In this document: piece after piece, positions 1-64,000 of the stretch
How positions within the stretch are numbered: the stretch's first letter is position 1
How the letters are laid out: every line of letters begins with the position of its first letter
Translations under genes and position numbers: made by a program
The notes under the pieces: generated by a model
Databases searched by the model: none
Told to the model about the DNA's origin: nothing
What the model saw: the letters and a program-made list of their open reading frames with translations, nothing else
Origin: Schmidtea polychroa
Lineage: Eukaryota
Assembly (NCBI GenBank): GCA_044892525.1
Contig: CM097885.1
Coordinates: 18,788,001 to 18,852,000 of the forward strand
DNA length: 64,000 bases
Direction: 5' to 3'

Positions 1-648
1 CAACCATTCCAACTAATCCAACCAATCACGTACAATTGCGGGAGTTTTTAACTCTAGCAATAGAAGAATAAAGAAATAAAAGCTGCAGAATTATTAAGGG
101 TGAGAATTGAATAAAATAAAATTTGACTTTTATTCCATCACTGGAACTATAAATAATATCATTATTCATAACGTAATTATTATTATTTTTATTATTATCA
201 TTGTTAGTATTGGTATTATTATCAATATAGCTAGTATCATCCTTCGTATTATCATTAATAACCCATCTTCCTGGTTACTAAACTTCTCAAAACAGAGTCG
301 TAAGGAACATTATTATTAGGGCTATCATCTTAGTATTATTATTAATCATTATTATTTACCCTATTGTTAATTCATTGTTAATTAGTTAATGCGTAATATA
401 ATATTAATATTAACGATTAAGGATTACCTCTAATACTAAATTTAGTTATATCCTTTTTCATTAACATCCTACCACCAGATAAGAACTAAGTCATAGTAAG
501 TCCCACCCACACACACACATTTAATCCCCAACTACCACCATTTTCGTTTCCTTTCGAACCTTGAAGGTGCTGAGGCATAAATTGAATAGCTACCCTTTGC
601 GGAAAATAGTCGACCTGAATGGTTCACATCTATTAGCAAAAGGTATAT

Positions 649-654
<6 letters not shown>

Positions 655-701
<47 letters not shown>
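655..701. repeat. (TA)n microsatellite
   Basis: Uninterrupted tatata run. Confidence 0.95.
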
Positions 702-704
<3 letters not shown>

Positions 705-3700
705 CTAACTGCGAAATATAACATTATCTATAATCTAAAAAAAAATCAATAAATATATATATTATTGGAACACACCAACTTACATTATTATTATAGGAAT
801 CTAAAAAGTGAGAGAAAATAATTAAGCATACAAACACAGCATACATAATGAAAAATACATACAAAATTAAGTAAAGTGTTTTTCATGCGAAATATACATT
901 GATTAACATATAATTAACATATCAATATTTTCAAATTATTTAAAAAGTTATGTACAAAAAAACTTTTGAATCAGATTCTGACTGCTCTACCTTGAGCTTT
1001 AGGGGAAAAGAAGTAAATACATCGTAAGATTTAATTATAAAATAATTGAGAATATAAAATTTCTTTAGATTTACAGATATTGAAGAAGATCCTTCGACAT
1101 CTTTGAATTTGCAGGAAAAAAATCGCAAATCGTAAATTTTAATAAATTATTTTAACAAATTAATATTTTCATAGAATTACAGAAAAAGACAAAATTCGAT
1201 AGAAGATTACAAAAACTTAAAAAATATTTTATCCATTCTTTACTAAATGTCTTTAAAAAATAAATGTTTGGTGATTACTTTACTTATTTATAATTATAAA
1301 AATATCTAACTTACATTTTTACGAAATAAATCCAAATAAATCCAAATAAAATACCATAAAATTCCTAAAAAACACCTGAAATTTAACTATCAATGTTATA
1401 TATTATCAATATTATAAATGCTGACTAACAGTAATATTTAAGAACTTGAATAATGATCTCATAATTATATAAAATCAAAATTCAAGTCCTAAAAATTACC
1501 TCAATTCAAAAACTTACCTTAAAACGATTTTTGAAAAATTGAAAAAATGAAATTAAGTTAACATTGTCATATAATTGGTGACTCACCTCAGGTGGTGTGC
1601 ACACCAACGTATATTATAGACAATGTTAACTTTCGCGGTTAGGTGTATATATATATATATATATACGTTCACCCAAACGAGTGATGCAATAAACTTACAC
1701 CTCGAAGAATAGCTTCCTTGCTTTTATCAAAAATTTAGTTAGATCGTATTTAATTTTAACATTATTAGATGTTAATGGTCATCGAGGAAATGATAAAATT
1801 TGGATTAACCACTATTTACGAGGTAAAGACGTATTACTATATAAATTCAAAATATAATTTTTACCGATTATTGAAAATTCACAACAAATATAAGATTTTA
1901 TTATAGGAAACATTTTAATCGAAACTCATTGTCTTGATCATCTTCCCAAAACATGACTAAACAGTTTCTTTGGTAATTTCCCCATCGACAACTAAATCGT
2001 GGGAGAACCTTTATAATTTAGTATAAGCAAGAATTATGGAATGATTCACAATTTTTCCTAAACATACTTCTTTCAAAAAATTTCTTAATAAAAATACTTT
2101 ATTCCAGTAGTTATTGATGAGATAGACCTGCGAAGATCCAAGGTTTCAATTAAATGATTTGTTTTTCCTTCATAATTTATCTATTTGTAACCAGTAAACG
2201 TAATAGCGAGTATCCTTACCGAACATTAAATTAGCTTTACTCATGATAGATAACCAACAACTGACATGAATAAGCGTATTAATGATTAATTCAATGAGAC
2301 AAATAAGACCAATGTTTATTGATAATATTCCATGTTGTAAACGGTAGCATAGACTCCAGTTAGTGCCTCGACCAAACTAACACAAATAAACCCTACACGT
2401 CAGCAGAAATCTAGAATATGAACTCCAAACAATATCAAATTCCATATTTATTTGATTCCTCACCAGGGCCTTATCGTCAGTAAGACTTCATTTTGGAACC
2501 CACCCCTCCCTTTACAATCTCCCTTCTCCCGTTGGCGCTTCATCAGCTTATATCCGATTCACGATGCCACCAACAACATCCCCGTCATTGTCCCTTTTGA
2601 TCTCGTTCCTTTTCTGCTAATCCAGTTCGCAGCTGAAACGATCGTGTAAGAATTCGTAGAACCAAACTAAATAGAGTAAATATAAATCATTATTTCATAG
2701 ATGCCTACTATTCTGCAAAGTAAATAGCGTTTTCAGGTCTAGATGTTGATCTCATGCTCAATTTAAAACTCGCCGAATTAAGATTCTTAATCGGACAGCC
2801 AAAGTCACTGTTCGCTTGGCCACTGGGATCGACCATTTTTCGTCAACAACTACGGATTTAGAATCACGATAAGATCGTGACGAGTGAGGTACATGACATC
2901 GTTTAAATAGCAAATCTAAAAACGTAGTAATTATGCAGCCAATAAACCTAACTAAATTGACCTACGAGAATTTATGAGGTAAGGCAATGATTAATCCGAT
3001 TCAAGTTAAGAGCTAAACTGAGATGACCTTTCTAAGTAAATGGCATGTATGTATGCGTGTGCGGTGCTCATGGTTTGGTGTACGATGATATGTGAAATAC
3101 GAAAATGTGAAAGGTGGAAATATAAAACATATGCCCAGTATAATTCAATCAGAGTGTGCGGGTTAGGTATGCGTGTGGTAGGCATTGTACAGAGTGATTC
3201 ACTTGGGTTCGTCGACGAAGGGAATGGTCGATTTGTAACACATTTTCAAGTCACATTTGGATTATGTTGGTGTGTACCAGACTGTTGACTGTATGTGTGT
3301 GTTGTGTATTTGTATATATCCATGGAATGCAAACTGTCTACAATTTGAAATTGTGTTTTAATAGGTTAATTAACTGTCTGGTTGTCATGTGAAGGCCATA
3401 GCGAATTTTCGAAGTGACGTTTTCTTCATATGTGCAACAAAAGTAAATGTCCCTTTGATAATGGTGATGTAAATAACTAAGTGAAATTTGTGGATAGAGG
3501 AAATCTCATTGTATATTCATCATTAAAATAATCAAGAAAATGGAATTAAGGAAAATACCGTTCGCACGGAAATATCCAATTCACCCGCCCTCGCGCCCAC
3601 ACAGGTCTTACAGATAGCAAGAGAAAAAGAACGAACGTACACATACAAATTCCAGAAACTCTCGAGAATGACCACATACTCGGAGTGAATCATGCATACG

Positions 3701-3741
3701 AACTGCACATTTATATCAAGCCCAAATAAATCGATGGTCGG

Positions 3742-4428
3742 TTGACCGCTGCCATCAACCCACGCATAGACACGTCGATGGTTATTATTCAGGAATATAT
3801 AAACCGATTACTGGCTAACAAAATTATCATTTTGCCTAAATCAATGCCAATAGTTAGTAAACTGAAATTTGAATCCAGGATATTGGAAAACAAAGCCGGC
3901 GCATCTGAAGGAGGACGATACCGGGAGTCACAAACGGAGCGTAAGACTGCCCGACAAGCTGTTGAATCCATCATTCGGCCAGGAATCTCCATTCCTCAGC
4001 GCGAATGGCTATGGACAAAAATTCGATCTTGGAATAATGGCCTTCGGTTGGAGGCCAATGGATCGTACAACAGAGCTCATCATGACAAGGCGACAGTGGC
4101 GGACGAGCGGCCAATGATAGTGCTCAAGAGGAAGCCAACACTAAACCCAGCTTGAGAGGCCCGCATGCAAGCGCGATACAAAGTCAAGACAGGCCCTCGC
4201 TCGGCTCGAACTGAAGATCAAAACCGGATCATCGAAGATACTGTCGGAGAACATCTGAGCGTCTATGATGAAGAGTGGATGCGGGATTTTGCCAGCTCCA
4301 GGATCGGAAAAAAGAAATTCTCCATTCAATCGCTTGGACCTATGAACAGCCTCCTCGGAAGCGCGGGCGACCCCCAAAGTAATTTTCCAGCAAACGATTC
4401 CAGGAGTTGTTGTGGTACCATTTGTTAG
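3742..4428 (+). pseudogene. Degraded GC-richer ORF of unknown function, probably TE-derived
   Basis: ORFs 3742-4155 and 4165-4428 are in the same frame, separated by one TGA. GC content is above the flanks. No recognisable domain. Confidence 0.3.
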
Positions 4429-5176
4429 TTTTAATAAATCATTAGCAGTAGTTGAAATGAGTTTTTTTGATTTTTGGTAATAATGAGTATGTGTGAATAC
4501 ATCGGCAGTGATTTAAAAATTCTTTTTGTTGCGCTGGCAGTGGCCTAGGTCGAGAGATAATAGGATCATGCTGAATAGAATTAGAAATTGTTATTCATCG
4601 ATCTTTTAAATTTTGTTCCCATCTGAAAGAATAATAATACACTGCCATAAATAATACCAAGTTTATATTTCAATTAGTATTCGAATTATGCTAATCAGAA
4701 TTAACATCTAAATTTCTTTACTCTACTTGATGTGTTTTCAATTTGGACCCTGAATTAAATGGTTTTGAGGAAATAATTAAAACTCCAGAAATAATGAAAC
4801 TGTACCAAAACAAGATAATGATAGCAGTAAAAATTTCCAGGACATCATAGCTAAGAAAAACTCCCGCTGTTTTCAATATTTTGGCGAAACCAAACATAAA
4901 AATAACGGTCCACACGTATTTGATAAGTGATAATCCGGTGTATCCATTTTGTTATCTAAAACCAATCATTAGTTTTTGACAAAAATAAACCAACTAAGGG
5001 TATAGAAATCAAAACTAAATTAACAAAAAAAGGAATCACATAAAGTCAACTACCCTGAAATAAAAGTTAATCATTAATAAATTGATTCAATAAATCTAGA
5101 GGCCATGTTCGTAAATAGTCAGGCAAATAATTGGAAACTCGTAACATGTGTACTAAATTAAATTAATAAATAGTTA

Positions 5177-5394
5177 CCGTATATACTCGCGTATAAGTCG
5201 AGTAAATTTTAAGAGGTTTTTAAGTCCTAAATTGGAAACCCGCGTATAAATCGAAGTAACAAAAATAAAAAAAAGGTTTAATGATTTCATTAAAAATTAA
5301 TTTGTACGTTTTTTGACCCGCGTATAAGTCGAAGTGGCTATTTTGACTTGAAAATTTGACGTAAATTTCTCGACTTATACGCGAGTATATACGG
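5177..5394. mobile_element. Tc1/mariner-pogo-type MITE
   Basis: TIR CCGTATATACTCGCGTATAAGTCGAG ... CTCGACTTATACGCGAGTATATACGG, with TA on both sides. Confidence 0.9.
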
Positions 5395-6191
5395 TAGGTT
5401 GATATGACAATGATTTGAGGGTAACCTACGTTTCATTTCCGAGACGTCAAATCATACCCTACGCTAACCGCTCCGTTCAGTCTGTATGGGGATGTGTCAT
5501 TCTTCCGATCATTTTCAAAGGCCATCGTCACACTCCGAATAATATTTTGATGCTATATACACCTAGATACGCATACCTATGTCTATATATTTCAAATGTT
5601 TAAAAATGTTGTAATTTAAACTTAACATATGATTTGATTTTCATTCGACAAAGATTGATGGATGAACGAATTGTTAGACAGGGTTCCATGGATTTTTAAT
5701 GATAGAGGTCAAATTAAATTTAAAAACAAAATTCCTTCGTACCCAGACGAGTTAATTTTAGTTAATTGGAATTTTTATTTCCTTTAAGTATTTTACCTCG
5801 ATTTAATTCCTGAATTTGAAACTAATATGAATTATCTGGTTTAAATACACCATTGCGTAAATTAAAATAGTAGATTATTATTATTTATAATTCGAAAGCC
5901 ATTTTAATGATATTCGAGCAGTATAATGCCCTTCTACTGGAAAATTCAATTTTGTCGGTGATTGTCGAGCTGCTAGTACCCCGCTATACGTGTATGTGCT
6001 CACCTCGCCTTCACTAAGCAAGATTGCATGCTACAGTTTATTCATCGACCACAGGGCCATCATATAAGTGTTGTCATCAGTACAAATGATATTTTGATAC
6101 TTTCAAAAATAGCTCATTAAGATCTTCGTATGGCTTGGGTGGAAATTTAGAATTATTCGCTGACTTCAAATATTTACCTAATTCCATGTTA

Positions 6192-6304
6192 CCGTATATA
6201 CTCGCGTATAAGTCAAGAAATTTACGTCAAATTTTCAAGTCAAAATAGCCACTTCGGCTTATACGCGGGTCAAAAAACGTACAAATTAATTTTTAATGAA
6301 ATCA
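6192..6304. mobile_element. Truncated inverted copy of the 5177-5394 MITE
   Basis: Near-identical reverse complement of ~5283-5394; one TIR only. Confidence 0.85.
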
Positions 6305-6583
6305 GAACATTATCGACCGAGAACTAACTAGACAATACCGACCGGTTAAGCAACAACAAGCGTCTAAGAGGGAAAAAACGCCACAGAAAAGCCCAACGAG
6401 TACGGCTTAAGGCATGCAAAAAGTTGATCGCGGTCAAAGAACAGGCATAATGATTTTTGTGATTCTTTTGATTTCCTCGGGATAATATAAATTTGTGTTG
6501 GACATTTATTTTTGTTCATTAATAGGGTAGTAAGAGCAAATGATAATTGAAAATCATTATGGAAGAAGAACCTAAATGAAAGT

Positions 6584-6792
6584 CAGACACAGATCTTTTA
6601 TCGACAGTCCGCGAACTCGCTTGAGTACTTGCCGATTATAGTGTACAAAGATACGCTCACTTTTCACTGGTACTCACCCACTCGATGCAGTTCCAACGTT
6701 GATCCCTCAACGAGTATCAAGAGGTACAGCATCATTGTATTCTGTGTTACGATGGAAACAACACCAAAGGGTAAAATGTGAATTACCCACCA
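6584..6792 (-). ncRNA. Candidate structured RNA element, copy C
   Basis: Homologous to 25409-25628 and 60383-60595. CGTTGA-GGGA-TCAACG hairpin and TGAGTAC/GTACTCA stem on the minus strand. Confidence 0.55.
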
Positions 6793-7916
6793 GAAGGACT
6801 CATGTCATTTCCCATATCTATCTCGGTTATATCTCCGGGAATCTTTTGCTAATTACATACACATATATGACCTTTTGCTTTGAACAAACCACGAGAAACT
6901 ATTTTGATACGAAACAAACATTTACTCATCTAACATTCTTCTTCATAAAACGTAAAAATATAAGAAATTCATCTCAAATTTTTATTTTTAAGACAAATCA
7001 CATGCCCCTATGTGCAAATCTAACATCTCATCAATGTCAACGTTCTAAGATGGCGGTATTGGTTTCACTAAGTTAGTGACCTTCTGCTTCCCGGTTATAC
7101 TTTCGGTTATGTTTCCATCTGTGTCACAATTATGCACTCACCTTGTGCGTTTCCCCGACTGGGTTTACTGGCTTTCTTAGACATGGACCGATTTGTTAAT
7201 AACAGTGCCTGTGAAAAATCTGGAAGAGTTTTCAATTTAAAACATACAAACACGTTCCACAACTTTATCTTTTACAAAAAAAGTATAGGACGCACCATAC
7301 AACATAGAATATCACATAACACTCATGGAGTTTGCAAATTTGAATTTAAAGCGCAATTCGTATATGAATTTTCATTTATAAATCCTCAGTATATAAAAGA
7401 CATTGTTATTTAATTATATAATACAACCAGTGCACGTTGGGACTCTTAGTATTTGTTTGAGACCTCAACATAATTGCATTGCGCATGTATCTATTTAGTC
7501 TTATATTTTAAGGGTGACTTCATATATTTAATGTCTCAATAATATTTCAAGTTCCAAACTGCAATAAAGATTGTTTTAAAGATTGATTCAAATGACGGAG
7601 GTCAAGGAACGACTCTAAGCAAATATATGCCAACTGACACAAACCTGCAGAACCCTTATAAGAGAATTAATGGAGAGTAGTTTTGGCAACAAAGTTCACC
7701 CGCTAATTTGTTCCCAAACACGTCACACATTTTGTAGCGATTGTCAAATGAAACAGTTTCATAACTTCAACAAACATTTTTTGAGAAGTTGGATCCATCT
7801 TTACATTCCTAGCTTTAGATGACTGTAATAATTATTATTTATCATCGTGTTGAGTAAAAACAAAAAATATATAATTCATCTTGCATTTTACATAATTTTT
7901 CATGTAAAAAATTAAC

Positions 7917-8430
7917 TCAAAAACATTTGACTCTGAGAGAAATTATGATTAAAGAGAAATATAAAAGAAATATTTCGAATTTTTCATTTTTTGTCAGCTT
8001 CTCACTCCCGTTGCAGAGGTCAAAATAACAACATTTCACATAGATCAGAGTGTCTTGATCCAAAAAATATTGATTACAAAATAGATGATAAACTTGAGAA
8101 GGATCTATCTTAGGTCTTATACAATCCAGCCAACGGTTTTCGTCTCGCTCATAAACTGTCGTGATCTGTGTCAGGGACCCGAGTATAATAAGAGAATCGG
8201 AAAAAGAAAAATTTACCACACATCCGGTACACTGTTGGTACAATACTACAGATTTATTGGAATGGTAACCATAGCAACGAAATCCTAATTTATTTTCATC
8301 TTTTAACTGTTCATCTTACACATCTTACCTGGTTTTAATTTCGTTGTAGTTCTTGGCGTTGACATTTTAGTAGTTGAAATGGTGGATGGAGGCTTTGTCG
8401 TTGTAAAGCTCAGACAATCTGGTTTCCTGC
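7917..8430 (-). CDS. 3' exons (8430-8329, 8284-7917) of a gene for a Thr-rich stalk + Ly6/uPAR (three-finger)-like domain + GPI-type hydrophobic tail; 5' exons not resolved
   Basis: Spliced read RKPDCLSFTTTKPPSTISTTKMSTPRTTTKLKPG-FRCYGYH...CTGC...CCYFDLCN + hydrophobic C-terminus. 44-nt GT-AG intron at 8285-8328. Confidence 0.7.
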
Positions 8431-8767
8431 CTAAAATGATGAAGCAGCTTTTATGTTTATGAAATTCTATTTTAATAACAAAAACTTTTTTTTCTCAATA
8501 TCCTTTATTTTTATTTCTTTTTAAACTATCGATCAATATTTTGTTTAATATTTAACACAAATTTTTGATGCATCTCTTTTCAAGAGTTTTCATAAATGTT
8601 AGCTTTTTCTGATGATATGAAATTAACACCTTAATCGACATGCCAGTTGTACATTTCTGACTCACCAATTTAATAAATTTCATTTCTCAAAATTTATTTT
8701 AGCCAATTTTGAAATGGTAAGATGTTTAATTTTAAGTAAATTTTAAAACTTGAATTTTGATCATTAT

Positions 8768-10506
8768 TAGGGCAACCCATTGCAACTTTTTGCAACTTTT
8801 TGCAACTTTTGCAACTTTTGACATTTTTTGGAAATTTTTTGATTTAAAAATTATATATTCATATATAGATTTTTTGATTTAAAAATTATATATTCATATA
8901 TAGATTTTTAATTTTTTTACCATGAAAAATAATTCGAACATTAGAAAATACTGTGCATTATACAATAAGGAGTTTGTAATGGCCCCAAACGATCAGTTGT
9001 ACTGCAATCTGTGTTCTAAAACAGTCGACCACAAAAGAAAATATACGATTGAAAAACACCGAAGAAGTCTTAAGCATTCCACCTTATTATCCCAATTAAA
9101 TAGCGAAGAACCCGCTAAACAAGACTTTATAAGCGTGAAGAAGAGCGAATTTCTTGAAATATTAACAACCGCGTTAATATCAATCGATCTGCCGCTTCAC
9201 AAACTACGAAATAATAGTCTCAAAAGGCTCTTTTATTTCATGACCTATCCACTTCCATCTGAATCGAGTATGCGAAGATACATTATTCAAAATACATACC
9301 CAGCAGTTTTGAATAAATTGAAAGATTATGTCAAAAACAAAGAAATATTTCTTGTTGTGGATGAAACTTCAATCAACTTAGAAAAATACGCCATGGTATT
9401 AATAGGAACAATCGAATCTCCTAAAGTTGTTTACGCGGCCAATTTAATACACCTGAAAGCTCCGATAACCCACCAAATTGTAGTCAACATTATAAATGAA
9501 ACATTTGATATTCTTGAAATTGAAAGTAAACAATTTTTGCTGTTGTTAAGCGACGATGCTAGCTACATGCGAAAAGCAGCCGATCATTTAAAAATCGTGC
9601 ATCCAAACCTTTTCTCAATTAAATGTATTGCGCACCTAATTCATAATTGTGCAATGCGGTTAAAAATTCACTACAAAGATGCTGATAATATGATTTCTGC
9701 GATTAAGTCAATAACGGCAAAAAATAAAGAAAATAAAAGAATTCTTTCTAAGGCAGGCAATATTCCAGATGTTATTGTAACACGATGGTCAAGTTGGCTT
9801 GGCGCTGCATTAATTTATTCTAAAATACTGCCAGAAATAAAATTACATTTCAAGGAAATAACTCAAAAGGCAATATTGATCGAAAATGCGAAAACGGCTA
9901 TTTTTAAAGAAACTATAACAAAAGAGTTGGAAGAAATATTTAATTGTTACAGGGGGTTAGTTGTATTGGCTGATGAGCTTGAAGATTCAAAACATTCAAT
10001 TGAAAGTGCATTTAAAAGAATAAATGAATTCGACTTCAAAGACGACCCATGTAATTTGAAATCTTATATTCAGGAAAGAATGTTTAAAAACGACTTAAAC
10101 AACATTTTGGAGTTGTCTAACGACAAAATTTCGCCAGCAACATATTCTCAGTTAAAAAATTGCCAGCCAACGTCAATTGACGTGGAAAGGAGCTTTTCAA
10201 TGCTGAAAAGAATGTTAAGAGAGGACAGGAATTATAACGGAAATAATATTCCGTATTACTTTATCTGCTATTTCAATTCAGTTGATGAATAAAAACAATT
10301 TGATCCGAAACATTAGACCAAAGAATTATCAAGAATTTTTGCTTGTTTTCCCGTTTACAAAGGAATTCTACTTTAATGATTTTATATTTATATTTTGTAG
10401 TAAATAATAAAAAATTTAATATTATTTTATAGTCAGCTTTTATTGCAACTTTTGCAACTTTTTAAGTTTTTTTGCAACTTTTTTTTGCAACTTTTGGGTT
10501 GCCCTA
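8768..10506 (+). mobile_element. Intact hAT DNA transposon (1739 bp)
   Basis: 12-bp TIR TAGGGCAACCCA; 8-bp TSD ATCATTAT (8760-8767, 10507-10514); subterminal TGCAACTTTT repeats. Confidence 0.95.
8922..10292 (+). CDS. hAT-family transposase, uninterrupted 456 aa
   Basis: N-terminal CxxC..H..H finger; VVDETS, LLSDDASYM, CIAH, TRW and VERSFS motifs. Confidence 0.9.
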   Translation: MKNNSNIRKYCALYNKEFVMAPNDQLYCNLCSKTVDHKRKYTIEKHRRSLKHSTLLSQLNSEEPAKQDFISVKKSEFLEILTTALISIDLPLHKLRNNSLKRLFYFMTYPLPSESSMRRYIIQNTYPAVLNKLKDYVKNKEIFLVVDETSINLEKYAMVLIGTIESPKVVYAANLIHLKAPITHQIVVNIINETFDILEIESKQFLLLLSDDASYMRKAADHLKIVHPNLFSIKCIAHLIHNCAMRLKIHYKDADNMISAIKSITAKNKENKRILSKAGNIPDVIVTRWSSWLGAALIYSKILPEIKLHFKEITQKAILIENAKTAIFKETITKELEEIFNCYRGLVVLADELEDSKHSIESAFKRINEFDFKDDPCNLKSYIQERMFKNDLNNILELSNDKISPATYSQLKNCQPTSIDVERSFSMLKRMLREDRNYNGNNIPYYFICYFNSVDE

Positions 10507-13423
10507 ATCATTATTCAAGTTCTTAAATATTACTTTCAGTCAAAATTTGTGTTATAAATTATTTTAAATTAATTTTCCCGTTTTTAGGAATTTTATGAAA
10601 TTTATTTTATAATTATTTTGGAATTATTTGATAAAATGTAAGCCAGATATATTTTTAATTATAATTAAATTATTAAATCAATCGCCAAAAATGTATTTTT
10701 TTAAAATATTTCTAAAAGAAATATCAGAAATTCTAATGAATATTTACCTAAATTATAACTCAAAAATAATTCATACGATATTTCGTTATTTTCATGACAA
10801 TTTAACGTAGTTTGTTTAAAAATATATATTTAAAAACATTTTCAGCGATCATTTTCTTTTCTCAAAATTGTCTGAAATAAAGTTATTATAGAAACATGAG
10901 TGGCGCATTTCTGTGAATCGAAAGTTTGTATGTGTTTTTTAGTATGTGATGTGTTTATGTGCAGTATTCATTTTTCTTCCACTTTTTAGATTTCTATAGT
11001 GTAAGATATATCTCATTGCACTATCAATGAGAACATCAGCGTGGATTCTAAGTAGGTATGTATGTTTCTATAATGTAAGACTATTGATTTTTTTCTTATA
11101 TTATAAGAAACGTATCTCAGCGGTGTTTAGTGTATTAAGTTTAACAATTGAAAATGAGATTTTGAAGTAAATTCACAAAACACGAGGAATTAACATTTAC
11201 AATATTTAAACAAATATTTAATCAAATTCATTGTATTTTATAATTACTAAATTTAAATCTTTGGTTGATGACATTTCTCATTGAAATTAAATGTATTAAA
11301 ATCATAAAAAAATTATAAAATAATTATAATAACGCTTGTCCACAGAGTTCCGCATGAAAAACTGATTGGCTCTATAACAAGAGATTGCAATGGGACACAA
11401 TACAACGTAGTAGGTATTTTCCCTCAAAGTTCCATTTCTGATGTCTATTCCGGTAATGCCTCGGTAATTAAACTGATAATCGGCTATACACATTGGTATA
11501 TCATAAATATAGTCTGCCAATTGCTTGGTTGGGATGAAGGAGTACTGAATTGTGTATCATTTATAAATTTTATCTTAGAATATTAGTAATTATAGCTATT
11601 TTTGCATTCATTAAATACCTCTTTATATTTTTATGTACACCTAGTTTCATTCGATTGCATTTTTAGAGTACCTTTGATACGTACACAACATACCTTAACA
11701 ATTTTTATATGTCAGCCATTTTGAGGTAATTTTATGTAAATCTATTTTAAAGTTAACATTTGTATTTCCTCAATATAATGTTGGGCTGAAAAGAAAGATT
11801 TTTCTTTCACTTATTTTCTTTCTATTTAATCTGACAGGTAATAGGGTAACTGAGATGATCCACATAACATAGAAAAATCAAGCGGAAAATTTAATTTATC
11901 TTAAAAACACCAACTAAAACACAAGTAGAAACAAAAGAATAATCAAAACAAAAATAATAAATAATTAACAGTAAGCAGTTGCACACGAAACACATTTCTA
12001 AAGCATACAAATAATAAGAATCGCCGAAAAGAGACGCATGAAATAGCAAAAACATATTATCTTTACTCATCGAGTAAGAGTAATGTTCCAAGGCGATCCT
12101 TCGATTAATGAAATAAAATAGAAAAGAAAAGAATTAACCTAAAAACAAACAATTTAAACAAAACAAAATGGAAAACGAACCAATCAAAATGATTGGAATT
12201 TTGGATAAAAATATAATTAAAAATCGAACTAGAAACACACATCCTCGATTTTGATTGGTCGAAGGTAGACATAAAATAGTATATAAAAAGTCATCTCAGA
12301 AGCCACAAAAACTACAAAACCCATTTTCCGAAAGGAGCTATTCTGCAACTATTTTGTTGAAAACTTTTTCGATTAACTACCTTTTTACAGTTTATTTTTA
12401 AACCTGAACCACATTTTACCAGAAATCATTTCTATAAGTGTACTAGCAGAACTACTGCTTCAGTTATCTCTTACGAGTTCAAGGAAACCAGTTTATATTT
12501 TACAGTCAATTGTTGTTTCAACTGTACAGCAAACTCTAGTGGATACTTGTTCAGGATAGTTACATCTCGCGTTGGAAAGATTCCCAAGCTTTTGCTGATT
12601 TTTGTCCTATTGATTGTCTCAGACTGACGTGGATTGTTTTTCTTGCGAAATCAGGATCTTGTAATAAAGGTAAAGATTTTATACTTTGAAGGTATCATAT
12701 GATAATGATGTTTAATATTAGCATTGTACATTTTAATTTAAAAATTAAATGATTTAATCATATGATATTTCATTCTCCCTCCTTGCTATTGAATTTTGTG
12801 AATTTTTAAATTCCTTTAGTTATGACATTTTGTGATTTTAATTTAATGAATTTTATACATGCATTTATGAACTAACTAGGAGAGTAGGCACAGTGGAATG
12901 GTAATGACGCAGGTAAGAGTTGCTTCTTCGCCGGCCCGACCACCCTGATTGATAACTAGCAGCAGGTTGACACCAAATAGAGCTCTTACCAGGGATCTGG
13001 TTGGGATCGCCATTGAGGTTGTTTCATTTTTATTTAGAACAAAGAGTATTTTATTTTCATTTCAATTAATACAAACATCTAGATCGGGCACAACCGTCAC
13101 CACAATCCGAGAAAAGCTACACCCGAATAGCAAATTTTCTTTTGACATTTGAACTTGTAGGAAGAGATGCCACGTGACCCAGGATTCCAACCCGAACACC
13201 ACGACGGCCGAAAGATCAGCACCTAATGTCACGCCCCTTAGAATCACTCATATCCGCGCACCATCTCGCGTCAGACGTTTCTTGGGCTGTTCTTCAACGA
13301 CACCACTCAATCCCAACCCAGTCGTCATAAAGTCGACCGAACCCCAATAAAAACCTTCTGTGATCGACCTGACTGCAATTACCCCAGAACCCGTACGACG
13401 GAAACCCCAGGCAAGAACCTCAC

Positions 13424-15308
13424 CAAAATGTTCGTCTGTTAAATTAGTTCGGTATTTCGACTTTATTATTTTCATTTGTGAAAATGCTGATTCGCACAAA
13501 TATGTCGAACCAAAACAGGCGTATAAATTTTCAGCACATTTTTCTAGATTCGGATATTTATCTTCATCTAAATATTTCCAGAATTTATCTTCGGAAGCTC
13601 TTGCTTTAATATAAATATCATTTTGTAAAGTAATAATTTCTGCTTCAAGTGTAATGTTATCCATATAAAAAATAGTTGAAAGGTTTTCTGCAATTGTTTC
13701 TGCTTTAATATTGCTATCAAATGGAAAACTCATAAATAAAACTACATTATCAAGTTTTTTAAAATCTTCAAAACGGTTACCAAATTCTTCAATAACGTCC
13801 TTAATTTCTTTGATATATTTATTTTCATCAAAATTAGTAGAACAGAACTTTTAATTGTGCCAACATGTTTGGGAAATTAGATAAATTTTTATTTTCTAGC
13901 TTTGATACAAGCAGATTTAATTTTTCTCTGGAAGCGTTTACAGCACTGATCATATGAAAAATCGTTTTAATTTAGCTGTTATATCGGTTAAAAATGCCAA
14001 GTCTAATAACCAAATATCGTCATTTAACTGTTTGTAATCATCGCCTCTTTCGCTAAGAAATTGCTTAATTTCATTGATTAGATCTCTAAATAGCTGTAGA
14101 AAATTTCCTCGACTTAACCACCTAACATCAGTATGCATGAGCAGTTCGGATGGTCCACCATCATCAATTTCTTCCACCTGTAGTTTAAAAAGACGCCTTT
14201 GGAGACTTTTTGCGCGAATTGAATTAGAAATTTTGAAAGCTATATTCATAATTTCTTGCATATTTAAAACTTTAGCACACAGCACATACTGGTGTATTAT
14301 ACAATGATATTGTAAGAAATCGGGAAAATCTTCATCATTTCGACATAGTGCGATGAAACCTGTCATAGCTGGTGCTCCGTCCGTCGTAATTGAAACAGTT
14401 TTATAGAGTGGCAATTTAGCAATTTTATAGAAGTTTTTAAAACTGGTAAATAGATCTTCACCTCGAGTTTTTCCTTTTAATGGAATGATTGTAAGTATTT
14501 CTTCTTTAGTCGAAAAGTCTTTAAAAACCATTCTAATGAAAATAATCATTTGAGATATGTCAATTGCATCAGTAGACTCATCCAATTGAAGTGAAAAATC
14601 TTGACAATTCGTAATGTCATGCATTAATTGTTCTTTTAAATTTGAACTTATTTGGTCCATTCGCTTTGCAACTGTATTGCGTGATAACTGTAAATCGTTG
14701 ATCGCAGAAACTATTTCTGACTTATTTTTATAGTCACAAAATAAAGAGTCAGCAGCTTCTAAAAATGCATTTTTTAAAATAGCACCATCACTAAATGGTT
14801 TCTTATTTTTACCAAGAACATCGCATACTCGTAAAGAAGCAATTGTAGCCGACTTTGACTTTAATGTTTCTTTAGTGAAAATTAATTGTTGCGATGAAAG
14901 GCAGTAATTTTAAGTTCAGTAATTTTAGCTTTTCGTAAATCACTTTTCGGCGGATAATCAATCTCATACTTACTATGCACCGTTTTGAAATGTTCCAAAT
15001 TTCCTTTCTTTGGCAATGAAACACTATTATTACAAATTAAACAACAGCATTTCTTCTTAATCATAATAAAGAAATAATCATGCTCCCATTCTTCATGATA
15101 GTGATAAGTTTTAATCTTTTTAGAATTATTCACGTTGTCACAATTTAAAGAAATTTTAATTTATGTCAATTTGATTACTACCACCCGTACAAATAGTTTT
15201 TGATTCTTAAAATTGAAAATGGCAACTTGAATGGAAATAAATATTTGAAATATGAATATTTATTGCCGATCGACCAGTATATCGCGATCGACGTTATTGA
15301 CACCTCTG
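13424..15308 (-). mobile_element. Degenerate hAT (Buster/SPIN/GTF2IRD2-like) element, frameshifted transposase, 3' end lost
   Basis: Fragments 15133-14882, 14660-13950 (FSLQLDESTD, TTDGAPAM, HCIIH, VRWLSRG) and 13733-13424 (FGSTYLCESAFS). 5' terminus CAGAGGTGTCAA at 15308. Confidence 0.85.
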
Positions 15309-15486
15309 TCTTATACAATACGTCAGCTGAAGTTCTAGTGGCTAGTTAAGTCAATAATTGGGGTTAATGTAACTCACAATGTCTGTTGGTTCTCCTAATA
15401 ATTCATCGACCGTTAACCAGTGATACGATGTCAGACCTTCCAGCGGCAGTCAAGCACCCGTAAGAAACATTAAAGGGAGTATTGAT

Positions 15487-18144
15487 CAACTTTCCCTCTA
15501 ATTTTTGACAGTGGTGTGCGGAAAAAAACACGATGCAACATTTTAGTGGGCAACATTTGTGAAAATCATATTTACAGGTGTTAACAGCTCTTTTACACGC
15601 CAGTATCCAATATAATAAAAAAAACATTTTACACAGAGATGACATTATTCATTATGAAAATTAAAATGTAGTTCAAATTATTTCAAGTAAATGATGTCGG
15701 TAAAGTGCTAAACATAATTTATTCTGCAAAAACCTGCAAATATAATATATGTAGTTCGAAATTTAGAGCATTCATTTATTGCCTGATTTTCACTTTGCAG
15801 GTCTGTCTTTATGGGTGGTCCAATGCTTGTAAAACGTATCTAGATCAATAGTTTCCTGATGACATAGAATTTTATGTGCATCAAATTATCCAAATGATTT
15901 ACTTCTAGCCTATTTCTAAATTTTGTTTTAAGTTCATCAGGCTAAAACCGCGTTCGCAGTCTGCGCTTGATACTTGAAATGTGGCACAAATGTCTAGCAG
16001 AATCGAGAGGTTTTTCATGTCTTCATTCTTCGAGGCACAGGTTATGACGTCGGTGAAAGTTTGCATTGTTCCAGTCTTCATTTTTTCCGCAATCCAGAAT
16101 TTAAAGTTTTCATATTGATCATTGATCTTTGAGATGACATTCTCTTGACAGTTAGGTATAACACCCGAAAATCTTCTAACAGTTTGTTCAAACTGTCTTT
16201 GCCAAATTCGAAATTTGGCCATTTTGCAATTGTGCAATGGTCAAATTCTTGCCAATCCATCAATTAATCATTTGGAAATCTAAGAATTTCAGCCTTGTCG
16301 ACATCACGTGAATCGAATTAAGAACTTCGTTCACTGCGTTACTCCAATAAACTGTTTCTCCAAGATATTGCGATATTATTTTACATAGTTTCGATTTTAC
16401 AAACTGAAGTGCTTCAATAGTTTTCAAAATACTGAGTTGAAGGTATTTGCATACTGATGCCAGTTCTCCCAAAATATCATTCAGTACTGTCAAAGCCAGT
16501 TGAAACTGCGGATTAAGAAGTCTCTTCAAACAGTACTTATTGATTGGATCATTGCTCATGTTTACCTGTTCAGTGTAATAGTCAATGAAAATGTTGTAGT
16601 TTCGCACTAATGAGGCAACTGCTAAATACCTAGATAACCATCTCACCTCATGCAAAGTACGAAATGCCACGGCATCACTTTCTGCGGCATTGACCAATTC
16701 CCGAAACTTTTCATTTTTAACAGATGACCTACTGAACATTATATAAACTGTTCTAAGTAACGTTTCAATATCATGCATTAATGAAACTTGCTTCCAAGCA
16801 TCATCAATAGCTAAGTCTTCTAGATGAGCAATGCAATGTTGCTCAGACAAATGATGTATCTCACGCCTCAGAATTGCTGCCACTCCATTATTTTTCCCTA
16901 GCATGATAGATGCGCCATCTAATGTTAACATTACCATCTTCTGCAAATCAAGATCATTCTCACAATATAATTGTTTTATTTCCGTCACAATAGAGACACT
17001 ATCGCACGAGGAAAACTTCACAATATCGCCTAATATTGTTCTGCAAACAATTTCTGTTTCATGTCGATACTTGAAATAAACTATCAACATTATTGAACTG
17101 AAATATCGGTACTTTCATCTATTATCAACGTATTGAATGCAGATTTTCGCAATTCAGTCATAAACTGAGTTTTTAAGACAAAGCTTATACACACAACGAA
17201 TTCGAATGCATAGTTTTTGCTGAGCCAACTTTCTGGAAGTTTAACATATTTGGCAATATGCTCATGAATATCCGGTACCGAAAGCATAGATGCATTCAGT
17301 TTAATAGCAAGAATAACGTTATCAATCAGCACTTTTACCAAATCTGAAGTTGAACGCTTTTTCTCTTCCATCTCTAATAGAACGCTACGATCTATCGTAC
17401 TCTCCTGTAGCATTCGCAAAATTTCACCACTCTTCTGATTCCGCAGCTTTGTAACTGATTCGGTATGTACCTTTTGATTGAGATGCCGCTTTAAGTAATC
17501 AAGTTTCCATTCCTCCTATTTCTTTCCCGAGCTGAAATCTCCTGCAGCATTTGCGTTGAGCAAATAACAGCGCCAGCATCATTGCATGTGAAAATATCTC
17601 CAAGTTTTATCTTCTGCTTGGTAGATGATGACAATACACAAGTTTCGACCGTTTCGATAAGCCACTCTTCCTTGAATCTTGAACAAATTTTCTTTTTCAA
17701 GGAGCATGATTCACTTCCTCATGCCTTTCTTCTTGACATTATGGCACGGATAATGTGATTTTTAACATAAAAATAAATTACAACTTCTTAAAATATCAAT
17801 ATAATAAATCAATGAACGTTTATTTGTATTTTAAATCACTCGGCCACGACCTTATGACACTTTAGAGTCTTGACTTGGCCGCCTAGGGTCCACAACCTCC
17901 AAATAGTATTTCTGACAGCGGTTGATAGTGGTAAGTTGGTGAATCATGCGGGGTATAACTTGTACCCTTGCGTGATTCTCCGACCAGACTACGATCATTG
18001 GATAAAGTCGCTGCAACCAACAGTCTTGCCAATTTCTATAACATGGGCTGGGCTGCGCACTGTGGAAAATGCGCTGAAGCTTGTAGCTAGTGCGCGGGTG
18101 AGTTTCAGTAGCTGCGCGAGCTCACAGCTTGTAGGAAACATTTG
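15487..18144 (-). mobile_element. Degenerate hAT (ZNF862-like) element, fragmented transposase
   Basis: Fragments with IIDESTD, LDGASIM, HCIAH, VRWLSR and SADCERGFS. Degenerate ends CAACTTTCCCTCTAA (15487) and CAAATGTTTCCTACAA (minus, 18144). No TSD found. Confidence 0.8.
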
Positions 18145-18769
18145 TGATAAGATAGTCCCTCATCTGCCCTTTAATCTTTCGCCGACTTTGAGCAGTACCA
18201 ACCTGATTTCCGTCAGGGGCTTATTGATCTGAATATCGACAAGTCATGTGCGTTTGGATGCTGAGGCCATGATCTTTGCTCCATCTTATGCTAGACCAAA
18301 CGCTAACAATAAGCTTATTGGGGCGCAGAAATTATTTAACCTTGGAAATAATGAATAATCTGAACCAAATTATTTCCTAGGCTAAATTATTTTCAAGATT
18401 AAATTATTTTCATAATCTGCATATTGATTTTTAATATGATAGATGACGTAATTCTATATCAGTAGTTCTTAATCGGAATGCCGAAGACGCCTCTACCATT
18501 ATAAATTATTTTTTCGATATTTGAAAACTACTTGAATTAGATTTAATGACAAAATTGCAACAATTAATTTACAAAACAAAGATAATCTATGTTTCATATA
18601 TAGTATTCTGGCTATTTTGAAATATGACAAGATCAAGAAAGATAGAGAGAATCGCAAAATATTTGCCATGTACGAATGAATTAGTATATCATACAAATGA
18701 AGTTAATTGATATCAGGAAATGTTCTATTGACCCTTTTAGTAATTCCCATTCTTGTGTTTATCATCGTT

Positions 18770-19254
18770 TACCAGACTGTTTAACTAATTGCTCTCTAAA
18801 TTCCCAGTTTGTTTATTCTCCCTAATTGCCGCGCTAGAGTTTTCTTCATCGCTCGGGTTCTCCATTGGATCGGACATCCCATTAGCTCGGGTTTCCCATT
18901 AGCCAATTAATTAATTAATATTTAGTGTTTTTTCATATTTGCCTGTTTTACGACCCTTTCTAAACATTTTCTAACAATTTCTTGCTCACTGTCTTCTTCA
19001 CCATTCCCTAATCTACCCTCTCCCGTTTTCCAGCTTCAATTTCGATAACATTTCACTTTACTCCACTTCCTCAGGTTTGCGAATTTTCCATTTCGTGTCT
19101 GATTGTACCTTTTATAGTTCTGTTTTTATCATATCTTTCTTTGCCATTACTTCTCTGCTTTCCTGTCATTCTTTTTCATTCAATTTCGGTTTTCTTTTTA
19201 TTCGGAACTATTCAATTTGACATAATTTAATAATTTACTTTAACAACCTCAACA
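18770..19254 (-). mobile_element. LTR fragment related to the LTRs of the 28558-44459 element
   Basis: Begins TGTTGAGGTTG on the minus strand at 19254. Contains the same 17-bp ATGGGAAACCCGAGC-type repeats (~18850-18905). Left boundary approximate. Confidence 0.6.
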
Positions 19255-19467
19255 TTCCTTTAAAAATATTTTTCGATAAAAATATTTTTAAAATTTAAAA
19301 AAATTTCATATTAATACTTTTAGAATATTTCAGCTTCCTCACAGATATTGTAATGTGAAATTTACAACCTTTACTGGGGTTGTCATCGAATTCACCTCAC
19401 TTGTCATTTTATATAATAAATAACTTAATTAATAAAACAAAAACATTTTTTCTTCGTAAACATTTTC
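19047..19467. repeat. Inverted duplicate of 24847-25206 plus 24450-24501
   Basis: Near-identical reverse-complement match read directly. Confidence 0.85.
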
Positions 19468-20015
19468 AGTCAATGTTCTCAGGTACAATCCAACAAAGGA
19501 GACTGATGATGATATTATTATGAAACACCCACATTTGGATATAATACAAAGAACCAGAGTTACTAATACCACACATATCTATTTAATGTAATATCATTAT
19601 AATATCATTATGAATAATATCATTATACAGCTGTAGTAAGCATCAAAAATTAATGAATTGTCATCAAAATGAGAATGGTTATGTAAGAATCCAAAGTATA
19701 TTGTGGTGCGGGAGCTATTCGCACAGCAAGCTAATAATTGGGAAAATAAGTAAATTGTAAATCCAATATTGTTCTAAATTTTATTTTATCGTTATTTGAA
19801 ATTGTATTGACGTATTCGTTGGTATTCGGCTCGGCGTCGTGGATTGAATTGGTTTTTGGTAGTTGCAAGTGATTTTGTTTGTTGTTGCTAAATCGGAATA
19901 AGATGACATTTTGTTTGTTGCTGCTAGTCTGAGTAAAACAGACATGTTTTTTGTAATGTTTTAAAATCTTCATTATTTAAACAAATTACACTCGCACTCA
20001 GTTTAATATACTATT

Positions 20016-23000
20016 CAGGCCCGGCTCAAGGGCCAGGCGACCTAGGCCATAGCCTAGGGCGCCAAAATTTATTATAAACAATCAAAGTAAATTATAAAAT
20101 AAGCCTCCAAAACTTTATATTTTGAAATTTATCTATGAAACCAACCGTTTTAAAAAAAATTGAAAATAAGAAAAAACAAAAAAAAAAGTACATGCAAAAT
20201 ATACGAATTTCCAATTCTGAGAAATTCTGATATGTATTGAAAATTGAAATAAAAAAAAATTATATGTATGTATTACAAAAACTGATGTGCGAGTTAAATT
20301 AACAGCTATAGCTACCAGTTTTTTTAACAATTTTTTTGTTTCAAGTGTGTAACTAATGTGTTGTTGCAGTTTGTTCAAATTAAATTTGTATTCCTATTCT
20401 GTTTTAAAAATATAAATATATAAGAGGTAAGGTAAGATTAAGATCATTTTTTAAAAATATATTGGAAAATATATAATATATTTATATAAATTTATGCCAT
20501 AGCTAAGATGCCACCAAAAAGATTGAGTGGGTATGAATTATCGGAAACGAAAAATAAATAGACAACAACAAGCTGATAAGCACGATAAAATATTGAAATA
20601 TTTTAATTCCAGTAAATCAGTAGCCGATGATAATCAACATTTCGAGTCAAAATCTTCAAGCTCAGAGGACGATATAGGTAATGTGTCATCAGAAGCTGAA
20701 AATTGTAATATTGTCAATGAGGATAATTTAATGTCTTCTCACGGAACTGAAATAATTGTTCCTAGTGATTCAACTCATTCTGTATTTGAAAATATTTTAA
20801 ATTATAATGATATTGAGCTATGGCCACAAAATTTAAAACATACGGAAATTGACCATATAGTTGTAACTGACTTATATGGAAACGAAGAAAGGTGTAATCA
20901 ACAACATATTTATCCAAGAGATGAAAATAATCGAAGCTTTTCCAATTCGCTTTTTTATCGTCAAATAAGTAATGGTGAAAAATTCCTAAGAAAATGGTTG
21001 CACTATTCAGAATCCAAAAATTCTGTATTTTGTTTTTTTTGCAAACTTTTTGATCCATCAGGTAGGTCAAATCTAGCCAAATCTGGTTTATCGGATTGGA
21101 AAAATATTCACGACAGCTTGAAAATGCACGAACGGTCAGTTTCACATTTAAAATGTGAAAAAAACTCGATAGAAACTCGATTAAGATTAAAAGGCAATAA
21201 AACTATTGATAAGAATTTGCAGTCTTTGATAGTTCAAGAAAAATATAATTGGAAAAAGGTACTAGAAAGATTAATAAACATAACATTATTTTTGTCCAAA
21301 AATAATTTAGCATTTCGGGGTTCTTGTGATAAGTTATTTGTTCCGCATAATGGAAATTTTTTAGGCCTTGTTGAACTTCTAGGAAAATTTGATTTACCAT
21401 TAAATGGGCATTTGCGCAGGGTGGTCTCACAAGAAATTCATGTTCATTATTGTGGAAAAACTATACAAAACGAATTAATAAGTACACTTGGTGATATGAC
21501 AAGAAGTCATATTTTGGATTCTGTTCGTAAATCGAAATATTTTTCGATTATTTTAGACTGCACACCTGACATAAGCCATATCGAACAGCTCTCCATAACG
21601 TTAAGATTTTATGATGTTGAGGATATGGAAATAAAAGAGCATTTTGTATCCTTTAAACCAGTTTTTGATTCTACTGGAAAAGGATTATATGATGATATTT
21701 CTGAAAGTTTAGAAGAATTCAATTTGGAATTAGCAAACTGTAGAGGCCAAGGATATGATAACGGCGCTAATATGAAAGGTAAAATTAAAGGAGTGCAAGC
21801 TAGAATTTTAAAAGAAAATCCAAGAGCGTTTTTATGCCTTGTGGTTGTCACTCAATTAACCTACTAATTGGTGATAGTGTTTCTTCTTCAATAATGTGCA
21901 TAAAGTTTTTCGGATATGTTTAAAGAATTTATACTTTGTTTGCTGCATCTGTTGGACGATGGAATATATTGAAAAAACATATTAAATCATTAAATCCTAA
22001 ACCTTTAAGTGAAACGAGGTGGGAATGTAGAATCGAATGCATTAAAGCAATAATGTTTGAAATCACGGAAATTAGAAACGCATTAAATGAGTTGCAAGAC
22101 ACAATATTAGATGCTGCAGTTGTTTCAGAAGCTAGCTCTTTATCTGAAAAAATAGAAGATTTCGAGTTTTTGTTAACATTATCTGTCTGGTACGTACTTT
22201 TGTCAAAATTTAATATTGTCAGCAAATCCATGCAAAAACTTACATTTGATATGAGTAACGCCATCGAGCTTCTTCGGAATTGTAAGATTTTTCTAGAAAA
22301 TTATAGACTCCGGTTTTTCTGATGCTTTAAAATCGGCCAAAGATCTCGCTGCGCTATTAAACGTGAACGCACAATTTAAAGCTGTAAGAATCAGAAGGCG
22401 ACAAAAACAATTTAGTTATGAGTGTGACGATGAAACTCCGGATGCAAATGACCCAGAAAAATATTATAAAAATCATGTTTTTAATGTTATGCTGGATCAA
22501 TCGTTGATATCTATATCAGAAAGGTTTCAGCAAATGAAAGATTTCGAAGATTCGTGGGGTTTTTTGTTCAATATTCACAATAATAAAAATCGTTGTGATT
22601 TGCTGAAGAGTTGCAAAGATTTACATCTGAAATTAACAAATGAGGCCAGTAGTGATATAAATGGAATAGAATTGTGCGAGGAAATCGAATCATTGAAGCA
22701 ATTGGTACCAGATGATGTTAAAGATCCTTTAATATGTTTACAATTTATCAATGATAATAATTTGAAAAGTACAGTACCAAATCTGTGGGTGGCTTTACGA
22801 ATCCTCGTAACAATTCCTGTTAGTGTTGCGAGTGGTGAAAGAAGTTTTAGTAAATTAAAACTAATAAAAACGTATTTGCGATCTACTATGACGGAAGATA
22901 GGTTGAATAATTTGGCCATTATTTCAATTGAAAATAATGTTGTAGCAAACCTAAATTTGGAGGCAGCAATAGAAAAATTTGCAGACATGAAAGCCAGGAA

Positions 23001-23184
23001 AAAATCATTCTTATAAATTCTGTTTTTTATATATATGTCAATCGAAAAAAATGAAATAAAGTAATAAATGGATTGTTTTTTGTTAAACTTTTTTATTTTA
23101 TCATAATTTTTGTACCTAATTTTTAAAATAGGGCGCTTTTTATAATTTTCGCCTGGGGCGTATAATTATCTCGAACCGGCGCTG
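20016..23184 (+). mobile_element. Full-length hAT (ZMYM1/TTF-finger type) with disrupted transposase
   Basis: 8-bp TSD ATACTATT (20008-20015, 23185-23192); imperfect TIR CAGGCCCGGCTC / CAGCGCCGGTTC. Transposase split into 20527-21867, 21936-22322 and 22363-23016 (FCFFC, LDCTPD, YDNGANM, TRWE, SGERSFSKL). Confidence 0.93.
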
Positions 23185-24510
23185 ATACTATTAATATACT
23201 AAAATAATTTAAAAAAAAAAGAATATTAAATGGTAACTGTAAAATTATCAATGAGGTTCAGCAGGCACTACATATATGGTGTGGTAATTATCTCGACGGA
23301 TTCAAGAAACAAGATGCGTTTCTAATATCGGTCTCAATGCTTGAAATATTAGTTGGGTACAACACTATATACATAATCTCAAAGAATTGTCAATATTTTT
23401 TTTATAATAAATTTTCATGTTTTTTTCTACTTTATTAAAAGATTTGTAGATGTTTATTTATGTTACGGTTCGGCGTTGTAAAAATATGGCAATTTTTTCT
23501 GTTTACCGCAATTTTTTATTAATTTAATAAATTATCAGTTTAAAGATTTAAAATAAGTAGACTGATTTTACCTGTTTACACATATTTTCGGCACTGTTTT
23601 TTTAAAAAATTTTTAAAGTGAAATATAATTCATTTGATAAAGGCAATGCCGAAAGCTTTGTTAATACGAAAAAAAGATTGATCTATAGTAAAAATGAAGA
23701 TAAATGAAATTTTCAATGATCAATATTGTACAAATTGAGGAAAAAAGTTATTTTTACAAAAAAATGTTTGCTTCTTATATAAATTTTATTTTAGTTTTTT
23801 TAGTTTTTTTTAAGAGGTGAATTAATGCCCCTTTCCCCTTGGGTTCATAAATTCAAATATTTTTTTTATAATATTTATAAAATAATTGATAAAATAATGA
23901 ACTCACTGCGCAATTACGACACCCATTATAATAAGTTATATTGAAATCCGTGCATAAATTATTATTAAATTCATTGCATTCGGCAGAATTTGGGGGGCTC
24001 AGGTCTATATAAACAAATTTTATTACATTAATAAATGAATATTACTTACAATTATTTTGACATTTTACAATTGGATATATAATTAAAATGCTGAAAATAG
24101 ATATCATAAAATTAATTTAATGCATTTATTAAATCAATAATTTTATAATACATTTCAGACATATACAGGTTAGGTAGAGAATTACGAGGACCCTGAAAAT
24201 CCCCTCTAAGAGTTTCTCAGAAATTGCCAGAGAAAATGGGCCTTGATAATAAATCCCTACACGAAAAGTTGGCATACTGTTAAATGAAAAAAAAATTTAA
24301 TTAATTGAAAATAATTATTATTTCTATATTTAATAACAAATATAATATTTAAATTATTTGACAAAGGGCTAAATGAAAAATGTTATGATTATTATCAAAA
24401 TTATGTAACTGTCATTTCGATAAAGTTTGTATAAACTAGTTAAAACTATGAAAATGCTTACGAAGAAAAAATGTTTTTGTTTTATTAATTAAGTTATTTA
24501 ATAAAAAAAA

Positions 24511-24846
24511 CTAGTTAATTGCAAGACGCCTAAGGCGCACGTTGACAAATCATAAAATAATTACGCTCGTAATAAATATTGTTGTAAATAATGCCTAAAA
24601 GTAAATTCAAGTTATTTTTGATTGCGTCGATTAATTTAATTTATATTTACATAGAAAAATCGAATTAAGTTTTATTTTGCAAAATAAACTTAGAAAGCGC
24701 TTTTTCAAAACTCGTTATTCGTGTAAAAATTCTATGATAGTATTAGTGAGAGAGAGAATTTTTTTATGATATTGTTAGGATCAACCAATCAGCGAGCGTT
24801 ATAGAATTAGTCAGTGAATCAGTGATGAGCGTAATTATATATTATA
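24511..24846 (-). mobile_element. Short non-autonomous Helitron-like insertion
   Basis: Interrupts one arm of the inverted duplication. Minus-strand 3' end CTAG (24511-24514) is preceded by a GCGCC-TTA-GGCGT hairpin; the other end is TA-rich. Confidence 0.55.
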
Positions 24847-24998
24847 TGACAAGTGAGGTGAATTCGATGACAACCCCAGTAAAGGTTGTAAATTTCACAT
24901 TATAATATCTATGAGGAAGCTGAAATATTCTAAAAGTATTAATATAAAATTTTTTTAAATTTTAAAAATATTTTTATCGAAAAATATTTTTAAAGGAA

Positions 24999-25405
24999 TG
25001 TTGAGGTTGTTAAAGTAAATTATTAAATTATGTCAAATTGAATAGTTCCGAATAAAAAGAAAACCGAAATTGAACGAAAAAGAATGACAGGGAAGCAGAG
25101 AAGTAATGGCAAAGAAAGATATGATAAAAACAGAACTATAAAAGGTACAATCAGACACGAAATGGAAAATTCGCAAATCTGAGGAAGCGGAATAAAGTGA
25201 AATGTTGCAATGGAGCAATGGTGTATTTGGATGACATTCTGATTTATTCGAACAGTAAAGAAAAACATTATACAATAATCAGTGATATATTAAAAGCGAT
25301 CGAGGAAGCCGGACTAAAAATTAACCAAGAAAAGTGTCAAATAATACAGAAAGAAATCAGATTCTTAGGATACATAATCAGCAAATAAGGAGTACAGACC
25401 GATCC
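24999..25405 (+). mobile_element. LTR start fused to a Gypsy reverse-transcriptase fragment (deleted element)
   Basis: TGTTGAGGTTG start at 24999. 25212-25405 reads GAMVYLDDILIYS...GLKINQEKC...FLGYIISK*GVQTDP. Confidence 0.75.
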
Positions 25406-25408
25406 TTC

Positions 25409-25628
25409 TGGTGGGTTACAGGTACTTTCAAAGTTTCTACCTACTCCTGCTGTTTCCAGCGTAACCCAGGATACAATTTATAGCTGACCACTTGATACCC
25501 GTTGAGTAATCAACGTTGGTACTGTATCAAGGGTTTGGGTACTAGCAAAAAGTGAGCATGCTTAGCATACTATAATTGTCTAGCACCCACTGGGGTTCAC
25601 GGACTGCCGATAGAAGGCCTATGTCCGG
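25409..25628 (+). ncRNA. Candidate structured RNA element, copy A
   Basis: Stems TGGGTTAC/GTAACCCA, AGGTA/TACCT, GCTG/CAGC, CTTGATAC/GTATCAAG and CGTTGA-GTAA-TCAACG; possible GTGAGC/GTTCAC pseudoknot. Confidence 0.6.
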
Positions 25629-25895
25629 TTTCTTTTAGTCCCCGTTATGATAATCAACGTTATGGAAAATTCGAAATGCCCAGATATGAATACACCAGTA
25701 AATATTTATTAGGAGAACACAATCTAAAGTTATAGTGTCGTGGATGATTCCTTCGGAGTAGGCTCTGACACCGCAGAATGATGTGTTAATTGGGCTTGGC
25801 TGGCTTGTCTCATTCTCGCCCGCGCCGCTTTATCCGGTCGGATCTTCTTCCTCGGGACGTTCAGTGATGCGCGCTCCTTTGGGTTGTGGAGCAGC

Positions 25896-26174
25896 TCACT
25901 CATGGGCCGGACTTTGGAGATCCTGTTGGAGAACTTTGATCTCCAGCTCCTTCACTCTAAGGCGGAAGGCCCGCAACTCAACCTGATCTTGGACACTCTG
26001 GAGTTGCAATTGGGTGATGAGTTTCATACGCTTTTTCATCTCTGCTGGCGGAAACCAGGTGCTCTCGAAATTCCGGCAATGGGCCTTGATTCGCACTAAC
26101 TTGGCCCGGTATTCTTCCACTTGTTGTTGCGCCCGCTCTCTATCTGTTCGCATTTCTGCCAGGAGTTTTAGCAC
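25896..26174 (-). CDS. Coiled-coil-like ORF/exon of unknown function, probably an antisense gene of a retroelement remnant
   Basis: GC-rich ORF preceded by a TTTTAG acceptor; heptad-like L/Q/E/R composition. Confidence 0.35.
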   Translation of the reverse strand: MLKLLAEMRTDRERAQQQVEEYRAKLVRIKAHCRNFESTWFPPAEMKKRMKLITQLQLQSVQDQVELRAFRLRVKELEIKVLQQDLQSPAHE

Positions 26175-26599
26175 TAAAACAAGATAACGTTAGTGAGATT
26201 CATATAAGCATCGAGTGTCGAGCATTATTATGATTATCAATACTAAATGAATGCAATCTCTTCGTCGCAGCCCTCCTCTACGCGCACCAAAACCGAGTTC
26301 TATGAATCTTACCAAACCCTATCGGCTGTCAATGTTACGGAAAATTGTAGTCGATAATAATAATAGTTAACGCTAAGAACTTTACCAAGAATCAAGCAAT
26401 ACACACAATTAGATTAATATCGACAACCAAAACCCAATCAAACATTTAACTAAATACAAACTACTAAGACATAACGAATATTATTTTAATTCTGGGTCAA
26501 AGTTATCCAACCCAGCACACAACATCCCAAGGTACAATAATAACGGAGTCATTACAGGATAATTATTTTTATCACAAGACTTTAGTCATGACACAGATG

Positions 26600-27100
26600 T
26601 TAGGGGTGTTGTGCAGCGCTGGCTTTCAGTTTGGTAATCTTCTTGGCGGAGCTGGAGGTTTTTCGTGGGCGTCCGCGTTTTCTCTGCTGGCTCGGCCCAC
26701 GTTGAGGCTTCCTTGGGTATTCCAGCCCACGGCGAAGGGCTGTGATCCGCTTAGTATGACATTGAGCTCGAGCGTAACCGTCAATATCCTCGAGCTCGCC
26801 GGCCAGGGTTGCTGTTTCGAGCCTGTGCAGTCGGTCCACCGCTCTCTTCGCATCGTCGAAGGCGTCGCTCAGAGCCAATGAAGTAAAATTGATATATGGC
26901 TCCACCTTCGGGATCACCGGGACCACATTCTGATAGGTCCAATAATGAATCTTATACCAGATCCATCTAGACCTTAGCCTGGCGATTTCTGCTTCCTCCC
27001 TCAGTCGGACGGCTTCGTCTGCCTCCCCGCCGATACTGTCGAGGCTCCAGTCATTTGACGAGTGACCTTCTTGTACTTTCCTTGGCTCAGTGTTGGGCAT
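26600..27100 (-). CDS. Small basic protein with C-terminal AT-hook (RKRGRPRK)
   Basis: ATG at 27100 just after a CATTACAG acceptor; 166 codons; canonical RGRP AT-hook core. Confidence 0.45.
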   Translation of the reverse strand: MPNTEPRKVQEGHSSNDWSLDSIGGEADEAVRLREEAEIARLRSRWIWYKIHYWTYQNVVPVIPKVEPYINFTSLALSDAFDDAKRAVDRLHRLETATLAGELEDIDGYARAQCHTKRITALRRGLEYPRKPQRGPSQQRKRGRPRKTSSSAKKITKLKASAAQHP

Positions 27101-28557
27101 GGCTGTAATGATAAAAGAGAGGTTAAAACGAATCCTCGTTCTCCCATTTACGTTCGGTTGCTCTAAGACGTTCAATGTACAATTACATTTAAGATCAACG
27201 CGACCCTCATCTCAACGATATCTTAGGTAGGGAAAATGGACCTAAAATGCTAATTAATTTCCCCTTTCGATTTCTTCTTTAATTTAATTTAAGTTGGCTG
27301 GAGACTTACGAAATCCAAGTTTATAAGTCTCGGTTACAGAATTGTAGTTCGTATGTTTAAAGTGGAAATCCATGAGCTTAGTTTTGATAAACTACTGGTT
27401 GATACAGTAGAAGTGAGCGTTTAAAATTTTATAAATTAAACTTTTAATAGTAGTTGTTTAAATCATGCAAAGATTTAATTTAACTATTTATACCACTCTA
27501 TATTAATTCAAATATTAAACTTTTAATAGTGGTTGTTTAAATCATTCAAAGATTTAATTTAACTATTTATTCAAATATTATTTTTCATTTTTTAGAATTC
27601 TCCATTGATAATTTTTTGGCAAAATTTATGCTACTAGGACCCACTATGGGAAGCGGATGTTGCAAATTGTATGAATTTGTATTCAACTCTTTGTGAATCC
27701 CTGACCATAGTGGTTGTAAGTGGCCCTTTCATCAGCTGGTGCTCGATAGTAAGTTAAAATTTTTATCTTTTGTAGTTGCATAATTTCAGGAATGGGTCTC
27801 TAATTCCTCGGTTTTTAGTATTTCAATCATTCACGGTATTGGAGTTATTACTGTTTAGTGGAATCCAAAGTATGGCTATACTCCCAATTCGTGGGCATTT
27901 AGGAGAAATTTCGGGGATTTATGGTGGTTTCAGGATTTTACTGATCTGTGCCACAGGAATTTAAAGTGAAAATTGGGACTCGAGTTTTTCTGAGTAGTCC
28001 CCTTCTAGAAATTCCTTAATATTACCGGTAAGATTCTTTTTGTGATTAGAATGGTTTCGTAAACAAAATTTTTGATTTTATTAAATACATTTTCGCTTTC
28101 GTTGATTCTTATTTAAGTAATTTTGTTTGACGTAAATTAATAATTATCGAATAATTTTGTTAACTCCTCATGAGAACCTATATAGTTAGTAATCACGACT
28201 TGTTATTACTCCTTACTTTTGGTCCTACTGGGTGGGTATTCCGATTCAGACCGTCACTTTCGGGGACTAGGTCCCGTGGCTTACATGCGATCTACTTCTG
28301 GGGTAACAAGGGTTAAATTCATATGGGTGAGATAGTTTTTATCGAAAGATTAGAGTTTCTACTGACATGGTCGATGGCGATTGGCTCGTGTAGGGGAGAG
28401 TATGTGCCACCTATTCGGTCAGTTAGGAGTAGTTCGTAGGGGGTAACCCTTGGTTTGCAGGGTTGTTACTAATAATAGAAGCGGTATTATTGGTCTAACT
28501 TTGCTATGAGGGAAAGAAAAAATCGATACTGTCGGTTTTGAACTTTCCTATTAATAG

Positions 28558-29452
28558 TGTTGGGGTTCAACAAGAGAGGCACAAAAATGAGGTGAAAATT
28601 GACAAAAACACCAAATTCAGAATAAAAATTTAAAGTACAAAATATTAATTAAAAATCAAAAATTTTAAAAAAATGAATATTTTCTGGGGGAAACTGGTAT
28701 GGGCGGATGCTAAATAATGAGACGAGTTCAGCTATAATAAAATAAAATCAATGGGGGTCCCTAAAAGGAATAAATTACAAAAAACAAAAATTAATTAAAA
28801 ATTAATTAACTAATGGAAAACCCGAGCTAATGGGAAACCCGAGCTATTGGAGAACCCGAGCTAATGGGAAACCCGATACAATGGAAAACCCGAGCGAATT
28901 GAGAAATCCAATTTCGGGAAGGCAATTAATTTAGCCGGAGAAATCTAATTTTGGGAAGGCAATTAATTTAGCCGGATAAAAAGTAAAAAGCGCCGTCAAA
29001 CAAATTCCATTCAATTAAATTAGATCTCCAAGAGGAAGCCCGGGGGGAAATAGGACCAAAGATAATTGGCAAAAATAAAGTCAATTATTAAACGAGTATA
29101 AAAGCAACTGGCAAGAAAACAAAATGCCAGTTGGTCGAAGAAAAGAAAATAGAAGTTTGAAGAGAGCGAAAAGGGAAATATTAAAGTTAGTAGAAATTAA
29201 ACCATTTAAAAATCGAACGTACCAGAAAGGGACATCTCCCGTTGGAAGATCTACCCCTGCGTGAGATTTGTTAATAAATTGAAAAGTGCAGACAAAACCT
29301 GATTGTATCAAGTGTGAGTAAACTAATACAAGTGTAAAAGTGTAACTGCATCAGTGTCAATAAAGATTTTGTGTTGGGTTATTTATTTATTTATTTGCAA
29401 AAGAACACAAAGGAGTCAGACCGTAGTACCGACTTACATTAAAAACCCAACA
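28558..29452 (+). repeat. 5' LTR (895 bp)
   Basis: TGTTGGGG...CCCAACA; five 17-bp repeats (28811-28895); TATAAAA at 29097; AATAAA at 29359. Confidence 0.97.
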
Positions 29453-29456
29453 TATT

Positions 29457-29474
29457 TGGTGAGCCCGACGTGAT
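29457..29474 (+). promoter_or_regulatory. Primer binding site, tRNA-Trp
   Basis: TGGTGAGCCCGACGTGAT is complementary at 17/18 positions to the animal tRNA-Trp 3' end as recalled (ATCACGTCGGGGTCACCA). Confidence 0.85.
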
Positions 29475-29843
29475 CAAAAGTCGGTGAAAATTTGTTGAAA
29501 TTGTGATAATATTTGAGTGATACCGAAGATTAAAAAGATCGGTGAAAATTTGTTGAGATTAGTAAAGTATCGGAAAAATTTGGAAAAAGATAATAATTAA
29601 ATAAATAAATATTGAAGTGAAACGTTTATTTGAAAGTGGTGAACATTTATTTGAGAATTATTAAAGTGGTGATTTTATAATTGAAGCAAAGTGGAAAAAT
29701 TTGTAACGATTGATTGTTGAAAAGTCAAAATTAAAACGAAAGGAAAATTTTGTAATTGTAACACTTTGAATTTTAGACGAGTAAAGCCTGTGTTGACACG
29801 ATCATTTTATAAATTGAGAAGCCAAACACTAATAGAGAATTTA

Positions 29844-32800
29844 ATGAGTACCCAAAGACTAACCAATAATACAAATAACAACGACGAAACACCTGTGTCC
29901 ACGGTGGGCAACGGCAAGGAAGGCAATGATTATGCGAGTTGTCAAAAACTACCTGTGGATCAGTACGGTGGAGATCCGCTGGAATTTGTCGATTTTATGG
30001 CAGATTACTATATGTATGCGACGGCCTATGGATGGAGCCAATCGATAATGGTGCAAAGATTACCGCTATACCTAAAAGGAGCAGCCAGAGAAGCGTGGCA
30101 ACAAATTGATAAAAGAATAGTAGCAAATGACTGGACCAAGTTGAAAGACGCGTTAGCCACGAAATTAATCGGAGTGGATATCAAACGGATAATGCGACAG
30201 AAATTCTATAACCGCGTACAAAAGCCAGAGGAATCGGTAAGTGAGTTTGCTTATCATTTATCAACTCTTGCAGAGAAAGCGTTCGAAGTGAAACCAGAAC
30301 AGGCCGAGATGGCAAAGCAGGTAAAAGAATTATTGCAGGATCAATTCTTGTCAGGAGTAAAGAAAGAAATTAAAAAGGCTCTATGCTATGTTGATTTTAA
30401 TGACTTTGATGAATTGATCAAAAAGGCAATGAAAATTGAGCTAAATTTAAAAAGCACACAGTCAAAATCAGAGTCGTTTGCAGTCATCTCAGGCGCAAGC
30501 GAAAGATCAGTAACCCCAATTAGAAACAATCGTTTTCAACAAACAAGTAGTCCATCACCAAAATTTAGATCCAAATTTGAGTCGAACAAGTCAACAGATA
30601 TTCAAATAGATGGAAAGGAAGGTCCCATCCAATGTAGTCATTGCCAAAGGATTGGACACCATGTTAACCAATGCTGGTTTAAAAATAGAGTACAGAGAAG
30701 CCCAATTCCGATTCAGTGTGATAATTGCCAAAGAATGGGACATGACAGCAATCAATGCTGGTTCAAAAATAATGTACAACGGAGTCCAAGGCAAATGTGG
30801 TCTGATTGGTTAAAAGGAAATGGTGCGAAAAGTTTCACTAAAGCGAACATTAATGAGCCGAGAACTAATGATAACTTACAATGCTTTAATTGCGGAAGAA
30901 AAGGGCATGTGTCACGAAATTGTTTTCCAAGGTCAAGATCAACATCAACATCACCATCACCGCAGAGAGATAAAGTAAATCTACAAGGACAAATTCAATG
31001 TCATTCATGCAGAAGTTATGGACACATGGCTAGATCATGTCCAAGAAATATGGATAAATTCCAAAGACCCATATTAAAGAAATCGATTAGGTTTCAGAGT
31101 GACAAACCGCAGATGGATAATGTAGCTTTTATTCAGCCAGATAATTTTAATGAAAGAATTGAAAACGAAGTGAGAGAAATGGGTCGACGTTTGGATCGAT
31201 TGATGTCAAAGTTTGAATCAGAAGAGGACTACAATAATCACATGATGTATGAGTCGCAAGAGGAATTGAATGAAAAAGAGTCGAAAAGGAGAGTTATAAA
31301 AGATGATTTAGAAAGTGAAAAAGCAACAATGATAATGACCAGAATCGAAAAACTAATTGGAAATAATGAAATAGAGTCGGCTAAAGTGATCAAATCGTTG
31401 AGAGAATTAAGTCAAATATCTTTGAGTATGAGAAAGATAAAAAGTGTAATTAGCTTGTGCGTTAACTACTATAATATGAATCCAAAGTATAAAGAAGAAA
31501 TTAAAGAATTAATGAAAATATTTGGAAAAGCTTTGAGAGAGAAAACAGGGTTAGATTCCATCTTGGTGGAAGTAGTAAACGAGATTGATAAAAGTGTATT
31601 ATGTTGTCGTTGTGAGGCAAATGATTGTGTAAATGATTTAAAGAATAAATTAAAAGAAAAAAAGGAAGGATGCATGATAGAGTTGAGATTTAATGAGAGA
31701 TTGTTAGAAAATGACGAATTTTTAGTAGATTGTGGATTTATACCAGGGAATACAAATGAATTAAAAATGGAAAATGTAATTACTAGTGATGAAATAATGA
31801 GTAGTAAAATAATAGACAAAAGGAATTCAAGGGAGATATTAGAGGAATTAAATGATGCGTTATATATTGGAGATGAAGATGAAATCGATGAGAAGTTACA
31901 GATTATTGAGAAATTAGAAATGGAGGACAACGATAAACTAAAAATAGTGAATATAATACGACCATATTTACATGTGAAAACCAGATATGCCAAGTTATTA
32001 AGAAGTTTATTGCAAAGATTGGGCAAGGAGCTCAGAAAGGCAAGAGTAGAGTTAAAGCCATTTTTGATAGCATTAGATTATGAGGGATATGGCAAAACGG
32101 AATATGTAGACGAGCATTGGTGTGCAAAGGTCCGAAAATTGCGGAAGAGAGCGGCTGAAACGCTGGGAAAAGATGGAATTATTATAGTAATGTACAAAGG
32201 TGAAGAACTTGACGATGATGAATACCTATATGATTGTGGGTGTGTACCACAAGAGCTGGATGAAAACGGATATTTGATCCGAGATGGACGAGTGGGATAT
32301 TTAGTGAACCATATAGTCGTAGTAAAAGGAGTGAGTTTAGAAGTAAATATTGAGTCTAACAAGCCTGACACAGAGGAACAAGATGAAAAAGTTAAGGGAA
32401 ATAAAGAAATTGATGAAATCGTTAGTGATAATGAGCAAAAAGATCCTGATAACAAAGATCAGTCCACAGAACCAGACGTACAAGGAGAGCCACTTGTACC
32501 TGAAGGCGAAATAAATGGTGAAATCAAAAATAAGAAAGTTAGAACTTTATATGAAATAAAGAAATATTTAGTGAGGCTAGAACAGGACGTCGACGAAACT
32601 AAGAAAATGTTGAAACATCTCGTTAAAGCAGTATATCCAATGTTCGACATAGAAGTAGAGGTAGATGATGAACTGAAAGAAATAGTTAAAGAGATGAAGA
32701 ATAGGCTTCCTGAAGTGATGCAGAAATTTGGCGAAGAGAATACATTTTGCGAGAGATCAGTAATCGAAAATTTGGCAAAAAATGAAATTAATAAGGAGGT

Positions 32801-34022
32801 TATAATAATAGCTTTAACTTATGTTGTTTTAGAAATTGGAACGCATACGTTCGCAAGGTCAGACAAGTTAGAAAATTTGATAGACATCGCTGCCCGGCTA
32901 GTAAACGAATATTTAATGAGCTGGGTAAACGAAAAAGGTGGTTGGAAAACACTGTGTTCATCTCTAACAGAAAAGAAAAATGAGAAGCAAGAAATGAGTC
33001 CACCCCAAAGACGAGTAAATGAAAGAGTTAAGCCAGAACTAAGAAAAACTATGATATTTCCATGGGCGATGTTTATGGTGATTACGTTTTGTGCAATAAT
33101 TACACAGACATCATCTTTAGTTGCGTACGATTGTTCCCAAACTGAAATGGGAAAAGTTTATTCGGTAGTAGATATGTCGGAATGCCCAGGTGCGTATCCG
33201 AGCAGTTTAAAAATAGAAAATGACGTAAAATATTATGTGTATCAAGAGTCTGATCTGCGAAGAACTCAAGTGAGAGAGTGTATTGTCAAACATACAACAT
33301 TTGTATTCTATTGTGGTAAATGGAGCCATACGTCACTCATAAAAATGCATGCGATACCTAGGCCAGTCGAGGTGCTTCCAGAAAACTGTCTAGCAGCATT
33401 TCAAACAGGAGAATTAAAAATAAGTCCAGAAATTCGTTTAAAGGCAAAATTGAACCATAGAATACGAGAAACAATAATTGTAAAGGGAGTTATGAAAGCA
33501 AATGGCGACTGTGAAGGTGAACCATATAAAATGAACGGTAAAATTATTCAGCAAACAGTGGTGCTAGAAGAATATCTCACGGAGTTGAGAGAGTTCGAAG
33601 GAGCTTTCGATGATGATACGGGAAAATTACAAACTCATCCATTCTGTAATATGAAACAAACACATTGTCAAACAGGGGAATCGATTCTTGTTTATAATGT
33701 AGAAACAAATAAGTGTAATTTAGCGCACTTAAAAACTATGAACTTTAAAGAGCTAGTAGGAGAACAGTTTAGAGATAAACCAGATAATTTCAATATGAAT
33801 TATAGACCAAATAATACCATTAAATCAACCCCAGTATGGACAAAGCAAATGGGAACAGTTTTAATGTCTACGTTACCAAGCATGTGCAGGTTTAATTGGA
33901 ATTTACGTTATTATGATAACGGCAAAGGTGGTAGTGTCGCAAATGTTGTCAGTACATCGAATATACGTAATATCGGGATGGTCATGGAAATTAGTTATTG
34001 GTTGTATTCCATTGTTGGCTAG
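29844..34022 (+). CDS. gag: ORF1 polyprotein: Gag (capsid, 4 CCHC knuckles) - 2x(helical + ubiquitin-like) - Bcl-2-like - signal/TM - N-terminal half of a chuvirus-type glycoprotein
   Basis: First ATG at 29844. LKGAAREAW and QKPEESVSEF capsid motifs; CX2CX4HX4C at 30633, ~30717, 30882 and 30999; WVNEKGGW at 32922; AYDC at 33123; YCGKWSH. Confidence 0.9.
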   Translation: MSTQRLTNNTNNNDETPVSTVGNGKEGNDYASCQKLPVDQYGGDPLEFVDFMADYYMYATAYGWSQSIMVQRLPLYLKGAAREAWQQIDKRIVANDWTKLKDALATKLIGVDIKRIMRQKFYNRVQKPEESVSEFAYHLSTLAEKAFEVKPEQAEMAKQVKELLQDQFLSGVKKEIKKALCYVDFNDFDELIKKAMKIELNLKSTQSKSESFAVISGASERSVTPIRNNRFQQTSSPSPKFRSKFESNKSTDIQIDGKEGPIQCSHCQRIGHHVNQCWFKNRVQRSPIPIQCDNCQRMGHDSNQCWFKNNVQRSPRQMWSDWLKGNGAKSFTKANINEPRTNDNLQCFNCGRKGHVSRNCFPRSRSTSTSPSPQRDKVNLQGQIQCHSCRSYGHMARSCPRNMDKFQRPILKKSIRFQSDKPQMDNVAFIQPDNFNERIENEVREMGRRLDRLMSKFESEEDYNNHMMYESQEELNEKESKRRVIKDDLESEKATMIMTRIEKLIGNNEIESAKVIKSLRELSQISLSMRKIKSVISLCVNYYNMNPKYKEEIKELMKIFGKALREKTGLDSILVEVVNEIDKSVLCCRCEANDCVNDLKNKLKEKKEGCMIELRFNERLLENDEFLVDCGFIPGNTNELKMENVITSDEIMSSKIIDKRNSREILEELNDALYIGDEDEIDEKLQIIEKLEMEDNDKLKIVNIIRPYLHVKTRYAKLLRSLLQRLGKELRKARVELKPFLIALDYEGYGKTEYVDEHWCAKVRKLRKRAAETLGKDGIIIVMYKGEELDDDEYLYDCGCVPQELDENGYLIRDGRVGYLVNHIVVVKGVSLEVNIESNKPDTEEQDEKVKGNKEIDEIVSDNEQKDPDNKDQSTEPDVQGEPLVPEGEINGEIKNKKVRTLYEIKKYLVRLEQDVDETKKMLKHLVKAVYPMFDIEVEVDDELKEIVKEMKNRLPEVMQKFGEENTFCERSVIENLAKNEINKEVIIIALTYVVLEIGTHTFARSDKLENLIDIAARLVNEYLMSWVNEKGGWKTLCSSLTEKKNEKQEMSPPQRRVNERVKPELRKTMIFPWAMFMVITFCAIITQTSSLVAYDCSQTEMGKVYSVVDMSECPGAYPSSLKIENDVKYYVYQESDLRRTQVRECIVKHTTFVFYCGKWSHTSLIKMHAIPRPVEVLPENCLAAFQTGELKISPEIRLKAKLNHRIRETIIVKGVMKANGDCEGEPYKMNGKIIQQTVVLEEYLTELREFEGAFDDDTGKLQTHPFCNMKQTHCQTGESILVYNVETNKCNLAHLKTMNFKELVGEQFRDKPDNFNMNYRPNNTIKSTPVWTKQMGTVLMSTLPSMCRFNWNLRYYDNGKGGSVANVVSTSNIRNIGMVMEISYWLYSIVG

Positions 34023-37000
34023 ATTCTTTATTACAGATCATCAATTTAAAGAAATGGCAAGAGTAAGGGCACAATTAAGAAATGGCCGGAAAAGTGAGGA
34101 ATCGACGTGTCAGTCGGAAGATAAAAACGACAATCATAATGATGATAACAACAACGGGGAATCGGAGCATAAATGCTTTCGAAAAAGTGCAATAAAGAGT
34201 AAAGTAGAGCCAGAGTCCAGGTTCTTGCTTGAACCAATGCCAAAATTAAGCGGGATTGATACTCTTAGTAGATGGTATACCCCGACATTTAGACCAACAG
34301 CACCAGTATATCCAAGTGAAAAACTAAAAGAGATGAAATCGGTCGATAATATCACAATAGAATTAGAGAAGATTGAACCAACGAGTGCTGAAATTGAAAG
34401 AAAGAATATGCTTGGTCTACCATGCAGCTATGCACTAATGACAACAGTAGTAGGAGGAAAACAACCTCGAATAAACATACAGTTTAACAAGAGAAAAGTG
34501 GAAGCTTTATTAGACTCAGGCTCAAGTCATACTATAGTAGCGGAAAGTTTCTTGACGTATCAGGAGAAAGCCAAAATAAAACCAACGAATCACATTATTA
34601 AATCAATGTCACATAATGCACTAAATATTGTTGGAAAATTAGAAGTTAAACTTATAATTGGAGATCAAGAAATAATTCATTGGGTATCAGTGATGAGAAA
34701 AAGTCCTGTAAAATGTCTTATTGGCATGGATGTCATGGAGCAACTACGTGGAATCTCTCTTGATCTGAGAACTGGAAAACTAATAAAAGGACAAATGGGT
34801 GAAGTAGTGCCTGAAGTAGGAGAGGTATTTCTAAACCAAACATTGGAAGTACCACCAAAAAGCGAAGTAATATACTATGCAGATGTTATGAGGGTCTCAG
34901 ATGAGGAGTACATATTTGAGCCAAATCAAAAGCTGGTTGAAAAATACGATGTGCCTATGTGTGATGAAGTAGTGAAAGTTCAAAACAAGTCAGTACCAGT
35001 TAGAATAGCGAATTATAGTGCAAGATCCGTTGAAATAAAGCCCAAAACCAAATTGGGAAAATTAACAAAAATCAAATCAGAGGAAGCTCAGAAGTTACCG
35101 AGGAATATAAAAATTTATAAAGAACCTCAGATCACAAGCAAAGATTTGACGGATTTGCAAAAACAAGAATTCAGTGCATTATTAAAGAAATATAGAAATG
35201 TATTTGCAAAACATGAGTATGATCTGGGACTCACTCAGGTGATTGAGCATGAAATACCATTACTCAACGAAACCCCAATAAAATTACGGCCGTACAGAAT
35301 ACCATACATACATCAGGAAGAAAGTGATCGGCAAATCAAAGCAATGAAAGAATTCAATATAATAAGAGATAGTTCCTCACCATTCTCATCATCAATAGTA
35401 GTAGTTAAAAAGAAGGACGGTGATTTAAGATTTTGTGTTGACTATCGAAAACTGAACCAAGTAACGAGAAAAGATACATATCCTATTCCTGTTCCACAGG
35501 AAATGTTCGATCAGATGGGGGAGGTGCAATATTTTACGGTAATAGATCTTAATAAAGGATACAATCAATTTAAAGTCAAAGAGGAAGATAGAAGGAAAAC
35601 TGCATTTTCAGATGGGAAGGGTCTATATGAGTTTAACGTGTTACCATTCGGATTAACAGGAGCACCTGCTACATTTCAGAGAGGTATGAATTTTGTTTTG
35701 CGCGATATACCACATGCATTAGTGTATATTGACGATATAATAATATTTTCGAATAGTTTTCAGGAACATTTGCAGGATGTGGAAACAGTATTCAAGCGAT
35801 TGTTAGAAGCAAACTTAAAAATAAAACCCTCCAAATGTGAATGGAGAAAATCTGAAGTAGTTTATGTGGGTCATATCATTTCGCGTCGAGGTTTGCAACC
35901 AAATCCAGAAAATGTAGAGAAAATTAAGGAATATCCTATTCCCAAGGATGTAGATCAGGTTCGACAATTTCTGGGATTAGCTAGTTATTACAGAAAGTTT
36001 ATTAAAAGTTTCTCACATGTCGCACAACCTTTGAACATGTTATTGAAAAAGCAAGCAAAATTTAAATGGACAAAAGCTCAGCAAGAAGCGTTTGATAAAC
36101 TCAAAGAAAGCTTAATAAAACAGCCGATATTAAGATGTCCGAACTTTAAAAAACCGTTTATATTAATGACAGATGCCAGTAATTTCGCATTAGGCGCGGT
36201 ATTAGGACAGCAAGTAGAATGGGAAAAAGATCATGTAATTGCTTATGCCAGCAGATCATTGAAACCTCATGAGAAAAATTATTCGACAATCGAAAAAGAA
36301 ACGTTAGCATTGGTATATGGGATAACCACTTTTCGACAATACCTAGTGGGCAGAAAATTTGTTGTCTTTACGGATCACAATCCGTTACAATGGCTAATGA
36401 AGCACAGAGATTCGGCCAGTAAATTAATTAGGTGGTCAATCGCGTTACAAGAATATGATTTCGAGATAAAGTATCGTACAGGGAAGTCAAATGCAAATGC
36501 GGATGCTATGTCAAGAATACCAGTGGAAAATAATGTTGATCAGGATGAGAAAAATTGCGAAAATACAATATTTATGGCAATAAAAACCGCAAATAATATA
36601 GAAAAATTACAAGATGATCAAGAAAATGACGAGGAATTAAATCAGTTACGCCAACATGCTGTCACAATCAAAAAGGAGAGTGACTGGAAACATATTGCCG
36701 AAGAGAACCATAAATACATTATTCATGATGGTTTGTTAAAATGTGTACAAAATGAAAATTTGTTAATTATTGTTCCGACAAAACATCGAAAATCATTACT
36801 GTTGTTGTATCACGATGGAGCATTAGGAGGGCATTTATCAGCGCGAAAAACATTATCAAGATTGAAACAGAAATATTATTGGAAAACGATGGAACAAGAT
36901 GTCAGACAATGGTGTCATACGTGTGAGATATGCCTAACAAGACGAAATACGGGACGGAAAATAAAAGTTCCGCTTAAGCCTATGCCAGTGCCCAAGGCGC

Positions 37001-39153
37001 CAATGGAAATGACAGCAATGGACATCGTTGGTCCATTGCCGGAAACAACAAATGGCAAAAAATACATTATCGTTTTTTGCGATTATCTTACTAAATGGCC
37101 AGAAGCTTATGCAATGCCAAATCAGAAAGCAGAAACAGTTGCGAAAATATTTGTGGAGAATATTATTTTTCGATACGGAGCACCAAAGAAATTACTTACA
37201 GATCAAGGAACAAATTTTCAGAGTGAATTATTTAAATCAATCACAGATTTATTTGGTATATTGAAACTTAGTACCTCACCATATCATCCACAGACAGATG
37301 GTCTAGTTGAAAGATTTAATGGGACACTAATTAATATGATATCATCCTATGTAAATAGGAAACAAAAGGATTGGGATTTATTCATTAAACCATGCTTATT
37401 TGCATACCGGAATGCAGTAAATGAAAGCACTGGAGAAACACCCTTTTATCTCATGTATCTACGACGAAACAATATGCCAGTCGATCTAGAATTTCAGTCG
37501 CCTATTTCCCAATATATGGATGTGTCAGATTATAAAATAGCTATGCATGAAAGACTACAGTTAGTATGGATCCAAGCTGGACTTAACATAAGGCATCATC
37601 AAGAAGCGTATAAAGAATGCTATGATAAACGCGCACGGGCGCATGACATTAAAATTGGAGATCTCGTGTATATAAACAAACCAGAACCAACAAAAGGCTT
37701 GTCAACGAAATTGCAACGACCGTTTAAAGGACCATATCTAGTGTGTGATACGACAGAGACTAACTTAAAATTGCGTCCACAAAACAATAAAAAGGCTGGG
37801 ACAATCATCGTTCATGTAAATAGATGCAAAAAGATAATAGAAGATGAATCACGTTATCCATTGAGATCAAAGCCAAATAAAGATGCAGGGAACCCAGTAA
37901 TTAAACAAAAGTTTACAAAAAACCCTGCTCCATTGAGTTACATCAATAAAGTTTTATTGATTACAACAGTAATGATTATCAATATAATGTCAGTAAATGC
38001 AGTGAGAGTATTCCCGTTATATGCAACTAATACAGTTGTATTATTAGACAAAGTTCATATTTATTCAACATGTACTCAAATAGTTTGGGTTTATTATGCT
38101 GGAGGAGCAGAAGAAATAGAGATAAATAATCTAATAAACTATTTTGAACCCCCAATAAAATTGAACAGCACCAAAAATATTTATGTGGCTAGACAATTAA
38201 CAATGAATTATGAATACCCTTGGTTAATTACGCAATTGGATTCGAAAAGTAATAATACAAAAATACAAAATCTTATACGCATTAATATTTGGACAAAGAG
38301 ATTACATAATCGAGTATCAATTGAACCACTGGTAAATGGAATTGACATATATTGGGAACCCCAGGAATCCCAACAAGTAAAAGCAGTTTTTCAAAATTAT
38401 GCGATAGATACATTGAATAGCAGAAAACCCTTTATAAAGTATGCAAATTTAAAATTACATCATAACTATAATATTCTGATTCACTATTATGAAAAATCTT
38501 TATACGAAAACGGAACTGAAATTGATAGTCAATGGATCAGAATACACTCTAGTCAACATATGATACGATTAGTTAATGAAACAAATCGGGTTACTTTTCA
38601 TATTTTCAATCAATTAGTGAATGTTACCCGACAAGCGGAGCCCAATCAAAAAGCTATTTTATATTATTATGGAAAAATTCAATCGATATTAAATGAAAAA
38701 AATAAATCTCAAATATTAACTTTTCGTCAACGTTCACCAATATCGACGTCAAAATTTGTGTTCATTAAAATAAAATACTATAGACGTTCTCTATTTTCAA
38801 ATCTATGGCAATTAACTTTAGTGGAAAATAAAATTGTGCAAATTCCATCTATTAACTCGCAGTATGGAAATCGAAACAAATCAAATCAGTCCAACCAAAC
38901 CCCTAGCTCTGCCAACGTAATCATCTTTTCTAGCATCAATGAGTCAATGACTAATAACGAAACCATATCGTCATTAAAAACTGACAGTGAAATTGTGTGT
39001 GTAACATTATTAATAACTACTCTCATTATAACAATCTCTCTCATTATTCTCATTATCATTGTGCTAATTGAATTTCGAACAATACCCAAACCTTCTACGA
39101 ATCGATCCGAGATTGCGAGACCTTGGATCGTTTATGAAGAAACATTTGTGTAG
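33865..39153 (+). CDS. pol: ORF2 polyprotein: glycoprotein C-terminal TM and tail - protease - RT - RNase H - integrase - FN3-like type I membrane protein
   Basis: Frame open from 33865 (track ATG at 33913). LLDSGS (D at 34513), YIDD (35725), TDAS, HHCC, D-D-E and GPY motifs; second signal peptide at 37951-38001; TM at 38992-39069. Confidence 0.95.
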   Translation, partial: CLRYQACAGLIGIYVIMITAKVVVSQMLSVHRIYVISGWSWKLVIGCIPLLARFFITDHQFKEMARVRAQLRNGRKSEESTCQSEDKNDNHNDDNNNGESEHKCFRKSAIKSKVEPESRFLLEPMPKLSGIDTLSRWYTPTFRPTAPVYPSEKLKEMKSVDNITIELEKIEPTSAEIERKNMLGLPCSYALMTTVVGGKQPRINIQFNKRKVEALLDSGSSHTIVAESFLTYQEKAKIKPTNHIIKSMSHNALNIVGKLEVKLIIGDQEIIHWVSVMRKSPVKCLIGMDVMEQLRGISLDLRTGKLIKGQMGEVVPEVGEVFLNQTLEVPPKSEVIYYADVMRVSDEEYIFEPNQKLVEKYDVPMCDEVVKVQNKSVPVRIANYSARSVEIKPKTKLGKLTKIKSEEAQKLPRNIKIYKEPQITSKDLTDLQKQEFSALLKKYRNVFAKHEYDLGLTQVIEHEIPLLNETPIKLRPYRIPYIHQEESDRQIKAMKEFNIIRDSSSPFSSSIVVVKKKDGDLRFCVDYRKLNQVTRKDTYPIPVPQEMFDQMGEVQYFTVIDLNKGYNQFKVKEEDRRKTAFSDGKGLYEFNVLPFGLTGAPATFQRGMNFVLRDIPHALVYIDDIIIFSNSFQEHLQDVETVFKRLLEANLKIKPSKCEWRKSEVVYVGHIISRRGLQPNPENVEKIKEYPIPKDVDQVRQFLGLASYYRKFIKSFSHVAQPLNMLLKKQAKFKWTKAQQEAFDKLKESLIKQPILRCPNFKKPFILMTDASNFALGAVLGQQVEWEKDHVIAYASRSLKPHEKNYSTIEKETLALVYGITTFRQYLVGRKFVVFTDHNPLQWLMKHRDSASKLIRWSIALQEYDFEIKYRTGKSNANADAMSRIPVENNVDQDEKNCENTIFMAIKTANNIEKLQDDQENDEELNQLRQHAVTIKKESDWKHIAEENHKYIIHDGLLKCVQNENLLIIVPTKHRKSLLLLYHDGALGGHLSARKTLSRLKQKYYWKTMEQDVRQWCHTCEICLTRRNTGRKIKVPLKPMPVPKAPMEMTAMDIVGPLPETTNGKKYIIVFCDYLTKWPEAYAMPNQKAETVAKIFVENIIFRYGAPKKLLTDQGTNFQSELFKSITDLFGILKLSTSPYHPQTDGLVERFNGTLINMISSYVNRKQKDWDLFIKPCLFAYRNAVNESTGETPFYLMYLRRNNMPVDLEFQSPISQYMDVSDYKIAMHERLQLVWIQAGLNIRHHQEAYKECYDKRARAHDIKIGDLVYINKPEPTKGLSTKLQRPFKGPYLVCDTTETNLKLRPQNNKKAGTIIVHVNRCKKIIEDESRYPLRSKPNKDAGNPVIKQKFTKNPAPLSYINKVLLITTVMIINIMSVNAVRVFPLYATNTVVLLDKVHIYSTCTQIVWVYYAGGAEEIEINNLINYFEPPIKLNSTKNIYVARQLTMNYEYPWLITQLDSKSNNTKIQNLIRINIWTKRLHNRVSIEPLVNGIDIYWEPQESQQVKAVFQNYAIDTLNSRKPFIKYANLKLHHNYNILIHYYEKSLYENGTEIDSQWIRIHSSQHMIRLVNETNRVTFHIFNQLVNVTRQAEPNQKAILYYYGKIQSILNEKNKSQILTFRQRSPISTSKFVFIKIKYYRRSLFSNLWQLTLVENKIVQIPSINSQYGNRNKSNQSNQTPSSANVIIFSSINESMTNNETISSLKTDSEIVCVTLLITTLIITISLIILIIIVLIEFRTIPKPSTNRSEIARPWIVYEETFV

Positions 39154-39585
39154 TAAGACATAAATACTTTGCATGCAAAAATTGATAAAGTAGTAGTAGT
39201 AATATAGTATAAATATTTTATGGATATTATTAATATTTTTTTTCTTTATGGATATGATCAATATTTCATTTTATTTTACTTGTGAATCTGCACTTTTCAA
39301 TGTCAACGGAAAGAATCAATTTGATTGGTTAGCGCTGTGTTAAGGGGGAGAAAAAAACGGGGTTAAGGGAATTTTCATAAGGGTATTAAAAGAGGGTAAA
39401 ATCCATTAAACTCCATTAATTTTCAAAAAAATATATATATCAACAATTAACTAAACGGTAATTATTATTATTATTATTATTTATACAGCTAGTAGCTGGG
39501 ACAGTATCCTTCGGATACTTCATCTCAGCCCTAGTTTTAAAAGTAAAGTAAATTCAAACGTTAAATTATAACTATTTTAGCAAAA

Positions 39586-41046
39586 ATGGAACAAGTACAA
39601 TGGACAAGATCCACCTACGACAGTTACTTCAAGATGCAGAAAAATCATGCCAGCCAACAATTATACGAAATCAATGAAAATTTACAAATTCCAAATTATT
39701 TGAGGATAGATGACAGAAGAATGAAGATACGAATGTTTACAATAAGGAGAAATTCAGAATTGAAATTGACAGATGAAATTGAGTTGTCTCGGAAGGAAGA
39801 ATATCACATACACGTGATCAGAGGTACAGTGGAAGTGCTGAAGAACGATAATACAATATGGTGGCAACTTCGAAAATTCACATCGTGGAAGCTGCAGAAG
39901 GACTCCATGTGGAGAACACTACGAGCAGCGAATGAGGAGACAACGTTGGTGGTGGAAATCAGAACTGAGAATGAAGCGGATGAGGTACCACAGATGCATC
40001 TAATTGAAGGAGAAGACCCAATGTTATTGAAAATTTCAAAGGAAATGTTGAAAAAGAAAATGTCGTTTCTCAGAAAAGAAATGGATCTAGAAGAAATCCG
40101 CAGTAGAATATTATTCATTGATGCTGAATATGGCACATCAGAGCAAGGGAAAATGGTCCCTTTAGCAATAGCAATTATGAATTATTATGGGAAAGTAGTA
40201 AAAGATGTATACCTCACTCCAAGAGGAAAAATCCGACATTTTAATTCAAGGATCCATGGAATTACAGAAGTGGCCAGCAGGAACCAATGTGATCAATATG
40301 TGGCAATGAAAGAGATACAACGCTTGACAGTAGGCAAAATATTGATCGGCCATGATTTGCATGCAGAATTACAATACTTGGGGATATGGATTGAACAATT
40401 GTACGGCATTCGAGATCTAGCAGCAGCACCAATACTTCAGAACATGGGAGTAACCATAAGGGGAGAATGGTTCAAACTACAAACAGTGGTGAAAGAAATA
40501 TGTGGAGAACAGACTCAGATGAGTATTCATTCGGCTCTCGAGGACGTGAAAAGTATACGCAAGGTATACCAGAAAGTGGAAAGTCAATGGATTGATGACA
40601 TACCGATGCCCAAAAATCAACCGTCAAAGCGATATTCGTGGGATGAATATAAGAAGCTTCGGGAAATTGAATCAACATCAACTGCAATACCAGAAAAACT
40701 AACGCAAATTCCAATTGAAGATGTAATGGAATCTGAAGAAATTGATTTAACATTCGAGGAGAATGTGACGATGGATAGTGAAAATCCATTGATTCAACTG
40801 AAGTGGGCCAATGAATCATTCTTAGAAATTGCGGAAGGTGTCGCATTAATGGTAAGCATACCGATGATAAGGATACATCCAACACTTGAATATGGTCCAA
40901 TGCCAGAATGTAGAAAATCCAAAAAGAGAAAAACAACTTCGAACATTGATGTCGGAGACACTGTCAATGGTGTAGTATATGAACGCGAAGAAACAATAAT
41001 ACGATATCGGCATGAAACGAAACGATTAGAAATAAAGATGGATTAA
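39586..41046 (+). CDS. ORF3: cupin-like N-terminus + DEDDh 3'-5' exonuclease (REX4/ISG20-like)
   Basis: ExoI FIDAEY (40120), HGIT, ExoII-like LIGHDLHAEL, ExoIII HSALED; intact 486 aa. Confidence 0.85.
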   Translation: MEQVQWTRSTYDSYFKMQKNHASQQLYEINENLQIPNYLRIDDRRMKIRMFTIRRNSELKLTDEIELSRKEEYHIHVIRGTVEVLKNDNTIWWQLRKFTSWKLQKDSMWRTLRAANEETTLVVEIRTENEADEVPQMHLIEGEDPMLLKISKEMLKKKMSFLRKEMDLEEIRSRILFIDAEYGTSEQGKMVPLAIAIMNYYGKVVKDVYLTPRGKIRHFNSRIHGITEVASRNQCDQYVAMKEIQRLTVGKILIGHDLHAELQYLGIWIEQLYGIRDLAAAPILQNMGVTIRGEWFKLQTVVKEICGEQTQMSIHSALEDVKSIRKVYQKVESQWIDDIPMPKNQPSKRYSWDEYKKLREIESTSTAIPEKLTQIPIEDVMESEEIDLTFEENVTMDSENPLIQLKWANESFLEIAEGVALMVSIPMIRIHPTLEYGPMPECRKSKKRKTTSNIDVGDTVNGVVYEREETIIRYRHETKRLEIKMD

Positions 41047-41659
41047 TTTTTATATATTGTATTTATAAAATAAATAATTGTGAACTCGATTTTGTCTCAT
41101 GTATTTATTGGCAGCGCATCAGTTAGACCCCAAAATAAGAATAAATAAGTAAATAATTGAGAGTAAATAAATAATCAAATAAATAAATAAAACTATTATT
41201 GTGTATAACAACAAACACATTTCCAATTGTCGGGGTTTGGCTACCCTGGACAACAATTGGAAATGAGTGGTTGTAAAGAGCCACATAAACAGGTTGCGAC
41301 AAATCATAACAATTTATAATTTATTAGACAAAAAGGAATTGATAAATATTTTCAAATCATAATAGAAATTTTCGATATTTATAATTCATTTAAACAAATT
41401 TAAAATATTAATTCATAAAAATAATATATATATATTGCCAAAGAAAATATTGAATTCACTGACTCAGCCACTTGTAGGCGAAAAGATAACAAACATTTTT
41501 ACCAAAAAAAAATTATAACATAATAACAGTAAGAGACCTTGAACAAATACTTGGAAATGTTGTTTGAAAGCAAGTGATAAAATAAATTTATTCAATATAA
41601 AATCACACTTTCCATTTCATTTTATTTAAATTGTTATAGATAATTATGGAATATCTTAC

Positions 41660-42033
41660 CTGAAATATCACATAAAACATTAAGATCGCGCAGCCTGAAT
41701 TAACTCGATATTTACAAATAATTAATGCACTTCCCATTAATTGACAAATAATATTTATTAGTAGAAAAAATTCAATAATCAAAGAATTCATTTTCCCATA
41801 AACTGGAAATAAAATCTATTTGTTCACTCCACGGGGTAATTAATTGATATCCATCTTCAATAAAGGTCGACACTAAACAAACTCGAGCAATATGAGGTAA
41901 GAATCGACGTGTCTTTCTAATTACCTAGCATACAACTGAAAATTGAAAAGAAAATATACAAATTTACTATATCAGCATAATTCTCTAAATTTGTCAAACA
42001 ATCCTTTTTATTATTTCGAATAGAATCAACCAT
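41660..42033 (-). CDS. SURF4: SURF4/Erv29-like gene (N-terminal part), antisense inside the LTR element; exons 42033-41968 and 41924-41660; one +1 frameshift near 41795
   Basis: Spliced read MVDSIRNNKKDCLTNLENYADI|VIRKTRRFLPHIARVCLVSTFIEDGYQLITPWSEQIDFISSLW-MNSLIIEFFLLINIICQLMGSALII, versus SURF4 as recalled ([45 protein letters not shown]). 43-nt GT-AG intron. Confidence 0.85.
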
Positions 42034-43584
42034 TAAGAAATTTACAACGTAGTAATTTAAAATTAAAATTAGTCTAATTATTCAAGTTTATAAACTCGAT
42101 AAGTGATTGTATTTTCTTTTCTGTAAAAATATAATTTTCTGTTATTACATTTTAATAAAAAAATAAAATAAATGGCATACCGATTTCTTTACACTTTGTT
42201 CATTTTCCAAGAACTCTCAGAAAATAGTTTGGCATTTTATCTGCAACAATATCAAAGCTCATTATATAGTTTTATAACGAGCCTAAGTGAGCAAGCGAAC
42301 GGTTCGTGGTCTTATCTGTTGGCGATATGTGTCGAGTCCAGTGTCTTTCTAAACTGAAATTAGCCGTCTCTAAAATCGCTTGAAGTTCTGCAATAAAAGT
42401 CAATGACTAGTTCCAATTTGATGGCTGTCGTGTTAAAATGAAATGACTTAATCGCCTATCACACACATACACGAGAGAAGAGGGAAAGTGACACACCTCC
42501 TAGTATGAAAGAAGTCAAAACAACAAAACAAATTAAATTACCCTTGAATTAGTCCAAATTGTAGATGTGTAACAAATTCAATCGGATGATTGGTGGATTT
42601 AATTATCATTTTCCTTTTGGAATTTTCCTATCTCCCGTCAAAAGTGCAAACCAATTTCTTAAATAATTTCGGTTTTAGATCTGAAATTGAAAAACAAATT
42701 GAATTACCCTCAACTGCAATTGAATTAGTTGATTGGATCAAAAAGAGAAAAACCGCAACTACAATTGAATTAGTTAAATAAATTTTTTTCAACAAATTCC
42801 AAAAACGTGATATATTTTGTTTTAATGGCATGCTAATATTTCATGAAGGAGGCAGTGAATAACAAAACAAAAATGTCAAATTATAATTCAGAATGATTTT
42901 CTTAGAGATTATTGGAAAATATAAAATAATAAAATATTGTTTTGGTTGACATTTAAGAAACAGAATTGTCAAAAGCAGCTGAATAAATATGAAAAATAAA
43001 TTTTTTTCAACAAATTCCACCATGTTCAACTAAGTTGAATAACAAAATAATTTTTTTTAAATTATTATTAATATTATTATTATATCAAACTGATTTTCTC
43101 ATTAATTTCTTTTGTTTCTCTTTTGGAAAAAAATTCTGTGAAATAATAGTTTAAAATAAATAGCTAAGCAACTATCTGTGATGAACCCAACTTGATATCA
43201 TATTGTATACACTGCACAGTGCATTTCATCATGTACAAACAAATATTATGATGCCCGATACACAACTGTCACCAATATTACAATTATTATCATCATCATT
43301 ATTAATTATTATTAGTATTGTTATCGGTAGTATTATTATCGTCATTATTATTGTTATTAGTATTAACATTATTATTTATATTAAGTAGTGTGAGGATGAT
43401 GGGGGGGGGGGGGGGAGTCGAATAAGGAAATTTCAAAATAAAATATCTCAGATTTAAAATCATTGGCAAAGGCAATAGCTAAAATAGGTAGATAGCAATC
43501 CATTTTTATTATTATTATTATTATTGTTATTACTGTATGGTAAATTTGACTTATTATATGCAGATTCGAGGTCGAATCTAAATT

Positions 43585-43595
43585 AAAGGGGGAGA
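43585..43595 (+). promoter_or_regulatory. Polypurine tract
   Basis: AAAGGGGGAGA, 2 nt upstream of the 3' LTR. Confidence 0.9.
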
Positions 43596-43597
43596 TA

Positions 43598-44459
43598 TGT
43601 TGGGGTTCAACAAGAGAGGCACAAAAATGAGGTGAAAATTGACAAAAACACCAAATTCAGAATAAAAATTTAAAGTACAAAATATTAATTAAAAATCAAA
43701 AATTTTAAAAAAATGAATATTTTCTGGGGGAAACTGGTATGGGCGGATGCTAAATAATGAGACGAGTTCAGCTATAATAAAATAAAATCAATGGGGGGTC
43801 CCTAAAAGGAATAAATTACAAAAAACAAAAATTAATTAAAAATTAATTAACTAATGGAAAACCCGAGCTAATGGGAAACCCGATACAATGGAAAACCCGA
43901 GCGAATTGAGAAATCCAATTTCGGGAAGGCAATTAATTTAGCCGGAGAAATCTAATTTTGGGAAGGCAATTAATTTAGCCGGATAAAAAGTAAAAAGCGC
44001 CGTCAAACAAATTCCATTCAATTAAATTAGATCTCCAAGAGGAAGCCCGGGGGGAAATAGGACCAAAGATAATTGGCAAAAATAAAGTCAATTATTAAAC
44101 GAGTATAAAAGCAACTGGCAAGAAAACAAAATGCCAGTTGGTCGAAGAAAAGAAAATAGAAGTTTGAAGAGAGCGAAAAGGGAAATATTAAAGTTAGTAG
44201 AAATTAAACCATTTAAAAATCGAACGTACCAGAAAGGGACATCTCCCGTTGGAAGATCTACCCCTGCGTGAGATTTGTTAATAAATTGAAAAGTGCAGAC
44301 AAAACCTGATTGTATCAAGTGTGAGTAAACTAATACAAGTGTAAAAGTGTAACTGCATCAGTGTCAATAAAGATTTTGTGTTGGGTTATTTATTTATTTA
44401 TTTGCAAAAGAACACAAAGGAGTCAGACCGTAGTACCGACTTACATTGAAAACCCAACA
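43598..44459 (+). repeat. 3' LTR (862 bp)
   Basis: Matches the 5' LTR apart from two fewer 17-bp repeats, one extra G and one A/G substitution that I could see. Confidence 0.97.
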
Positions 44460-44487
44460 ATAGTAACGTTTTATTGATAATCATGTT

Positions 44488-44845
44488 ACTAATAATAATA
44501 ATAATAATAATGATAATAATAATAATAATGATAATAATAATAATAATAATAAAATAATAATAATAAAATAATACTAAAATAATAGTATTAGTAATAATAA
44601 TAATAATGGTAATGATAATAATAATGATAATAACAATAATACTAATAACAATAGTACTATTAATAATAACTATAATGATAATTATGGTAATAGTAATGGT
44701 AATAATAATGATAATGCTAATGATAATGCTGGGAAAAATAATAGTATTAATAATAATAATAATAATGATAATAATAGTAATAATAGTAGTAATATGATAA
44801 TAACCATAATAATAATTATAGCAATAGTAATGGTAACAATAATAG
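44488..44845. repeat. Degenerate (AAT)n low-complexity tract
   Basis: aataataat/gataat/agtaat runs. Confidence 0.9.
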
Positions 44846-46769
44846 TAGGAGTTGTTGTCTTAGAGTAATTCAATTGACGACTATATGATTCGAAGGGGTA
44901 GTTATAGAAGATTTTTACAATCAAAATATATACATATCATTATCATAATTATGGGGAAAATACGGTTGGGTTTTAAAAATTTCTAAAGTATTTATATAAT
45001 ATATACTACAGTAAACACAAAATCTTGACGGAATTGATTAAGGGTTATCCTATAATTAAGCAAATAGACATGAACCAAAAATCGTATTTTATTTTATAGT
45101 ATCTATATAACTAGTATATGTATGACAAAAACTTTGAACTAATTTAGGCATTTTAAGGGCATTCATATGGCCCCAAAATGAGGACTCTGTTTTAATTCCA
45201 AGCAGTTATATAACCGATGCTTACTAGGTAAGGCAATAAACATAAAAATACTTTGAAATAACTAAAGTGATGATTTATAATTATTCGAATAGATATGAAT
45301 TAAGGATTATATTTTAATTTTTAAAGTAGTTACCTAGCCAGTATATAGTATGTATGACGATGAACAGGAGAACTTTCATGGAATGATCTGAGAGTCATTA
45401 TATAATAATTAGTCACATTCATGTAAATGTTAATAGATAAATTCTTATAACACGATTCTAGAGGGTGGGGTTTAATAATAAATCTCTATTAACCAAACAA
45501 TAGGGCTACCGGGTATATGTTTAGAGAACGTCCTTTGGGTAGGGCAGATTCTAATATATACATTTCTAAAATAGTCAGGTGATGTTGATACTAGTAAGTA
45601 TATGTAGGAAATCTTTTATCTAGTACCAAGTTAATAATTAGTATAGGCATATATACATCCTAATGATATCGGTTTGGAATATAATGTCCACATTAACCTA
45701 AAATTATATGAAGCACAAGTTTGGCTCGCATGGGTTTAAAATCGTTATCCAAGAATAATTACACCATCGCATTTAAATTAGATTCGGGCTTTTTGATTAT
45801 AAACTTTCGGATTTAAATATGATTACCAGTAATCTCGATAAGAGTAAATTAATAATATTTGATATCAAAAATATTAAACATTTGAATAGTTTGTGTAATT
45901 AGCCGACTACTTGAGAACTTTCGTGATCATTTAAGTCTGGGATATTTCCCGTTTAGATTTTCTTAATGATGTATTCCTATAGAATAGTTGAGTGTGTATT
46001 TTAGATATGTCGTTTACCGGAAGGTCGAATTAATTAAAATTTTCCTACTTTCCCGACTCAACTGAATACGGTACGATAGGCCTTATTGTATTATGTTTCC
46101 CGCGATTACTAGCCCAAATTTTATTTCGTCCGCATAGTCCCTGCGACTATGCCAACTACCTGGATGGATTTACCGCCCTACTCCTGGTTAGAAACCATTT
46201 GTTCGCGGCGACCTTCCGGTTAAAAAAAATGAAATTTTGTGCATGTAGGGTCGTAGACCCGATTGTGTGCGTGTAGACTATCAGTTGGAAACAAGGCTGA
46301 TCAGCGTCGCGAATACAACCCGTTGACGACGCTGGTCACTCTTGTTACGTAATAGTAAAATGATGACAAAAAGGACAAAATTAATAATCAATATAATTTA
46401 GCATAAAATAACAATTATATAATCAATAAAAATCAATCACCCTTACTTTCAATACTTGGTGTTTCAGAAAATATTTTTGGCATACAAAAATATCTGAATT
46501 GTGACGAAAATGCGTCGGTAATAAGTCAATCTAGTGTAGAAATCCCGAAGAGCTTTAACCAAAATCAATAACTTCGAGAGGCGCTTGTCAATAAACAAAT
46601 CAAATTAAAAAGTAACTCTAATTATGAGAACGATAAAGCAAGAGGAGACGAGCTTGGAAAATCGCCAGTTAGTCGAAAACTAATTTTGAAAATTTCAAAT
46701 GTTTGAATAAATAAAACAAAATCAAAGATATATTAGTACCAGCCAATATTAAAATTAATTCATTGTAAA

Positions 46770-49177
46770 CTAGGGTGGAGCTTATTTTTGAACTTTCAAA
46801 ATATTACCTTCTTACCCTCCCATTCTGTTCCTATATATGAAAGAAAAATCCAGGCAAAATATGAACACAATTGAACAATATTTAGGGGTAGCTCAAGGAC
46901 AGAGAAGTTTCTGATACTCTTAAGCAGCGGCCGCCCATTTATTTACGGTACTTTACTATAGTAACTGAGAACTAAGTAAATTGAGACTTTCTCAGACTCT
47001 GATAATCATACAACATTTCAATCCTATTTTTACAATATACAATTAACACAAATTCTTCATAGTCCAGGCATGATCAGACTTGTTTAGTATGTTTACTGTG
47101 TGGACTGGCTATTGCAGGAGTTTGACAAATGTGTTTATAAATTTAAATTGTAAACAGTTGATAACACTACTATTAAAGTGAGCATTAAATTGCTGGTAGG
47201 CCACTGAAGTGAAGCAAGCCTTCCTGAATCTATAGCTGCTGGTAAGTTAGTTGAATGTTATTTGAATATTGAATATTATTTTCAATGTTTAAGTGTGAAT
47301 AGTAATTAAATGAAGATATAGATTAGTTAGATAAGTAAATGTGAATTTTGTAATACAATTATTCAAATTAACATATCAATCCATGATTCCAAAGTCAATG
47401 CTATTTTTATAATATTCATTTCAGATTCATTTCTGTAAGAAAATGTCATCAGTTGCAAAAGCAACACGATCTCAAACTGAGTTGTATCTTCTTGGCGATT
47501 CCGTGACTCAGTTACGTGGCAGCAAGCTGCCATCTTTACGTATGGCTCTTGGACTCTTCCTACATCACCATCTGGAACTGAAAGAGACAATAAGACAATC
47601 ATCGGCTGTTACCATTACAGAAGTATCGAAGAACTAAAGTGTCAGATCGCAAGGCTGTTTTCGTTATTGCAGAAACTGCTAAAAGCCTGGGACAGAACAT
47701 CGATGAACTTGCTCTAAACAGAAACTCGATTCGACGACTTAGGGTAGAACATCGAGTTCAGAGAGCTGCCAACATAAAAGCAGAGCAGAAGGAGTTGTTT
47801 TCACTGGCTTGTAGGCACCACATTATGGAACTGATAATTGGGGCAGTTTTCCAGGTCTGCATGGGAGCCTCATCCTCCCCAGAAGTTGCACTCTTCAAAC
47901 GCTTTCAAGAGTTCTGGAGATTTATAGATACGGCTAAGTATGAAGCAGGCACTACAGCTGATGACGTAGCAAGTTTACTGGAGGATATAAAGCAAGACAC
48001 CGTCGATTATGCCAACAAGTATCTTGAACAGAGTCAGCCGAGAGATGACTATAAAGAATTCTTGGAACTTGTAATTGTCTTCCTCGGTGCTGCTCCTCCC
48101 AGAGGTGTACGGTTCATGGCACCTGGTGCAATGCACCATGCTCGTTGGATGTCCAAGGTGATATACAGCCTAAAAATTTGGATGTTCAAGGCGCAGTTCA
48201 AGCTGACTACTGCAGAAGAGCGAGGGTTGCGTGATGTTTGTGTATTTGCAGTACGAGTGTACCTGAAAGCTTGGATATCTGCACCTCAAGCAGCAGGTGC
48301 TCCATTCAGTGACTTGCTGCTGCTGAAGTCGCTGCTCGAGTACTCATCAATACATGCAGCCATTTCAAAGGCAACATCTCGCAAGTTTGCAAATCATTTG
48401 TGGTACTTATCTGAGAAACTGGTAAGCTTGGCTTTTTTCGACAGTCGGGTCAGTTCGTCAACCAAACGACTGATGGTGAGTGCCATGCAAAATGATGAAA
48501 ACCAGGATTCTGATCATTGCAAACGTATCACAGTTGCTCTTGGTTCATTCAAAGAGAAAAACTTGGAAGATTTTGTCACAGCTAAATCAATGATTCTGCT
48601 TCAACAGCTTGAACTGCCAGATGGATTTCTTACAGTTGACCCAGACTTGTGGGGAGACAGAGATGATTACAAACAAGCTGCAGAAACAGTTACATCTCTA
48701 AAAGTTGTAAATGACCATGCTGAGCGTGGAGTGGCCCTCATTCAGGAATACAGTGGATTAATCACCCGTGATGAAACACAACTTCAATTCTTGCTGCAAG
48801 TTGTCCAGGACCATCGCAAAATGTATCCCGACAGCAGGAAAAAGACTCTGTCCGCCATCTCTGGGTTTACATAATAACAGTTAATTTCAAGTTTGCTGGA
48901 CATTTACAGATTGTTTGTGTCAGAAGCTAAAGAAACATTTCACTATTAATGTCTATGTGTGTAACACTGAAGTTTGCAAAAAAATAAAATAGAATCAGAA
49001 TTTGTTGAATTTACAAAAATTTTATCATATTTCAGGCACTTGAGCTACCTCTAAACATAAAAATTTATTGCTTAAACTTTTTATACAGTGTTTCTATACC
49101 ATAAGGAACAGATTAGGGGGGTAAGACTTTCAAAAATTATTTTTTTATTTTTTTTTATTTTTTAAGCTCCACCCTAG
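46770..49177 (+). mobile_element. hATm-type DNA transposon, internally deleted transposase (47443-47637, 47639-48874)
   Basis: 15-bp TIR CTAGGGTGGAGCTTA; LACRHH, PRDDYKEFL, HHARWM and VVNDHAERG motifs. The first catalytic Asp region appears to be missing. No TSD seen. Confidence 0.85.
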
Positions 49178-49840
49178 TCGGTATATATACTTGTTTTGTA
49201 CACGTGTATGTATTGATGCATTAAAACAAACTCGAATTCTTTTTATTCCAGAATTTTCTATTTTGTAATTTTCATATTTTTAATGGCAATTTTAGTGCCA
49301 TAATTTTTATTTTTATTTTTAAATTTTTATTCTTTAATTATTTTTTGTTAATTTTACGTCCATGATTGATTTGGAACGGTTCCAGAACATTAAATATTAC
49401 TTTTAATTTAATTTTTATTTTAACTGATGTTCTCTGAATTTCTTTTTAAGATTTTTTATTTTTATTACTAATTTATTTATTTTTTCTAAATTTTATTGTT
49501 TAAGGTAGCTTTTATGATGGTCATCGCCATTTTTATGGAATGTTCTGGGTTTTTCTGGAATTTTTTACTGTTTTTACCGTCTTTTAAGTTATTCGAGTTT
49601 GTTTTTTGTAACTCTATGTTTATTTGGTTATTTTTGAGTTCGATGTTGCATAACTTCTTGCTTTTGGTATAATTTTATTTAATTTCTGTGTTTATGCTTT
49701 TGTTGTTTTCCCCTTTAATTAATATTGTTTATTTGGTGTATTTTTAATATTTAACTACACTTTTTGCTTTTTGCATGTTGTGTACCTACGCATTTCAGCC
49801 ACAATTAGAAGTTTGGGTCTAGAAATCAGTTCTAGCCCAA

Positions 49841-50148
49841 CACTTCTAAGATTCAGGCCATACACACCTTTGGGAAGCCAAATTGTGTAAAGAATCTCCG
49901 AAGCTTTCTAGGCATTTGCAATTATTATAGAAGATTCATTAGTGAGTATGCAAAGAGAGCATGGATGTTAGTACAATTATGTAGTGATACGAGTAACAAA
50001 AAAATAAAATGAACTGAAGGAACGAATAACTTATTCGAGGGATTGAAGTTCACACTTCTAAGATTCAGGCCATACACACCTTTGGGAAGCCAAATTGTGT
50101 AAAGAATCTCCGAAGCTTTCTAGGCATTTACAATTATTATAGAAGATT
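49841..50148. repeat. ~97-bp direct repeat (49841-49937, ~50052-50148)
   Basis: CACTTCTAAGATTCAGGCC...TATAGAAGATT occurs twice with one mismatch. Confidence 0.9.
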
Positions 50149-51099
50149 AAAAATCAAATGTATAGAACTCAACACTACCTGGCTCAAACCCAGTGCCCTG
50201 CAGCAACTGCAACGAGCAAATCAGTTGTTGCATGAACAGTCGGTTCGAGATTAATTTAATTCGCTAACTGGAATAAAACATTCATCGTCTGAATTTTTAT
50301 GAAGATATGGCTCTATCGATAATGCTCCAAAAGGGTCCGCAGGTAGAATAATTTTTCCCACCCAAAACTGGCAAATTTCAGGTGTCCCGCAATTAGGTAG
50401 TGTAACCTCCGTGAACAAAAAGCGAAAATACAAGACTGGGAAGATGGAACACGTTGACAAACTTCAAAAAAAGAAACTTTCATAATGGAACCGACTCGGA
50501 AATTGATGAAGGATGTAGGAAAGACTTTAGCAGAAAAGCCATATATGATACATTTCGATGTAATATTTTAATTTGGTAATCTCTTGACTATATCTTACAA
50601 TAAAATGTTTTTAATTTATTTTTGTAATGATCAAATTTTGTGTCCCGAATGAAGTAGAGGGAAGAGTATGAGAAGTAAATATAGTAGTCAATAAAGGAAA
50701 AGAATTGAAATTGATGTGAATCGGAGATGATCAGAGGATGGGACCAGAGAGAGTAAATCTGACACGTTTTATTTTATCGGCAGACCACGGATCGAATGAT
50801 TCTGCGATTACAGGCAGTTCCCTTGTGGAGCGCACCCTTTGCTGACAACCACCATCTTGTCACAGTACTATCGTATCTTAGTAACGAATTTTATGTGGTT
50901 ACCGTTTTTGTCATGTGGTTTGCACAGGAATGCGATTGGTGAGGAATAAGCGATAAAAACATCAATTTAAAACATTGGTAGACAACATCAACAATCCGTA
51001 TACCCTCAATTTAACACCCAAGCAATTTAAAAACAGTCAAAATACAACTGTTGACACGTTCCCAATAATTATTAAAAATTTTTAATATAATTTAAAATC

Positions 51100-51440
51100 A
51101 GACTTGACTATTTCACCCATATAACTCTTATTGTAATCACGCATATTTGTCGATCTCTTCGGTCGATAATGTTCAAAAACTTGCGTACAGAGATGACAGG
51201 AAACCCGTCCAATTATGTGCCATTGCATCCATTACATGTAAATTGATAAACGAGATCAGGACACAATCCAACCGGAGTTATTAACTTATTAATAAACAAA
51301 TTGCGTACTTTACATGTATTAGAGACAACCTTATAATTTGAATTCCAAACTGCTTGCTTATCTTCCTTTTATAATCCGCAAAACCTTCTGAATAGGGCAA
51401 TACCAACACATATTTAGGCTCATCATCCTTAGCAAGAAAT
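51100..51440 (-). mobile_element. Penelope-like element remnant (RT C-terminus + GIY-YIG)
   Basis: Minus-strand reads VLVLPYSEGF and LVYQFTCNGCNGT*, then (frameshifted) IGRVSCHLCTQVFEH. Confidence 0.7.
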
Positions 51441-51700
51441 CAAATATTAAAAATGATATACAGCATTCAGAATTTATAAAAATTCAGTAAATTGATTGAA
51501 TGATTAAAATATTTCAATTTCATTTCAAACTATAGATCAATATTTAAATTTATTTAACAAGAATCTTCATAAATATCGTTCTGGGCCATTCCTTAGTAAA
51601 CCTAGATCGATTTAGTAAATTTCAAAAAAGAGAATGAAAGAAAATCGTTTTCTAATCATTTTATTCGCCATTTAAAACAAAACTCATAAAATTCTTTAAC

Positions 51701-54700
51701 TCAAATCGCTTTTAGTCTTTCGATGTCCTTTATGATTGACTGATTACCTGGATCCAGTTTCAAGGCAGCTTCGTAATCCAAAAGACCTAATGATTAAAAC
51801 TTAAGCTAGAGAAGTAAAATCAGATAGAAATCACCCTCGCTGTACATTTGTAAATTACAAAATGCAGCCCCTCTTCTTAAATGAGCTTTAATTCTAGACA
51901 TAAGGTTCTGAGCTACTGGAGGATTTAGTAGTTCAAGAGCTTTTGTAGCATCTTCAACTGCTTTGAAAAAATTTCTCATTTTGATATGACAAGCAGCTCG
52001 GTTAGAATAAAATCTAGGTATAATATTAAAGGACATTTGGAAAATTTCGGATAAAAATTACTCATGTAAATTTGGGTTGATCTCGAGAGCAAGAGTGTAC
52101 GCCGCCAAGGCCCCTCCGTAATCGCCAGCAGCAAAGAGATTACTGAAAAATTATACAATTTCAATTCCAGCGTTAAACTTGATTGCAACAATCAAAATAT
52201 ATTTAATTCGATTCCAATGACATCTCTCAATTCATGATTTCATTAATTAAAGAACATTGCTAGATATTTTTGGTTCTGTAAAAAGTTAAGTCAAAAAGAC
52301 TACATCATAAGAAATAAAAATGAATTGATTGCAATTATAGATATCGATTATTCAGAAAGTGTAGTGCAAAAGACTGAAATTCATAAAGGACATTCATTAT
52401 GTACGCTACGTAAATTATGGCACCCCGTCAAAATAGTCCCGTTATAATAGCTCTACAAGATTTATTGTAAGTAGCTATAATAATATTTATTTATACAGCA
52501 TTGTTATTTTACATTTAAATATAGTTAACATATAGTCTGAGTTTATCCAACAAAGTATTTTGACCCCCTAAGGCAGTGTTGTCCAAACTTTTTTGAGCCA
52601 CGGCACACTTGGCTGAATTAAAAATTTTCGCGGCACACCTAAATTTTTTTTTGCTTTATTTGCAATTTTTTATTGCACTTTTACTAATCTTTTAATAAGA
52701 AATGAAAAACTTATTTACTTGAAATAAATTTAATGTAAAAAATTTTAAATATGAATCCATAGAAATTACAACATTAAATAATGTTAATATTATTATTTAA
52801 TGTTGTAATTCTTATCGATTATTTGTTAAAACTTAGGGATAATGTAATGTAAATGTTATTGATTAAATTATATGTGTTGAAGTGTAGTTTTAATATTTTA
52901 CCCTTTTACATCAGTGAATATATATTTATATAAAGAAAAGAAGGGGGTGTGTGTAGAGGTAATGACAATGTTTTTTAGAACGCTGTTTTGTTTCAATACA
53001 GAATACATAAGAGCAATTTGAGCATTATTTTCATCTATCAACGTTTCTGTGAGTTCGTATTTTGAAGGGACACCGTAAATTATAGTTATTTTTGATTCCA
53101 CCCTTCTTGTGGTCATAAATTGACAGATAACCCTACCCCCCTTTGTTCTTCAGTCACATGTATGTAATTATAAAATTTTCAGTTGGAAAAAAAACAACTA
53201 ATTCCACTTTACATTTTATATTTTCTTGAACCTCTGCTTGGAATTTGGTCAATTCTTAATTAATTGAACTAGCAGTTGAAAAAAAATTAGTTTCAACTTA
53301 TTTCTTAATTTTTCTCAACTGAAATGTAAATATAGTGGCACAAGATCAGAGACCCTTTTGGCAAGCTATTAAATAAAACGGCATGTCTATCCTTATGTGA
53401 ATTAATTAATGAATAATGTATAAATCTGATTTTACTTAGATTAAAAATGTAACATTCAATTTCATAACGAATAAAACAAAAAAGAAACTTTAATTTATTT
53501 TGAGAAAATATTATTACGTAATAGATTGTATTTTAATTTACAACAATTATATGGGTAGCATAAGAGTTAAGTGGGCTAGCAAGGAAATGTGGATCATAGA
53601 TTGCGAATTACTTATAGCATGCTAGAACCTTTAAAGGCCTGAAGAACAGTGATTCTCAAGCCAAAACTTATTCCGAACCGAAAAAATATCCAACTTTCTT
53701 TTATGCGTATCTGTAACAATATTACTCCCAAATAATTACAAAAAACGGTTGTAAAGAATGATCAATACGTAATAAAGTCCTAATACCTACCAAAGCCCAG
53801 TAAAAGCCATGGGGAATGTTTGTGAACATGAGTGATACTTCTACTATATAACAAAAATAAGCTGTACATTTTTTAAGTTTTTAGTGGACAATTTAGATTA
53901 AAATTACCCACTGGTAACGGTCCAAGGACCCCCGGTTGAAAGACCCTGCTGTAGAGTTTACCTGTATATTGTTTCAAAACTGTAATAAAAATATGATTTA
54001 TACAATATCTTTTGCATTCTATTTGGTAGGTTAAATCGTTCAATTGAAAATATTAATTATGATTTCGAATTTTAAATTTCTTTTTTCATTTTCCCAAAAT
54101 GAAAATATATTTCGAGTACTGTCCTTGTAATGTTTTCCAACTTCATTTAAAAAAATTATTTGATTTTTAATGATTGTATATTTTATAGGTGGATTATTTT
54201 ATCGATTATTTACGTGTTTGTTTCATTATAGAAATTGTATAAACCGTGTTTGTAGGTTTCATTAATTTTTTCTAACCTTTCTACACGTGTAACTAGTAAT
54301 GAGTTTTTAGCACACAAGCAAGCTTATATGTGTTTTATAATATAATTTATTGATTATTTTTTTATAATAGACAGTTTTTATCAAATTCAACGCGGTGTAG
54401 TGCCATTCCTCACGAAGTGTTGTAAAAATCAGTCATTTTGTGTCATTATAAATTTGTAATCGATTGTGTCGATCAATAAAAATTTATATGGTCTGGAATT
54501 CGTTATTGTTGTCAGATCGATAATTGTCCATTTCACCGGCATCCCAACAATATCATCATATAGACTTTTGTATTAAATTGTATTAGATTTGATTGAAGAT
54601 TGAATTCAAATTATTTTATTAACGTTTTATATAATTGCATAACTGGGGGTAAAAATTCAACAAATGAAAATTAGATTAAAAATAGTCGCATATCAGGGAA

Positions 54701-57700
54701 AATTTCCTAAGGCATTTTGGATAGGTATCAAAAGATTGAATCAGCTTGCCATTTATTATAAAAGAGTATTGACAAGTTACTGTTATTTATTTCTTTGAAA
54801 ATTAAGGTTTATTGTAAATAAATTTATCTCATTATCTTTCTCCTATGCCTATTAGTAAATACTTAATTTCAAGATATTTAACACAAATTGGAATAATAAT
54901 CTAAAGAGTTTAATTGACTTACTTTCCTTTGTTCTTCAGCCATTCAGGGTTATTTTCTTCTGGTTTCATGTCAGCTGTGACTTTTATCGTATTCTGCTGT
55001 TTGATATTCCATTGCTTTTGTAACCACTAAAAAGCATTTATACAATGTCTTCGAGAAATAGTGAAATTCAAATGTTGATATAACATTAGCCAGAGGCAAC
55101 AGGACAACAGCTTTAGAAACCTCAAGGGTCGAGAATTTCTCCCCTTACGCCCGAGTGGCCTTATATGTTAATACAATAAAATTTGATTTTTTTTCGCCAA
55201 AGGAAGGTGGATATAGTGCTCAAATTCAATAATGAGAACAAAGCCAGAAAATATAAAATAAAACCTTTCTAAATATAGTTTAAAAATGCCAGTGAAGGAA
55301 ACGGAAAAACCAAGAATGAAACATCGAAATTAATTAACAAACTAATTAATTAATTAAAATATTGTTAACGCCATTAATCATTTTGATTGTGTGTAAACAA
55401 AACTAAATAATGAGAGTTTGGAACACTGCCATCTTCAGTGTTAGAAAAAGATCACTTACGTTCTTTTAGGGTTTAAAGCAAGAGTGTAATTCATCAATTA
55501 GATGTATAGCAAAAGGAGTGTTGAAGAAACTAGATCAAAATTGTGGTTTAATAAAGTTTTAAATTTGTTGAGTTTCAGTTATTGATATAAAAGATACGAG
55601 GAGTCAGATTTGAGTTTAAATGTTACTAAAATTTATATAAACCAAACCATGATAAGCTTTCCATAAGCTTTCCACATTTCGCTTCTAAGGTAGTTTTACT
55701 TTTCATTTAAATAATAAGGTATTTAAATAATTACTTTTTGCAGTTTTTATTAATAGATAACAGTGTGTAATCTAGGTCAATTTTAAATTTTATTAATTAA
55801 TTACTTTATTTAATTATTTATTTTTATTTAATTTTTTTTTACTTTATTTATTCTATTTTTTATTAATAATATTATTATAAAAAATTAAAATAACATGCAA
55901 TTAATAATAATTCATATTAATAAAAATAAATCTAAATAATTAAAAATAATTAAAAGTAATTAAAACTTAATAATTAACAGTAATAAAAATAAAATGAATT
56001 AAAATAATTAAAAGTAACTAATAATTATCATTAATTTAAAATCCCGCTTTATTTAGTCATCAGTGTAAAAAGTAAAATATTTATCGATTACTGTTATTTA
56101 GTAAGTAGTAGGGAAATACCAAAAAGTGCCTAGATGAAACATTATTATCTTTTCCGACTCTCCACATCCAATAATAAAAGCGTCTATATATGACATGCAT
56201 ATATAAATACATACAGAGACTGGCATTTTATTATTAGGTTTATATAACTAATTATTCTGTAGCAAGAGTGGTGAACAGATACGCTAGATATTTATAAGAG
56301 CACAAATCAAAAAAAAACGAAATAACTGATAAATGGATTTTGATATATAAATTTAGAAAAAAAAATTAATCAATTTTTCATTTATTTTCTTTACGATTAT
56401 AGATCAAAAATTTATATTACATTAAATAATAAATTTTTGAATTAAATATTAAAAGAAAACAGATGAAAAGTGAACCGAAAAATAAAATTTTGTTTAGTAT
56501 CGCAAAAATGTCTGTTCAGACCGGGAGAAATAGATGACATAATGAATAAGATAATTTATTGGAATAAGAACATGAAATTCTTGTCTTATTTAAATAAAAG
56601 AAATTAAATTTAAAGAGTAAGCTAAAATGTAATATTTTTATTCTTCTTCATTATTGATCTTTTTACAATTTCCTTTATTTTTATTTCTTTATTATAGTGG
56701 TTCTCAATTAATATAAAAGCGCGGAACACTGACAAAAAAATACTTGTCCACGATGAGTGACCAATCACAAATTACTATAAATCTGTCGTAAACGTAAAAA
56801 ATACCTTCTTATAAGCAAAGAAAATACCACGCACAACAATAACAAGCAATAAAACACTTTTATATTTGTATGTTTATATATCTGTGTAACGTCTTTCTTA
56901 TTGAATCATCTTATACAAAAATTAATTGAGGTTTTTGATGATATGTATCTTAAATGCAAATTTAAAGATAAAATATCATTTATTTCGCGGAACACGGGTT
57001 GAGAACCACTGCTTTATTACAATACTAATCAATATTTTATATAATATTTAATTCGAATTTCGACACGAAACCCTTGAAAAAAGATGTGGAAAAATTCGGG
57101 TAATTTCATGTTAGTTCAATCTCATCAAAAAAATGAACAGTTTCAATTATAAAAATCTAGAGACATTTACACATAGTCTGAGTTTATCCAACAAAGTATT
57201 TTGACCCGCTAGCGGTACAGGTCACATAGGTACTGGTCGTACTGAACATCGACGCACACACACTCACAACCAATTTTCAACAACTTTTTGGAATTTTTTA
57301 ATGAGGTCGAGATTACCGGAAAGTACCAAAATTCGTATTAAAAATAAATAAAGCAAAATATTAGTCGATAGTCTATAAAAAAAAAGAAACGAAGATAAAG
57401 GAAATTCCCGATAAGAGTTCCCCCAAGAACAGGACAATGTGGCAATTTGCAAATGTCTATTTCAAGTTGAATTATGAAATTTATAATTTTAAAATTAAAT
57501 ATATTTAATCAATATAATTTGATCAATAATATTTTTATTAGAATGAATATTTTTACTCTTTTGAAAATATGAAGATCGTGTTAGTTTCTTTCAAGAGAAA
57601 AATGTACTTCCAGCTGGGTGATTGTATAAAGAGAAAAGGAAAGCACGTTTTCACTTAAAGTTGATTAGATTTATCCAAATTTATAGTAACAATGTATTCA

Positions 57701-59710
57701 AGGTCGTTGTGAAAACTTTGAAATCCCCTTGGCCTCGGGAATTATTTTTCTTCATTTATTTTCAGACTCTCCATCAATATTTTTAATCTTTTATATTTAA
57801 CAAAAATTTTCATGTAAGAATTGAAGATAAATAAAATTTCAGAGGATTTTAAATCATTCCCCAAAAATTTCATATAGCGTATTTAACTGTATAAAATACG
57901 ATTTTTATTTTTTTTGGATGATAATCGTGGTGTGCATTATACAACAGAAAATAATTTTTTCCTATTTAGAAAATTTTCTGAGAAACCAGTATGGGTAAGG
58001 AAAGTAAAGAATAAATTGTTACAAAAATGTTAGTTAATTTTTAATGGTGCGTATTATATTTGGATGCGTACTACATTTTGATAAGTACGGTATTAATAAT
58101 AAATTAGATTGTTATAAAACCAGAATTAAAATTTGGATTTATATTGAGCGTTGTAAGGAGAGGGGCGAAATGGGACAGCTTTAAAATGTATATTTCCATA
58201 TGAATTATGAAGTTATCTATTTCAAAATTATTTACAATGAAAAAAAACATACTTTTCTATTATTGACAGGCAATATTTTAATATATTTAATCAATAATAT
58301 TTTTATTAGAATATCTTCATTATTTCTGAGCCAAGAAAATAGAGGAAAAGCGATTTAATTAAAAATAAGTTTCAGAATTTATTTAGAGAAAAATGTATGT
58401 TAATGATATAATCAAGGCAGTTGTGAAAACATTGAAATCGTCCTGGTCTCCTGAATTTAGTATATAAATGGATTTATTTATGTTTGGAGAATTCAGTTTT
58501 TATTATTAAATAAATTATAATTGCCAGGATTATTATAATTATAATTATAGGAATATATTATTAACATTTTCTAAGGCTTTCTATGTCAATTATGTTATTG
58601 GTATTTCTTTGGACTTTTTTTCGTGTAAGAAATAAAGATAAAAATAAATCATAATTGAAAAGATATTAGAATTTGATATTCAATTTTAGTTGGTCCATTT
58701 TGTGGGTTAAAATTAATATAGAATGCTAAAGAAGATGCGGGTGAGCAATACAGTGTTAAATTACTTCCTACCCCATTTGGAAATTTATATATGTAATGCA
58801 ATCTATTTGCCCCCCCCCGTCTCTCGTGAATTCTAATCTAGCGTAAATTTAACCTCATCCTCTTGTTGTTTGACGCTTTCCCGTTCCGGTGTTGGAAATA
58901 TGCGAGGGGTGAATGACACTTGTATTTTACAATGCTTTCTGATTGGTTCAATATACCGCTCGTGTTTGTTCTCATTGTCGAATATTTCCTGCTTATTTGA
59001 TTGGCTAATGCGGTTGCCAGTTGTTGTTTTCGTTTCGAGTTGCAGCTGATTTTCTTCGTCATTTTTCTTTGGGTTATGTTGAAAGTTTTCCCCTCCATCG
59101 ATAGATATCGGTTTAATTTGTGACTTTTTCCATTCTTCAAGCTCTTCCATTGCTTTTCGGGTTTCAGTTTCTTTTATGTTTTTAATTCGTGATTTTTCTT
59201 GTGATTCCAATTCCATCATTTGTCTGAGTGAATATCTGTTGCCTTCGTTTTTCTTTTCGTTCTTTTCTTTTTCTATTTTACTTATTTTTGATTCATATTT
59301 CTCCATTTCTAATAATCTTTGGTTATTGGCTGTTAATTTATTATCTGTGTTGATTGAAAAATAATAAATTAATAATAAATAAAACTTACCACATGTTATG
59401 TTATTTAAACAAGGCCAATCAGTTTCACTAATTTTCTTCAAACTGAACATTAGCATTCCATCGATAAAAACGACTTTACTATTCAAATCATCAATAGGTT
59501 CAAATAAAAAGCATTCGAAAATATATGGCACAAAATTTACCTTGGATAATTATTATTAATTATGATTAATTTTTATTATTATATTACCTTTACATATGAA
59601 TCAGTTGTTATAACATCGATATCTTTTTTAGATTTTCCTTTTAATGGAACATTAATAAATAAAGATTCTTTACTCTGAGACCATGTGTAATCTTTTATTT
59701 GCAAAACCAT
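51701..59710 (-). CDS. DNAAF4: Dynein axonemal assembly factor 4 (CS/p23 domain, coiled coil, TPRs); exons 59710-59588, 59540-59390, 59344-58854, 55026-54923, 52142-52062, 52013-51835, 51786-51701
   Basis: [58 protein letters not shown] and [10 protein letters not shown] motifs; all introns GT-AG. Confidence 0.93.
56695..57011. mobile_element. hAT (Charlie-like) MITE in a DNAAF4 intron
   Basis: TIR TAGTGGTTCTCAA / TTGAGAACCACTG; 8-bp TSD CTTTATTA. Confidence 0.9.
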
Positions 59711-60382
59711 TTAAATATCTTGTTACTAATGTCAATTTTTAATGATGATTTTAAACAATGTTAATTATTATTAAAAAGTGCTATTAAAAGTAATATTAAA
59801 TTTATTTCATATATTAAATATTTATTTATATTTATTTACAAAATTAAAAAATTCATGTTTAAAACTTAATTATTTACTATTTTTATTTTATTAAAAAGAG
59901 AGCTTGAAGATTATAAATCAGTAATATATCGATGTTTTTGATACTCACGAATTTTCACCACTGACTTTTTCAAGTGAATTTGATCATTATTGCATTTACC
60001 AATTATTGTTGGGGAAAAATAAATTCATTTCATATTTTATAATAAATTTATTGGTTTAATTATATTTTAATTATGTAAATTTAAATAATATTTCCTATTT
60101 TTATATTTTATTTTATAAAAAAACGTTTTAAATTTTATATATTTTAATTTTAAATTTAAATCCAAATTCAAATCCAAATTTAAATAAATGTCCCAGGGAT
60201 TTTTATAAATTTAGTTGAATGTTAATGGACGGTTTAAGTTTATTGATATAAAGAATCTCTCCGACTAATCTTTTAGTTAATGAGCTATTCGGGAATTTTG
60301 GGCAGGGATCTCCTGTATTTTATCCATTAATTAATACAATAGTTTGTTTAATTCCAAATGAATAGTTGTTCTATCAACATAA

Positions 60383-60595
60383 TGGTGGGTTACAGGTAAC
60401 CATACATTTTACCTCGTCGTGCTGTTTCAAGCGTAGCCCAGAATATAATAGTATCATACTGCTTGATACCGATTGAGTGATCAATGTTGATACTGTATCA
60501 AGTAGGTGAATGCTCGCAAGAAGTGAGTGCATTGCTTGCATTATAATTGTCAAGCACTTATTTGGGTTCACGGACTGCCGATAGAAGGCTAATGT
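60383..60595 (+). ncRNA. Candidate structured RNA element, copy B
   Basis: Homologous to copy A: GGGTTAC/GTAGCCC, ATTGA-GTGA-TCAAT and CTTGATAC/GTATCAAG. Confidence 0.55.
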
Positions 60596-60799
60596 AGTAC
60601 TTCTTGCTTATGTTTGGTTTTTCTTTTAATTTTGGTATTTTACTTTTGTCTAGTGTTTACTGTTATTTTTATTTACTTGATATTTCTAATGTTTTATTTT
60701 GAGTATGCTTAATGTTGGGTAAGGTGCTTTGTGCCGATGCATTCAGTCACAATCTCAACTTTGGGTGTAAAATTCAATTTTAGCACAACAGTACAATCT

Positions 60800-60960
60800 T
60801 CCTTTTAACAATATAACTAACAAAAGGAAATAATACATTTCATTGATACTCCATCGCAATCAGGAAAAGGCTTTTACTGAGCATATTTATTTGTTTCAGA
60901 CACAATTATTCCAACAAAAGAAATGTTCAAAATACTACAATGAACTCATTCGTTCATTTG
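60800..60960 (-). mobile_element. piggyBac transposase remnant
   Basis: Minus-strand IIVSETNKYAQ* ... YFLLLVILLKG resembles the start of the piggyBac DDE domain; short and interrupted by stops. Confidence 0.45.
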
Positions 60961-63127
60961 CAACCATACATATTATTGGTGTGTCGATAAACGAATGTAA
61001 TTGTGGCTAAAACTCGATATCTTCACAATTGTCTAGCTTTTGATAGTTTAAAGGTTCACCTATACTTATGTCATCAAATTCTTCATTTGGTTCAAATTGA
61101 GATTCATTATTGATAATATTTTCTTGAAAATTATCCATAATGACCATATTTTCAATAAACGATAAAACTTAGAACAAATAAAACTTTGAGAATTTATAGT
61201 TGTTGGACTGTCGACGAAATCAAAAATTATTGATTTGGCTTCAGTGTATTACTTAACAATAATGAATTTCAGACAATATAAACGTTTATTGATCAACTCA
61301 ATTGATTACCAATTTACAGGACTCTAATAATTCAATATTAAAACTATGATTATGAATACTTATTGCAACCCTTCGGAAGGATTAGCACGCGTGTAACACA
61401 TCTCGGAAATCACAACCAGTTAACTACTGTTTCTGGTTTGGGCAATCGATAAAACCGGTTTAATTGCTCTTATGGCATTATCTTGAAATCGCAATTAATA
61501 GGTTCAATTTGGTTTTGATTTGCATTTGAGATCTAACAATATTTCTCAGTTAATTTCGTAATTTATTTAGCGTTTAGTTTTAATTCTGTTTTCCCATCTG
61601 TCCTCTTTTAAATAGTGATTCCCTTTTCTTTTCAACTTGCATCTCCTTTTGCTCCTTTATAAATTGTGTCTCTGAATCCAAATTTTGTTTTTATTGTCTA
61701 GCATCCAATAACATTTCCAGGTGATAATGTCTACTTCCAGCACATTCTATTGAATCATCCATAATTTTAATATTATCTCTGACAACTGCCAAGATATTTA
61801 ATTTTTAAATGTGTTATTTTTCAACTTCCCCGGTGATTCATTTTCTTTATCTCAAATAATCTATTAATGCGAGGCTGACCTTCATGTTGTCGACCCCGTG
61901 GATGACAATCATTGTAAGACTCGTCGAAGCGACTCAGTCACAGAGGTGACATTATGAGTCTAGAAAATTAAAAATGAAGCGGAAATAGTGGAGAATAGGA
62001 TATTGTCAAACTAGATTCATCTCACCCCTGCCTATTATTTTTATTGTCAAATTATATCTGACTTTTACACTTGAAGTTTCCGGGAATTATCAAGATTAAC
62101 AAATACAGATAGGCGACTAGATTTCTACAATTGGTTGGATTGTTCAAAATGTAACAAGGAAATGAGTATCTTCATGTTGGCTGTAGGTATAATCAGAGCC
62201 TGTTAGAGACCCAGGCCTGACATCGTGTGGCCCCTAAATTTTTTGTTTTGTTAGCACCACTTCCATAGGTCCTCTTCGTGTTTTAATTACCGCCCTAGTT
62301 TATTTATTATCAATAATCAAAGCTAAACAAAATAGTGCAGTTTGGGGGCCATGTCAAAAGACCCCCCTCTTTGGGCCCTGGGTATAATTCAAAGGCGTCT
62401 TTAATACCGAGATGTAATTGGACATTTTTTGACTAAATCAACAGTTGACAAAATTCACTCTAGATGGACTAATGCGAAGTTAGTGATCCTGCAAACATGA
62501 AAATTGACTAAGAGGAATAAAGTGGCCAATGGCAAGCCTTGTTCTTCTAAGTTCTTTAAAAGTTAGATAAATATCCTTTCGTATTATCCTACTGGTATTC
62601 ATTCCATATAACAAATAGGTATTAGTCAACACGGTGGATAATAATTGCATGAATAACTAATGTCAAAAATCTTTAAAAAAATAATATTTGAAATAATTAA
62701 TACAAAAATCAATAATTATTGAATGTTTATGAAAAAAATGGAATTCATATTTTTAGGTTACGCCGGAATGTCCGCATAATTGAAAATTTATATATTAATA
62801 TATAAAGATTGGACTATGTCTGGCGAACAAAATACCCAAAACATTATTGCCAAAATGAAATCCAAATATGATAGTAAAATGTAATTTAAATGCCAGAAGA
62901 CGTCCTTATTCATATTTATGAAATAAAAATTATTAACTTTTCTCATTTCTAAAATATTTTCGTTTGATCTTGATTCCATATCAAGAGTCGATCTGAACTT
63001 ACTTGCTTTCCTAGAATTATAAATTATTTTAAATAATCCAGAGAACATTTTATGATAAATTTATTTAAATACAATAGTTTCAATATTAAATATTTATAAA
63101 AAATAGTTCACCAGCATTGTAGTAAAT

Positions 63128-63895
63128 TTATCTGCTAGTAGACCGTCTTCCACTTGTTGATCGTCTAGTGTAAGAAGTTTTCGAATATCGGGAACTTTTA
63201 TATGTCATCCTAGGAGATCTACTAGTAGATCTTCGATAAGATCTACTTGTTGATCTTCTTTTCATTGTTCTTCTTCGTGATCGACTACGCGATCTACTGG
63301 TTGAACGCCTGGGGCCCCTTCTTTGTGCCTTGAAAGGTGAACGCCGTCCATCATGGCTTCTAGATCTTCTATGGTAATCTCTACCATTTCGTCTATTCGA
63401 TACTTTACCCATGTAGTAACCAGGTGTTGGAGTATGAGCTTTTTTAGTTATACTGTAATCAACGCGAATAACTTTTCCATCGAGATTCATTCCACTAGCC
63501 TCTTTCACCGCTCTTGTAGCAGATCCCAAGTCTTCATAATTAATAAAACCGTATCCCATGGACTCGTGATGATATTTATCCATAATCAATTTAACCGATG
63601 CAATGCGACCGAATTTCTCAAATGTTTCCCATAAAGTTTGCTCTTCCGTTCTTTTGTTCAAACCAAAAACGCCAATGCATGTACAAGGTTCAGGTCGTTC
63701 ATTCATACGGTTTCTACGATTATTTCGAGATGGAGATCTTGAATAAGATCTAGAATAATTTCTATCGTTTGACGTTGTTCTGCGACGAGTAATTCTATCA
63801 TTTGAAATACTTCTGGATCGAGACTTCGAAGACCTTTCACTGGAACGACTATCTCTTTCACTATAATCCGAACTATATTTACCACTTTTAGTCAT
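63128..63895 (-). CDS. TRA2: Transformer-2-like SR splicing factor (RS-RRM-RS), single-exon CDS
   Basis: CIGVFGL and GYGFINY RNP motifs, plus the TRA2 signature IRVDYSITKKAHTPTPGYYMG. Confidence 0.9.
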   Translation of the reverse strand: MTKSGKYSSDYSERDSRSSERSSKSRSRSISNDRITRRRTTSNDRNYSRSYSRSPSRNNRRNRMNERPEPCTCIGVFGLNKRTEEQTLWETFEKFGRIASVKLIMDKYHHESMGYGFINYEDLGSATRAVKEASGMNLDGKVIRVDYSITKKAHTPTPGYYMGKVSNRRNGRDYHRRSRSHDGRRSPFKAQRRGPRRSTSRSRSRSRRRTMKRRSTSRSYRRSTSRSPRMTYKSSRYSKTSYTRRSTSGRRSTSR

Positions 63896-64000
63896 AATAA
63901 ATTATAACTCAATTAAATATGATTGTCAAAAATGACAAATATATTTAAACAAACTTTTATTTTATGTAATTCAAATGTAAATAAAATTTATTATAAATAT

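Follow-up and report, generated by a model that had tools for sequence, protein, structure and literature searches.

The locus and its features

In the window analysed here, a stretch of 64,000 nucleotides of Schmidtea polychroa DNA, the initial annotation had described a structured RNA motif in three diverged copies. These copies lie where they were reported, with a pairwise identity of 71-77%, but a fourth, distant and partial copy had been missed; it was detected with a model of one domain of the motif, D3 (21.5 bits, rough E 0.0003). The features of the window discussed below are the following:

6580..6792, plus strand: copy C, a decayed LTR end of an older subfamily; the element sense is plus here
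18145..18308, plus strand: fourth copy, partial, belonging to a fifth, old family, with D3 at 18185-18227
25206..25408, plus strand: decayed gypsy RT fragment, the insertion target, whose frame picks up again after 49842
25409..49842, minus strand: whole solo LTR of copy A, with target duplication CTTC and nested insertions inside
25409..25628, minus strand: copy A, the terminal U5 structure of this solo LTR, with four domains; the element sense is minus
25733..26189, minus strand: LTR-internal ORF2, broken in copy A; no Pfam family was found for a young relative
26600..27211, minus strand: LTR-internal ORF1, no Pfam family
28558..44459, plus strand: nested tRNA-Trp-primed gypsy element with a fusion-glycoprotein domain, a separate element in LTR A
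60383..60790, minus strand: copy B, a deletion derivative of 408 nt in which both LTR ends are joined

In copy B the lower stem of domain D1 is damaged and no target duplication was seen, and copy C lacks 7 nt close to its terminus. LTR A is interrupted by the tRNA-Trp-primed element, which has its own LTRs (28558-29452 and 43598-44459) and target duplication (ATAG) and does not carry the motif, and by a second insertion. A weak profile match (E 2e-5) is located at 50749-50874 (minus strand); it corresponds to the 3' half of the motif, read on the strand of the initial annotation, and is absent from the matches of the D3 model. Elsewhere in the window are encoded an intron-less frame with an RRM and an RS-rich region, resembling transformer-2/SR splicing factors (63128-63901, minus strand), and several hAT-type transposase remnants (8904-23016).

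DNA searches of the organism's own AT-rich genome (781 Mb) returned 2,608, 2,247 and 1,081 first-look candidates with copies A, B and C, respectively, and 40 candidates per copy were scored. Genome-wide, the motif has more than 1,000 candidates. Since A-type copies share an identical start base preceded by unrelated flanks, the motif corresponds to one end of a mobile element. Contigs from sequencing runs that we guess to be RNA also span the motif; they carry neither strand nor end information.

A Burro-type giant LTR element

In twenty 10-kb stretches, a common unit of 4-7 kb was found with the motif at one end and a fixed terminus at the other. Read on the element strand, this unit has TG...CA ends, and of the 17 A-type LTRs whose two ends are visible, 13 are flanked by a 4-bp target duplication, which is absent from the other four (three of these abut an internal region). 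These ends and duplications identify the units as solo LTRs. Furthermore, two young full elements have LTRs of 4.3 kb that are 100% identical, lie about 30 kb apart and are flanked by 4-bp duplications. According to Pfam, the internal frames of one of them encode a zinc knuckle, a MATH domain, a fusion glycoprotein, a protease, an RT, an RNase H, an integrase and ankyrin repeats, together with RING, TRAF and BIR domains, and the env-like fusion domain sits between gag and pol in the polyprotein, whose frame was read as 2182 + 2608 aa in adjacent stretches.

This domain architecture is that of Burro/GYPSM1, the giant gypsy-like LTR retrotransposons of planarians (PMC6431247), which are also described as exceeding 30 kb, with LTRs of 4-6 kb, a single frame of about 4,800 aa and RING/TRAF/BIR ORFs; in its available text, this description covers the proteins and mentions neither a U5 RNA structure nor the primer tRNA. 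The motif is thus the U5 terminus (the last ~220 nt) of Burro-type giant gypsy LTRs, "Burro-type" denoting architecture here and not a match by name to Burro-1 to -4.

The earlier proposal of a retroelement cis-RNA therefore stands in its main point, but its strand is most likely the opposite one, and the RT remnant to which it was tied is unrelated. Indeed, the flanks vary between copies and the CTTC duplication encloses the entire LTR, which makes the RT remnant the target of the insertion. Likewise, the convergent "antisense" ORF ends said to face the motif are, at copy A, those of sense ORFs inside the LTR, and near copy C no such ORF was found by tblastn. Both LTR ORFs are conserved inside LTRs, with about 30-40% identity between subfamilies, and weak relatives of ORF2 holding the word GTWFSP are present in LTRs of the sister families X and Z (see below).

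Several further traits of these LTRs were observed. The LTR 5' terminus (e.g. 49812-49842 in the window) forms a conserved hairpin of about 11 bp, which is found in a diverged form in the mini-LTR of copy B. The sequence preceding the 3' LTR in the motif's own family is not purine-rich, whereas the nested Trp-primed element has an ordinary polypurine tract. LTRs of this group are often inserted beside or inside each other, the insertion points including the terminal hairpin and positions immediately beyond the motif, and the frames beside one genomic LTR insertion resemble Polinton/Maverick genes (packaging ATPase, integrase). At LTR positions 300-400 there is a conserved (C/T)ATAAAAATGGCG block, with an AATAAA about 56 nt further on. 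In one run, poly(T) loose ends fall at LTR positions ~353 and ~392, in an A-rich context; they lack a DNA control and may reflect internal priming. A promoter and a poly(A) site may, tentatively, be placed near the LTR 5' end, at positions 300-400; U5 would then measure about 4-5.5 kb and contain two ORFs, and the strong-stop DNA would be unusually long.

Domains of the U5 fold

On the element sense strand, the fold of copy A is composed of the following parts, from the 5' side to the LTR terminus:

25600..25627, minus strand: D1, a hairpin with an internal loop and the apical loop UUCUA-N-C at 25609-25615
25593..25599, minus strand: linker UGAACCC, between D1 and D2
25537..25588, minus strand: D2, a long stem with the core GU-[hairpin]-GCUC-AC and the 4-nt bulge GCUC at 25554-25557
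25488..25534, minus strand: D3, an 8-9 bp stem, an 8x1 internal loop and a 5-6 bp hairpin
25516-25523, minus strand: the 8-nt strand AGUACCAA of the D3 internal loop, opposite a single G at 25499
25409..25476, minus strand: D4, a three-way junction ending at the LTR terminus
25471-25476, minus strand: UUGUAU, which in 5' LTRs is predicted to pair with the LTR-PBS spacer (this spacer is absent at the solo copy A)

Primer-binding site and sister families

In full elements, the LTR end is followed by an 8-nt spacer and then by an 18-nt PBS. This PBS is perfectly complementary to the last 18 nt of a tRNA-Pro(UGG) of this genome. Exact matches to this PBS number 1,058 genome-wide; 90 of the first 100 were taken and 89 were recovered. 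Among these 89 sites, 86 belong to four LTR families, namely W, the motif's own (26), X (14), Y (33) and Z (13), and the other three are truncated or unrelated.

All four families are tRNA-Pro-primed and have the four domains in common; the stems are rewritten, but the unpaired words (UUCUA, GCUC and AGYACCAA/G) are nearly fixed. Indeed, (i) two 6-mers, among them CUUCUA, are retained by 80% or more of the copies in each of the four families, (ii) GCUCAC is present in 85 of the 86 PBS-linked copies, (iii) AG(C/U)ACCAA is present in 79 of the 86, and (iv) the linker word G(A/G)ACCC is found in 69 of the 73 copies of W, X and Y and in none of the 13 of Z. When 11 representatives were folded independently, D2, D3 and D4 reappeared on the sense strand; D1 was predicted as a hairpin in W and recognised by inspection in X, Y and Z. 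A fifth, old family, that of the fourth window copy, is also related: D1 followed by G(A/G)ACCCG is kept in 4 of the 10 relatives of this copy that were examined, and relatives elsewhere retain D1, the linker and D3.

A helix between U5 and the LTR end plus spacer, ending 0-3 nt before the PBS, is predicted in all four families from differing sequences. A family's own spacer performed better in this helix than another family's spacer in 31 of 32 copies, and better than shuffled spacers also in 31 of 32 (8 related copies per family). As the spacer is present at the 5' LTR-PBS junction only, the fold is tied to the leader of the genomic RNA. The D3 model found no match in the U5 of any of the 30 tRNA-Trp-primed sites searched, the single match obtained being an inserted W-type LTR end. 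Both tRNAs are encoded in very large tandem arrays (tRNA-Pro, 475-nt unit, 1,550 pattern matches; tRNA-Trp, 284-nt unit, 821 matches), and they are the primers of these abundant LTR groups.

Covariation and strand

The existence of covarying stems, as initially proposed, was borne out in a larger alignment. In the model of 58 pairs, 89.2% of the cells are paired over 78 distinct copies, against 28-40% in slid controls, and both sides are changed in 235 cells, compared with 98.7 in shuffles (none of 500 reaching this value), an excess inflated by the kinship of the copies; counted by pair, only 26 of the 58 have a double change, against 21 expected. Over 33 copies of the families aligned at D3, 97.4% of the cells are paired, 11 of the 13 pairs change on both sides, and the covariation is 0.671 against 0.212 in shuffles; RNAalifold recovers D3 unprompted. 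On 79 mixed copies, the same program returned almost no structure because most of the copies are decayed, and the raw mutual information mainly reflected the division into B-like and C-like copies; these two measures were replaced with counts for named structures and with neighbour-shared tallies.

The fold is most likely read on the element sense strand, that is, opposite to the strand of the initial annotation, in which G-U pairs and GNRA loops were considered to fix the orientation. Non-Watson-Crick pairs shared with the two nearest neighbours, and hence inherited, comprise 122 cells at 12 positions that are A.C on the annotated strand (G.U on the sense strand), against 7 cells at one position that are G.U on the annotated strand; this tally covers 49 core pairs in 199 copies and omits nine edge pairs and two edge positions that are G.U on the annotated strand. 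Private changes in the same tally amount to 233 against 175. The folding z-score of copy A is -3.66 on the sense strand and -2.26 on the other. In families X, Y and Z, the sense fold is more stable by 9-25 kcal/mol in 8 of 8 copies, and the family-majority pairs of D2 and D3 read on this strand as 59 Watson-Crick, 7 G.U, 0 A.C and 2 other, whereas in family W the sense fold is the more stable in only one of three copies and the antisense fold in two. The GNRA argument cancels, as each strand offers one GNRA-type loop (GAAA/GUAA on the sense strand); moreover, the GNRA loop is not kept in the sister families.

The 6-bp pseudoknot of the initial annotation did not hold either: one of its pairs is broken in 17 of the 78 copies, its double changes are singletons, and its outer pairs are absent from the sister families. 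A remnant of three of four pairs, between the GCUC bulge and the linker, may nonetheless exist.

Possible contacts with the primer tRNA

In the host tRNA-Pro, the T-loop and the 5' strand of the T stem (linear nt 50-56) are complementary to the linker. This match spans 6-7 nt in W, X and Y and reaches 8 nt in remnants of the fifth family, with p 0.05-0.08 by run length and 0.02-0.28 by energy, the word being absent in Z; for the linker-tRNA duplex, p is 0.02-0.10 in families W and X. The D3 bulge, which holds CCA(A), gave p 0.07-0.09 as a duplex with the anticodon arm of tRNA-Pro, its variant AGUUCCAA does not pair with this arm (p 0.87), and with the start of the PBS the bulge gave p 0.10-0.34. 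The 3' strand of D1 forms a duplex with the PBS at p<0.05 in 12 of 15 copies of W, Y and Z and in none of 5 copies of X. Furthermore, the CCC of the linker can pair with the start of the PBS, and it often does so with the G run there when the PBS is included in the fold.

Taken jointly, the four unpaired words are not significantly complementary to tRNA-Pro (p 0.25 with Watson-Crick pairs, 0.11 with G.U included), the tRNA-Trp control giving 16 against 16 and 17 against 20, so that a direct contact with the tRNA is hypothetical. The linker has three further candidate partners (the D1 loop, the D2 bulge and the PBS), and its conservation consequently does not single out the tRNA. UUCUA and GCUC, which have no tRNA partner, look like tertiary or protein contacts; pairing of the D1 loop with the tRNA D arm was rejected (p 0.8).

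In the tRNA-Trp-primed LTRs, the most conserved 7-mer, GGAGTCA, is complementary to the anticodon arm of tRNA-Trp, and none of 1500 shuffles gave a match as long; it occurs in 15 of the 17 U5 sequences left by a crude ungapped filter, which represent perhaps 5-6 real families. GGAGTCA lies about 30-60 nt before the PBS across otherwise dissimilar tRNA-Trp LTR families, and at 29419-29425 of the window in the U5 of the nested element. Primer-matched U5 words therefore exist in this genome, which lends indirect support to a tRNA contact of the U5 fold. Many Trp-primed U5s also hold GAACAC or ACGCAACC, whose complements lie in the T or variable arm; GAACAC was rejected as a universal PAS of these families, being present at only 18 of 30 sites, several others having ACGCAACC.

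Comparison with known systems

No match to a known Rfam family was found at the gathering threshold in the window, at E<=10 for copy A, or at E<=1 for eight sister-family loci. Pattern scans outside the genome returned at least 118 stretches from metagenomes and 11 from viruses. Searched with the D3 model, 91 of these 129 loci yielded nothing credible, and a PBS-like word lies downstream in just one of the 129; the pattern matches are therefore taken to be due to chance. A phage collection gave no match to the motif, and no homologue outside this genome was found in the metagenome, viral and phage collections. No published description of the U5 structure of these elements was found either, although the main Burro papers may mention one. 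The U5 RNA of these giant gypsy elements is real and deeply conserved, with no earlier description found.

The closest parallels are found in other primer-site RNAs. In the accessible parts of the HIV-1 literature, PAS, A-rich-loop and C-rich contacts lie upstream of the PBS (PMC11251516, PMC1865047), and the PAS pairs with the T arm of the primer tRNA (PMC1865047, PMC11251516). As in that PBS domain, the U5 described here has candidate words for pairing with the 5' T arm of the primer, and possibly with its anticodon arm, and a pairing of U5 that frames and, by prediction, can mask the primer site. In contrast to HIV-1, as far as those sources go, (i) the scaffold measures 220-290 nt and has four domains, (ii) the PAS-like word lies 185-240 nt upstream, measures only 6-8 nt and is missing in one family, and (iii) fixed bulges are common to families with little shared stem sequence. 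Ty1 and Ty3, in the portions of the reports available, also have LTR-retrotransposon RNA folds near the PBS, such as the 5' pseudoknot of Ty1, and a proposed tRNA contact beyond the 3' end (PMC4974528, PMC5371799); there, a short bipartite PBS is combined with boxes 3' of the PBS or in the 3' UTR, whereas here the PBS extends over 18 nt in full and the whole structure is contained in U5. D1 alone resembles the xrRNA_LT of Luteoviridae/Tombusviridae, in that both are hairpins interrupted by an internal loop, and the apical loop may pair with the sequence immediately 3' of the stem. According to the available part of its description, xrRNA_LT forms a loop-to-3' pseudoknot of 4-5 bp with a joiner of about 6 nt holding AGY (bioRxiv 10.1101/2020.04.30.070631); in D1 there are three universal pairs, a joiner of 0-3 nt and no AGY joiner in the right place.

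Other RNA classes were compared by topology. In T-box riboswitches, the specifier loop of Stem I pairs with the tRNA anticodon. The U5 fold shares with Stem I a conserved asymmetric internal loop holding the codon of the partner tRNA (CCA) and a T-loop-like hairpin, but it has no Rfam match, no K-turn and no antiterminator, it belongs to a eukaryotic retroelement, and its putative anticodon contact is not significant by shuffling. HDV-like ribozymes are defined by a nested double pseudoknot with a P2 helix and a conserved L3; by inspection, a 3-bp stem with a 7-nt loop fits in size, but a downstream P2 partner is missing and the loop letters differ. No B box of the kind expected in a Pol III/SINE-type RNA was seen by inspection, a tRNA-like mascRNA end was rejected (its second arm has no T-loop and the feature is lost in the sister families), and the resemblances to group II domain V and to twister do not fit in topology.

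Possible roles of the U5 fold

Position directly 5' of the tRNA-Pro PBS, together with a D4 helix that includes the spacer, places primer handling, which was not among the functions initially listed, first among the possible roles. With moderate confidence, we consider that the U5 fold is probably a scaffold of the PBS domain which both masks the primer site and presents it, contacts tRNA-Pro, and governs primer loading and the start of reverse transcription. In the absence of the primer, the 3' strand of D1 and the linker would fold back onto the PBS, closing D2-D4 into a single compact domain. Once the last 18 nt of the tRNA had annealed, its freed T arm would pair with the linker G(A/G)ACCC, acting as a PAS analogue, and the D3 bulge could touch the anticodon arm. 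The copies found in solo LTRs and 3' LTRs would have no function and simply reflect the duplication of the LTR.

Among the functions initially put forward, a packaging or dimerisation signal is a live rival, although we regard it as unlikely. The bulges and the loop would bind Gag/nucleocapsid or form intermolecular contacts, and the closeness of the PBS would be incidental or secondary. This would account for invariant unpaired words without a clear pairing partner and agrees with a location on the sense strand of the 5' leader, where cis-signals and Gag sites of Ty1 lie according to the accessible text of a published account (PMC4974528); the D2 arms are, moreover, palindromic in family W. 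However, X, Y and Z do not keep these palindromes, a conserved self-complementary apical loop is absent, the D4 helix is bound to the spacer beside the PBS, and a signal located wholly in the LTR would presumably tag transcripts of the many solo LTRs as well.

The fold could also be imagined as a T-box-like clamp that selects the primer, a tentative suggestion that we doubt: the D3 bulge would read the anticodon arm and the linker the T arm, D1 would act as a decoy hiding the PBS, and planarian gypsy elements would rewrite this clamp upon a change of primer. Under this reading, the simple anticodon-arm complement of the Trp families would stand in for such a clamp.

The remaining functions of the initial list (IRES, nuclease block, ribozyme) are little supported. 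It is improbable that D1 and the linker form an exonuclease-blocking pseudoknot, or that the fold self-cleaves or is processed, and so trims a long leader or ends read-through from solo LTRs. In all families the D1 loop can pair over 3-5 bp with purines just 3' of the hairpin, in a topology reminiscent of the plant-virus xrRNA_LT (bioRxiv 2020.04.30.070631, in the part available), and the family W sense strand terminates in a 7-bp stem plus ACCA. Yet the universal pairs are only three, the apical loop of 6-7 nt and the short joiner differ from the ~6-nt AGY joiner of xrRNA_LT as far as that description extends, the Rfam searches gave neither a ribozyme nor an xrRNA, the stem-plus-ACCA end is missing from X, Y and Z, and cleavage at the fold would part R from the PBS and thus block replication.

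We give still less credence to a translation element (IRES) or a splicing/poly(A) regulator of the long leader. If the promoter and poly(A) site lie near LTR 300-400, which has weak support, the leader exceeds 4 kb with two ORFs, and internal initiation or splicing would then be needed; however, the first internal AUG lies about 730 nt and the polyprotein about 3 kb downstream, no ORF begins at the motif on either strand, and no Rfam IRES matched. Finally, a function of the antisense strand, as an antisense RNA or in the minus-strand strong-stop DNA that starts at the LTR end, is very improbable: in family W the GNRA-type loop, an invariant G.U in the proposed pseudoknot and the greater antisense stability of two of three copies speak for it, but the inherited wobbles (122 to 7), the energies of the X, Y and Z copies and their D2/D3 pairs, all given above, favour the sense strand, and the GNRA loop is not conserved.

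Significance

Primer-site RNA is well mapped in HIV-1 and Ty1 and, according to the part of a review available, not in Ty3. Here, natural copies in thousands and five diverged families yield a covariation-backed model with a few near-invariant bulges. With a transcript of 250 nt and a single tRNA, it thus becomes possible to test how a metazoan gypsy element selects its primer and how initiation proceeds. The word found in the Trp-primed LTRs further suggests a general primer-matched code in these LTRs. Burro1 is reported, second-hand and in the accessible part of the source, to support stem cells and regeneration (PMC13465017), and its replication signals are for this reason of interest.

Follow-up and report, generated by a model that had tools for sequence, protein, structure and literature searches.

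A probable recent but defective insertion of an env-carrying, Burro-like Ty3/gypsy family in Schmidtea polychroa

What kind of element occupies positions 28558 to 44459 of the 64,000-nt stretch of Schmidtea polychroa contig CM097885.1 analysed here ("the window")? An earlier note, made from the letters alone, had read it as one LTR-bounded, virus-like Gypsy unit with a set of accessory modules. We consider it likely, at a probability of roughly 85%, that a Ty3/gypsy family with an env gene, present in many copies and recently active, inserted at 28558–44459 only a short time ago, that the inserted copy is defective, and that the family is of a Burro-like lineage.

Boundaries of the insertion

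28554 to 28557, no strand: left target-site duplication ATAG; the same four bases follow the 3' LTR at 44460–44463
28558 to 29452, plus strand: 5' LTR, 895 bp, ends TGTTGGG...CCCAACA (alignment to the 3' LTR and direct read)
29457 to 29475, plus strand: putative primer-binding site TGGTGAGCCCGACGTGATC, a TGG-initiated 19-mer 4 nt past the 5' LTR (direct read)
43585 to 43595, plus strand: polypurine tract AAAGGGGGAGA, separated from the 3' LTR by 2 nt (direct read)
43598 to 44459, plus strand: 3' LTR, 862 bp (alignment to the 5' LTR)

The LTR pair, its TG..CA ends, the ATAG target-site duplication (TSD), the putative primer-binding site and the polypurine tract bear out the proposed LTR-bounded unit at 28558–44459. 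TG..CA ends together with a 4-bp TSD are as expected for Ty3/gypsy elements (Metaviridae; TSDs of 4–6 bp), and 4-bp duplications were also found at 6/7 other copies checked. The two LTRs differ by one substitution, one single-base indel and a 34-bp indel within a 17-bp tandem repeat. When the LTR was searched against its own genome, all 40 matches that were scored were 99–100% identical, from 2,699 candidates at first look. The element measures 15.9 kb in the window and 16.0–17.6 kb in fuller copies.

Gag, ubiquitin-like and Bcl-2-like modules and Env

29721 to 34022, plus strand: ORF1 open frame, carrying Gag, the ubiquitin-like (Ubl) modules, the Bcl-2-like domain and the N-terminal part of Env
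29844 to 31160, plus strand: Gag with Retrotrans_gag and four CCHC zinc knuckles, ORF1 residues 42–480 (Pfam; knuckles seen in the translation)
31257 to 31784, plus strand: helical bundle and ubiquitin-like domain 1, ORF1 residues about 513–688 (AF2, Foldseek, weak Pfam)
31818 to 32333, plus strand: helical bundle and ubiquitin-like domain 2, ORF1 residues about 700–871 (AF2, Foldseek, outside homologues)
32523 to 32993, plus strand: Bcl-2-like helical domain, ORF1 residues about 935–1091 (sub-threshold Pfam; profile against PDB sequences)
33003 to 33878, plus strand: signal/anchor segment (about 33003–33077) and N-terminal third of a class III-type Env (PF24664; hydrophobic segment)
33877 to 33882, plus strand: junction of a private, frameshifting env deletion of ~875 bp (comparison with fuller copies; junction read)
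33883 to 34458, plus strand: Env transmembrane (TM) segment and cytoplasmic tail, in the ORF2 frame (translation; hydrophobic ORF2 residues 6–24)

Gag was recognised by Pfam (PF03732, Retrotrans_gag, E 2.4e-6; PF00098, zf-CCHC, E 9e-9). Both modules downstream of it adopt a beta-grasp in the AF2 model, with a pLDDT of about 85–96 for module 1 and 77–91 for module 2, and their top Foldseek matches in the PDB were linear di-ubiquitin, ISG15, FAT10 and OASL (E 5e-6 to 1e-4). Domain 1 gave a weak Pfam ubiquitin match (E 0.03), ubiquitin scores lying under the curated cut-offs, and domain 2 carries a conserved motif, DDDEYLxDCGC, that is nearly invariant among 11 outside homologues (E<=1e-3). Homologues of the Ubl modules in outside proteins were 19–36% identical; a single-sequence phmmer search of the PDB with ORF1 residues 481–1100 returned chance-level matches only (E 0.15–0.21).

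The polyproteins of pestiviruses (BVDV) with ubiquitin insertions, like the ubiquitin-like proteins of giant viruses, are among the structural matches of the Ubl modules, with the shared feature of a viral polyprotein that contains a ubiquitin fold. Pestivirus ubiquitin insertions are cut by host deubiquitinases. In contrast, the Ubl C-termini of the element carry no Gly-Gly in the translation, and cleavage by host deubiquitinases is therefore unlikely; a role of these domains as deubiquitinase cleavage sites was rejected.

The Bcl-2-like domain stayed below the Pfam threshold (PF00452, E 0.001–0.006, 17.5–20 bits against a cut-off of 31.4 bits). When a three-sequence profile was searched against PDB sequences, the best 60 matches were all Bcl-2/Bcl-xL (E 1.2e-4). 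A BH2-like GGW is retained and followed by a hydrophobic segment; the NWGR of BH1 is not conserved. AF2 modelled seven helices, but at a low-confidence pLDDT of 40–68.

In the window, env matches PF24664 (Monjiviricetes_fusion, E 4.9e-25) over profile positions 5–213 of 653 only, whereas a complete env in another copy reaches E 1.8e-89, its best stretch covering profile positions 264–633; the class is that of the matched profile. Signal peptide and TM are present as hydrophobic segments in the sequence. All 6 near-full-length copies (6/6) carry ~875 bp more at 33877–33882, and a 40-nt string spanning the deletion junction occurs once in the genome, in the window copy. A propagating env-deleted variant was rejected on the uniqueness of this string. 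In public runs that are presumed to be RNA, loose contig ends at the env junction continue into the undeleted form. The window copy cannot make full Env, and its pol lies out of frame with gag. Being defective in these two ways, it therefore points to an error of reverse transcription or to damage after insertion. The window copy as a working element was not borne out, with env internally deleted and pol frame-shifted from gag.

Pol, a second membrane protein and ORF3

33865 to 39153, plus strand: ORF2 open frame, carrying Env TM/tail, Pol and the post-integrase membrane protein
34459 to 37332, plus strand: Pol (Pfam)
34459 to 34749, plus strand: protease (PR; RVP E 4.9e-6, ORF2 residues 199–295)
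35404 to 35880, plus strand: reverse transcriptase (RT; RVT_1 E 6e-33, ORF2 residues 514–672)
36067 to 36456, plus strand: RNase H (RH; RT_RNaseH E 9e-40, ORF2 residues 735–864)
36772 to 37332, plus strand: integrase (IN; Integrase_H2C2 E 8e-20, rve E 6e-12, ORF2 residues 970–1156)
37948 to 39153, plus strand: membrane protein following integrase, read in the pol frame (hydrophobic segments, sequons)
39586 to 41046, plus strand: ORF3, 486 aa, with a central exonuclease domain at about 40102–40602

By Pfam, Pol has the domain order PR-RT-RH-IN, which is that of Ty3/gypsy elements (Metaviridae). A dUTPase between PR and RT was considered and rejected, as Pfam gave no match. Taken together with the results above, Gag, two Ubl modules, a Bcl-2-like domain, a chuvirus-type glycoprotein and PR-RT-RH-IN were found as the earlier note had listed them (Pfam, AF2/Foldseek, profile), the glycoprotein being truncated in this copy.

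Fused to the integrase end of Pol is a predicted membrane protein consisting of a signal-anchor, an ectodomain of ~335 aa with 11 N-glycosylation sequons, a C-terminal TM and a short tail; its hydrophobic segments lie at ORF2 residues 1362–1380 and 1717–1735. It matched no Pfam family, and homologue searches yielded one short match of 7% coverage and then none. The FN3-like fold proposed for it was not confirmed: Pfam gave nothing, the Atlas yielded only sub-threshold FN3 leads (0.85), and a single-sequence AF2 model reached a pLDDT of 36.8. Along the polyprotein, four hydrophobic segments alternate, and the 11 sequons are confined to the last ectodomain.

The DEDDh exonuclease claimed for this locus was recovered as an ISG20/ISG20L2-like domain in the separate ORF3, its activity being a prediction. 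In a phmmer search of the PDB it matched ISG20L2 (E 6e-11) and ISG20 (E 5.6e-8). The motifs FIDAE, GHDLHAEL and HSALED are invariant among the subfamilies and in the outside protein P0013; the DxE of Exo I and the H-x4-D of Exo III are present, and the position of the ISG20 Asp in Exo II is Glu in all versions. Pfam gave no direct match for ORF3, whereas its homologue P0013 passes PF00929 (RNase_T); identity to the outside-protein homologue is 32%. For the N-terminal 172 aa, the Atlas had no usable match, and the sole Pfam match was DUF7881_N (E 0.21). Genome matches to ORF3 numbered 1,483 candidates in all; the 88 scored were 97–100% identical (88/88), 82 of them without a stop.

ISG20 and ISG20L2 (PDB 1wlj, 7yw5) are homologous in sequence to ORF3 across about 165 residues, in which the DxE of Exo I and the HxxxxD of Exo III are kept. 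ORF3 differs in that its domain sits in a 486-aa protein with additional N- and C-terminal regions, in that E takes the place of D as second acid of Exo II, and in that ISG20 is a host antiviral gene, whereas ORF3 is encoded by a mobile element. LTR retrotransposons of bdelloid rotifers reportedly carry extra ORF3s, DEDDy exonucleases among them. They resemble the planarian element in that an LTR retroelement carries an extra gene for a DnaQ/DEDD-superfamily 3'-5' exonuclease. However, ORF3 would belong to the DEDDh (ISG20/REXO) branch with H-x4-D and Glu as Exo II acid, and the rotifer elements come from another host phylum and another RT lineage. A DnaQ-like exonuclease is also noted as an accessory domain in PMC6338049.

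Copies, selection and relation to Burro

41650 to 42091, minus strand: piece of host SURF4 captured from the exon-1 region, frameshifted (PF02077; identity to a host locus)

One could suppose that the extra modules are functionless passengers, taken over from host genes into a Gypsy element by transduction and carried along. This holds for the SURF4 fragment. Its PF02077 matches fall into two frames (positions 14–61, E 3e-13; 57–109, E 7e-7) and span profile positions 14–109 of 267, versus 13–267 in the host SURF4 genes, and across 442 bp it shares 96.2% identity with the exon-1 region of a host SURF4 locus. The fragment is present in 6/10 other copies (in c2 only as a piece of 54% of exon 1) and absent from c3, c12, c13 and c15; differences among copies are all non-synonymous. 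We take it to be an inert antisense capture in the 3' non-coding region of one subfamily, and an antisense SURF4-like gene acting as a secretory-traffic module did not withstand this analysis, the piece comprising 442 bp in two frames within a single subfamily.

The other modules behave differently. Across 10 other copies, omega was 0.22–0.50 in every module; these values were calculated from unique variants, and the p-values are approximate, as the copies share ancestry (c4 and c5 represent one duplicated insertion). Omega was 0.42 for Gag (p 7e-4) and 0.22 for Pol (p 2.5e-16). Significantly below 1 were also Ubl1 (0.31, p 4e-4), Ubl2 (0.36, p 0.015), the Bcl-2-like domain (0.22, p 0.002), the env N-terminus and the post-integrase region 37732–39150 (0.41, p 0.001). 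For ORF3, pN/pS between subfamilies was 0.20–0.23 at a pS of 0.39–0.51. In a sister family at 44% identity on the amino-acid level, compared outside the post-integrase region, the modules follow one another in the same order; there, the linker is poorly and the Bcl-2-like part well conserved. Omega values of 0.2–0.5 in the Ubl, Bcl-2-like, post-integrase and ORF3 regions, the order kept in the 44%-identical sister family, outside homologues of Ubl (19–36%) and ORF3 (32%) and the invariant exonuclease motifs make the passenger explanation very unlikely for the set as a whole, the SURF4 piece (96% host identity, frameshifted, one subfamily, non-synonymous differences only) aside. Hence, the modules are present and under purifying selection in other copies, and they recur in the sister family; omega, ORF3 pN/pS and the sister family support a virus-like, env-carrying Gypsy lineage with maintained accessory modules.

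Further, nested insertions or mis-assembly might have brought segments of several elements together within one LTR pair. Recombination and nesting do occur in the family, as there are two subfamilies by 3' halves and the internal length between LTR pairs ranges from 9.2 to 27 kb. However, the same colinear order is found in 6 near-full-length copies at separate loci with their own TSDs, and single frames cross the module boundaries: one copy is open from gag to RT over 2,176 aa without a stop, another over 2,026 aa, and own-genome matches sit in open frames of 3,329–3,437 aa. In the outside protein P0012 (2,296 aa), a single ORF likewise unites a knuckle, homology to the Ubl modules, Monjiviricetes_fusion and proteases. 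Most of the element, including its internal region, is covered by contigs of four public runs that are only presumed to be RNA (29/30 bins in run X1). A composite artefact is hence highly improbable. In one of the presumed RNA runs, poly-A loose ends were seen at 31663, 32980 and 39431; among four joints in the contigs of such runs, none had GT..AG ends. Stops or frameshifts are present in most of the 10 copies examined. A pol-less derivative with a common deletion from 33845 to 38290 has inserted twice independently, with a TSD of its own at either site, which we count as probable trans-mobilisation.

Burro/GYPSM1 are giant Gypsy elements found in Schmidtea mediterranea and in Dugesia (Jurka 2007; Grohme 2018; both via Arkhipova & Yushenova 2019, PMC6431247). 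Section 7 of that review describes them as one polyprotein that strings together a CCHC-knuckle Gag, a Ubi2/SUMO-like motif, a BCL2-like part, env and PR-RT-RH-IN, with env in frame between gag and pol and giving mononegavirus-like matches. Against this description, the statement that no described element has this combination fails, the order Gag-Ubl-BCL2-Env-PR-RT-RH-IN being published there. Our element resembles Burro, as portrayed in that section, in its CCHC Gag followed by Ubl/SUMO-like, BCL2-like and env parts in frame before pol, in PR-RT-RH-IN, in an Env related to mononegavirus glycoproteins and in copies numbering in the thousands; the in-frame env holds in other copies and related families, not in the window copy. 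It differs by the same account in size (15.9–17.6 kb, about half of the more than 30 kb of Burro), in having two Ubl modules, and in that none of the MATH, BIR, ankyrin, AIR1/Smc and dUTPase motifs of Burro was found here (Pfam, E<=0.1). The glycosylated membrane protein after IN and the ISG20-type exonuclease ORF are not mentioned for Burro in the relevant section of PMC6431247. The element would belong with the Burro-like lineage, to which it was likened by published description.

GAG-ENV-POL 'errantiviruses' with an HSV gB-type env have been reported from Platyhelminthes, Nematoda and Bryozoa (eLife 2026, PMC13524379). By the account given there, they share the Ty3/gypsy backbone, a class III-type env between gag and pol and an ectodomain with a signal peptide or TM on one side and a TM on the other. 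That account names neither Ubl or Bcl-2-like modules nor an exonuclease or a further membrane protein, and in the main text the words ubiquitin, Bcl-2, polyprotein and fused have 0 occurrences. Our literature search on DEDDh/ISG20 ORFs and on Ubl or Bcl-2 modules in planarian retroelements found PMC6431247 alone relevant, and it found no published account of the exonuclease ORF3, of a glycosylated membrane protein joined to the integrase end of Pol or of the alternating membrane topology. Relative to the Burro descriptions in that source, the exonuclease gene and the second membrane protein are new, and the core architecture is already known.

In fuller copies and sister families, a single frame would run from CCHC Gag through two [helical bundle + Ubl] units, an acidic linker and the Bcl-2-like domain to a signal/anchor, a class III (Monjiviricetes/gB-type) Env ectodomain with TM, PR-RT-RH-IN, a second signal-anchor, the heavily N-glycosylated ectodomain and a TM, ORF3 being separate. 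LTR-driven genomic RNA would give rise to a polyprotein that crosses the ER membrane four times, with Gag-Ubl-Bcl2 and Pol in the cytosol and the two ectodomains in the lumen, and that is cut by signal peptidase and the element's protease. The env signal segment may tail-anchor the Bcl-2-like domain, the Ubl domains may serve as ubiquitin signals, built into the polyprotein, that direct sorting or budding, and ORF3 might trim RNA or cDNA ends or blunt RNA-based host defence.

A stronger version, along the lines of the earlier note, would be a currently infectious, exogenous-capable planarian retrovirus that acts on apoptosis, RNA defence and secretion. The complete and selected env of the family, the giant uninterrupted frames in the genome and the near-identical LTR pairs speak for it, and the same hypothesis has been raised for Burro in the part of PMC6431247 on these elements. 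Against it stand the inert SURF4 piece and the defects of the window copy, and retrotransposition in the germline or in neoblasts would account equally well for the many copies with TSDs; we regard this version as unlikely. More speculative still would be the view that the family is a replication-competent, enveloped, retrovirus-like agent of flatworms: a polyprotein of ~3,400 aa with four flavivirus-style membrane passes, Gag-linked Ubl signals for budding or sorting, a Bcl-2-like domain tail-anchored by the env signal, two surface glycoproteins and a captured ISG20-type exonuclease, normally a host antiviral enzyme, that processes the agent's own nucleic acids or degrades host small-RNA or innate-sensing substrates.

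In planarians, Burro-type elements are de-repressed on PIWI loss, according to the passage on them in PMC8532177. Elements of this type rank among the most complex retroelements known, and a compact relative that combines the Gag-Ubl-Bcl2-Env-Pol core with a second glycoprotein and a gene for an ISG20-type exonuclease, and that has many copies with little damage, may be a more tractable model for the assembly of an enveloped, multi-function retroelement polyprotein. The family may also reveal the part that Ubl, Bcl-2-like and nuclease modules play in the life cycle.

Element boundaries and the env deletion

The window element belongs to a compact, env-carrying Gypsy family, of which it is a very young and defective copy; by described architecture, the family resembles Burro, a published giant planarian Gypsy element. 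As the earlier note had claimed, it is a real, sharply delimited LTR-bounded unit: the LTRs are direct repeats alignable end to end, with TG..CA-type termini (TGTTGGG at the start, CCCAACA at the end), and ATAG flanks the element at either side. One substitution, a single-base indel and a 34-bp indel within a 17-bp tandem repeat separate the two LTRs. A TGG-initiated 19-mer lies 4 nt downstream of the 5' LTR, and the purine tract AAAGGGGGAGA ends 2 nt upstream of the 3' LTR.

28558-29452, 5' LTR
29721-34022, plus strand, ORF1, long open frame (gag, Ubl, Bcl-2-like, env N-terminus)
33865-39153, plus strand, ORF2, long open frame (env tail, pol, post-integrase membrane protein)
39565-41046, plus strand, ORF3, long open frame (predicted exonuclease)
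43598-44459, 3' LTR

An AT-rich array with 9-bp periodicity (44450-44842) runs for ~390 bp through the flanking DNA and is not part of the element; its first member (61% identity, repeat finder) begins at 44450, within the final bases of that LTR (3'). Upstream of the element, open frames at 8904-10292, 13950-14909, 20527-21867 and 22297-23016 carry hAT-associated domains (DUF659, DUF4371, hAT dimerisation region), which identify them, by domain content, as hAT DNA transposon remnants. A 257-aa open frame on the minus strand at 63128-63901, matching RRM_1 (E 1.7e-16), is probably a host-gene exon.

The S. polychroa genome (781 Mb, four very large contigs) was searched for further copies. The LTR family yielded 2,699 candidates at first look, and all 40 scored matches were 99-100% identical. 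Ten copies, picked from LTR pairs found in this search, were compared with the window and revealed env DNA missing from it. The missing ~875 bp, between 33877 and 33882, are carried by all six near-full-length copies. This deletion lies inside env and shifts the frame, which explains the two overlapping ORFs and the truncated glycoprotein of the window. The window holds the only genomic occurrence of the 40-nt string spanning its junction, and contigs from public runs continue into undeleted sequence at this site. No canonical splice joint was seen in public runs of uncertain type aligned to the element.

Gag through RT form one frame in two copies (2,176 and 2,026 aa), and related elements of the same genome, found with outside homologues as queries, have uninterrupted frames of 3,329-3,437 aa. 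Most of the 10 copies contain stops or frameshifts. Their 3' halves fall into two subfamilies, between which the ORF3 proteins are 78-81% identical. Three copies have in common a deletion removing pol (33845 to 38290). The flanking DNA of two of these (L014/L010 and L018/L013, separated by ~3.86 Mb of contig 1) is identical, and both have ATAT as their duplication; therefore the element-bearing locus was either segmentally duplicated or assembled twice. The third has a target-site duplication of its own; thus, the pol-less derivative was mobilised at least twice.

Gag, Env, Pol and accessory modules

Pfam matches in ORF1 (Retrotrans_gag, zf-CCHC) and ORF2 (RVP, RVT_1, RT_RNaseH, Integrase_H2C2, rve) agree with the Gag and PR-RT-RH-IN assignments of the earlier note. 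Its chuvirus-type glycoprotein is recognisable in ORF1 as Monjiviricetes_fusion (E 4.9e-25), but only over profile positions 5-213 of 653, the window env being truncated by the deletion; the env segment of one fuller copy matches the Pfam glycoprotein profile at E 1.8e-89.

Two ubiquitin-like repeats had likewise been proposed, and Pfam detects ubiquitin in ORF1 weakly (E 0.03). A search with ORF1 residues 481-1100 against 1.84 billion representative proteins returned 11 matches at E<=1e-3, Gag-knuckle-Ubl proteins among them, across which the motif DDDEYLxDCG is almost invariant. In P0012, an outside homologue (2,296 aa, ENA), a single ORF holds knuckle, Ubl homology, Monjiviricetes_fusion and several proteases. 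Its aspartic-protease domains follow env in tandem (Pfam 1557-1660, 1819-1913 and 1974-2065, with one more repeat seen in the sequence). Another, P0002 (601 aa, MetaClust), has zinc knuckles and a stretch with 47% identity to ORF1 481-637 in one chain with a phosphomevalonate kinase domain (E 1.5e-34), and could be either a fusion derived from Gag or a chimeric gene model. From an alignment of the outside homologue rows and two own-genome sister families, AF2 predicted with high confidence two modules, each a helical bundle plus beta-grasp. Foldseek matched this model to linear di-ubiquitin, ISG15, FAT10 and the tandem Ubl of OASL (E 5e-6 to 1e-4), and to viral ubiquitin-like proteins, in support of both repeats.

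The Bcl-2-like assignment is probable. Pfam matches Bcl-2 weakly (E 0.006) over the full profile length, and a profile of three sequences (window, sister family and the C-terminus of the outside homologue P0006) gave, against PDB sequences, a best 60 that were all Bcl-2/Bcl-xL, with E from 1.2e-4, over the BH1-BH2 region. Of the motifs there, GGW is kept and NWGR is not, and AF2 modelled the seven helices of this region with low confidence. In an own-genome sister family (44% identity over 1,243 alignment columns) the module order is identical, the Bcl-2-like part being well and the acidic linker poorly conserved.

ORF3 has no Pfam match. Its residues 173-339 match ISG20L2 (E 6e-11) and ISG20 (E 5.6e-8) among PDB sequences, with DxE and HxxxxD conserved and Glu at the position of the ISG20 Exo II Asp, which supports the claimed exonuclease as a predicted activity. 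All 88 scored genome matches span its full length, and 82 of them are stop-free; the exonuclease motifs are invariant, also in the sole outside homologue (P0013), which passes Pfam RNase_T. Past the integrase, the ORF2 tail has a signal-anchor-like segment, then ~335 residues bearing 11 N-x-S/T sequons, and at the C-terminus a strong TM followed by a short tail; this region gave no Pfam family and no homologues in the searches.

Selection was assessed per module, and omega was 0.22-0.50 throughout. Between subfamilies, pN/pS of ORF3 was 0.20-0.23 at pS 0.39-0.51.

Omega per module, each unique variant counted once across 10 copies; these share ancestry, and p-values are rough
Gag: 0.42
Ubl1: 0.31, p 4e-4
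Ubl2: 0.36, p 0.015
Acidic linker: 0.50, not significant
Bcl-2-like: 0.22, p 0.002
Env N-terminus: 0.30
Pol: 0.22
Post-integrase region: 0.41, p 0.001
ORF3, within subfamily: 0.50, p 0.075

The SURF4 fragment

An antisense SURF4-like gene, also listed in the earlier note, is ruled out. On the minus strand, 41775-41924 corresponds to SURF4 profile positions 14-61 of 267 and 41606-41815 to positions 57-109 in a different frame, i.e. a captured, frameshifted fragment covering 14-109 only. The genome contains two host SURF4 loci with the whole profile and dozens of short fragments; the exon-1 region of one of the two loci shares 96.2% identity with window segment 41650-42091 over 442 bp. Four copies of the 10 lack the piece (c3, c12, c13, c15), and c2 has only a 54% piece of exon 1; carriers differ by 0 synonymous and 0-3 non-synonymous changes. 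Judged from these comparisons, it is an inert, recently captured host fragment. An 881-nt contig from X3, a public sequencing run of uncertain type, overlaps the SURF4 fragment only (41660-41849) at a depth of 67.8, far above the remainder of the element in X3, and most likely derives from the host gene, not the element.

Seven own-genome loci carry a distinct class of SURF4 fragment (profile 33-110 or 33-109 in the examples), which, unlike the element-borne 13-66 class, has an open 92-aa frame without stops. SURF4 exon 1 has apparently undergone repeated amplification.

Relation to known elements and proposed working

The earlier note had considered the architecture undescribed. Its core is already in print: Burro/GYPSM1 of Schmidtea mediterranea and a Dugesia relative are described in section 7 of Arkhipova & Yushenova 2019 (PMC6431247) as encoding a single polyprotein of 4,873-5,140 aa, and GAG-ENV-POL Ty3/gypsy elements with gB-type env are reported from Platyhelminthes (eLife 2026, PMC13524379). 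Like Burro as described there, the window family has Ubl, BCL2 and an in-frame env, an architecture not known in print outside planarians; in contrast, it does not reach Burro's size, and Pfam found none of the MATH/BIR/ankyrin/dUTPase features. The likeness is thus one of described architecture. Exonuclease genes of LTR elements are on record as DEDDy/DnaQ-like accessory domains (PMC5408684, PMC6338049, PMC6431247), and the literature covered yielded neither an ISG20/DEDDh ORF nor, beyond PMC6431247, such modules in planarian retroelements. Taken together, the original observation is confirmed in part and its interpretation supported in part; two features, the predicted ISG20-type exonuclease of ORF3 and the putative glycosylated membrane protein fused after integrase, may be undescribed.

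Part order, the single frame of other copies, four hydrophobic segments and selection acting on the modules are demonstrated, as are deletion derivatives mobilised in trans, and glycosylation sequons are confined to the last ectodomain. For the polyprotein, we propose co-translational membrane insertion that would leave Gag-Ubl-Bcl2 and Pol in the cytosol and two ectodomains in the lumen, with signal peptidase and the element protease freeing the parts. The env signal segment might also serve as tail anchor of the Bcl-2-like domain, holding Gag at the membrane of Env. Fused ubiquitin can stand in for the late domain in some retroviral Gags. No Gly-Gly is present at the C-termini of the Ubl domains, and from this we infer that they would be fixed ubiquitin signals, plausibly in ESCRT-type sorting, and not sites of cleavage. 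ORF3 would trim RNA or cDNA ends, or clear host defence RNAs.

Follow-up and report, generated by a model that had tools for sequence, protein, structure and literature searches.

The window analysed here is a stretch of 64,000 nucleotides from Schmidtea polychroa (contig CM097885.1, positions 18,788,001 to 18,852,000) and harbors a Ty3/gypsy LTR element of 15.9 kb, belonging to a family whose long copies measure ~16.8 kb. The features of the element, in window coordinates, are as follows.

28554..28557, + strand: left target-site duplication of 4 nt, with the same 4 nt again at 44460-44463
28558..29452, + strand: 5' LTR with TG...CA ends, holding short 17- and 37-nt tandem arrays
29457..29475, + strand: primer-binding site, starting with TGG 4 nt past the 5' LTR
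29844..31055, + strand: Gag from its first ATG, with capsid-type Retrotrans_gag (PF03732, E 2.4e-6) and CCHC zinc knuckles (PF00098, E 9e-9)
31308..31793, + strand: unit 1, a four-helix part and a ubiquitin-fold domain (model pLDDT ~74-92; PF00240, E 0.03)
31827..32327, + strand: unit 2, a second helical and ubiquitin-fold unit, duplicate of unit 1 (model and fold search)
32568..32981, + strand: Bcl-2-fold domain, with W-x-x-x-x-GGW (BH2-like) kept and no BH1 NWGR
33048..33104, + strand: hydrophobic segment 1, a putative internal signal sequence ahead of env (hydropathy)
33117..33878, + strand: N-terminal part of a chuvirus/gB-type Env ectodomain, ORF1 frame (PF24664, E 1.9e-26)
33877..33878, + strand: deletion junction private to the window copy, with 2-nt microhomology
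33880..34017, + strand: Env C-terminal membrane region, ORF2 frame (strong segment 33880-33936, weak segment 33961-34017)
34459..37290, + strand: protease, reverse transcriptase (RT; YIDD at 35725), RNase H and integrase in Ty3/gypsy order (Pfam)
37933..39153, + strand: post-integrase membrane protein in the frame of pol, with leader (37933-38025), predicted FN3-like all-beta ectodomain, strong transmembrane segment (39013-39069) and short tail
39586..41046, + strand: separate ORF3, whose exonuclease domain (~40102-40602) is of the ISG20/ISG20L2-like DEDDh type (ISG20L2 E 6e-11, ISG20 E 6e-8, RNase_T E 5e-4)
41275..43300, + strand: variable 3' non-coding region, of a type found in only a subset of copies
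43580..43597, + strand: purine-rich tract upstream of the 3' LTR
43598..44459, + strand: 3' LTR

The TG...CA LTRs, target-site duplication, primer-binding site and purine tract, together with the protease-RT-RNase H-integrase order of pol, place the element in the Ty3/gypsy group (Metaviridae). The primer-binding site, which we take to be complementary to tRNA-Trp, has a 16-nt core that occurs 511 times in the genome, compared to 0 occurrences for the reversed control. The two LTRs of the window copy align with 860 matches, 1 mismatch and 2 indels, and the family comprises more than 200 near-identical copies with LTR pairs differing by 0-6 mismatches.

Env and its internal deletion

The original prediction described a chuvirus-type envelope glycoprotein split by an internal deletion, and the motifs on which it was based are all present in the window, in the frames and at the places it gave. 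ORF1 (29721-34022) contains the leader methionine at 33051, LVAYDC at 33117, DMSEC at 33171, VRECIVKHTTFVFYCGKWSH at 33270 and GDCEG at 33504, while ORF2 (33865-39153), in the +1 frame and without a stop before the protease, contains ACAGLIG at 33880 and GWSWKLV at 33976. The class III assignment was confirmed by profile search, with 33051-33872 matching positions 5-215 of the 653 in Pfam PF24664 (Monjiviricetes_fusion) at E 1.9e-26 and an uninterrupted sibling env matching the same family at E 1.9e-86 (best stretch 264-632). By hydropathy, the ectodomain is bounded by a signal peptide and a transmembrane segment.

A 1,401-nt query spanning the junction matched in a single piece only at the window, among 40 scored places. 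The left 879 nt of the query matched at 39 of these places, 38 of which also carry the right part, in most cases at a distance enlarged by 875 nt (844-875 nt of added length by the listed coordinates). Exact measurement of the sibling insert, for which anchors were unusable at 6 of 19 loci, gave 875 nt at 11 of the remaining 13, 874 nt at one and 870 nt at one. The junction sequence itself has one genome match, compared to 205 copies of the adjoining env sequence, so the junction is not common to all copies. As the prediction anticipated, a longer version exists in other copies, and the reading frame from env leader to protease is open, with no large truncation, at 14 of 19 sibling loci (four contain a stop and one could not be measured). 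The frame change in the window, where Env is truncated, is thus caused by an 875-nt deletion private to this copy relative to its siblings. The loss is smaller than the 300-350 residues foreseen, amounting to ~292 codons, and does not correspond to a cysteine-rich half, since, of the 14 cysteines that the ectodomain normally has, only 5 fall within it (seen in 12 of the 14 open copies).

These observations bear on three other accounts of the frame change. ORF1 and ORF2 share ~150 nt, an overlap of the kind found where gag and pol are joined by frameshifting, which might suggest a programmed +1 frameshift or a truncation fixed in the family; with the junction present once in the genome and the siblings longer and in frame, such an explanation is almost certainly wrong, and programmed ribosomal frameshifting was rejected, the frame change not being common to functional copies. 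Internal losses in retroelements may also stem from reverse transcription of spliced RNA, in which case the part missing from the window copy would be an intron. This origin is highly improbable and was likewise rejected, given that GT-AG or CT-AC ends are absent in every register at the 13 measurable loci and that the join is unique and out of frame. Lastly, a junction seen once in a genome could reflect an assembly or consensus error in the window copy. Four public runs, all of them in the form of contigs, cover the long version together with the part absent from the window, and one contig bridges the env-transmembrane side of that part; no joint of the window's deletion size appears among the 15 listed of 74 joints, a search that cannot decide on the junction and in which a missing joint weighs little, because contigs drop rare variants. 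Private deletions and stops are usual in the family, many other copies having their own, and we consider an error of this kind improbable.

Because the private deletion in the middle of env shifts the frame, pol is severed from gag in the window copy. It therefore yields at most the products from Gag to truncated Env, and Pol would have to be supplied by siblings.

The family polyprotein and its accessory domains

In the family, a single frame encodes, in order, Gag, two helical and ubiquitin-fold units, a Bcl-2 fold, a leader, class III Env with its transmembrane segment, and protease-RT-RNase H-integrase, followed after the integrase by a hydrophobic leader, a beta-rich, putatively FN3-like ectodomain and a transmembrane segment; the exonuclease is encoded by a separate ORF. 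Env therefore lies between gag and pol and, at the level of the family, in frame within one polyprotein ORF. The siblings thus bear out the single Gag-Env-Pol-membrane protein ORF that had been predicted at about 3500 residues, the frame being somewhat shorter (3,437 codons between stops and ~3,395 when counted from the first ATG, for a family polyprotein of ~3,400 residues). By hand count, 21 of 150 scored copies sit in frames of 3,435-3,437 codons, and one frame was open end to end in 3 of 10 copies that were read in two overlapping stretches. The same domain order in a single frame recurs in three more families, with RT identities of 92%, 86% and 53%, and the order is also that of a giant Burro-like element in the same genome at 51.5% RT identity. 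Between protease and RT, where a dUTPase-like region is described for Burro-like elements (PMC6431247), there is a spacer, and a Pfam search of 34750-35100 gave no match.

The env region had been recognized from the start, but the ubiquitin-fold and Bcl-2-fold domains and the exonuclease ORF had been overlooked. Both ubiquitin-fold domains are supported by structural matches (unit 1, Z ~10, rmsd 1.4, 76 aligned residues; unit 2, residues 252-344, Z 9.6, 72 aligned), whereas the helices that precede them in each unit were assigned to no family by sequence and were barely covered by the fold search. The Bcl-2-fold domain matches PF00452 at E 2.5e-4, under the Pfam cut-off, and its profile matches Bcl-xL at E 6e-5, in agreement with an Atlas lead. 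Its model (pLDDT ~45-70) gave a fold match with Z 13.5, rmsd 3.4 and 134 aligned residues, a Z that helical bundles can reach by chance but with which the sequence profile concurs, and the best 20 structural matches were all (20/20) to the Bcl-2 family. NWGR, the BH1 motif of the Bcl-2 family, is missing from all five aligned element sequences and present in host-type genes. A search for Bcl-2-like domains in further long proteins returned, among 7,999 scored candidates, only P0006, a member of the query itself, an outcome that counts as weak evidence. The alignment of the Gag-Env insert comprises eight rows and is shallower for leaving out five database relatives.

Downstream of pol, the Pfam and PDB sequence searches with the post-integrase ectodomain gave no match. 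Atlas leads, together with a Foldseek match (E 4.5e-7) and a structural match with Z ~8 that both used a low-confidence model (pLDDT 46), point to an FN3-like fold. The ectodomains of families A and B show no detectable similarity to that of family C, and homology across families is hence proposed through position and hydropathy. The exonuclease motifs of ORF3 are conserved at 8 of 9 related loci examined and altered in a distant family. We also identified a pol-less derivative, present in 21 copies, in which the N-terminal part of Env is fused in frame to the FN3-like tail. Trees of seven join copies with 12 and 10 others, built to see whether the join arose once, left the join copies ungrouped (p-AU 0.05 and 6e-6, with L170 left out), on near-identical, recombining sequences for which repeated origin and recombination both fit.

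Relative to family A2, rough dN/dS estimates, with dS near saturation, were 0.06 for the N-terminal part of env, resembling integrase, 0.12 for the Env transmembrane region, 0.20 for the Bcl-2 domain, 0.19-0.23 for the ubiquitin-fold units and 0.29 for the post-integrase ectodomain; relative to families B and C, synonymous sites are saturated in most domains. Across families 50% apart in RT, the core of the layout consists of the helical and ubiquitin-fold unit, the Bcl-2 fold, Env, Pol and the post-integrase membrane protein.

Predicted membrane topology and proposed workings

Families A, A2, B and C all have four hydrophobic segments in matching places, and three of the four are found in the giant element. 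Several membrane-spanning segments were therefore correctly foreseen, and the predicted crossing of the ER membrane, here as four passes, is suggested by hydropathy. Env carries 2 glycosylation sequons, compared to 3.7 expected, giving no support for a luminal location, and sequon enrichment is restricted to the post-integrase part of family A (10 compared to 5.1 expected). Families A and B present a weakly hydrophobic second segment after the Env transmembrane segment; if this segment were also membrane-spanning, a simple four-pass topology would not hold. Under the four-pass view, the join of the pol-less derivative fuses luminal part to luminal part.

In the mechanism we propose, the polyprotein would be threaded four times through the ER membrane, so that Gag and Pol face the cytosol while Env and the FN3-like tail face the lumen, and its parts would be freed by signal peptidase and the element's own protease. 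The env leader would stay on the Bcl-2-fold domain as a C-terminal anchor, and Gag and Pol, so tethered beside Env, would assemble into an enveloped particle, while the Bcl-2, ubiquitin-fold and exonuclease parts may target host cell-death or defence pathways. A single ORF implies a Gag:Pol ratio of 1:1, and no mechanism altering it was found. None of the public runs listed is recorded as RNA.

We tentatively raise the possibility, which we regard as rather unlikely, that these flatworm elements are enveloped viruses deriving a two-protein surface, composed of a class III fusogen and an FN3-like protein, from one four-pass polyprotein. Similarly doubtful is a reading in which cell-to-cell spread is no longer served by Env, the Bcl-2 fold or the FN3-like tail, and these parts are kept for intracellular assembly or merely for the open frame. 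In a single ORF any stop before pol is selected against, whatever the role of the domain, and the spread of the Env-truncated, pol-less form to 21 places indicates that whole Env in cis is unneeded for copying. The constraint on amino acids nonetheless goes beyond an open frame, as seen in the integrase-like dN/dS of env, and extends to the post-integrase part, which lies downstream of pol.

If the two-protein surface is real, the FN3-like product would be a separate type I membrane protein serving as attachment protein or receptor decoy, the env leader would have a second role as tail anchor for a Bcl-2-fold protein bound to the ER, and the ISG20-like nuclease would act on host RNA defence. 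The pol-less 21-copy form could then be defective-interfering or restriction-like, showing a chimeric surface protein.

Relation to known elements

Taken as a whole, the window very probably contains a compact GAG-ENV-POL errantivirus of the Ty3/gypsy group that resembles Burro, in a copy that is defective though recently inserted. The novelty implied for an env between gag and pol does not hold, and the family adds to a known layout: an in-frame Gag-Ubl-BCL2-Env-Pol arrangement was reported for the Burro elements of planarians in 2019 (PMC6431247), and GAG-ENV-POL errantiviruses of the gB type were catalogued in 2026 for flatworms, nematodes and bryozoans (PMC13524379). As a broken copy with a published layout, the window feature adds little by itself. 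The family, in turn, is a young, high-copy, compact version of Burro, and its value lies in occurring in a model animal with routine RNAi and stem-cell assays. Comparison of the layouts opens two questions to testing: how Gag, Env and Pol encoded in one ORF are threaded and kept in balance, and whether the fusogen has a partner in the second membrane protein. The anti-apoptotic domain of Burro1 is reported to help planarian stem cells (cited in PMC13465017), making the Bcl-2-fold domain a reasonable next candidate.

No published description was found of the membrane protein after integrase, of the exonuclease ORF or of the pol-less derivative, all of which appear to be undescribed, although figures, Repbase or supplements may hold an account of them. 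In PMC13524379, the main text does not contain the terms Bcl, ubiquitin, exonuclease, polyprotein or fused, and no LTR or primer-binding site is listed for the Smed entries.

Burro and GYPSM1 are giant gypsy-like planarian elements, for which PMC6431247 cites Grohme et al. 2018 and Jurka 2007. According to its description, they share with the window family one polyprotein with Gag, a ubiquitin/SUMO-like and then a BCL2-like domain, and a mononegavirus-type Env before the protease, followed by RT-RNase H-integrase, but they exceed 30 kb and ~4,900-5,100 residues, compared to ~16.8 kb and ~3,400 residues here. The two helical and ubiquitin-fold units set the window family apart from Burro as described there, and the BIR, MATH/TRAF and ankyrin domains of Burro1 proper were not detected by Pfam in the window element. 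The giant Burro-type element of the same genome, whose RT identity to the window family (51.5%) is a pairwise value, likewise ends in a hydrophobic leader, a short ectodomain and a transmembrane segment, but lacks the ISG20-like exonuclease ORF within the 19 kb examined.

Smed_errantivirus_1 and the Platyhelminthes C1a HSV/gB-type GAG-ENV-POL errantiviruses (PMC13524379) have the same Env type in the same position. By hand count over the printed segment, the env of the window family is ~79% identical to Smed_errantivirus_1 (199 of 251 residues), which, with the PF24664 match, places it among HSV/gB-type Envs, and family B of the same genome is ~98% identical to Smed_errantivirus_2 (246 of 251). 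The window family differs from all six env segments listed in the supplement of that catalogue. Mosquito elements (PMC7642597) have also captured a chuvirus-type glycoprotein in an LTR element, but they are BEL/Pao elements of another host group, whereas the window element is Ty3/gypsy. In Juno and Vesta, gypsy-like LTR elements of bdelloid rotifers (PMC5408684), a DEDD exonuclease likewise has a third ORF to itself; their nuclease, however, is RNase D-like (DEDDy) and replaces env, whereas the window ORF3 is ISG20/REX4-like (DEDDh) and present besides env.

The window copy of family A and its Env fragment

The window carries a copy of family A, a Burro-like Ty3/gypsy LTR element of the GAG-ENV-POL order, broken in env.

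28558-29452, + strand: 5' LTR (TG...CA ends)
29721-34022, + strand: long ORF 1 (frame scan of the window)
33865-39153, + strand: long ORF 2 (frame scan of the window)
39565-41046, + strand: long ORF 3 (frame scan of the window)
43598-44459, + strand: 3' LTR (TG...CA ends)

The LTR pair shows 860 matches, one mismatch and two indels. The target site is duplicated over 4 nt, and both a primer-binding site and a purine tract are present. The element inserted very recently. ORF 2 encodes protease, reverse transcriptase (RT), RNase H and integrase, in the order of Ty3/gypsy elements. All motifs quoted in the original prediction of a chuvirus-type Env between gag and pol were located where it had placed them, and this identity was corroborated by Pfam PF24664 (Monjiviricetes, chuvirus-type fusion glycoprotein), positions 5-215 of 653 of which match window positions 33051-33872 (E 1.9e-26), and which matches the intact env of a sibling copy with E 1.9e-86. 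The 3' non-coding region (window 41275-43300) occurs in several unrelated types within family A; the window's type was present in 40 places scored in one search and in none of eight long-form loci in another comparison. A long TAA microsatellite (44490-44844) starts 30 nt past the 3' LTR, and the window contains the following further features, of which the third hAT remnant lies between 369-nt inverted repeats (19047-19415 and 24838-25206).

8904-10292, 13248-14909 and 20527-23016: hAT-type DNA transposase remnants (DUF659, DUF4371, hAT dimerisation domain)
47594-48874, + strand: 426-codon ORF, no Pfam hit
63128-63901, - strand: RRM-domain ORF (E 1.7e-16)

The env break and other internal losses

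A 1.4-kb junction query spanning the break was scored at 39 places besides the window, out of 1,087 candidates. It matched in one piece at the window, while its left part was found at all 39 other places and its right part at 38, mostly 875 nt further on. Exact measurement of this extra length in 13 of 19 loci (six were dropped because anchors failed) yielded 875 nt in 11, 874 in one and 870 in one. From env leader to protease, membrane region included, the frame is open in 14 of the 19 loci, interrupted by a stop in four and unreadable in one. The window junction sequence has a single match in the genome, against 205 for the adjoining env sequence, and is thus not common to all copies; the deletion ends share a 2-nt microhomology. 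With siblings both longer and open into the protease, the proposal that an internal deletion caused the frame change is borne out. The anticipated loss of a Cys-rich half of 300-350 residues holds as a loss, of about 292 codons, and fails as to the Cys-rich half, since only five of the usual 14 ectodomain cysteines are missing.

Both a programmed frameshift and splicing are ruled out, because the junction occurs once in the genome, the siblings are longer and in frame, and no splice-type ends flank the missing segment in the 13 measured loci. That the deletion is an assembly error in the window copy is improbable: private lesions are frequent across family A copies, although contigs from four public runs contain the long form and show no joint of the window's size among the 15 listed of 74. 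In the window copy the gag start cannot lead to Pol across the frame break; as an element it has reached a dead end.

In three of 10 copies (each read as two overlapping stretches) one frame is open all the way from upstream of gag to the final membrane segment, and the other seven carry stops, frameshifts or deletions at positions that differ between copies. Frames of 3,435-3,437 codons were found at 21 of 150 scored places (hand count; the query was the Gag-Env insert domain), in agreement with the prediction that the intact element encodes a single Gag-Env-Pol-membrane protein. LTR pairs of six siblings show 0-6 differences over 230-906 aligned bases.

A pol-less derivative was also identified. 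Ten loci were fetched for their short gag-to-3'-region spacing, and eight of them (L163-L168, L170, L171), a proportion that is therefore not a frequency, are joined in frame at the same 9-nt repeat. This join connects window position 33845 to 38290 and makes the copies 5,328 nt shorter than long ones. Pol is lost completely and env for the most part, and some 265 residues of Env run directly into the latter half of the post-integrase ectodomain, with its transmembrane segment (TM). The join occurs at 21 genome places on the four large contigs, and two of the eight fetched copies retain unbroken frames of 1,660-1,661 codons. In trees of both flanks the seven join copies tested did not group together, which fits repeated origin or recombination. 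Locus L169 carries a different in-frame Env-to-ectodomain join (window 33455 to 38157, 10-nt repeat), and at L075, of the related family A2, an in-frame internal loss leads from protease directly into the post-integrase part.

Accessory domains and related families

The Gag-Env interval comprises two units, each of a four-helix part and a ubiquitin fold, which an acidic linker connects to a Bcl-2-fold domain. A structure predicted from an 8-sequence alignment had high confidence for both helical+ubiquitin units and modest confidence for the Bcl-2 part. Bcl-2 family members made up all of the top 20 fold matches (the best with Z 13.5, rmsd 3.4 and 134 aligned), followed by ubiquitin-like domains (Z ~10, rmsd 1.4); for helical bundles, Z values this high can arise by chance. 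A profile built on five element sequences retrieved Bcl-xL (E 6e-5) behind a designed helical repeat, Pfam Bcl-2 scored E 2.5e-4, under its cut-off, and the Atlas lead was to BID/Bcl2L15 clusters. The aligned element sequences retain a BH2-like motif, and BH1 NWGR was not found in them.

Outside the errantivirus polyprotein, the genome harbors dispersed multicopy Bcl-2-family genes (L094-L099, L101-L103) of two types, one with an apparent intron (dozens among the matches listed) and one intronless, of 152 codons, in repeats that share 99.5% identity across 3.3 kb; another mobile element may carry these genes as cargo. A stretch of 0.9 Mb (L079-L085; G000:C4, 89.9-90.8 Mb) contains seven canonical, NWGR-bearing Bcl-2 genes that are nearly identical and probably represent segmental or tandem duplications.

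After integrase, the frame of Pol continues into a hydrophobic leader, then an all-beta region of 330 residues, and finally a strong TM. Leads from the Atlas, Foldseek (E 4.5e-7) and fold comparison (Z ~8), obtained with a model of low confidence (pLDDT 46) or alongside it, suggest an FN3-like ectodomain, for which Pfam and PDB sequence searches returned no hit. ORF3 matches ISG20L2 (E 6e-11) and ISG20, and its exonuclease motifs are retained in eight of nine loci checked.

Three further families in the same genome present the same order in one frame, with RT identities of 92%, 86% and 53%, and a giant Burro-like element has the same order with 51.5% RT identity to family A.

L075-L078: family A2, same single-frame layout
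L071-L074: family B, single-frame layout, 3,334 codons in 8 of 68 scored rows
L104-L111: family C, ~3,050 codons, one ubiquitin-fold unit
G000:C1, ~258-285 kb (L142, L147, L148): giant Burro-like element; gag, insert, env, PR-RT-RH-IN, ankyrin repeats

No exonuclease ORF was seen in the family B stretches, and that of family C has altered motifs. The giant's insert contains ubiquitin-like and Bcl-2-like stretches (by eye); a leader, short ectodomain and TM follow its ankyrin repeats, with a RING+MATH ORF (TRAF-like) and ORFs of coiled-coil type downstream. Four hydrophobic segments occupy the same places in all four compact families; the giant, which has a broken env frame, showed three of the four. 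Between families A and A2, dN/dS within Env was 0.06 (N-part) and 0.12 (TM); the ubiquitin-fold units gave 0.19-0.23, the Bcl-2 fold 0.20 and the post-integrase ectodomain 0.29. These values are rough because synonymous sites are near saturation. Outside this genome, the helical+ubiquitin-fold unit occurs in 11 database proteins, several of them joined to Gag, as in P0006, P0009 and P0012 from other sources; P0006 ends in a Bcl-2-like stretch, and in P0012 (2,296 aa) four aspartyl-protease domains come after env, without RT.

Proposed working of the polyprotein and known systems

The anatomy of the polyprotein and the constraint on each part are established by these data; its most likely topology is proposed on the basis of hydropathy and of how signal sequences generally behave. 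Translation would begin in the cytosol, the first leader would direct Env into the ER, the Env TM would return the chain to the cytosol for Pol, and through the second leader and last TM the FN3-like part would be exposed on the luminal side. Release of the parts would fall to signal peptidase together with the protease of the element. The first leader, about 25 residues after the Bcl-2 fold, could remain on that fold as a tail anchor, and Gag and Pol kept at the membrane beside Env could form enveloped particles with two surface proteins. Both Env-ectodomain joins link parts predicted to be luminal and are compatible with this topology, if weakly, since one in three joins is in frame anyway. 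On the other side, sequon counts gave no support for a luminal Env, a second, weakly hydrophobic segment downstream of the Env TM would upset the four-pass model if it spanned the membrane, and no means of making Gag in excess of Pol was found in the element. We regard the bolder reading, in which one four-pass polyprotein yields both a viral surface of two proteins and a tail-anchored Bcl-2, as rather unlikely.

In the passages and paper searches consulted, neither the membrane protein after integrase nor the ISG20-like ORF nor the pol-less derivative turned up, a soft negative. DEDD exonuclease third ORFs are described for rotifer elements (PMC5408684), and are of another subtype than the ISG20-like ORF of family A. 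In PMC13524379, GAG-ENV-POL gB-type errantiviruses are reported from Nematoda, Bryozoa and Platyhelminthes, six of them from Schmidtea mediterranea. By hand count over 251 residues, family A env is ~79% identical to Smed_errantivirus_1 of that catalogue, and family B env ~98% identical to Smed_errantivirus_2, values that point to a Schmidtea-type planarian host. In the position of env, the homology of Env and its hydropathy-predicted flanking segments, family A agrees with such errantiviruses, the window copy lacking an intact env. The family works like Burro, planarian elements for which PMC6431247 describes an env in frame between gag and pol, but is not Burro1 proper, given its size and that no BIR, MATH or ankyrin domains were found. 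The observation behind the original prediction is confirmed and its interpretation supported, and its striking feature, an env between gag and pol, is already in print.

Follow-up and report, generated by a model that had tools for sequence, protein, structure and literature searches.

Behind the integrase of a Ty3/gypsy element in Schmidtea polychroa: a predicted second membrane protein bearing FN3-like repeats and a class I PDZ motif

The window, i.e., the whole 64,000-nucleotide stretch of DNA that was analyzed, contains a Ty3/gypsy LTR element of 15.9 kb at 28558–44459 (Table 1). Paired LTRs and a target-site duplication identified it as an LTR retrotransposon, and the order protease (PR)–reverse transcriptase (RT)–RNase H (RH)–integrase (IN) with a GPY/F module as Ty3/gypsy. 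The two LTRs differ by one substitution, one 1-nt indel and one 34-nt indel. Since they are nearly identical and flanked by the ATAG duplication, the insertion is young.

In the window copy, two long ORFs overlap (29721–34022 and 33865–39153), and about 875 nt are missing from the interior of the fusogen gene near 33876, so that this gene is disrupted. Other copies of the element possess a single ORF of 3437 aa. The upstream ORF of the window copy matched the Pfam families PF03732, PF00098, PF00452 (E 0.006), PF00240 (E 0.03) and PF24664 (E 5e-25); the ubiquitin-like (E 0.03–0.04) and Bcl-2-like (E 0.006–0.013) matches were weak. A gB/chuvirus-type fusogen is located between Gag and Pol, of which the window copy retains only the N-terminal PF24664 part; in copy L056, PF24664 was matched with E 5e-87 between the Bcl-2-like domain and the protease. 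Gag-CCHC, ubiquitin-like, BCL2-like, Env and Pol segments share one frame, as in Burro elements. MATH, BIR and ankyrin domains were not matched by Pfam in the three ORFs, and with 15.9 kb the element is not Burro1 proper, which exceeds 30 kb and carries MATH, BIR and ankyrin cargo. Thus, the element is of the GAG-ENV-POL kind with a gB-type fusogen and is related to Burro, an element class that is already known. Its separate accessory ORF carries a motif that we take to be DEDDh exonuclease-like, and homologues of this ORF follow the second membrane protein described below in lineages C, D and E.

Table 1. Coordinates of the element and of its post-integrase extension within the window.
Feature	Position	Strand	Remarks
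5' LTR (TG...CA)	28558..29452	+	ATAG target-site duplication at 28554-28557
Polyprotein part 1 (this copy)	29721..34022	+	Gag, CCHC knuckles, first internal signal, N-terminal piece of gB-type fusogen
Polyprotein part 2	33865..37950	+	fusogen end (TM), protease, putative dUTPase-like position, RT, RNase H, integrase
GPY motif	37729-37737	+	sequence
Y-x-L-R-S motif	37855-37869	+	sequence
Second internal signal sequence	37951..38001	+	hydropathy; predicted signal-peptidase site after V-N-A
Repeat 1	38032..38301	+	likely FN3-type beta-sandwich
Repeat 2	38302..38562	+	likely FN3
Repeat 3, degenerate	38563..38844	+	FN3 by likeness to repeat 2 only
N/S/T-rich stalk	38845..38988	+	5 sequons
Predicted transmembrane helix	38992..39069	+	hydropathy, Kyte-Doolittle up to 3.24
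27-residue tail ending Y-E-E-T-F-V, stop	39070..39153	+	class I PDZ motif
Accessory ORF, separate	39565..41046	+	presumed DEDDh exonuclease-like motif; without Pfam match
3' LTR	43598..44459	+	polypurine tract just before; ATAG duplication at 44460-44463

According to the first-pass annotation, the integrase runs in frame into an extension with a signal-like stretch, about ten N-x-S/T sequons, a transmembrane helix and a PDZ-binding tail. Each of these features was recovered. A single stop-free frame of 1762 aa (33865 to 39153) includes PR, RT, RNase H, IN and the extension. The signal-like stretch VLLITTVMIINIMSVNA was located with a Kyte–Doolittle 19-mer value of 1.8, its signal-peptidase site being assigned by eye with the -3/-1 rule, and a hydrophobic segment was found where the transmembrane helix had been placed. 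Over 400 aa, twelve sequons were counted (11 upstream of the transmembrane helix), as compared to 6.2 ± 2.2 in shuffled sequences (p = 0.01) and to 7 in the 1140 aa of Pol. The tail ends with ETFV (39139–39150) directly before the stop codon. It is known that x-T-x-V-COOH is a class I PDZ ligand, and the tail fits this pattern. Hydropathy, sequon excess and the -3/-1 pattern agree with a type I membrane glycoprotein, with its cleavage as a prediction.

FN3 arrays occur in adhesion proteins and receptors, and two FN3-like patterns had been noted in the ectodomain. The patterns are present at the expected places (STCTQIVW at 38065, YVARQLTMNYEY at 38182, GIDIYWEP at 38338 and YANLKLHHNY at 38440), but the count had to be revised to three related repeats. 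Likeness between repeats was found with E 6e-4 (repeats 2 and 3) and E 3e-4 (repeats 1 and 2). The repeats were compared by hhalign with a host FN3 profile built from 28 of 30 host FN3 loci, the query alignment including homologues from outside the genome. Repeat 2 matched with a probability of 76% and E 2e-5, and the match of repeat 1 was weak (E 0.002); in each case the score exceeded those of all 100 shuffles. For repeat 3 the match to this profile was not significant, 19 of 100 shuffles scoring as high. The B-strand Trp and the E-F Leu...Tyr pattern were both aligned in repeat 2, and only the E-F part in repeat 1. A weaker test with a 5-row profile was equaled by shuffles in 0/40 (repeat 1), 5/40 (repeat 2) and 40/40 cases (repeat 3); the result became better only with the outside homologues included.

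Pfam returned no match for the window extension or its single repeats, and the curated cut-off of PF00041 was not reached; in the lineage C copy L062, PF00041 was matched with E 0.099. In the ESM Atlas, FN3 clusters ranked top for families A (the window element) and B (0.91 and 0.92), with recognition scores below the reliable range. AlphaFold gave an unusable single-sequence model (pLDDT 32) and a 5-row model (pLDDT 44) of separate all-beta parts at low confidence, with seven strands in repeat 1. Foldseek placed arrays of tandem fibronectin domains and of SiiE at the top (E 2e-4 to 1e-3, TM-scores of about 0.2), and VIA-align recovered nothing more specific than generic beta-sandwiches, its highest score (Z 6.4) going to a non-FN3 protein. 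Among PDB sequences, the closest matches, FN3 regions of ELFN2/PPP1R29 (E 0.16) and of neogenin (E 0.88, to repeat 2), stayed below threshold, and PDB sequence profile searches with A2 and A3 gave no result. Thus, the FN3/beta-sandwich signal on which the first-pass annotation had made its reading depend is present, though modest (ESM Atlas, Foldseek, hhalign). Repeats 1 and 2 are likely, but not proven, to be FN3 domains, and repeat 3 may be assigned to FN3 indirectly, through its likeness to repeat 2.

A host donor gene had been anticipated for the ectodomain, but none was found in word-index, tblastn or profile searches, the latter covering 1.84 billion proteins. Of 90 host FN3 matches, the 30 best were compared with the ectodomain by tblastn, and the lowest E obtained was 0.58. 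Three FN3 loci with long ORFs were considered as further elements and rejected as host genes; two of these are presumably Robo-like, judging from their architecture, and the third encodes an ankyrin/FN3 protein. Word-index protein searches gave no result, and scans of viral and metagenome contigs yielded 96 and 194 pattern matches, none of which was confirmed.

A profile of the ectodomain only, searched against the 1.84 billion protein representatives, gave five matches at E up to 0.001, all of them unnamed singletons. The three-repeat ectodomain is retained in outside homologues. In P0005, a signal, three repeats and a transmembrane helix are followed by the C-terminus STLV, P0004 ends with VTQV, and in P0006 integrase-end motifs precede the signal in frame. 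Both homologues that reach past the transmembrane helix possess a class I PDZ motif (2/2). Since the tail was absent from the profile query, this amounts to a blind test, with a chance expectation of 8e-4 if the two are independent.

Conservation within the genome was assessed in 104 scored copies. As these are the best-scoring of 3093 candidates, the sample is biased towards intact copies. The extension was stop-free in 95 of the 104, and in 91 of these the open frame reached upstream as far as the GPY motif. ORFs of 3400 aa or longer contained 24 of the 104. Several near-identical uninterrupted copies thus exist, as is characteristic of GAG-ENV-POL errantiviruses of the HSV/gB type, with extension identities of 98–100% among near-identical copies. 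In the inspected copies, the extension was open with the same stop in 20/20 and the GPY motif in frame in 19/20, the frame of the twentieth also being open; the extension region or its vicinity is disrupted in copies L064, L070, L075 and L092/L093. The in-frame conservation demanded by the first-pass annotation was therefore observed, both in copies and in the sister lineages described below.

Between lineages A and D, the ectodomain dN/dS was 0.28, as compared to 0.07 for the integrase, with dS of about 1.0 in both. By repeat, the values were 0.19 (repeat 1), 0.18 (repeat 2) and 0.54 (repeat 3). Between C subfamilies, dN/dS was 0.18–0.35, and the A-versus-B values are saturated. There was no sign of positive selection at the level of domains, every A-versus-D value being below 1. 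Thus, the ectodomain is under purifying selection. The similar dS of ectodomain and integrase, together with the low dN/dS, indicates that the extension travelled with the integrase and is constrained, though less so than the enzymes.

Sister lineages were identified by searching the genome with the fusogen, Bcl-2 and BIR families. Lineage D has an RT 91% identical to that of A and an extension 50% identical, ending with ETWV. In lineage B the values are 85% and 35%, and the C-terminus is PPSYYETRL. Lineage E (RT 55%) ends with ENIYETEV. Lineage C (RT 47–49%), in which a single FN3-like domain is combined with a Thr-rich stalk, ends with SSLV, STLV or STWV. In the Burro1-like lineage, which has an ORF of 4791 aa and MATH, BIR and ankyrin cargo, the ectodomain is Cys-rich and unlike FN3, and the C-terminus is ATLV. 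Lineage F ends with NSRI; its continuity is inferred, since two adjacent stretches lie in separate frames. The signal-like stretch occupies the same place in A–F and the Burro1-like lineage, and the layout of signal, ectodomain, transmembrane helix and tail is common to all of them. In an RT tree of nine rows, with D left out and two ordinary gypsy elements as outgroup, six lineages fall on four deep branches. The ectodomains of A, B and D gave no significant alignment with those of C or E.

The C-terminus S/T-x-V/L/I was found in all seven lineages examined in the genome. It was present at 23/23 ends of the second membrane protein versus 4/105 other ORF ends, among 128 ends of ORFs of at least 200 aa from the window and loci L051–L095, copies that are not independent; the chance per ORF end is 0.029. 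Taken together, these results support a second type I membrane protein that is under selection, has FN3-like repeats and keeps a class I PDZ motif across the lineages. A coiled-coil accessory ORF of two Burro-like lineages likewise ends with a class I motif.

The polyprotein layout suggests how such a protein might be made. In a natural copy, hydropathy places the first signal before the fusogen and a transmembrane segment after it. The first signal would direct the fusogen into the ER, and its transmembrane helix would return the chain to the cytosol for PR-RT-RH-IN. Because Pol must be cytosolic, the second signal would re-open translocation, so that the chain would re-enter the ER, and cleavage by signal peptidase would release a type I glycoprotein some 383 aa long. 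As a single ORF without frameshift is used, the second protein would be made one-to-one with Gag and the fusogen; a separate spliced RNA may also exist for it. Since the fusogen tail runs into the protease, the polyprotein has a single encoded free C-terminus, that of the second protein, and this is where the PDZ motif stands. PDZ scaffolds of the Dlg/Scribble/MAGI type might then gather the protein at junctions, and the FN3 repeats could hold a particle or producer cell against its neighbor, e.g., a stem cell. With a probability of roughly 45%, the extension may accordingly be read as a predicted type I glycoprotein whose PDZ tail places it at cell-contact membranes as attachment partner of the gB-type fusogen. 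A complex prediction for the two ectodomains, made from single sequences, scored 0.00 and speaks neither for nor against such a pairing.

As the ectodomain is exchangeable and the tail motif constant, a role centered on the tail fits as well as attachment does; ectodomain exchange is compatible either with a swap of tropism or with such a tail-centered role. The protein could act off particles, in the producer-cell membrane, where the PDZ tail and nearby tyrosines would sequester or redirect polarity scaffolds alongside Bcl-2-like/survival cargo. HPV E6, HTLV-1 Tax and Ad9 E4ORF1 are precedents for such use of polarity scaffolds. This host-cell modulation is rather unlikely. It gains from the tail motif being the only feature constant over seven lineages with varying ectodomains, from the class I end of the coiled-coil accessory ORF in two Burro-like lineages, and from the Bcl-2, BIR, TRAF/MATH and ankyrin cargo of these elements, seen in this genome and described in PMC6431247. 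However, a pure scaffold sponge would need neither the strong constraint on repeats 1 and 2, the most constrained part (dN/dS 0.18–0.19), nor the three-repeat ectodomain kept in outside homologues.

A decoy receptor or superinfection blocker, with the FN3 array imitating a host receptor of the cytokine or adhesion type and binding either a ligand or a competing element's receptor, appears unlikely. Its receptor-like architecture, the weak best matches to FN3 domains of ELFN2/PPP1R29 and neogenin, and an ectodomain evolving faster than the integrase would suit this role, but the searches found no specific host donor or model receptor, and domain-level positive selection was not seen between A and D. 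Improbable, too, is an assembly anchor, with the second signal serving mainly to hold Pol at the membrane for the packaging of RT and integrase, and the protein, once released, marking the budding site. By topology, the integrase would indeed stay joined to the signal until cut, and the PPSY of lineage B resembles a PPxY late-domain motif; yet PPxY occurs in only one of seven lineages, Pol is already anchored by the fusogen transmembrane helix, and three selected luminal domains would be left unexplained. Neutral read-through or capture of functionless sequence is hardly credible: the absence of the extension from family databases would fit, but purifying selection at dS of about 1, frames that stay open in diverged lineages, and a tail motif shared by 7/7 lineages and 2/2 outside homologues contradict it.

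Attachment at PDZ-organized contacts is favored over the three functional rivals in view of the topology, the lone free C-terminus and the precedents of HTLV-1, herpes gB and BURRO1. More tentatively, these elements might form a clade of flatworm endogenous viruses with two-glycoprotein entry, in which the enzymes are flanked by a gB-type fusogen on one side and, on the other, by an attachment protein that is exchangeable and resembles an adhesion receptor, and a PDZ-organized, synapse-like contact would allow passage from differentiated to stem cells; this is possible but doubtful.

To our knowledge, envelope-bearing LTR elements have been described with one env gene. In the literature searched, which included the two closest articles, no description of a second post-integrase membrane protein was found. 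The element class itself is known, and the second, unrelated membrane protein behind the integrase is apparently new. It is fixed at this position on all four deep branches, one of which holds the Burro1-like lineage that has already been studied. Host FN3 adhesion receptors combine a signal, tandem FN3-like repeats, a stalk, a transmembrane helix and a PDZ tail. The second protein shares this architecture with neogenin, ELFN2, receptor phosphatases and cytokine receptors at sub-threshold sequence similarity, but it is without a catalytic or long signaling tail and is encoded inside a retroelement polyprotein.

A class I motif also ends the membrane protein of another retroelement, HTLV-1 Env, and there binds DLG1 at virological synapses (PMC4810129). 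There, the motif lies on the fusogen itself and binding was tested, whereas here it lies on a separate FN3-like protein and is predicted from sequence. The giant Burro/GYPSM1 gypsy elements of planarians share the polyprotein layout, with Gag-CCHC, ubiquitin-like, BCL2-like and Env in frame, followed by PR-RT-RH-IN; section 7 of PMC6431247, on Burro elements, does not mention a post-integrase membrane protein. The window element differs from Burro by its size of 15.9 kb, its 3437-aa ORF and the lack of MATH, BIR and ankyrin matches, and the Burro1-like lineage found here closes with signal, ectodomain, transmembrane helix and ATLV as well. BURRO1 is derepressed in differentiated tissue, and neoblasts are doubly protected (PMC8532177). 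A four-residue motif and one ectodomain offer a direct handle on how these elements may gain access to protected stem cells in a regeneration model.

The closest known element is Smed_errantivirus_1, one of the Platyhelminthes GAG-ENV-POL errantiviruses of the HSV/gB type (Chary and Hayashi, PMC13524379). It shares the gB-type fusogen between Gag and Pol, and its printed segment is roughly 80% identical by eye to the fusogen piece of the window. Like the window element, these errantiviruses are about 15 kb long and occur in many near-identical copies. The main text of that article describes no second membrane protein and contains neither "fibronectin" nor "PDZ"; "fibronectin" is likewise absent from seven supplements. 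In the same text, the entry mechanism of gB-type errantiviruses is stated to be unknown, and herpes gB is noted to need gD/gH/gL. The second membrane protein is a candidate answer to how gB-type errantiviruses enter cells without gD/gH/gL.

In the Burro1-like lineage, the same post-integrase slot is occupied by a different ectodomain. The ectodomain encoded behind integrase in these element copies (L085-L089) consists of short Cys-paired beta repeats dissimilar to FN3, and a Pfam search with it returned no convincing match. A coiled-coil-like accessory ORF was present in Burro-like elements (see table), and its encoded C-termini, ATWI in copy L076 and ETFL in copy L093, are class I PDZ motifs, as is the ETFV tail of the window's membrane protein. 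An additional downstream accessory ORF of the Burro1-like element (L076, L083) ends in TTEFY, with a TM-like stretch close to the end.

In the window, the membrane protein is followed by an accessory ORF whose motif we take to be DEDDh exonuclease-like; a Pfam search with this ORF gave no match. Homologues were found in lineages C, D and E, likewise downstream of the membrane protein. Between this ORF and the 3' LTR lies an AT-rich region of about 2.5 kb without any ORF of 100 aa. The primer-binding-site-like stretch presumably resembles tRNA-Trp.

Coordinates of features in the window and in related element copies
Feature	Location	Remark
hAT-type DNA transposase fragments (DUF659, DUF4371, hAT dimerisation) and RRM-containing ORF	window 8904-23016 and 63128-63901	
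Primer-binding-site-like stretch	window 29457-29474	begins TGG, four bases past 5' LTR
Second Y-x-L-R-S	window, about 29808-29825	close to Gag N-terminus
Y-x-L-R-S motif	window 37855-37869	directly upstream of second signal
Other sequences with Y-x-L-R-S	L059, L061-L063, L071, L090, P0006	
Accessory ORF	window 39565-41046	DEDDh exonuclease-like motif
AT-rich region	window 41047-43597	
Coiled-coil-like accessory ORF	L076 1831-2619; L093 2958-4043	two Burro-like lineages

Elsewhere in the genome, stand-alone short Bcl-2-like ORFs (about 150-180 aa) recurred at many sites, e.g., near L065-L067. Their neighbours are ORFs of Polinton-like appearance (integrase, ATPase, polymerase-like).

The pre-signal Y-x-L-R-S is common to five lineages and the outside homologue P0006, and the motif occurs a second time in the window element. 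Y-x-L-R-S on integrase is possibly a chromatin tether. Foamy-virus Gag binds the nucleosome acidic patch through Y537/R540, and the Tyr...Arg spacing there is identical to that of the element's Y-x-L-R-S (PMC12125541).

Follow-up and report, generated by a model that had tools for sequence, protein, structure and literature searches.

The SURF4 sequence found in the window (the whole stretch of 64,000 nucleotides of Schmidtea polychroa DNA that was analysed) is a genuine but broken fragment of a host gene, located between the ORF3 stop (41046) and the 3′ LTR (43598) of a young Burro-like Ty3/gypsy retrotransposon. Taking all the evidence into account, it is probably a passenger in a Pack-like and mostly neutral cargo slot, filled by patching with host DNA. 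SURF4/Erv29 is an ER cargo receptor, and the first-pass annotation of this region had proposed that the fragment serves the element as a helper or acts as a dominant-negative; what that annotation observed in the sequence was confirmed, while the function it proposed was not.

The Carrier Element

The host genome has 781 Mb, with four large contigs. The element has LTRs with TG..CA ends, a target duplication, a polypurine tract, and the protease, RT, RNase H, and integrase order, which are features of a Ty3/gypsy LTR element (Table 1). Between the two LTRs a single substitution and two indels, of 1 and 34 nt, were counted, and a duplication of 4 bp flanks the element (28554-28557 and 44460-44463); near-identical LTRs together with this duplication indicate a young insertion. 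In ORF1 the fusion-glycoprotein domain (PF24664, E 4.9e-25) was matched over its first third only, positions 5-213 of 653, and a Bcl-2-like stretch gave a weak match with PF00452 (E 0.006, below the cut-off). It was also possible to see that ORF1 stops where the fusion-glycoprotein match ends and that it overlaps ORF2 by 158 bp, which may be either a lesion of this copy or an arrangement common to the family. The Pfam search gave no family for ORF3. The search with ORF3 yielded 88 scored copies with 97-100% identity, many of them without SURF4.

By architecture and domain matches, the element resembles the planarian gypsy-like element Burro/GYPSM1 (PMC6431247), which likewise has a gag with zinc knuckles and an accessory ORF. 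Burro also has a BCL2-like motif and a fusion-type env before pol, to which the weak Bcl-2-like match and the strong partial fusion-glycoprotein match here may correspond. According to the same source, Burro exceeds 30 kb, in contrast to 15.9 kb with 0.9-kb LTRs here, and its ORF1 of about 4,900 aa contains BIR, MATH, and ankyrin domains, none of which was found in the 1433 aa of ORF1 here. The ISG20-like ORF3 is a further difference, and the cargo of Burro consists of coding domains within the polyprotein, whereas here it consists of noncoding fragments in the 3′ UTR. A DEDD exonuclease is also the third ORF of the bdelloid elements Juno and Vesta (PMC5408684), where it is of the DEDDy type and not DEDDh/ISG20-like as here.

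Table 1: Features of the element and of its cargo, in positions of the window.
Feature	Position	Strand	Remarks
LTR element, whole	28558-44459	+	15.9 kb, Ty3/gypsy type
5′ LTR, TG..CA, 895 bp	28558-29452	+	compared with 3′ LTR
ORF1 (1433 aa)	29721-34022	+	gag PF03732, zinc knuckles PF00098
ORF2	33865-39153	+	protease, RT, RNase H, and integrase, arranged as in Ty3/gypsy elements
ORF3, 486 aa, ISG20-like DEDDh exonuclease domain	39586-41046 (stop 41046)	+	ISG20L2 7yw5 match, E 2.8e-11
3′ UTR cargo slot	41047-43597	+	hypervariable; length 1349-3216 bp across 88 copies
AATAAA (41592-41587) with a putative antisense poly(A) site (41575)	41575-41592	-	one contig, run X2; weak
Captured SURF4 piece, 554 bp remaining of a 742-bp capture	41626-42179	-	alignment with host donor
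SURF4 exon 2 copy	41660-41924	-	then donor GT at 41659
SURF4 intron 1 copy, 43 nt, GT..AG	41925-41967	-	same 43 nt as host intron 1
SURF4 exon 1 copy, 22 codons, ATG at 42033	41968-42033	-	host alignment
Second window piece	42202-42460	.	96% to G000:C1:175.157 Mb; no element anchors within 3 kb there
22-nt direct repeat flanking third piece	42780-42801, 42998-43019	.	single in empty sisters
Third window piece	42801-42997	.	98% to single-copy locus G000:C4:88.692 Mb
Polypurine tract	43585-43597	+	visible in the sequence itself
3′ LTR, 862 bp	43598-44459	+	compared with 5′ LTR

The SURF4 Fragment and Its Donor

The donor is a four-exon host SURF4 gene at G000:C1:93.618-93.623 Mb. The window and the donor share 96% identity over 442 aligned bases, intron 1 and the noncoding 5′ flank included, so the resemblance to SURF4 is not due to chance. 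The host has two complete four-exon SURF4 paralogues, on C1 and C3, and the one on C3 is far more distant from the piece. Taking into account this alignment, the N-terminal SURF4 part with an intron, read in the first-pass annotation as antisense inside a retrotransposon, is indeed present, its 43-nt GT-AG intron (41967-41925) is host intron 1, and the second donor that had been placed after exon 2 at 41660 begins with the GT at 41659. The two halves of exon 2 match Pfam SURF4 (PF02077) in different frames (E 3.1e-13 and E 4.6e-6), the frame being lost, as had also been noticed, in the C run around 41795; the first stop follows at 41774-41772, and the piece, if spliced, would give a product of 72 residues.

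In the longest copies (L020 and L043, 742 bp), about 300 bp from upstream of the ATG come before exons 1 and 2, which have intron 1 between them, and the first 69 bp of intron 2 follow. The C-terminal half, whose lack had been remarked upon, is missing since even these copies stop at that point of host intron 2; exons 3-4 were absent from every copy searched (52 Pfam matches and 51 aligned copies), and 157 of the 267 positions of the SURF4 profile lie outside the capture. Retention of intron 1 and of the flank supports the earlier suggestion of a capture from DNA or unspliced RNA, and the retained intron excludes a processed retrocopy. An element lying beside a true SURF4 gene was discarded, the piece being internal and the complete paralogues being on C1 and C3. 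A sequencing error as the cause of the frameshift was likewise discarded, considering that the break is common to 47 of 51 copies.

Fate of the SURF4 Reading Frame

The piece was found in at least 51 copies of the element, and the 110-codon frame was unbroken in none of the 51. Where the break at 41795 was lacking (four copies), the frame had lesions of its own or was truncated. Most copies keep the ATG, the donor and acceptor of intron 1, and the 5′ flank intact. A stop-free stretch of 92 codons was present in 7 copies, all of which are missing 64 nt of exon 2 together with the intron 1 acceptor. The calculation of dN/dS was made with 50 copies, leaving out the truncated L066. Among these 50, the distinct nonsynonymous changes numbered 46, including 4 stops, and the synonymous ones 18. 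The values obtained, 0.66, 0.81, and 0.97 at transition biases of 1, 2, and 4 (p 0.16-0.89 against neutrality), come from a test of low power, are compatible with a weak constraint (about 0.6), and may include some differences that fall on the host branch. For codons 1-64 alone, before the break, dN/dS was 0.73-1.06 with 3 distinct stops. Purifying selection on the SURF4 codons was thus not detected at this low power of the test.

ORF3 of the same copies is under purifying selection. Its dN/dS was 0.22-0.30 on changes seen in at least 2 copies (80 to 92, p<1e-13), 0.34-0.48 on all changes, and 0.16-0.22 when the calculation was restricted to the final 250 codons; in five copies, parts of ORF3 are recombinant and divergent. 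The copies of the SURF4 piece do not maintain its coding frame.

RNA was looked up in the assembled contigs of four runs, which we presume to be RNA. The 43-nt intron is absent from one X2 contig; at each of the six sites where this contig departs from the window it has the host allele, and these alleles are also present in six element copies outside the window lineage. In an X7 contig the 41660 donor is joined to host exon 3, and this splice identifies it as host mRNA. An X2 contig that covers 41575-41697 joins the SURF4 piece to the adjoining stretch; the 13 bases at its end have no match and look like a minus-strand poly(A) tail, 11 bases past the AATAAA. None of the 45 copies read (45/45) has a genomic A run at 41575. 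This contig, one in one run, hints weakly that element copies may give rise to a polyadenylated antisense RNA.

A spliced antisense transcript could in principle give an N-terminal SURF4 peptide aiding the export of the element's glycoprotein or blocking host SURF4. The preserved ATG, splice sites, and 5′ flank, the 92-codon stretches, the possible poly(A) site at 41575, and the part of a fusion-glycoprotein domain that the element encodes are in line with it. Against it stand the 0 of 51 intact frames, the dN/dS and stops of codons 1-64, the defective splicing and exon 2 of the seven stop-free copies, the 157 profile positions never captured, and the host alleles of the spliced contig; moreover, sister copies without SURF4 are equally young and have a near-identical ORF3, and most of them carry other cargo. 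We regard this explanation as very improbable and largely refuted, and we saw no sign that the piece yields a useful protein. The first-pass annotation had itself named neutral decay in all copies as what would speak against its proposal, and this is largely what the 51 broken frames and the p values describe.

The exon-intron core was better retained than the rest of the piece: across the SURF4 copies exon 1 was retained at 100%, intron 1 at 85%, exon 2 at 93%, the 5′ flank at 53%, and intron 2 at 67%. This better-kept exon-intron core weighs against a purely neutral reading. The 5′ flank is richer in AT and short repeats than the core, and its poor retention may be attributed to this composition; intron 2 is not repeat-rich and its loss is not so explained. 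A 92-nt exon deletion was counted in 11 SURF4 copies (deletion counts leave out L066 and L056).

Contents of the 3′ UTR

The 3′ UTRs of 51 further ORF3-matched copies were found to have their initial 230-290 bp and their end in common and to differ in the middle. At least one of 15 traced host pieces was present in 76 of 88 distinct complete UTRs, a non-random sample chosen by similarity, in which each UTR was counted once and 8 loci without an anchor were excluded; six pieces in a row were seen in 7 UTRs. All 15 donor loci lack ORF3 anchors, and one of them (L157) may be an element remnant. Outside this count are L149, L155, L156, and L160 (one 135-nt piece), L158 (52 nt), and L159 (no match), as well as L148, L152, and L154, which are element copies and not donors. 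Donor L142 is a DnaJ gene, although an LTR-like stub of 84 nt lies 2.3 kb from it. For the window stretches 41340-41626, 42460-42800, and 43000-43270 there was no donor among the 40 best matches, all of which were element copies.

The commonest cargo other than SURF4 is an antisense, intron-containing piece of a Kelch-like BTB-BACK gene, presumably KLHL20, present in 40 of 49 complete UTRs of copies picked by ORF3 match. It measures 1,265 bp and runs from 6 bp before the ATG through three exons, with most of exon 3 deleted in sub-lineages. In one UTR type six pieces, each of 95-406 bp, follow one another; they derive from three chromosomes, and the end of a DnaJ exon and an exon of PDS5 are among them. 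Further cargo comes from a bZIP gene, from introns of an ankyrin gene and of a ubiquitin E1 (E1_UFD) gene, and from a part of an FAD-oxidoreductase gene, presumably SQOR, that includes both exon and intron sequence; Pfam gave no family for the ankyrin exon or for the oxidoreductase exons.

Some minor features of these UTRs were also noted. Of the loci of the 135-nt piece (L149, L155, L156, and L160), three lie near short LTR-like stubs, and L149 also has a RING-finger ORF; they possibly belong to a related element family with common cargo. A motif at window 42310-42340 and around 1330-1410 of the L077 UTR recurs with 76-88% identity amid unrelated cargo and may be an old scaffold or a regulatory site. 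In the UTRs of individual copies (L054, L075, L053, and L072) the slot contains secondary insertions of other transposons. Donors L042 and L202 (G000:C1:93.59-93.62 Mb) are 25 kb apart and have the same orientation to the element, a closeness explained either by chance or by one long source molecule.

Origin of the Pieces

The strand was placed for nine of the pieces, 6 antisense and 3 sense, a difference that is not significant, whereas six others could not be assigned. The antisense ones are SURF4, Kelch-like BTB-BACK, DnaJ, and PDS5, by library matches, bZIP by a weaker match, and L153 by eye; the sense ones are the E1_UFD-gene intron, the ankyrin-gene intron, and the FAD-oxidoreductase piece, and these three exclude a strict antisense-only rule. 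Every gene-placed piece contains intron sequence and none is spliced. The sense pieces have no complete intron, the ankyrin one ending a few bases before the acceptor and the E1 one beginning past the donor, which would fit a filter acting on the genomic RNA and not a one-strand mechanism.

Adjacent pieces join with 0-5 shared bases or with 5-9 filler bases (raw counts). Against an empty sister, the 341-nt bZIP piece is a pure addition, with neither loss nor duplication, and the 196-nt third piece of the window shows a 22-nt duplication of the recipient that is absent from the donor. These are the clean junctions, 2 of 5 filled/empty comparisons (a poor DnaJ pair apart); the other three were eroded. 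In an ORF3 tree of 58 copies, from which four short rows were dropped and in which 9 of 51 branches are starred and the bootstrap had not settled, the SURF4 label changes 8 times, at least 4 of them forced by starred (well-supported) branches. Weakly resolved as this tree is, such changes suggest that cassettes move between lineages.

Considering that the pieces are never spliced, occur in both orientations, and include pure additions, we favour the patching of the slot with host DNA. Stretches of 0.1-1.3 kb of host genic DNA would be copied by repair synthesis into breaks of the element, in either orientation and with their introns. To judge from their distribution, such pieces would be tolerated only in the noncoding region between ORF3 and the polypurine tract. 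Antisense pieces could keep whole introns, whose splice sites would not be read in the genomic RNA, and sense pieces would persist if they lack a complete intron. The copy bearing a piece then multiplies through retrotransposition, as the at least 51 SURF4 copies attest, and the pattern among copies is one of recombination between sister genomes that swaps and stacks pieces and of deletions that erode them. What weighs against patching with DNA is that only two filled/empty pairs have clean junctions. At least 9 of the 15 donors overlap or adjoin exons, so an RNA template may have been used.

An entry by jumping of the reverse transcriptase onto co-packaged unspliced nuclear RNA, with the same slot and the same neutral fate, seems rather unlikely to us. 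Sense pieces would be acquired in minus-strand synthesis; antisense ones would arise in plus-strand synthesis or come from RNA that is itself antisense or the product of read-through. The richness of the donors in exons of ordinary genes agrees with it, and the 22-nt duplication fits an exit from one RNA copy and a re-entry on the second; the SURF4 and E1_UFD donors, 25 kb apart on C1 and in the same orientation, are placed as if taken from one read-through RNA. No spliced piece was found, however, and spliced mRNA is the usual and abundant template. Antisense pieces also outnumber sense ones, 6:3, although not significantly. Multi-gene chimeras through template switching are reported in PMC5131818, yet the LTR retrocopies described there replace element sequence with a median microsimilarity of 6 bp, and one of the insertions here is blunt and without loss.

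The cargo could instead be kept for a role at the RNA level, with anti-element piRNAs also striking SURF4, the Kelch-like gene, and others, so that silencing of the element becomes costly. The two commonest cargos, SURF4 (51 copies) and Kelch-like (40/49), are long antisense exon blocks with 96-98% identity to their donors, and the exon core of SURF4 is kept better than its flanks. The donors are nevertheless assorted housekeeping genes, and among those that could be placed we take none to belong to a silencing pathway. Intronic or sense pieces are numerous, one cargo freely gives way to another, and some sub-lineages have lost exon sequence (92 nt in SURF4, most of exon 3 in Kelch). There are precedents in TART-nxf2 (PMC7785250), in captures of aub and piwi (PMC13534243), and in the cross-talk of maize (10.1101/777037); in a planarian study (PMC8532177), genic piRNAs are reported to be mostly sense and depleted from SMEDWI-2. 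We hold this role to be improbable. The same low estimate applies to a dedicated, fast-renewed capture cassette which would benefit the element by turning the piRNA response on host mRNAs and whose contents would be exchanged as older ones diverge.

Comparison with Other Capture Systems

Host fragments from multiple loci lie inside the element and have moved with it, as in Pack-type systems; the carrier is an LTR element and not a DNA transposon with TIRs or Helitron ends. The element behaves like a Pack element but is not one. Pack-MULEs, Helitrons, maize Sireviruses (10.1101/777037), and animal Pack-TIRs (PMC8277862) likewise contain short host fragments, several per element, in both orientations and with short or no microhomology. 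Unlike those systems, the carrier here is an animal Ty3/gypsy element with a full pol and a single slot, and captures are present in 76 of 88 copies of a non-random sample, compared with 3% of Sireviruses (10.1101/777037).

Metazoan LTR-mediated retroposition (PMC5131818) and maize Bs1 (PMC13317346) also have host sequence within LTRs, multi-gene chimeras, and amplification. Those cases are described as spliced mRNA copies which replace element ORFs with about 6 bp of microsimilarity, whereas here the pieces are unspliced and often antisense and no coding gene was lost. Intron-less inserts derived from mRNA were not what we found, since SURF4 and Kelch-like keep introns and the others are intronic or exon-intron pieces. 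The insertions are nearer to the gap-filled Pack-TIRs (PMC8277862) than to the retrocopies of PMC5131818. The nxf2 capture of TART-A and the captures of aub and piwi in telomeric elements (PMC7785250, PMC13534243) are likewise host fragments in a retroelement, and antisense piRNAs are possible in principle in both cases; those captures concern non-LTR elements that repeatedly captured genes of the piRNA pathway, with piRNA evidence, while here the donors are assorted. Long conserved antisense ORFs known at the same position of elements have no host donors, whereas the SURF4 piece is broken and has a donor 96% identical.

In the literature searched, which did not extend to the original Burro paper or to supplements, we found no account of such a slot in planarian elements nor of SURF4 in a retrotransposon, and the parts of PMC11410931 and PMC8532177 that were available do not mention the slot.

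These results remove a tempting false lead, that of a cargo receptor borne by a retrotransposon, and they offer a tractable system, that is, a young animal LTR family with serial, traceable, unspliced pieces and with filled and empty sisters in one genome. Two questions become testable in it, DNA repair against jumps of the reverse transcriptase and piRNA cross-talk in an animal with somatic PIWI. If the cargo did turn the silencing response on host genes, it would constitute a general-purpose hostage system, beyond silencing genes, with each cassette variant as a natural experiment in one genome. In practice, dozens of SURF4 and Kelch-like exon copies with 96-98% identity can be a source of error in this genome when reads are mapped, genes annotated, or RNAi designed.

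Other Features of the Window

Several fragments of hAT-type transposases (DUF659, DUF4371, and Dimer_Tnp_hAT) were seen at 8904-23016, and one element is bounded by inverted arms of 369 nt (19047-19415 and 24838-25206). An inverted match of 90 nt at 18849-18940 (minus strand), with 79-80% identity to a tandem motif inside the LTR, is probably a related solo LTR fragment. At 63128-63901 (minus strand) there is an ORF with an RRM domain, which is probably a host exon.
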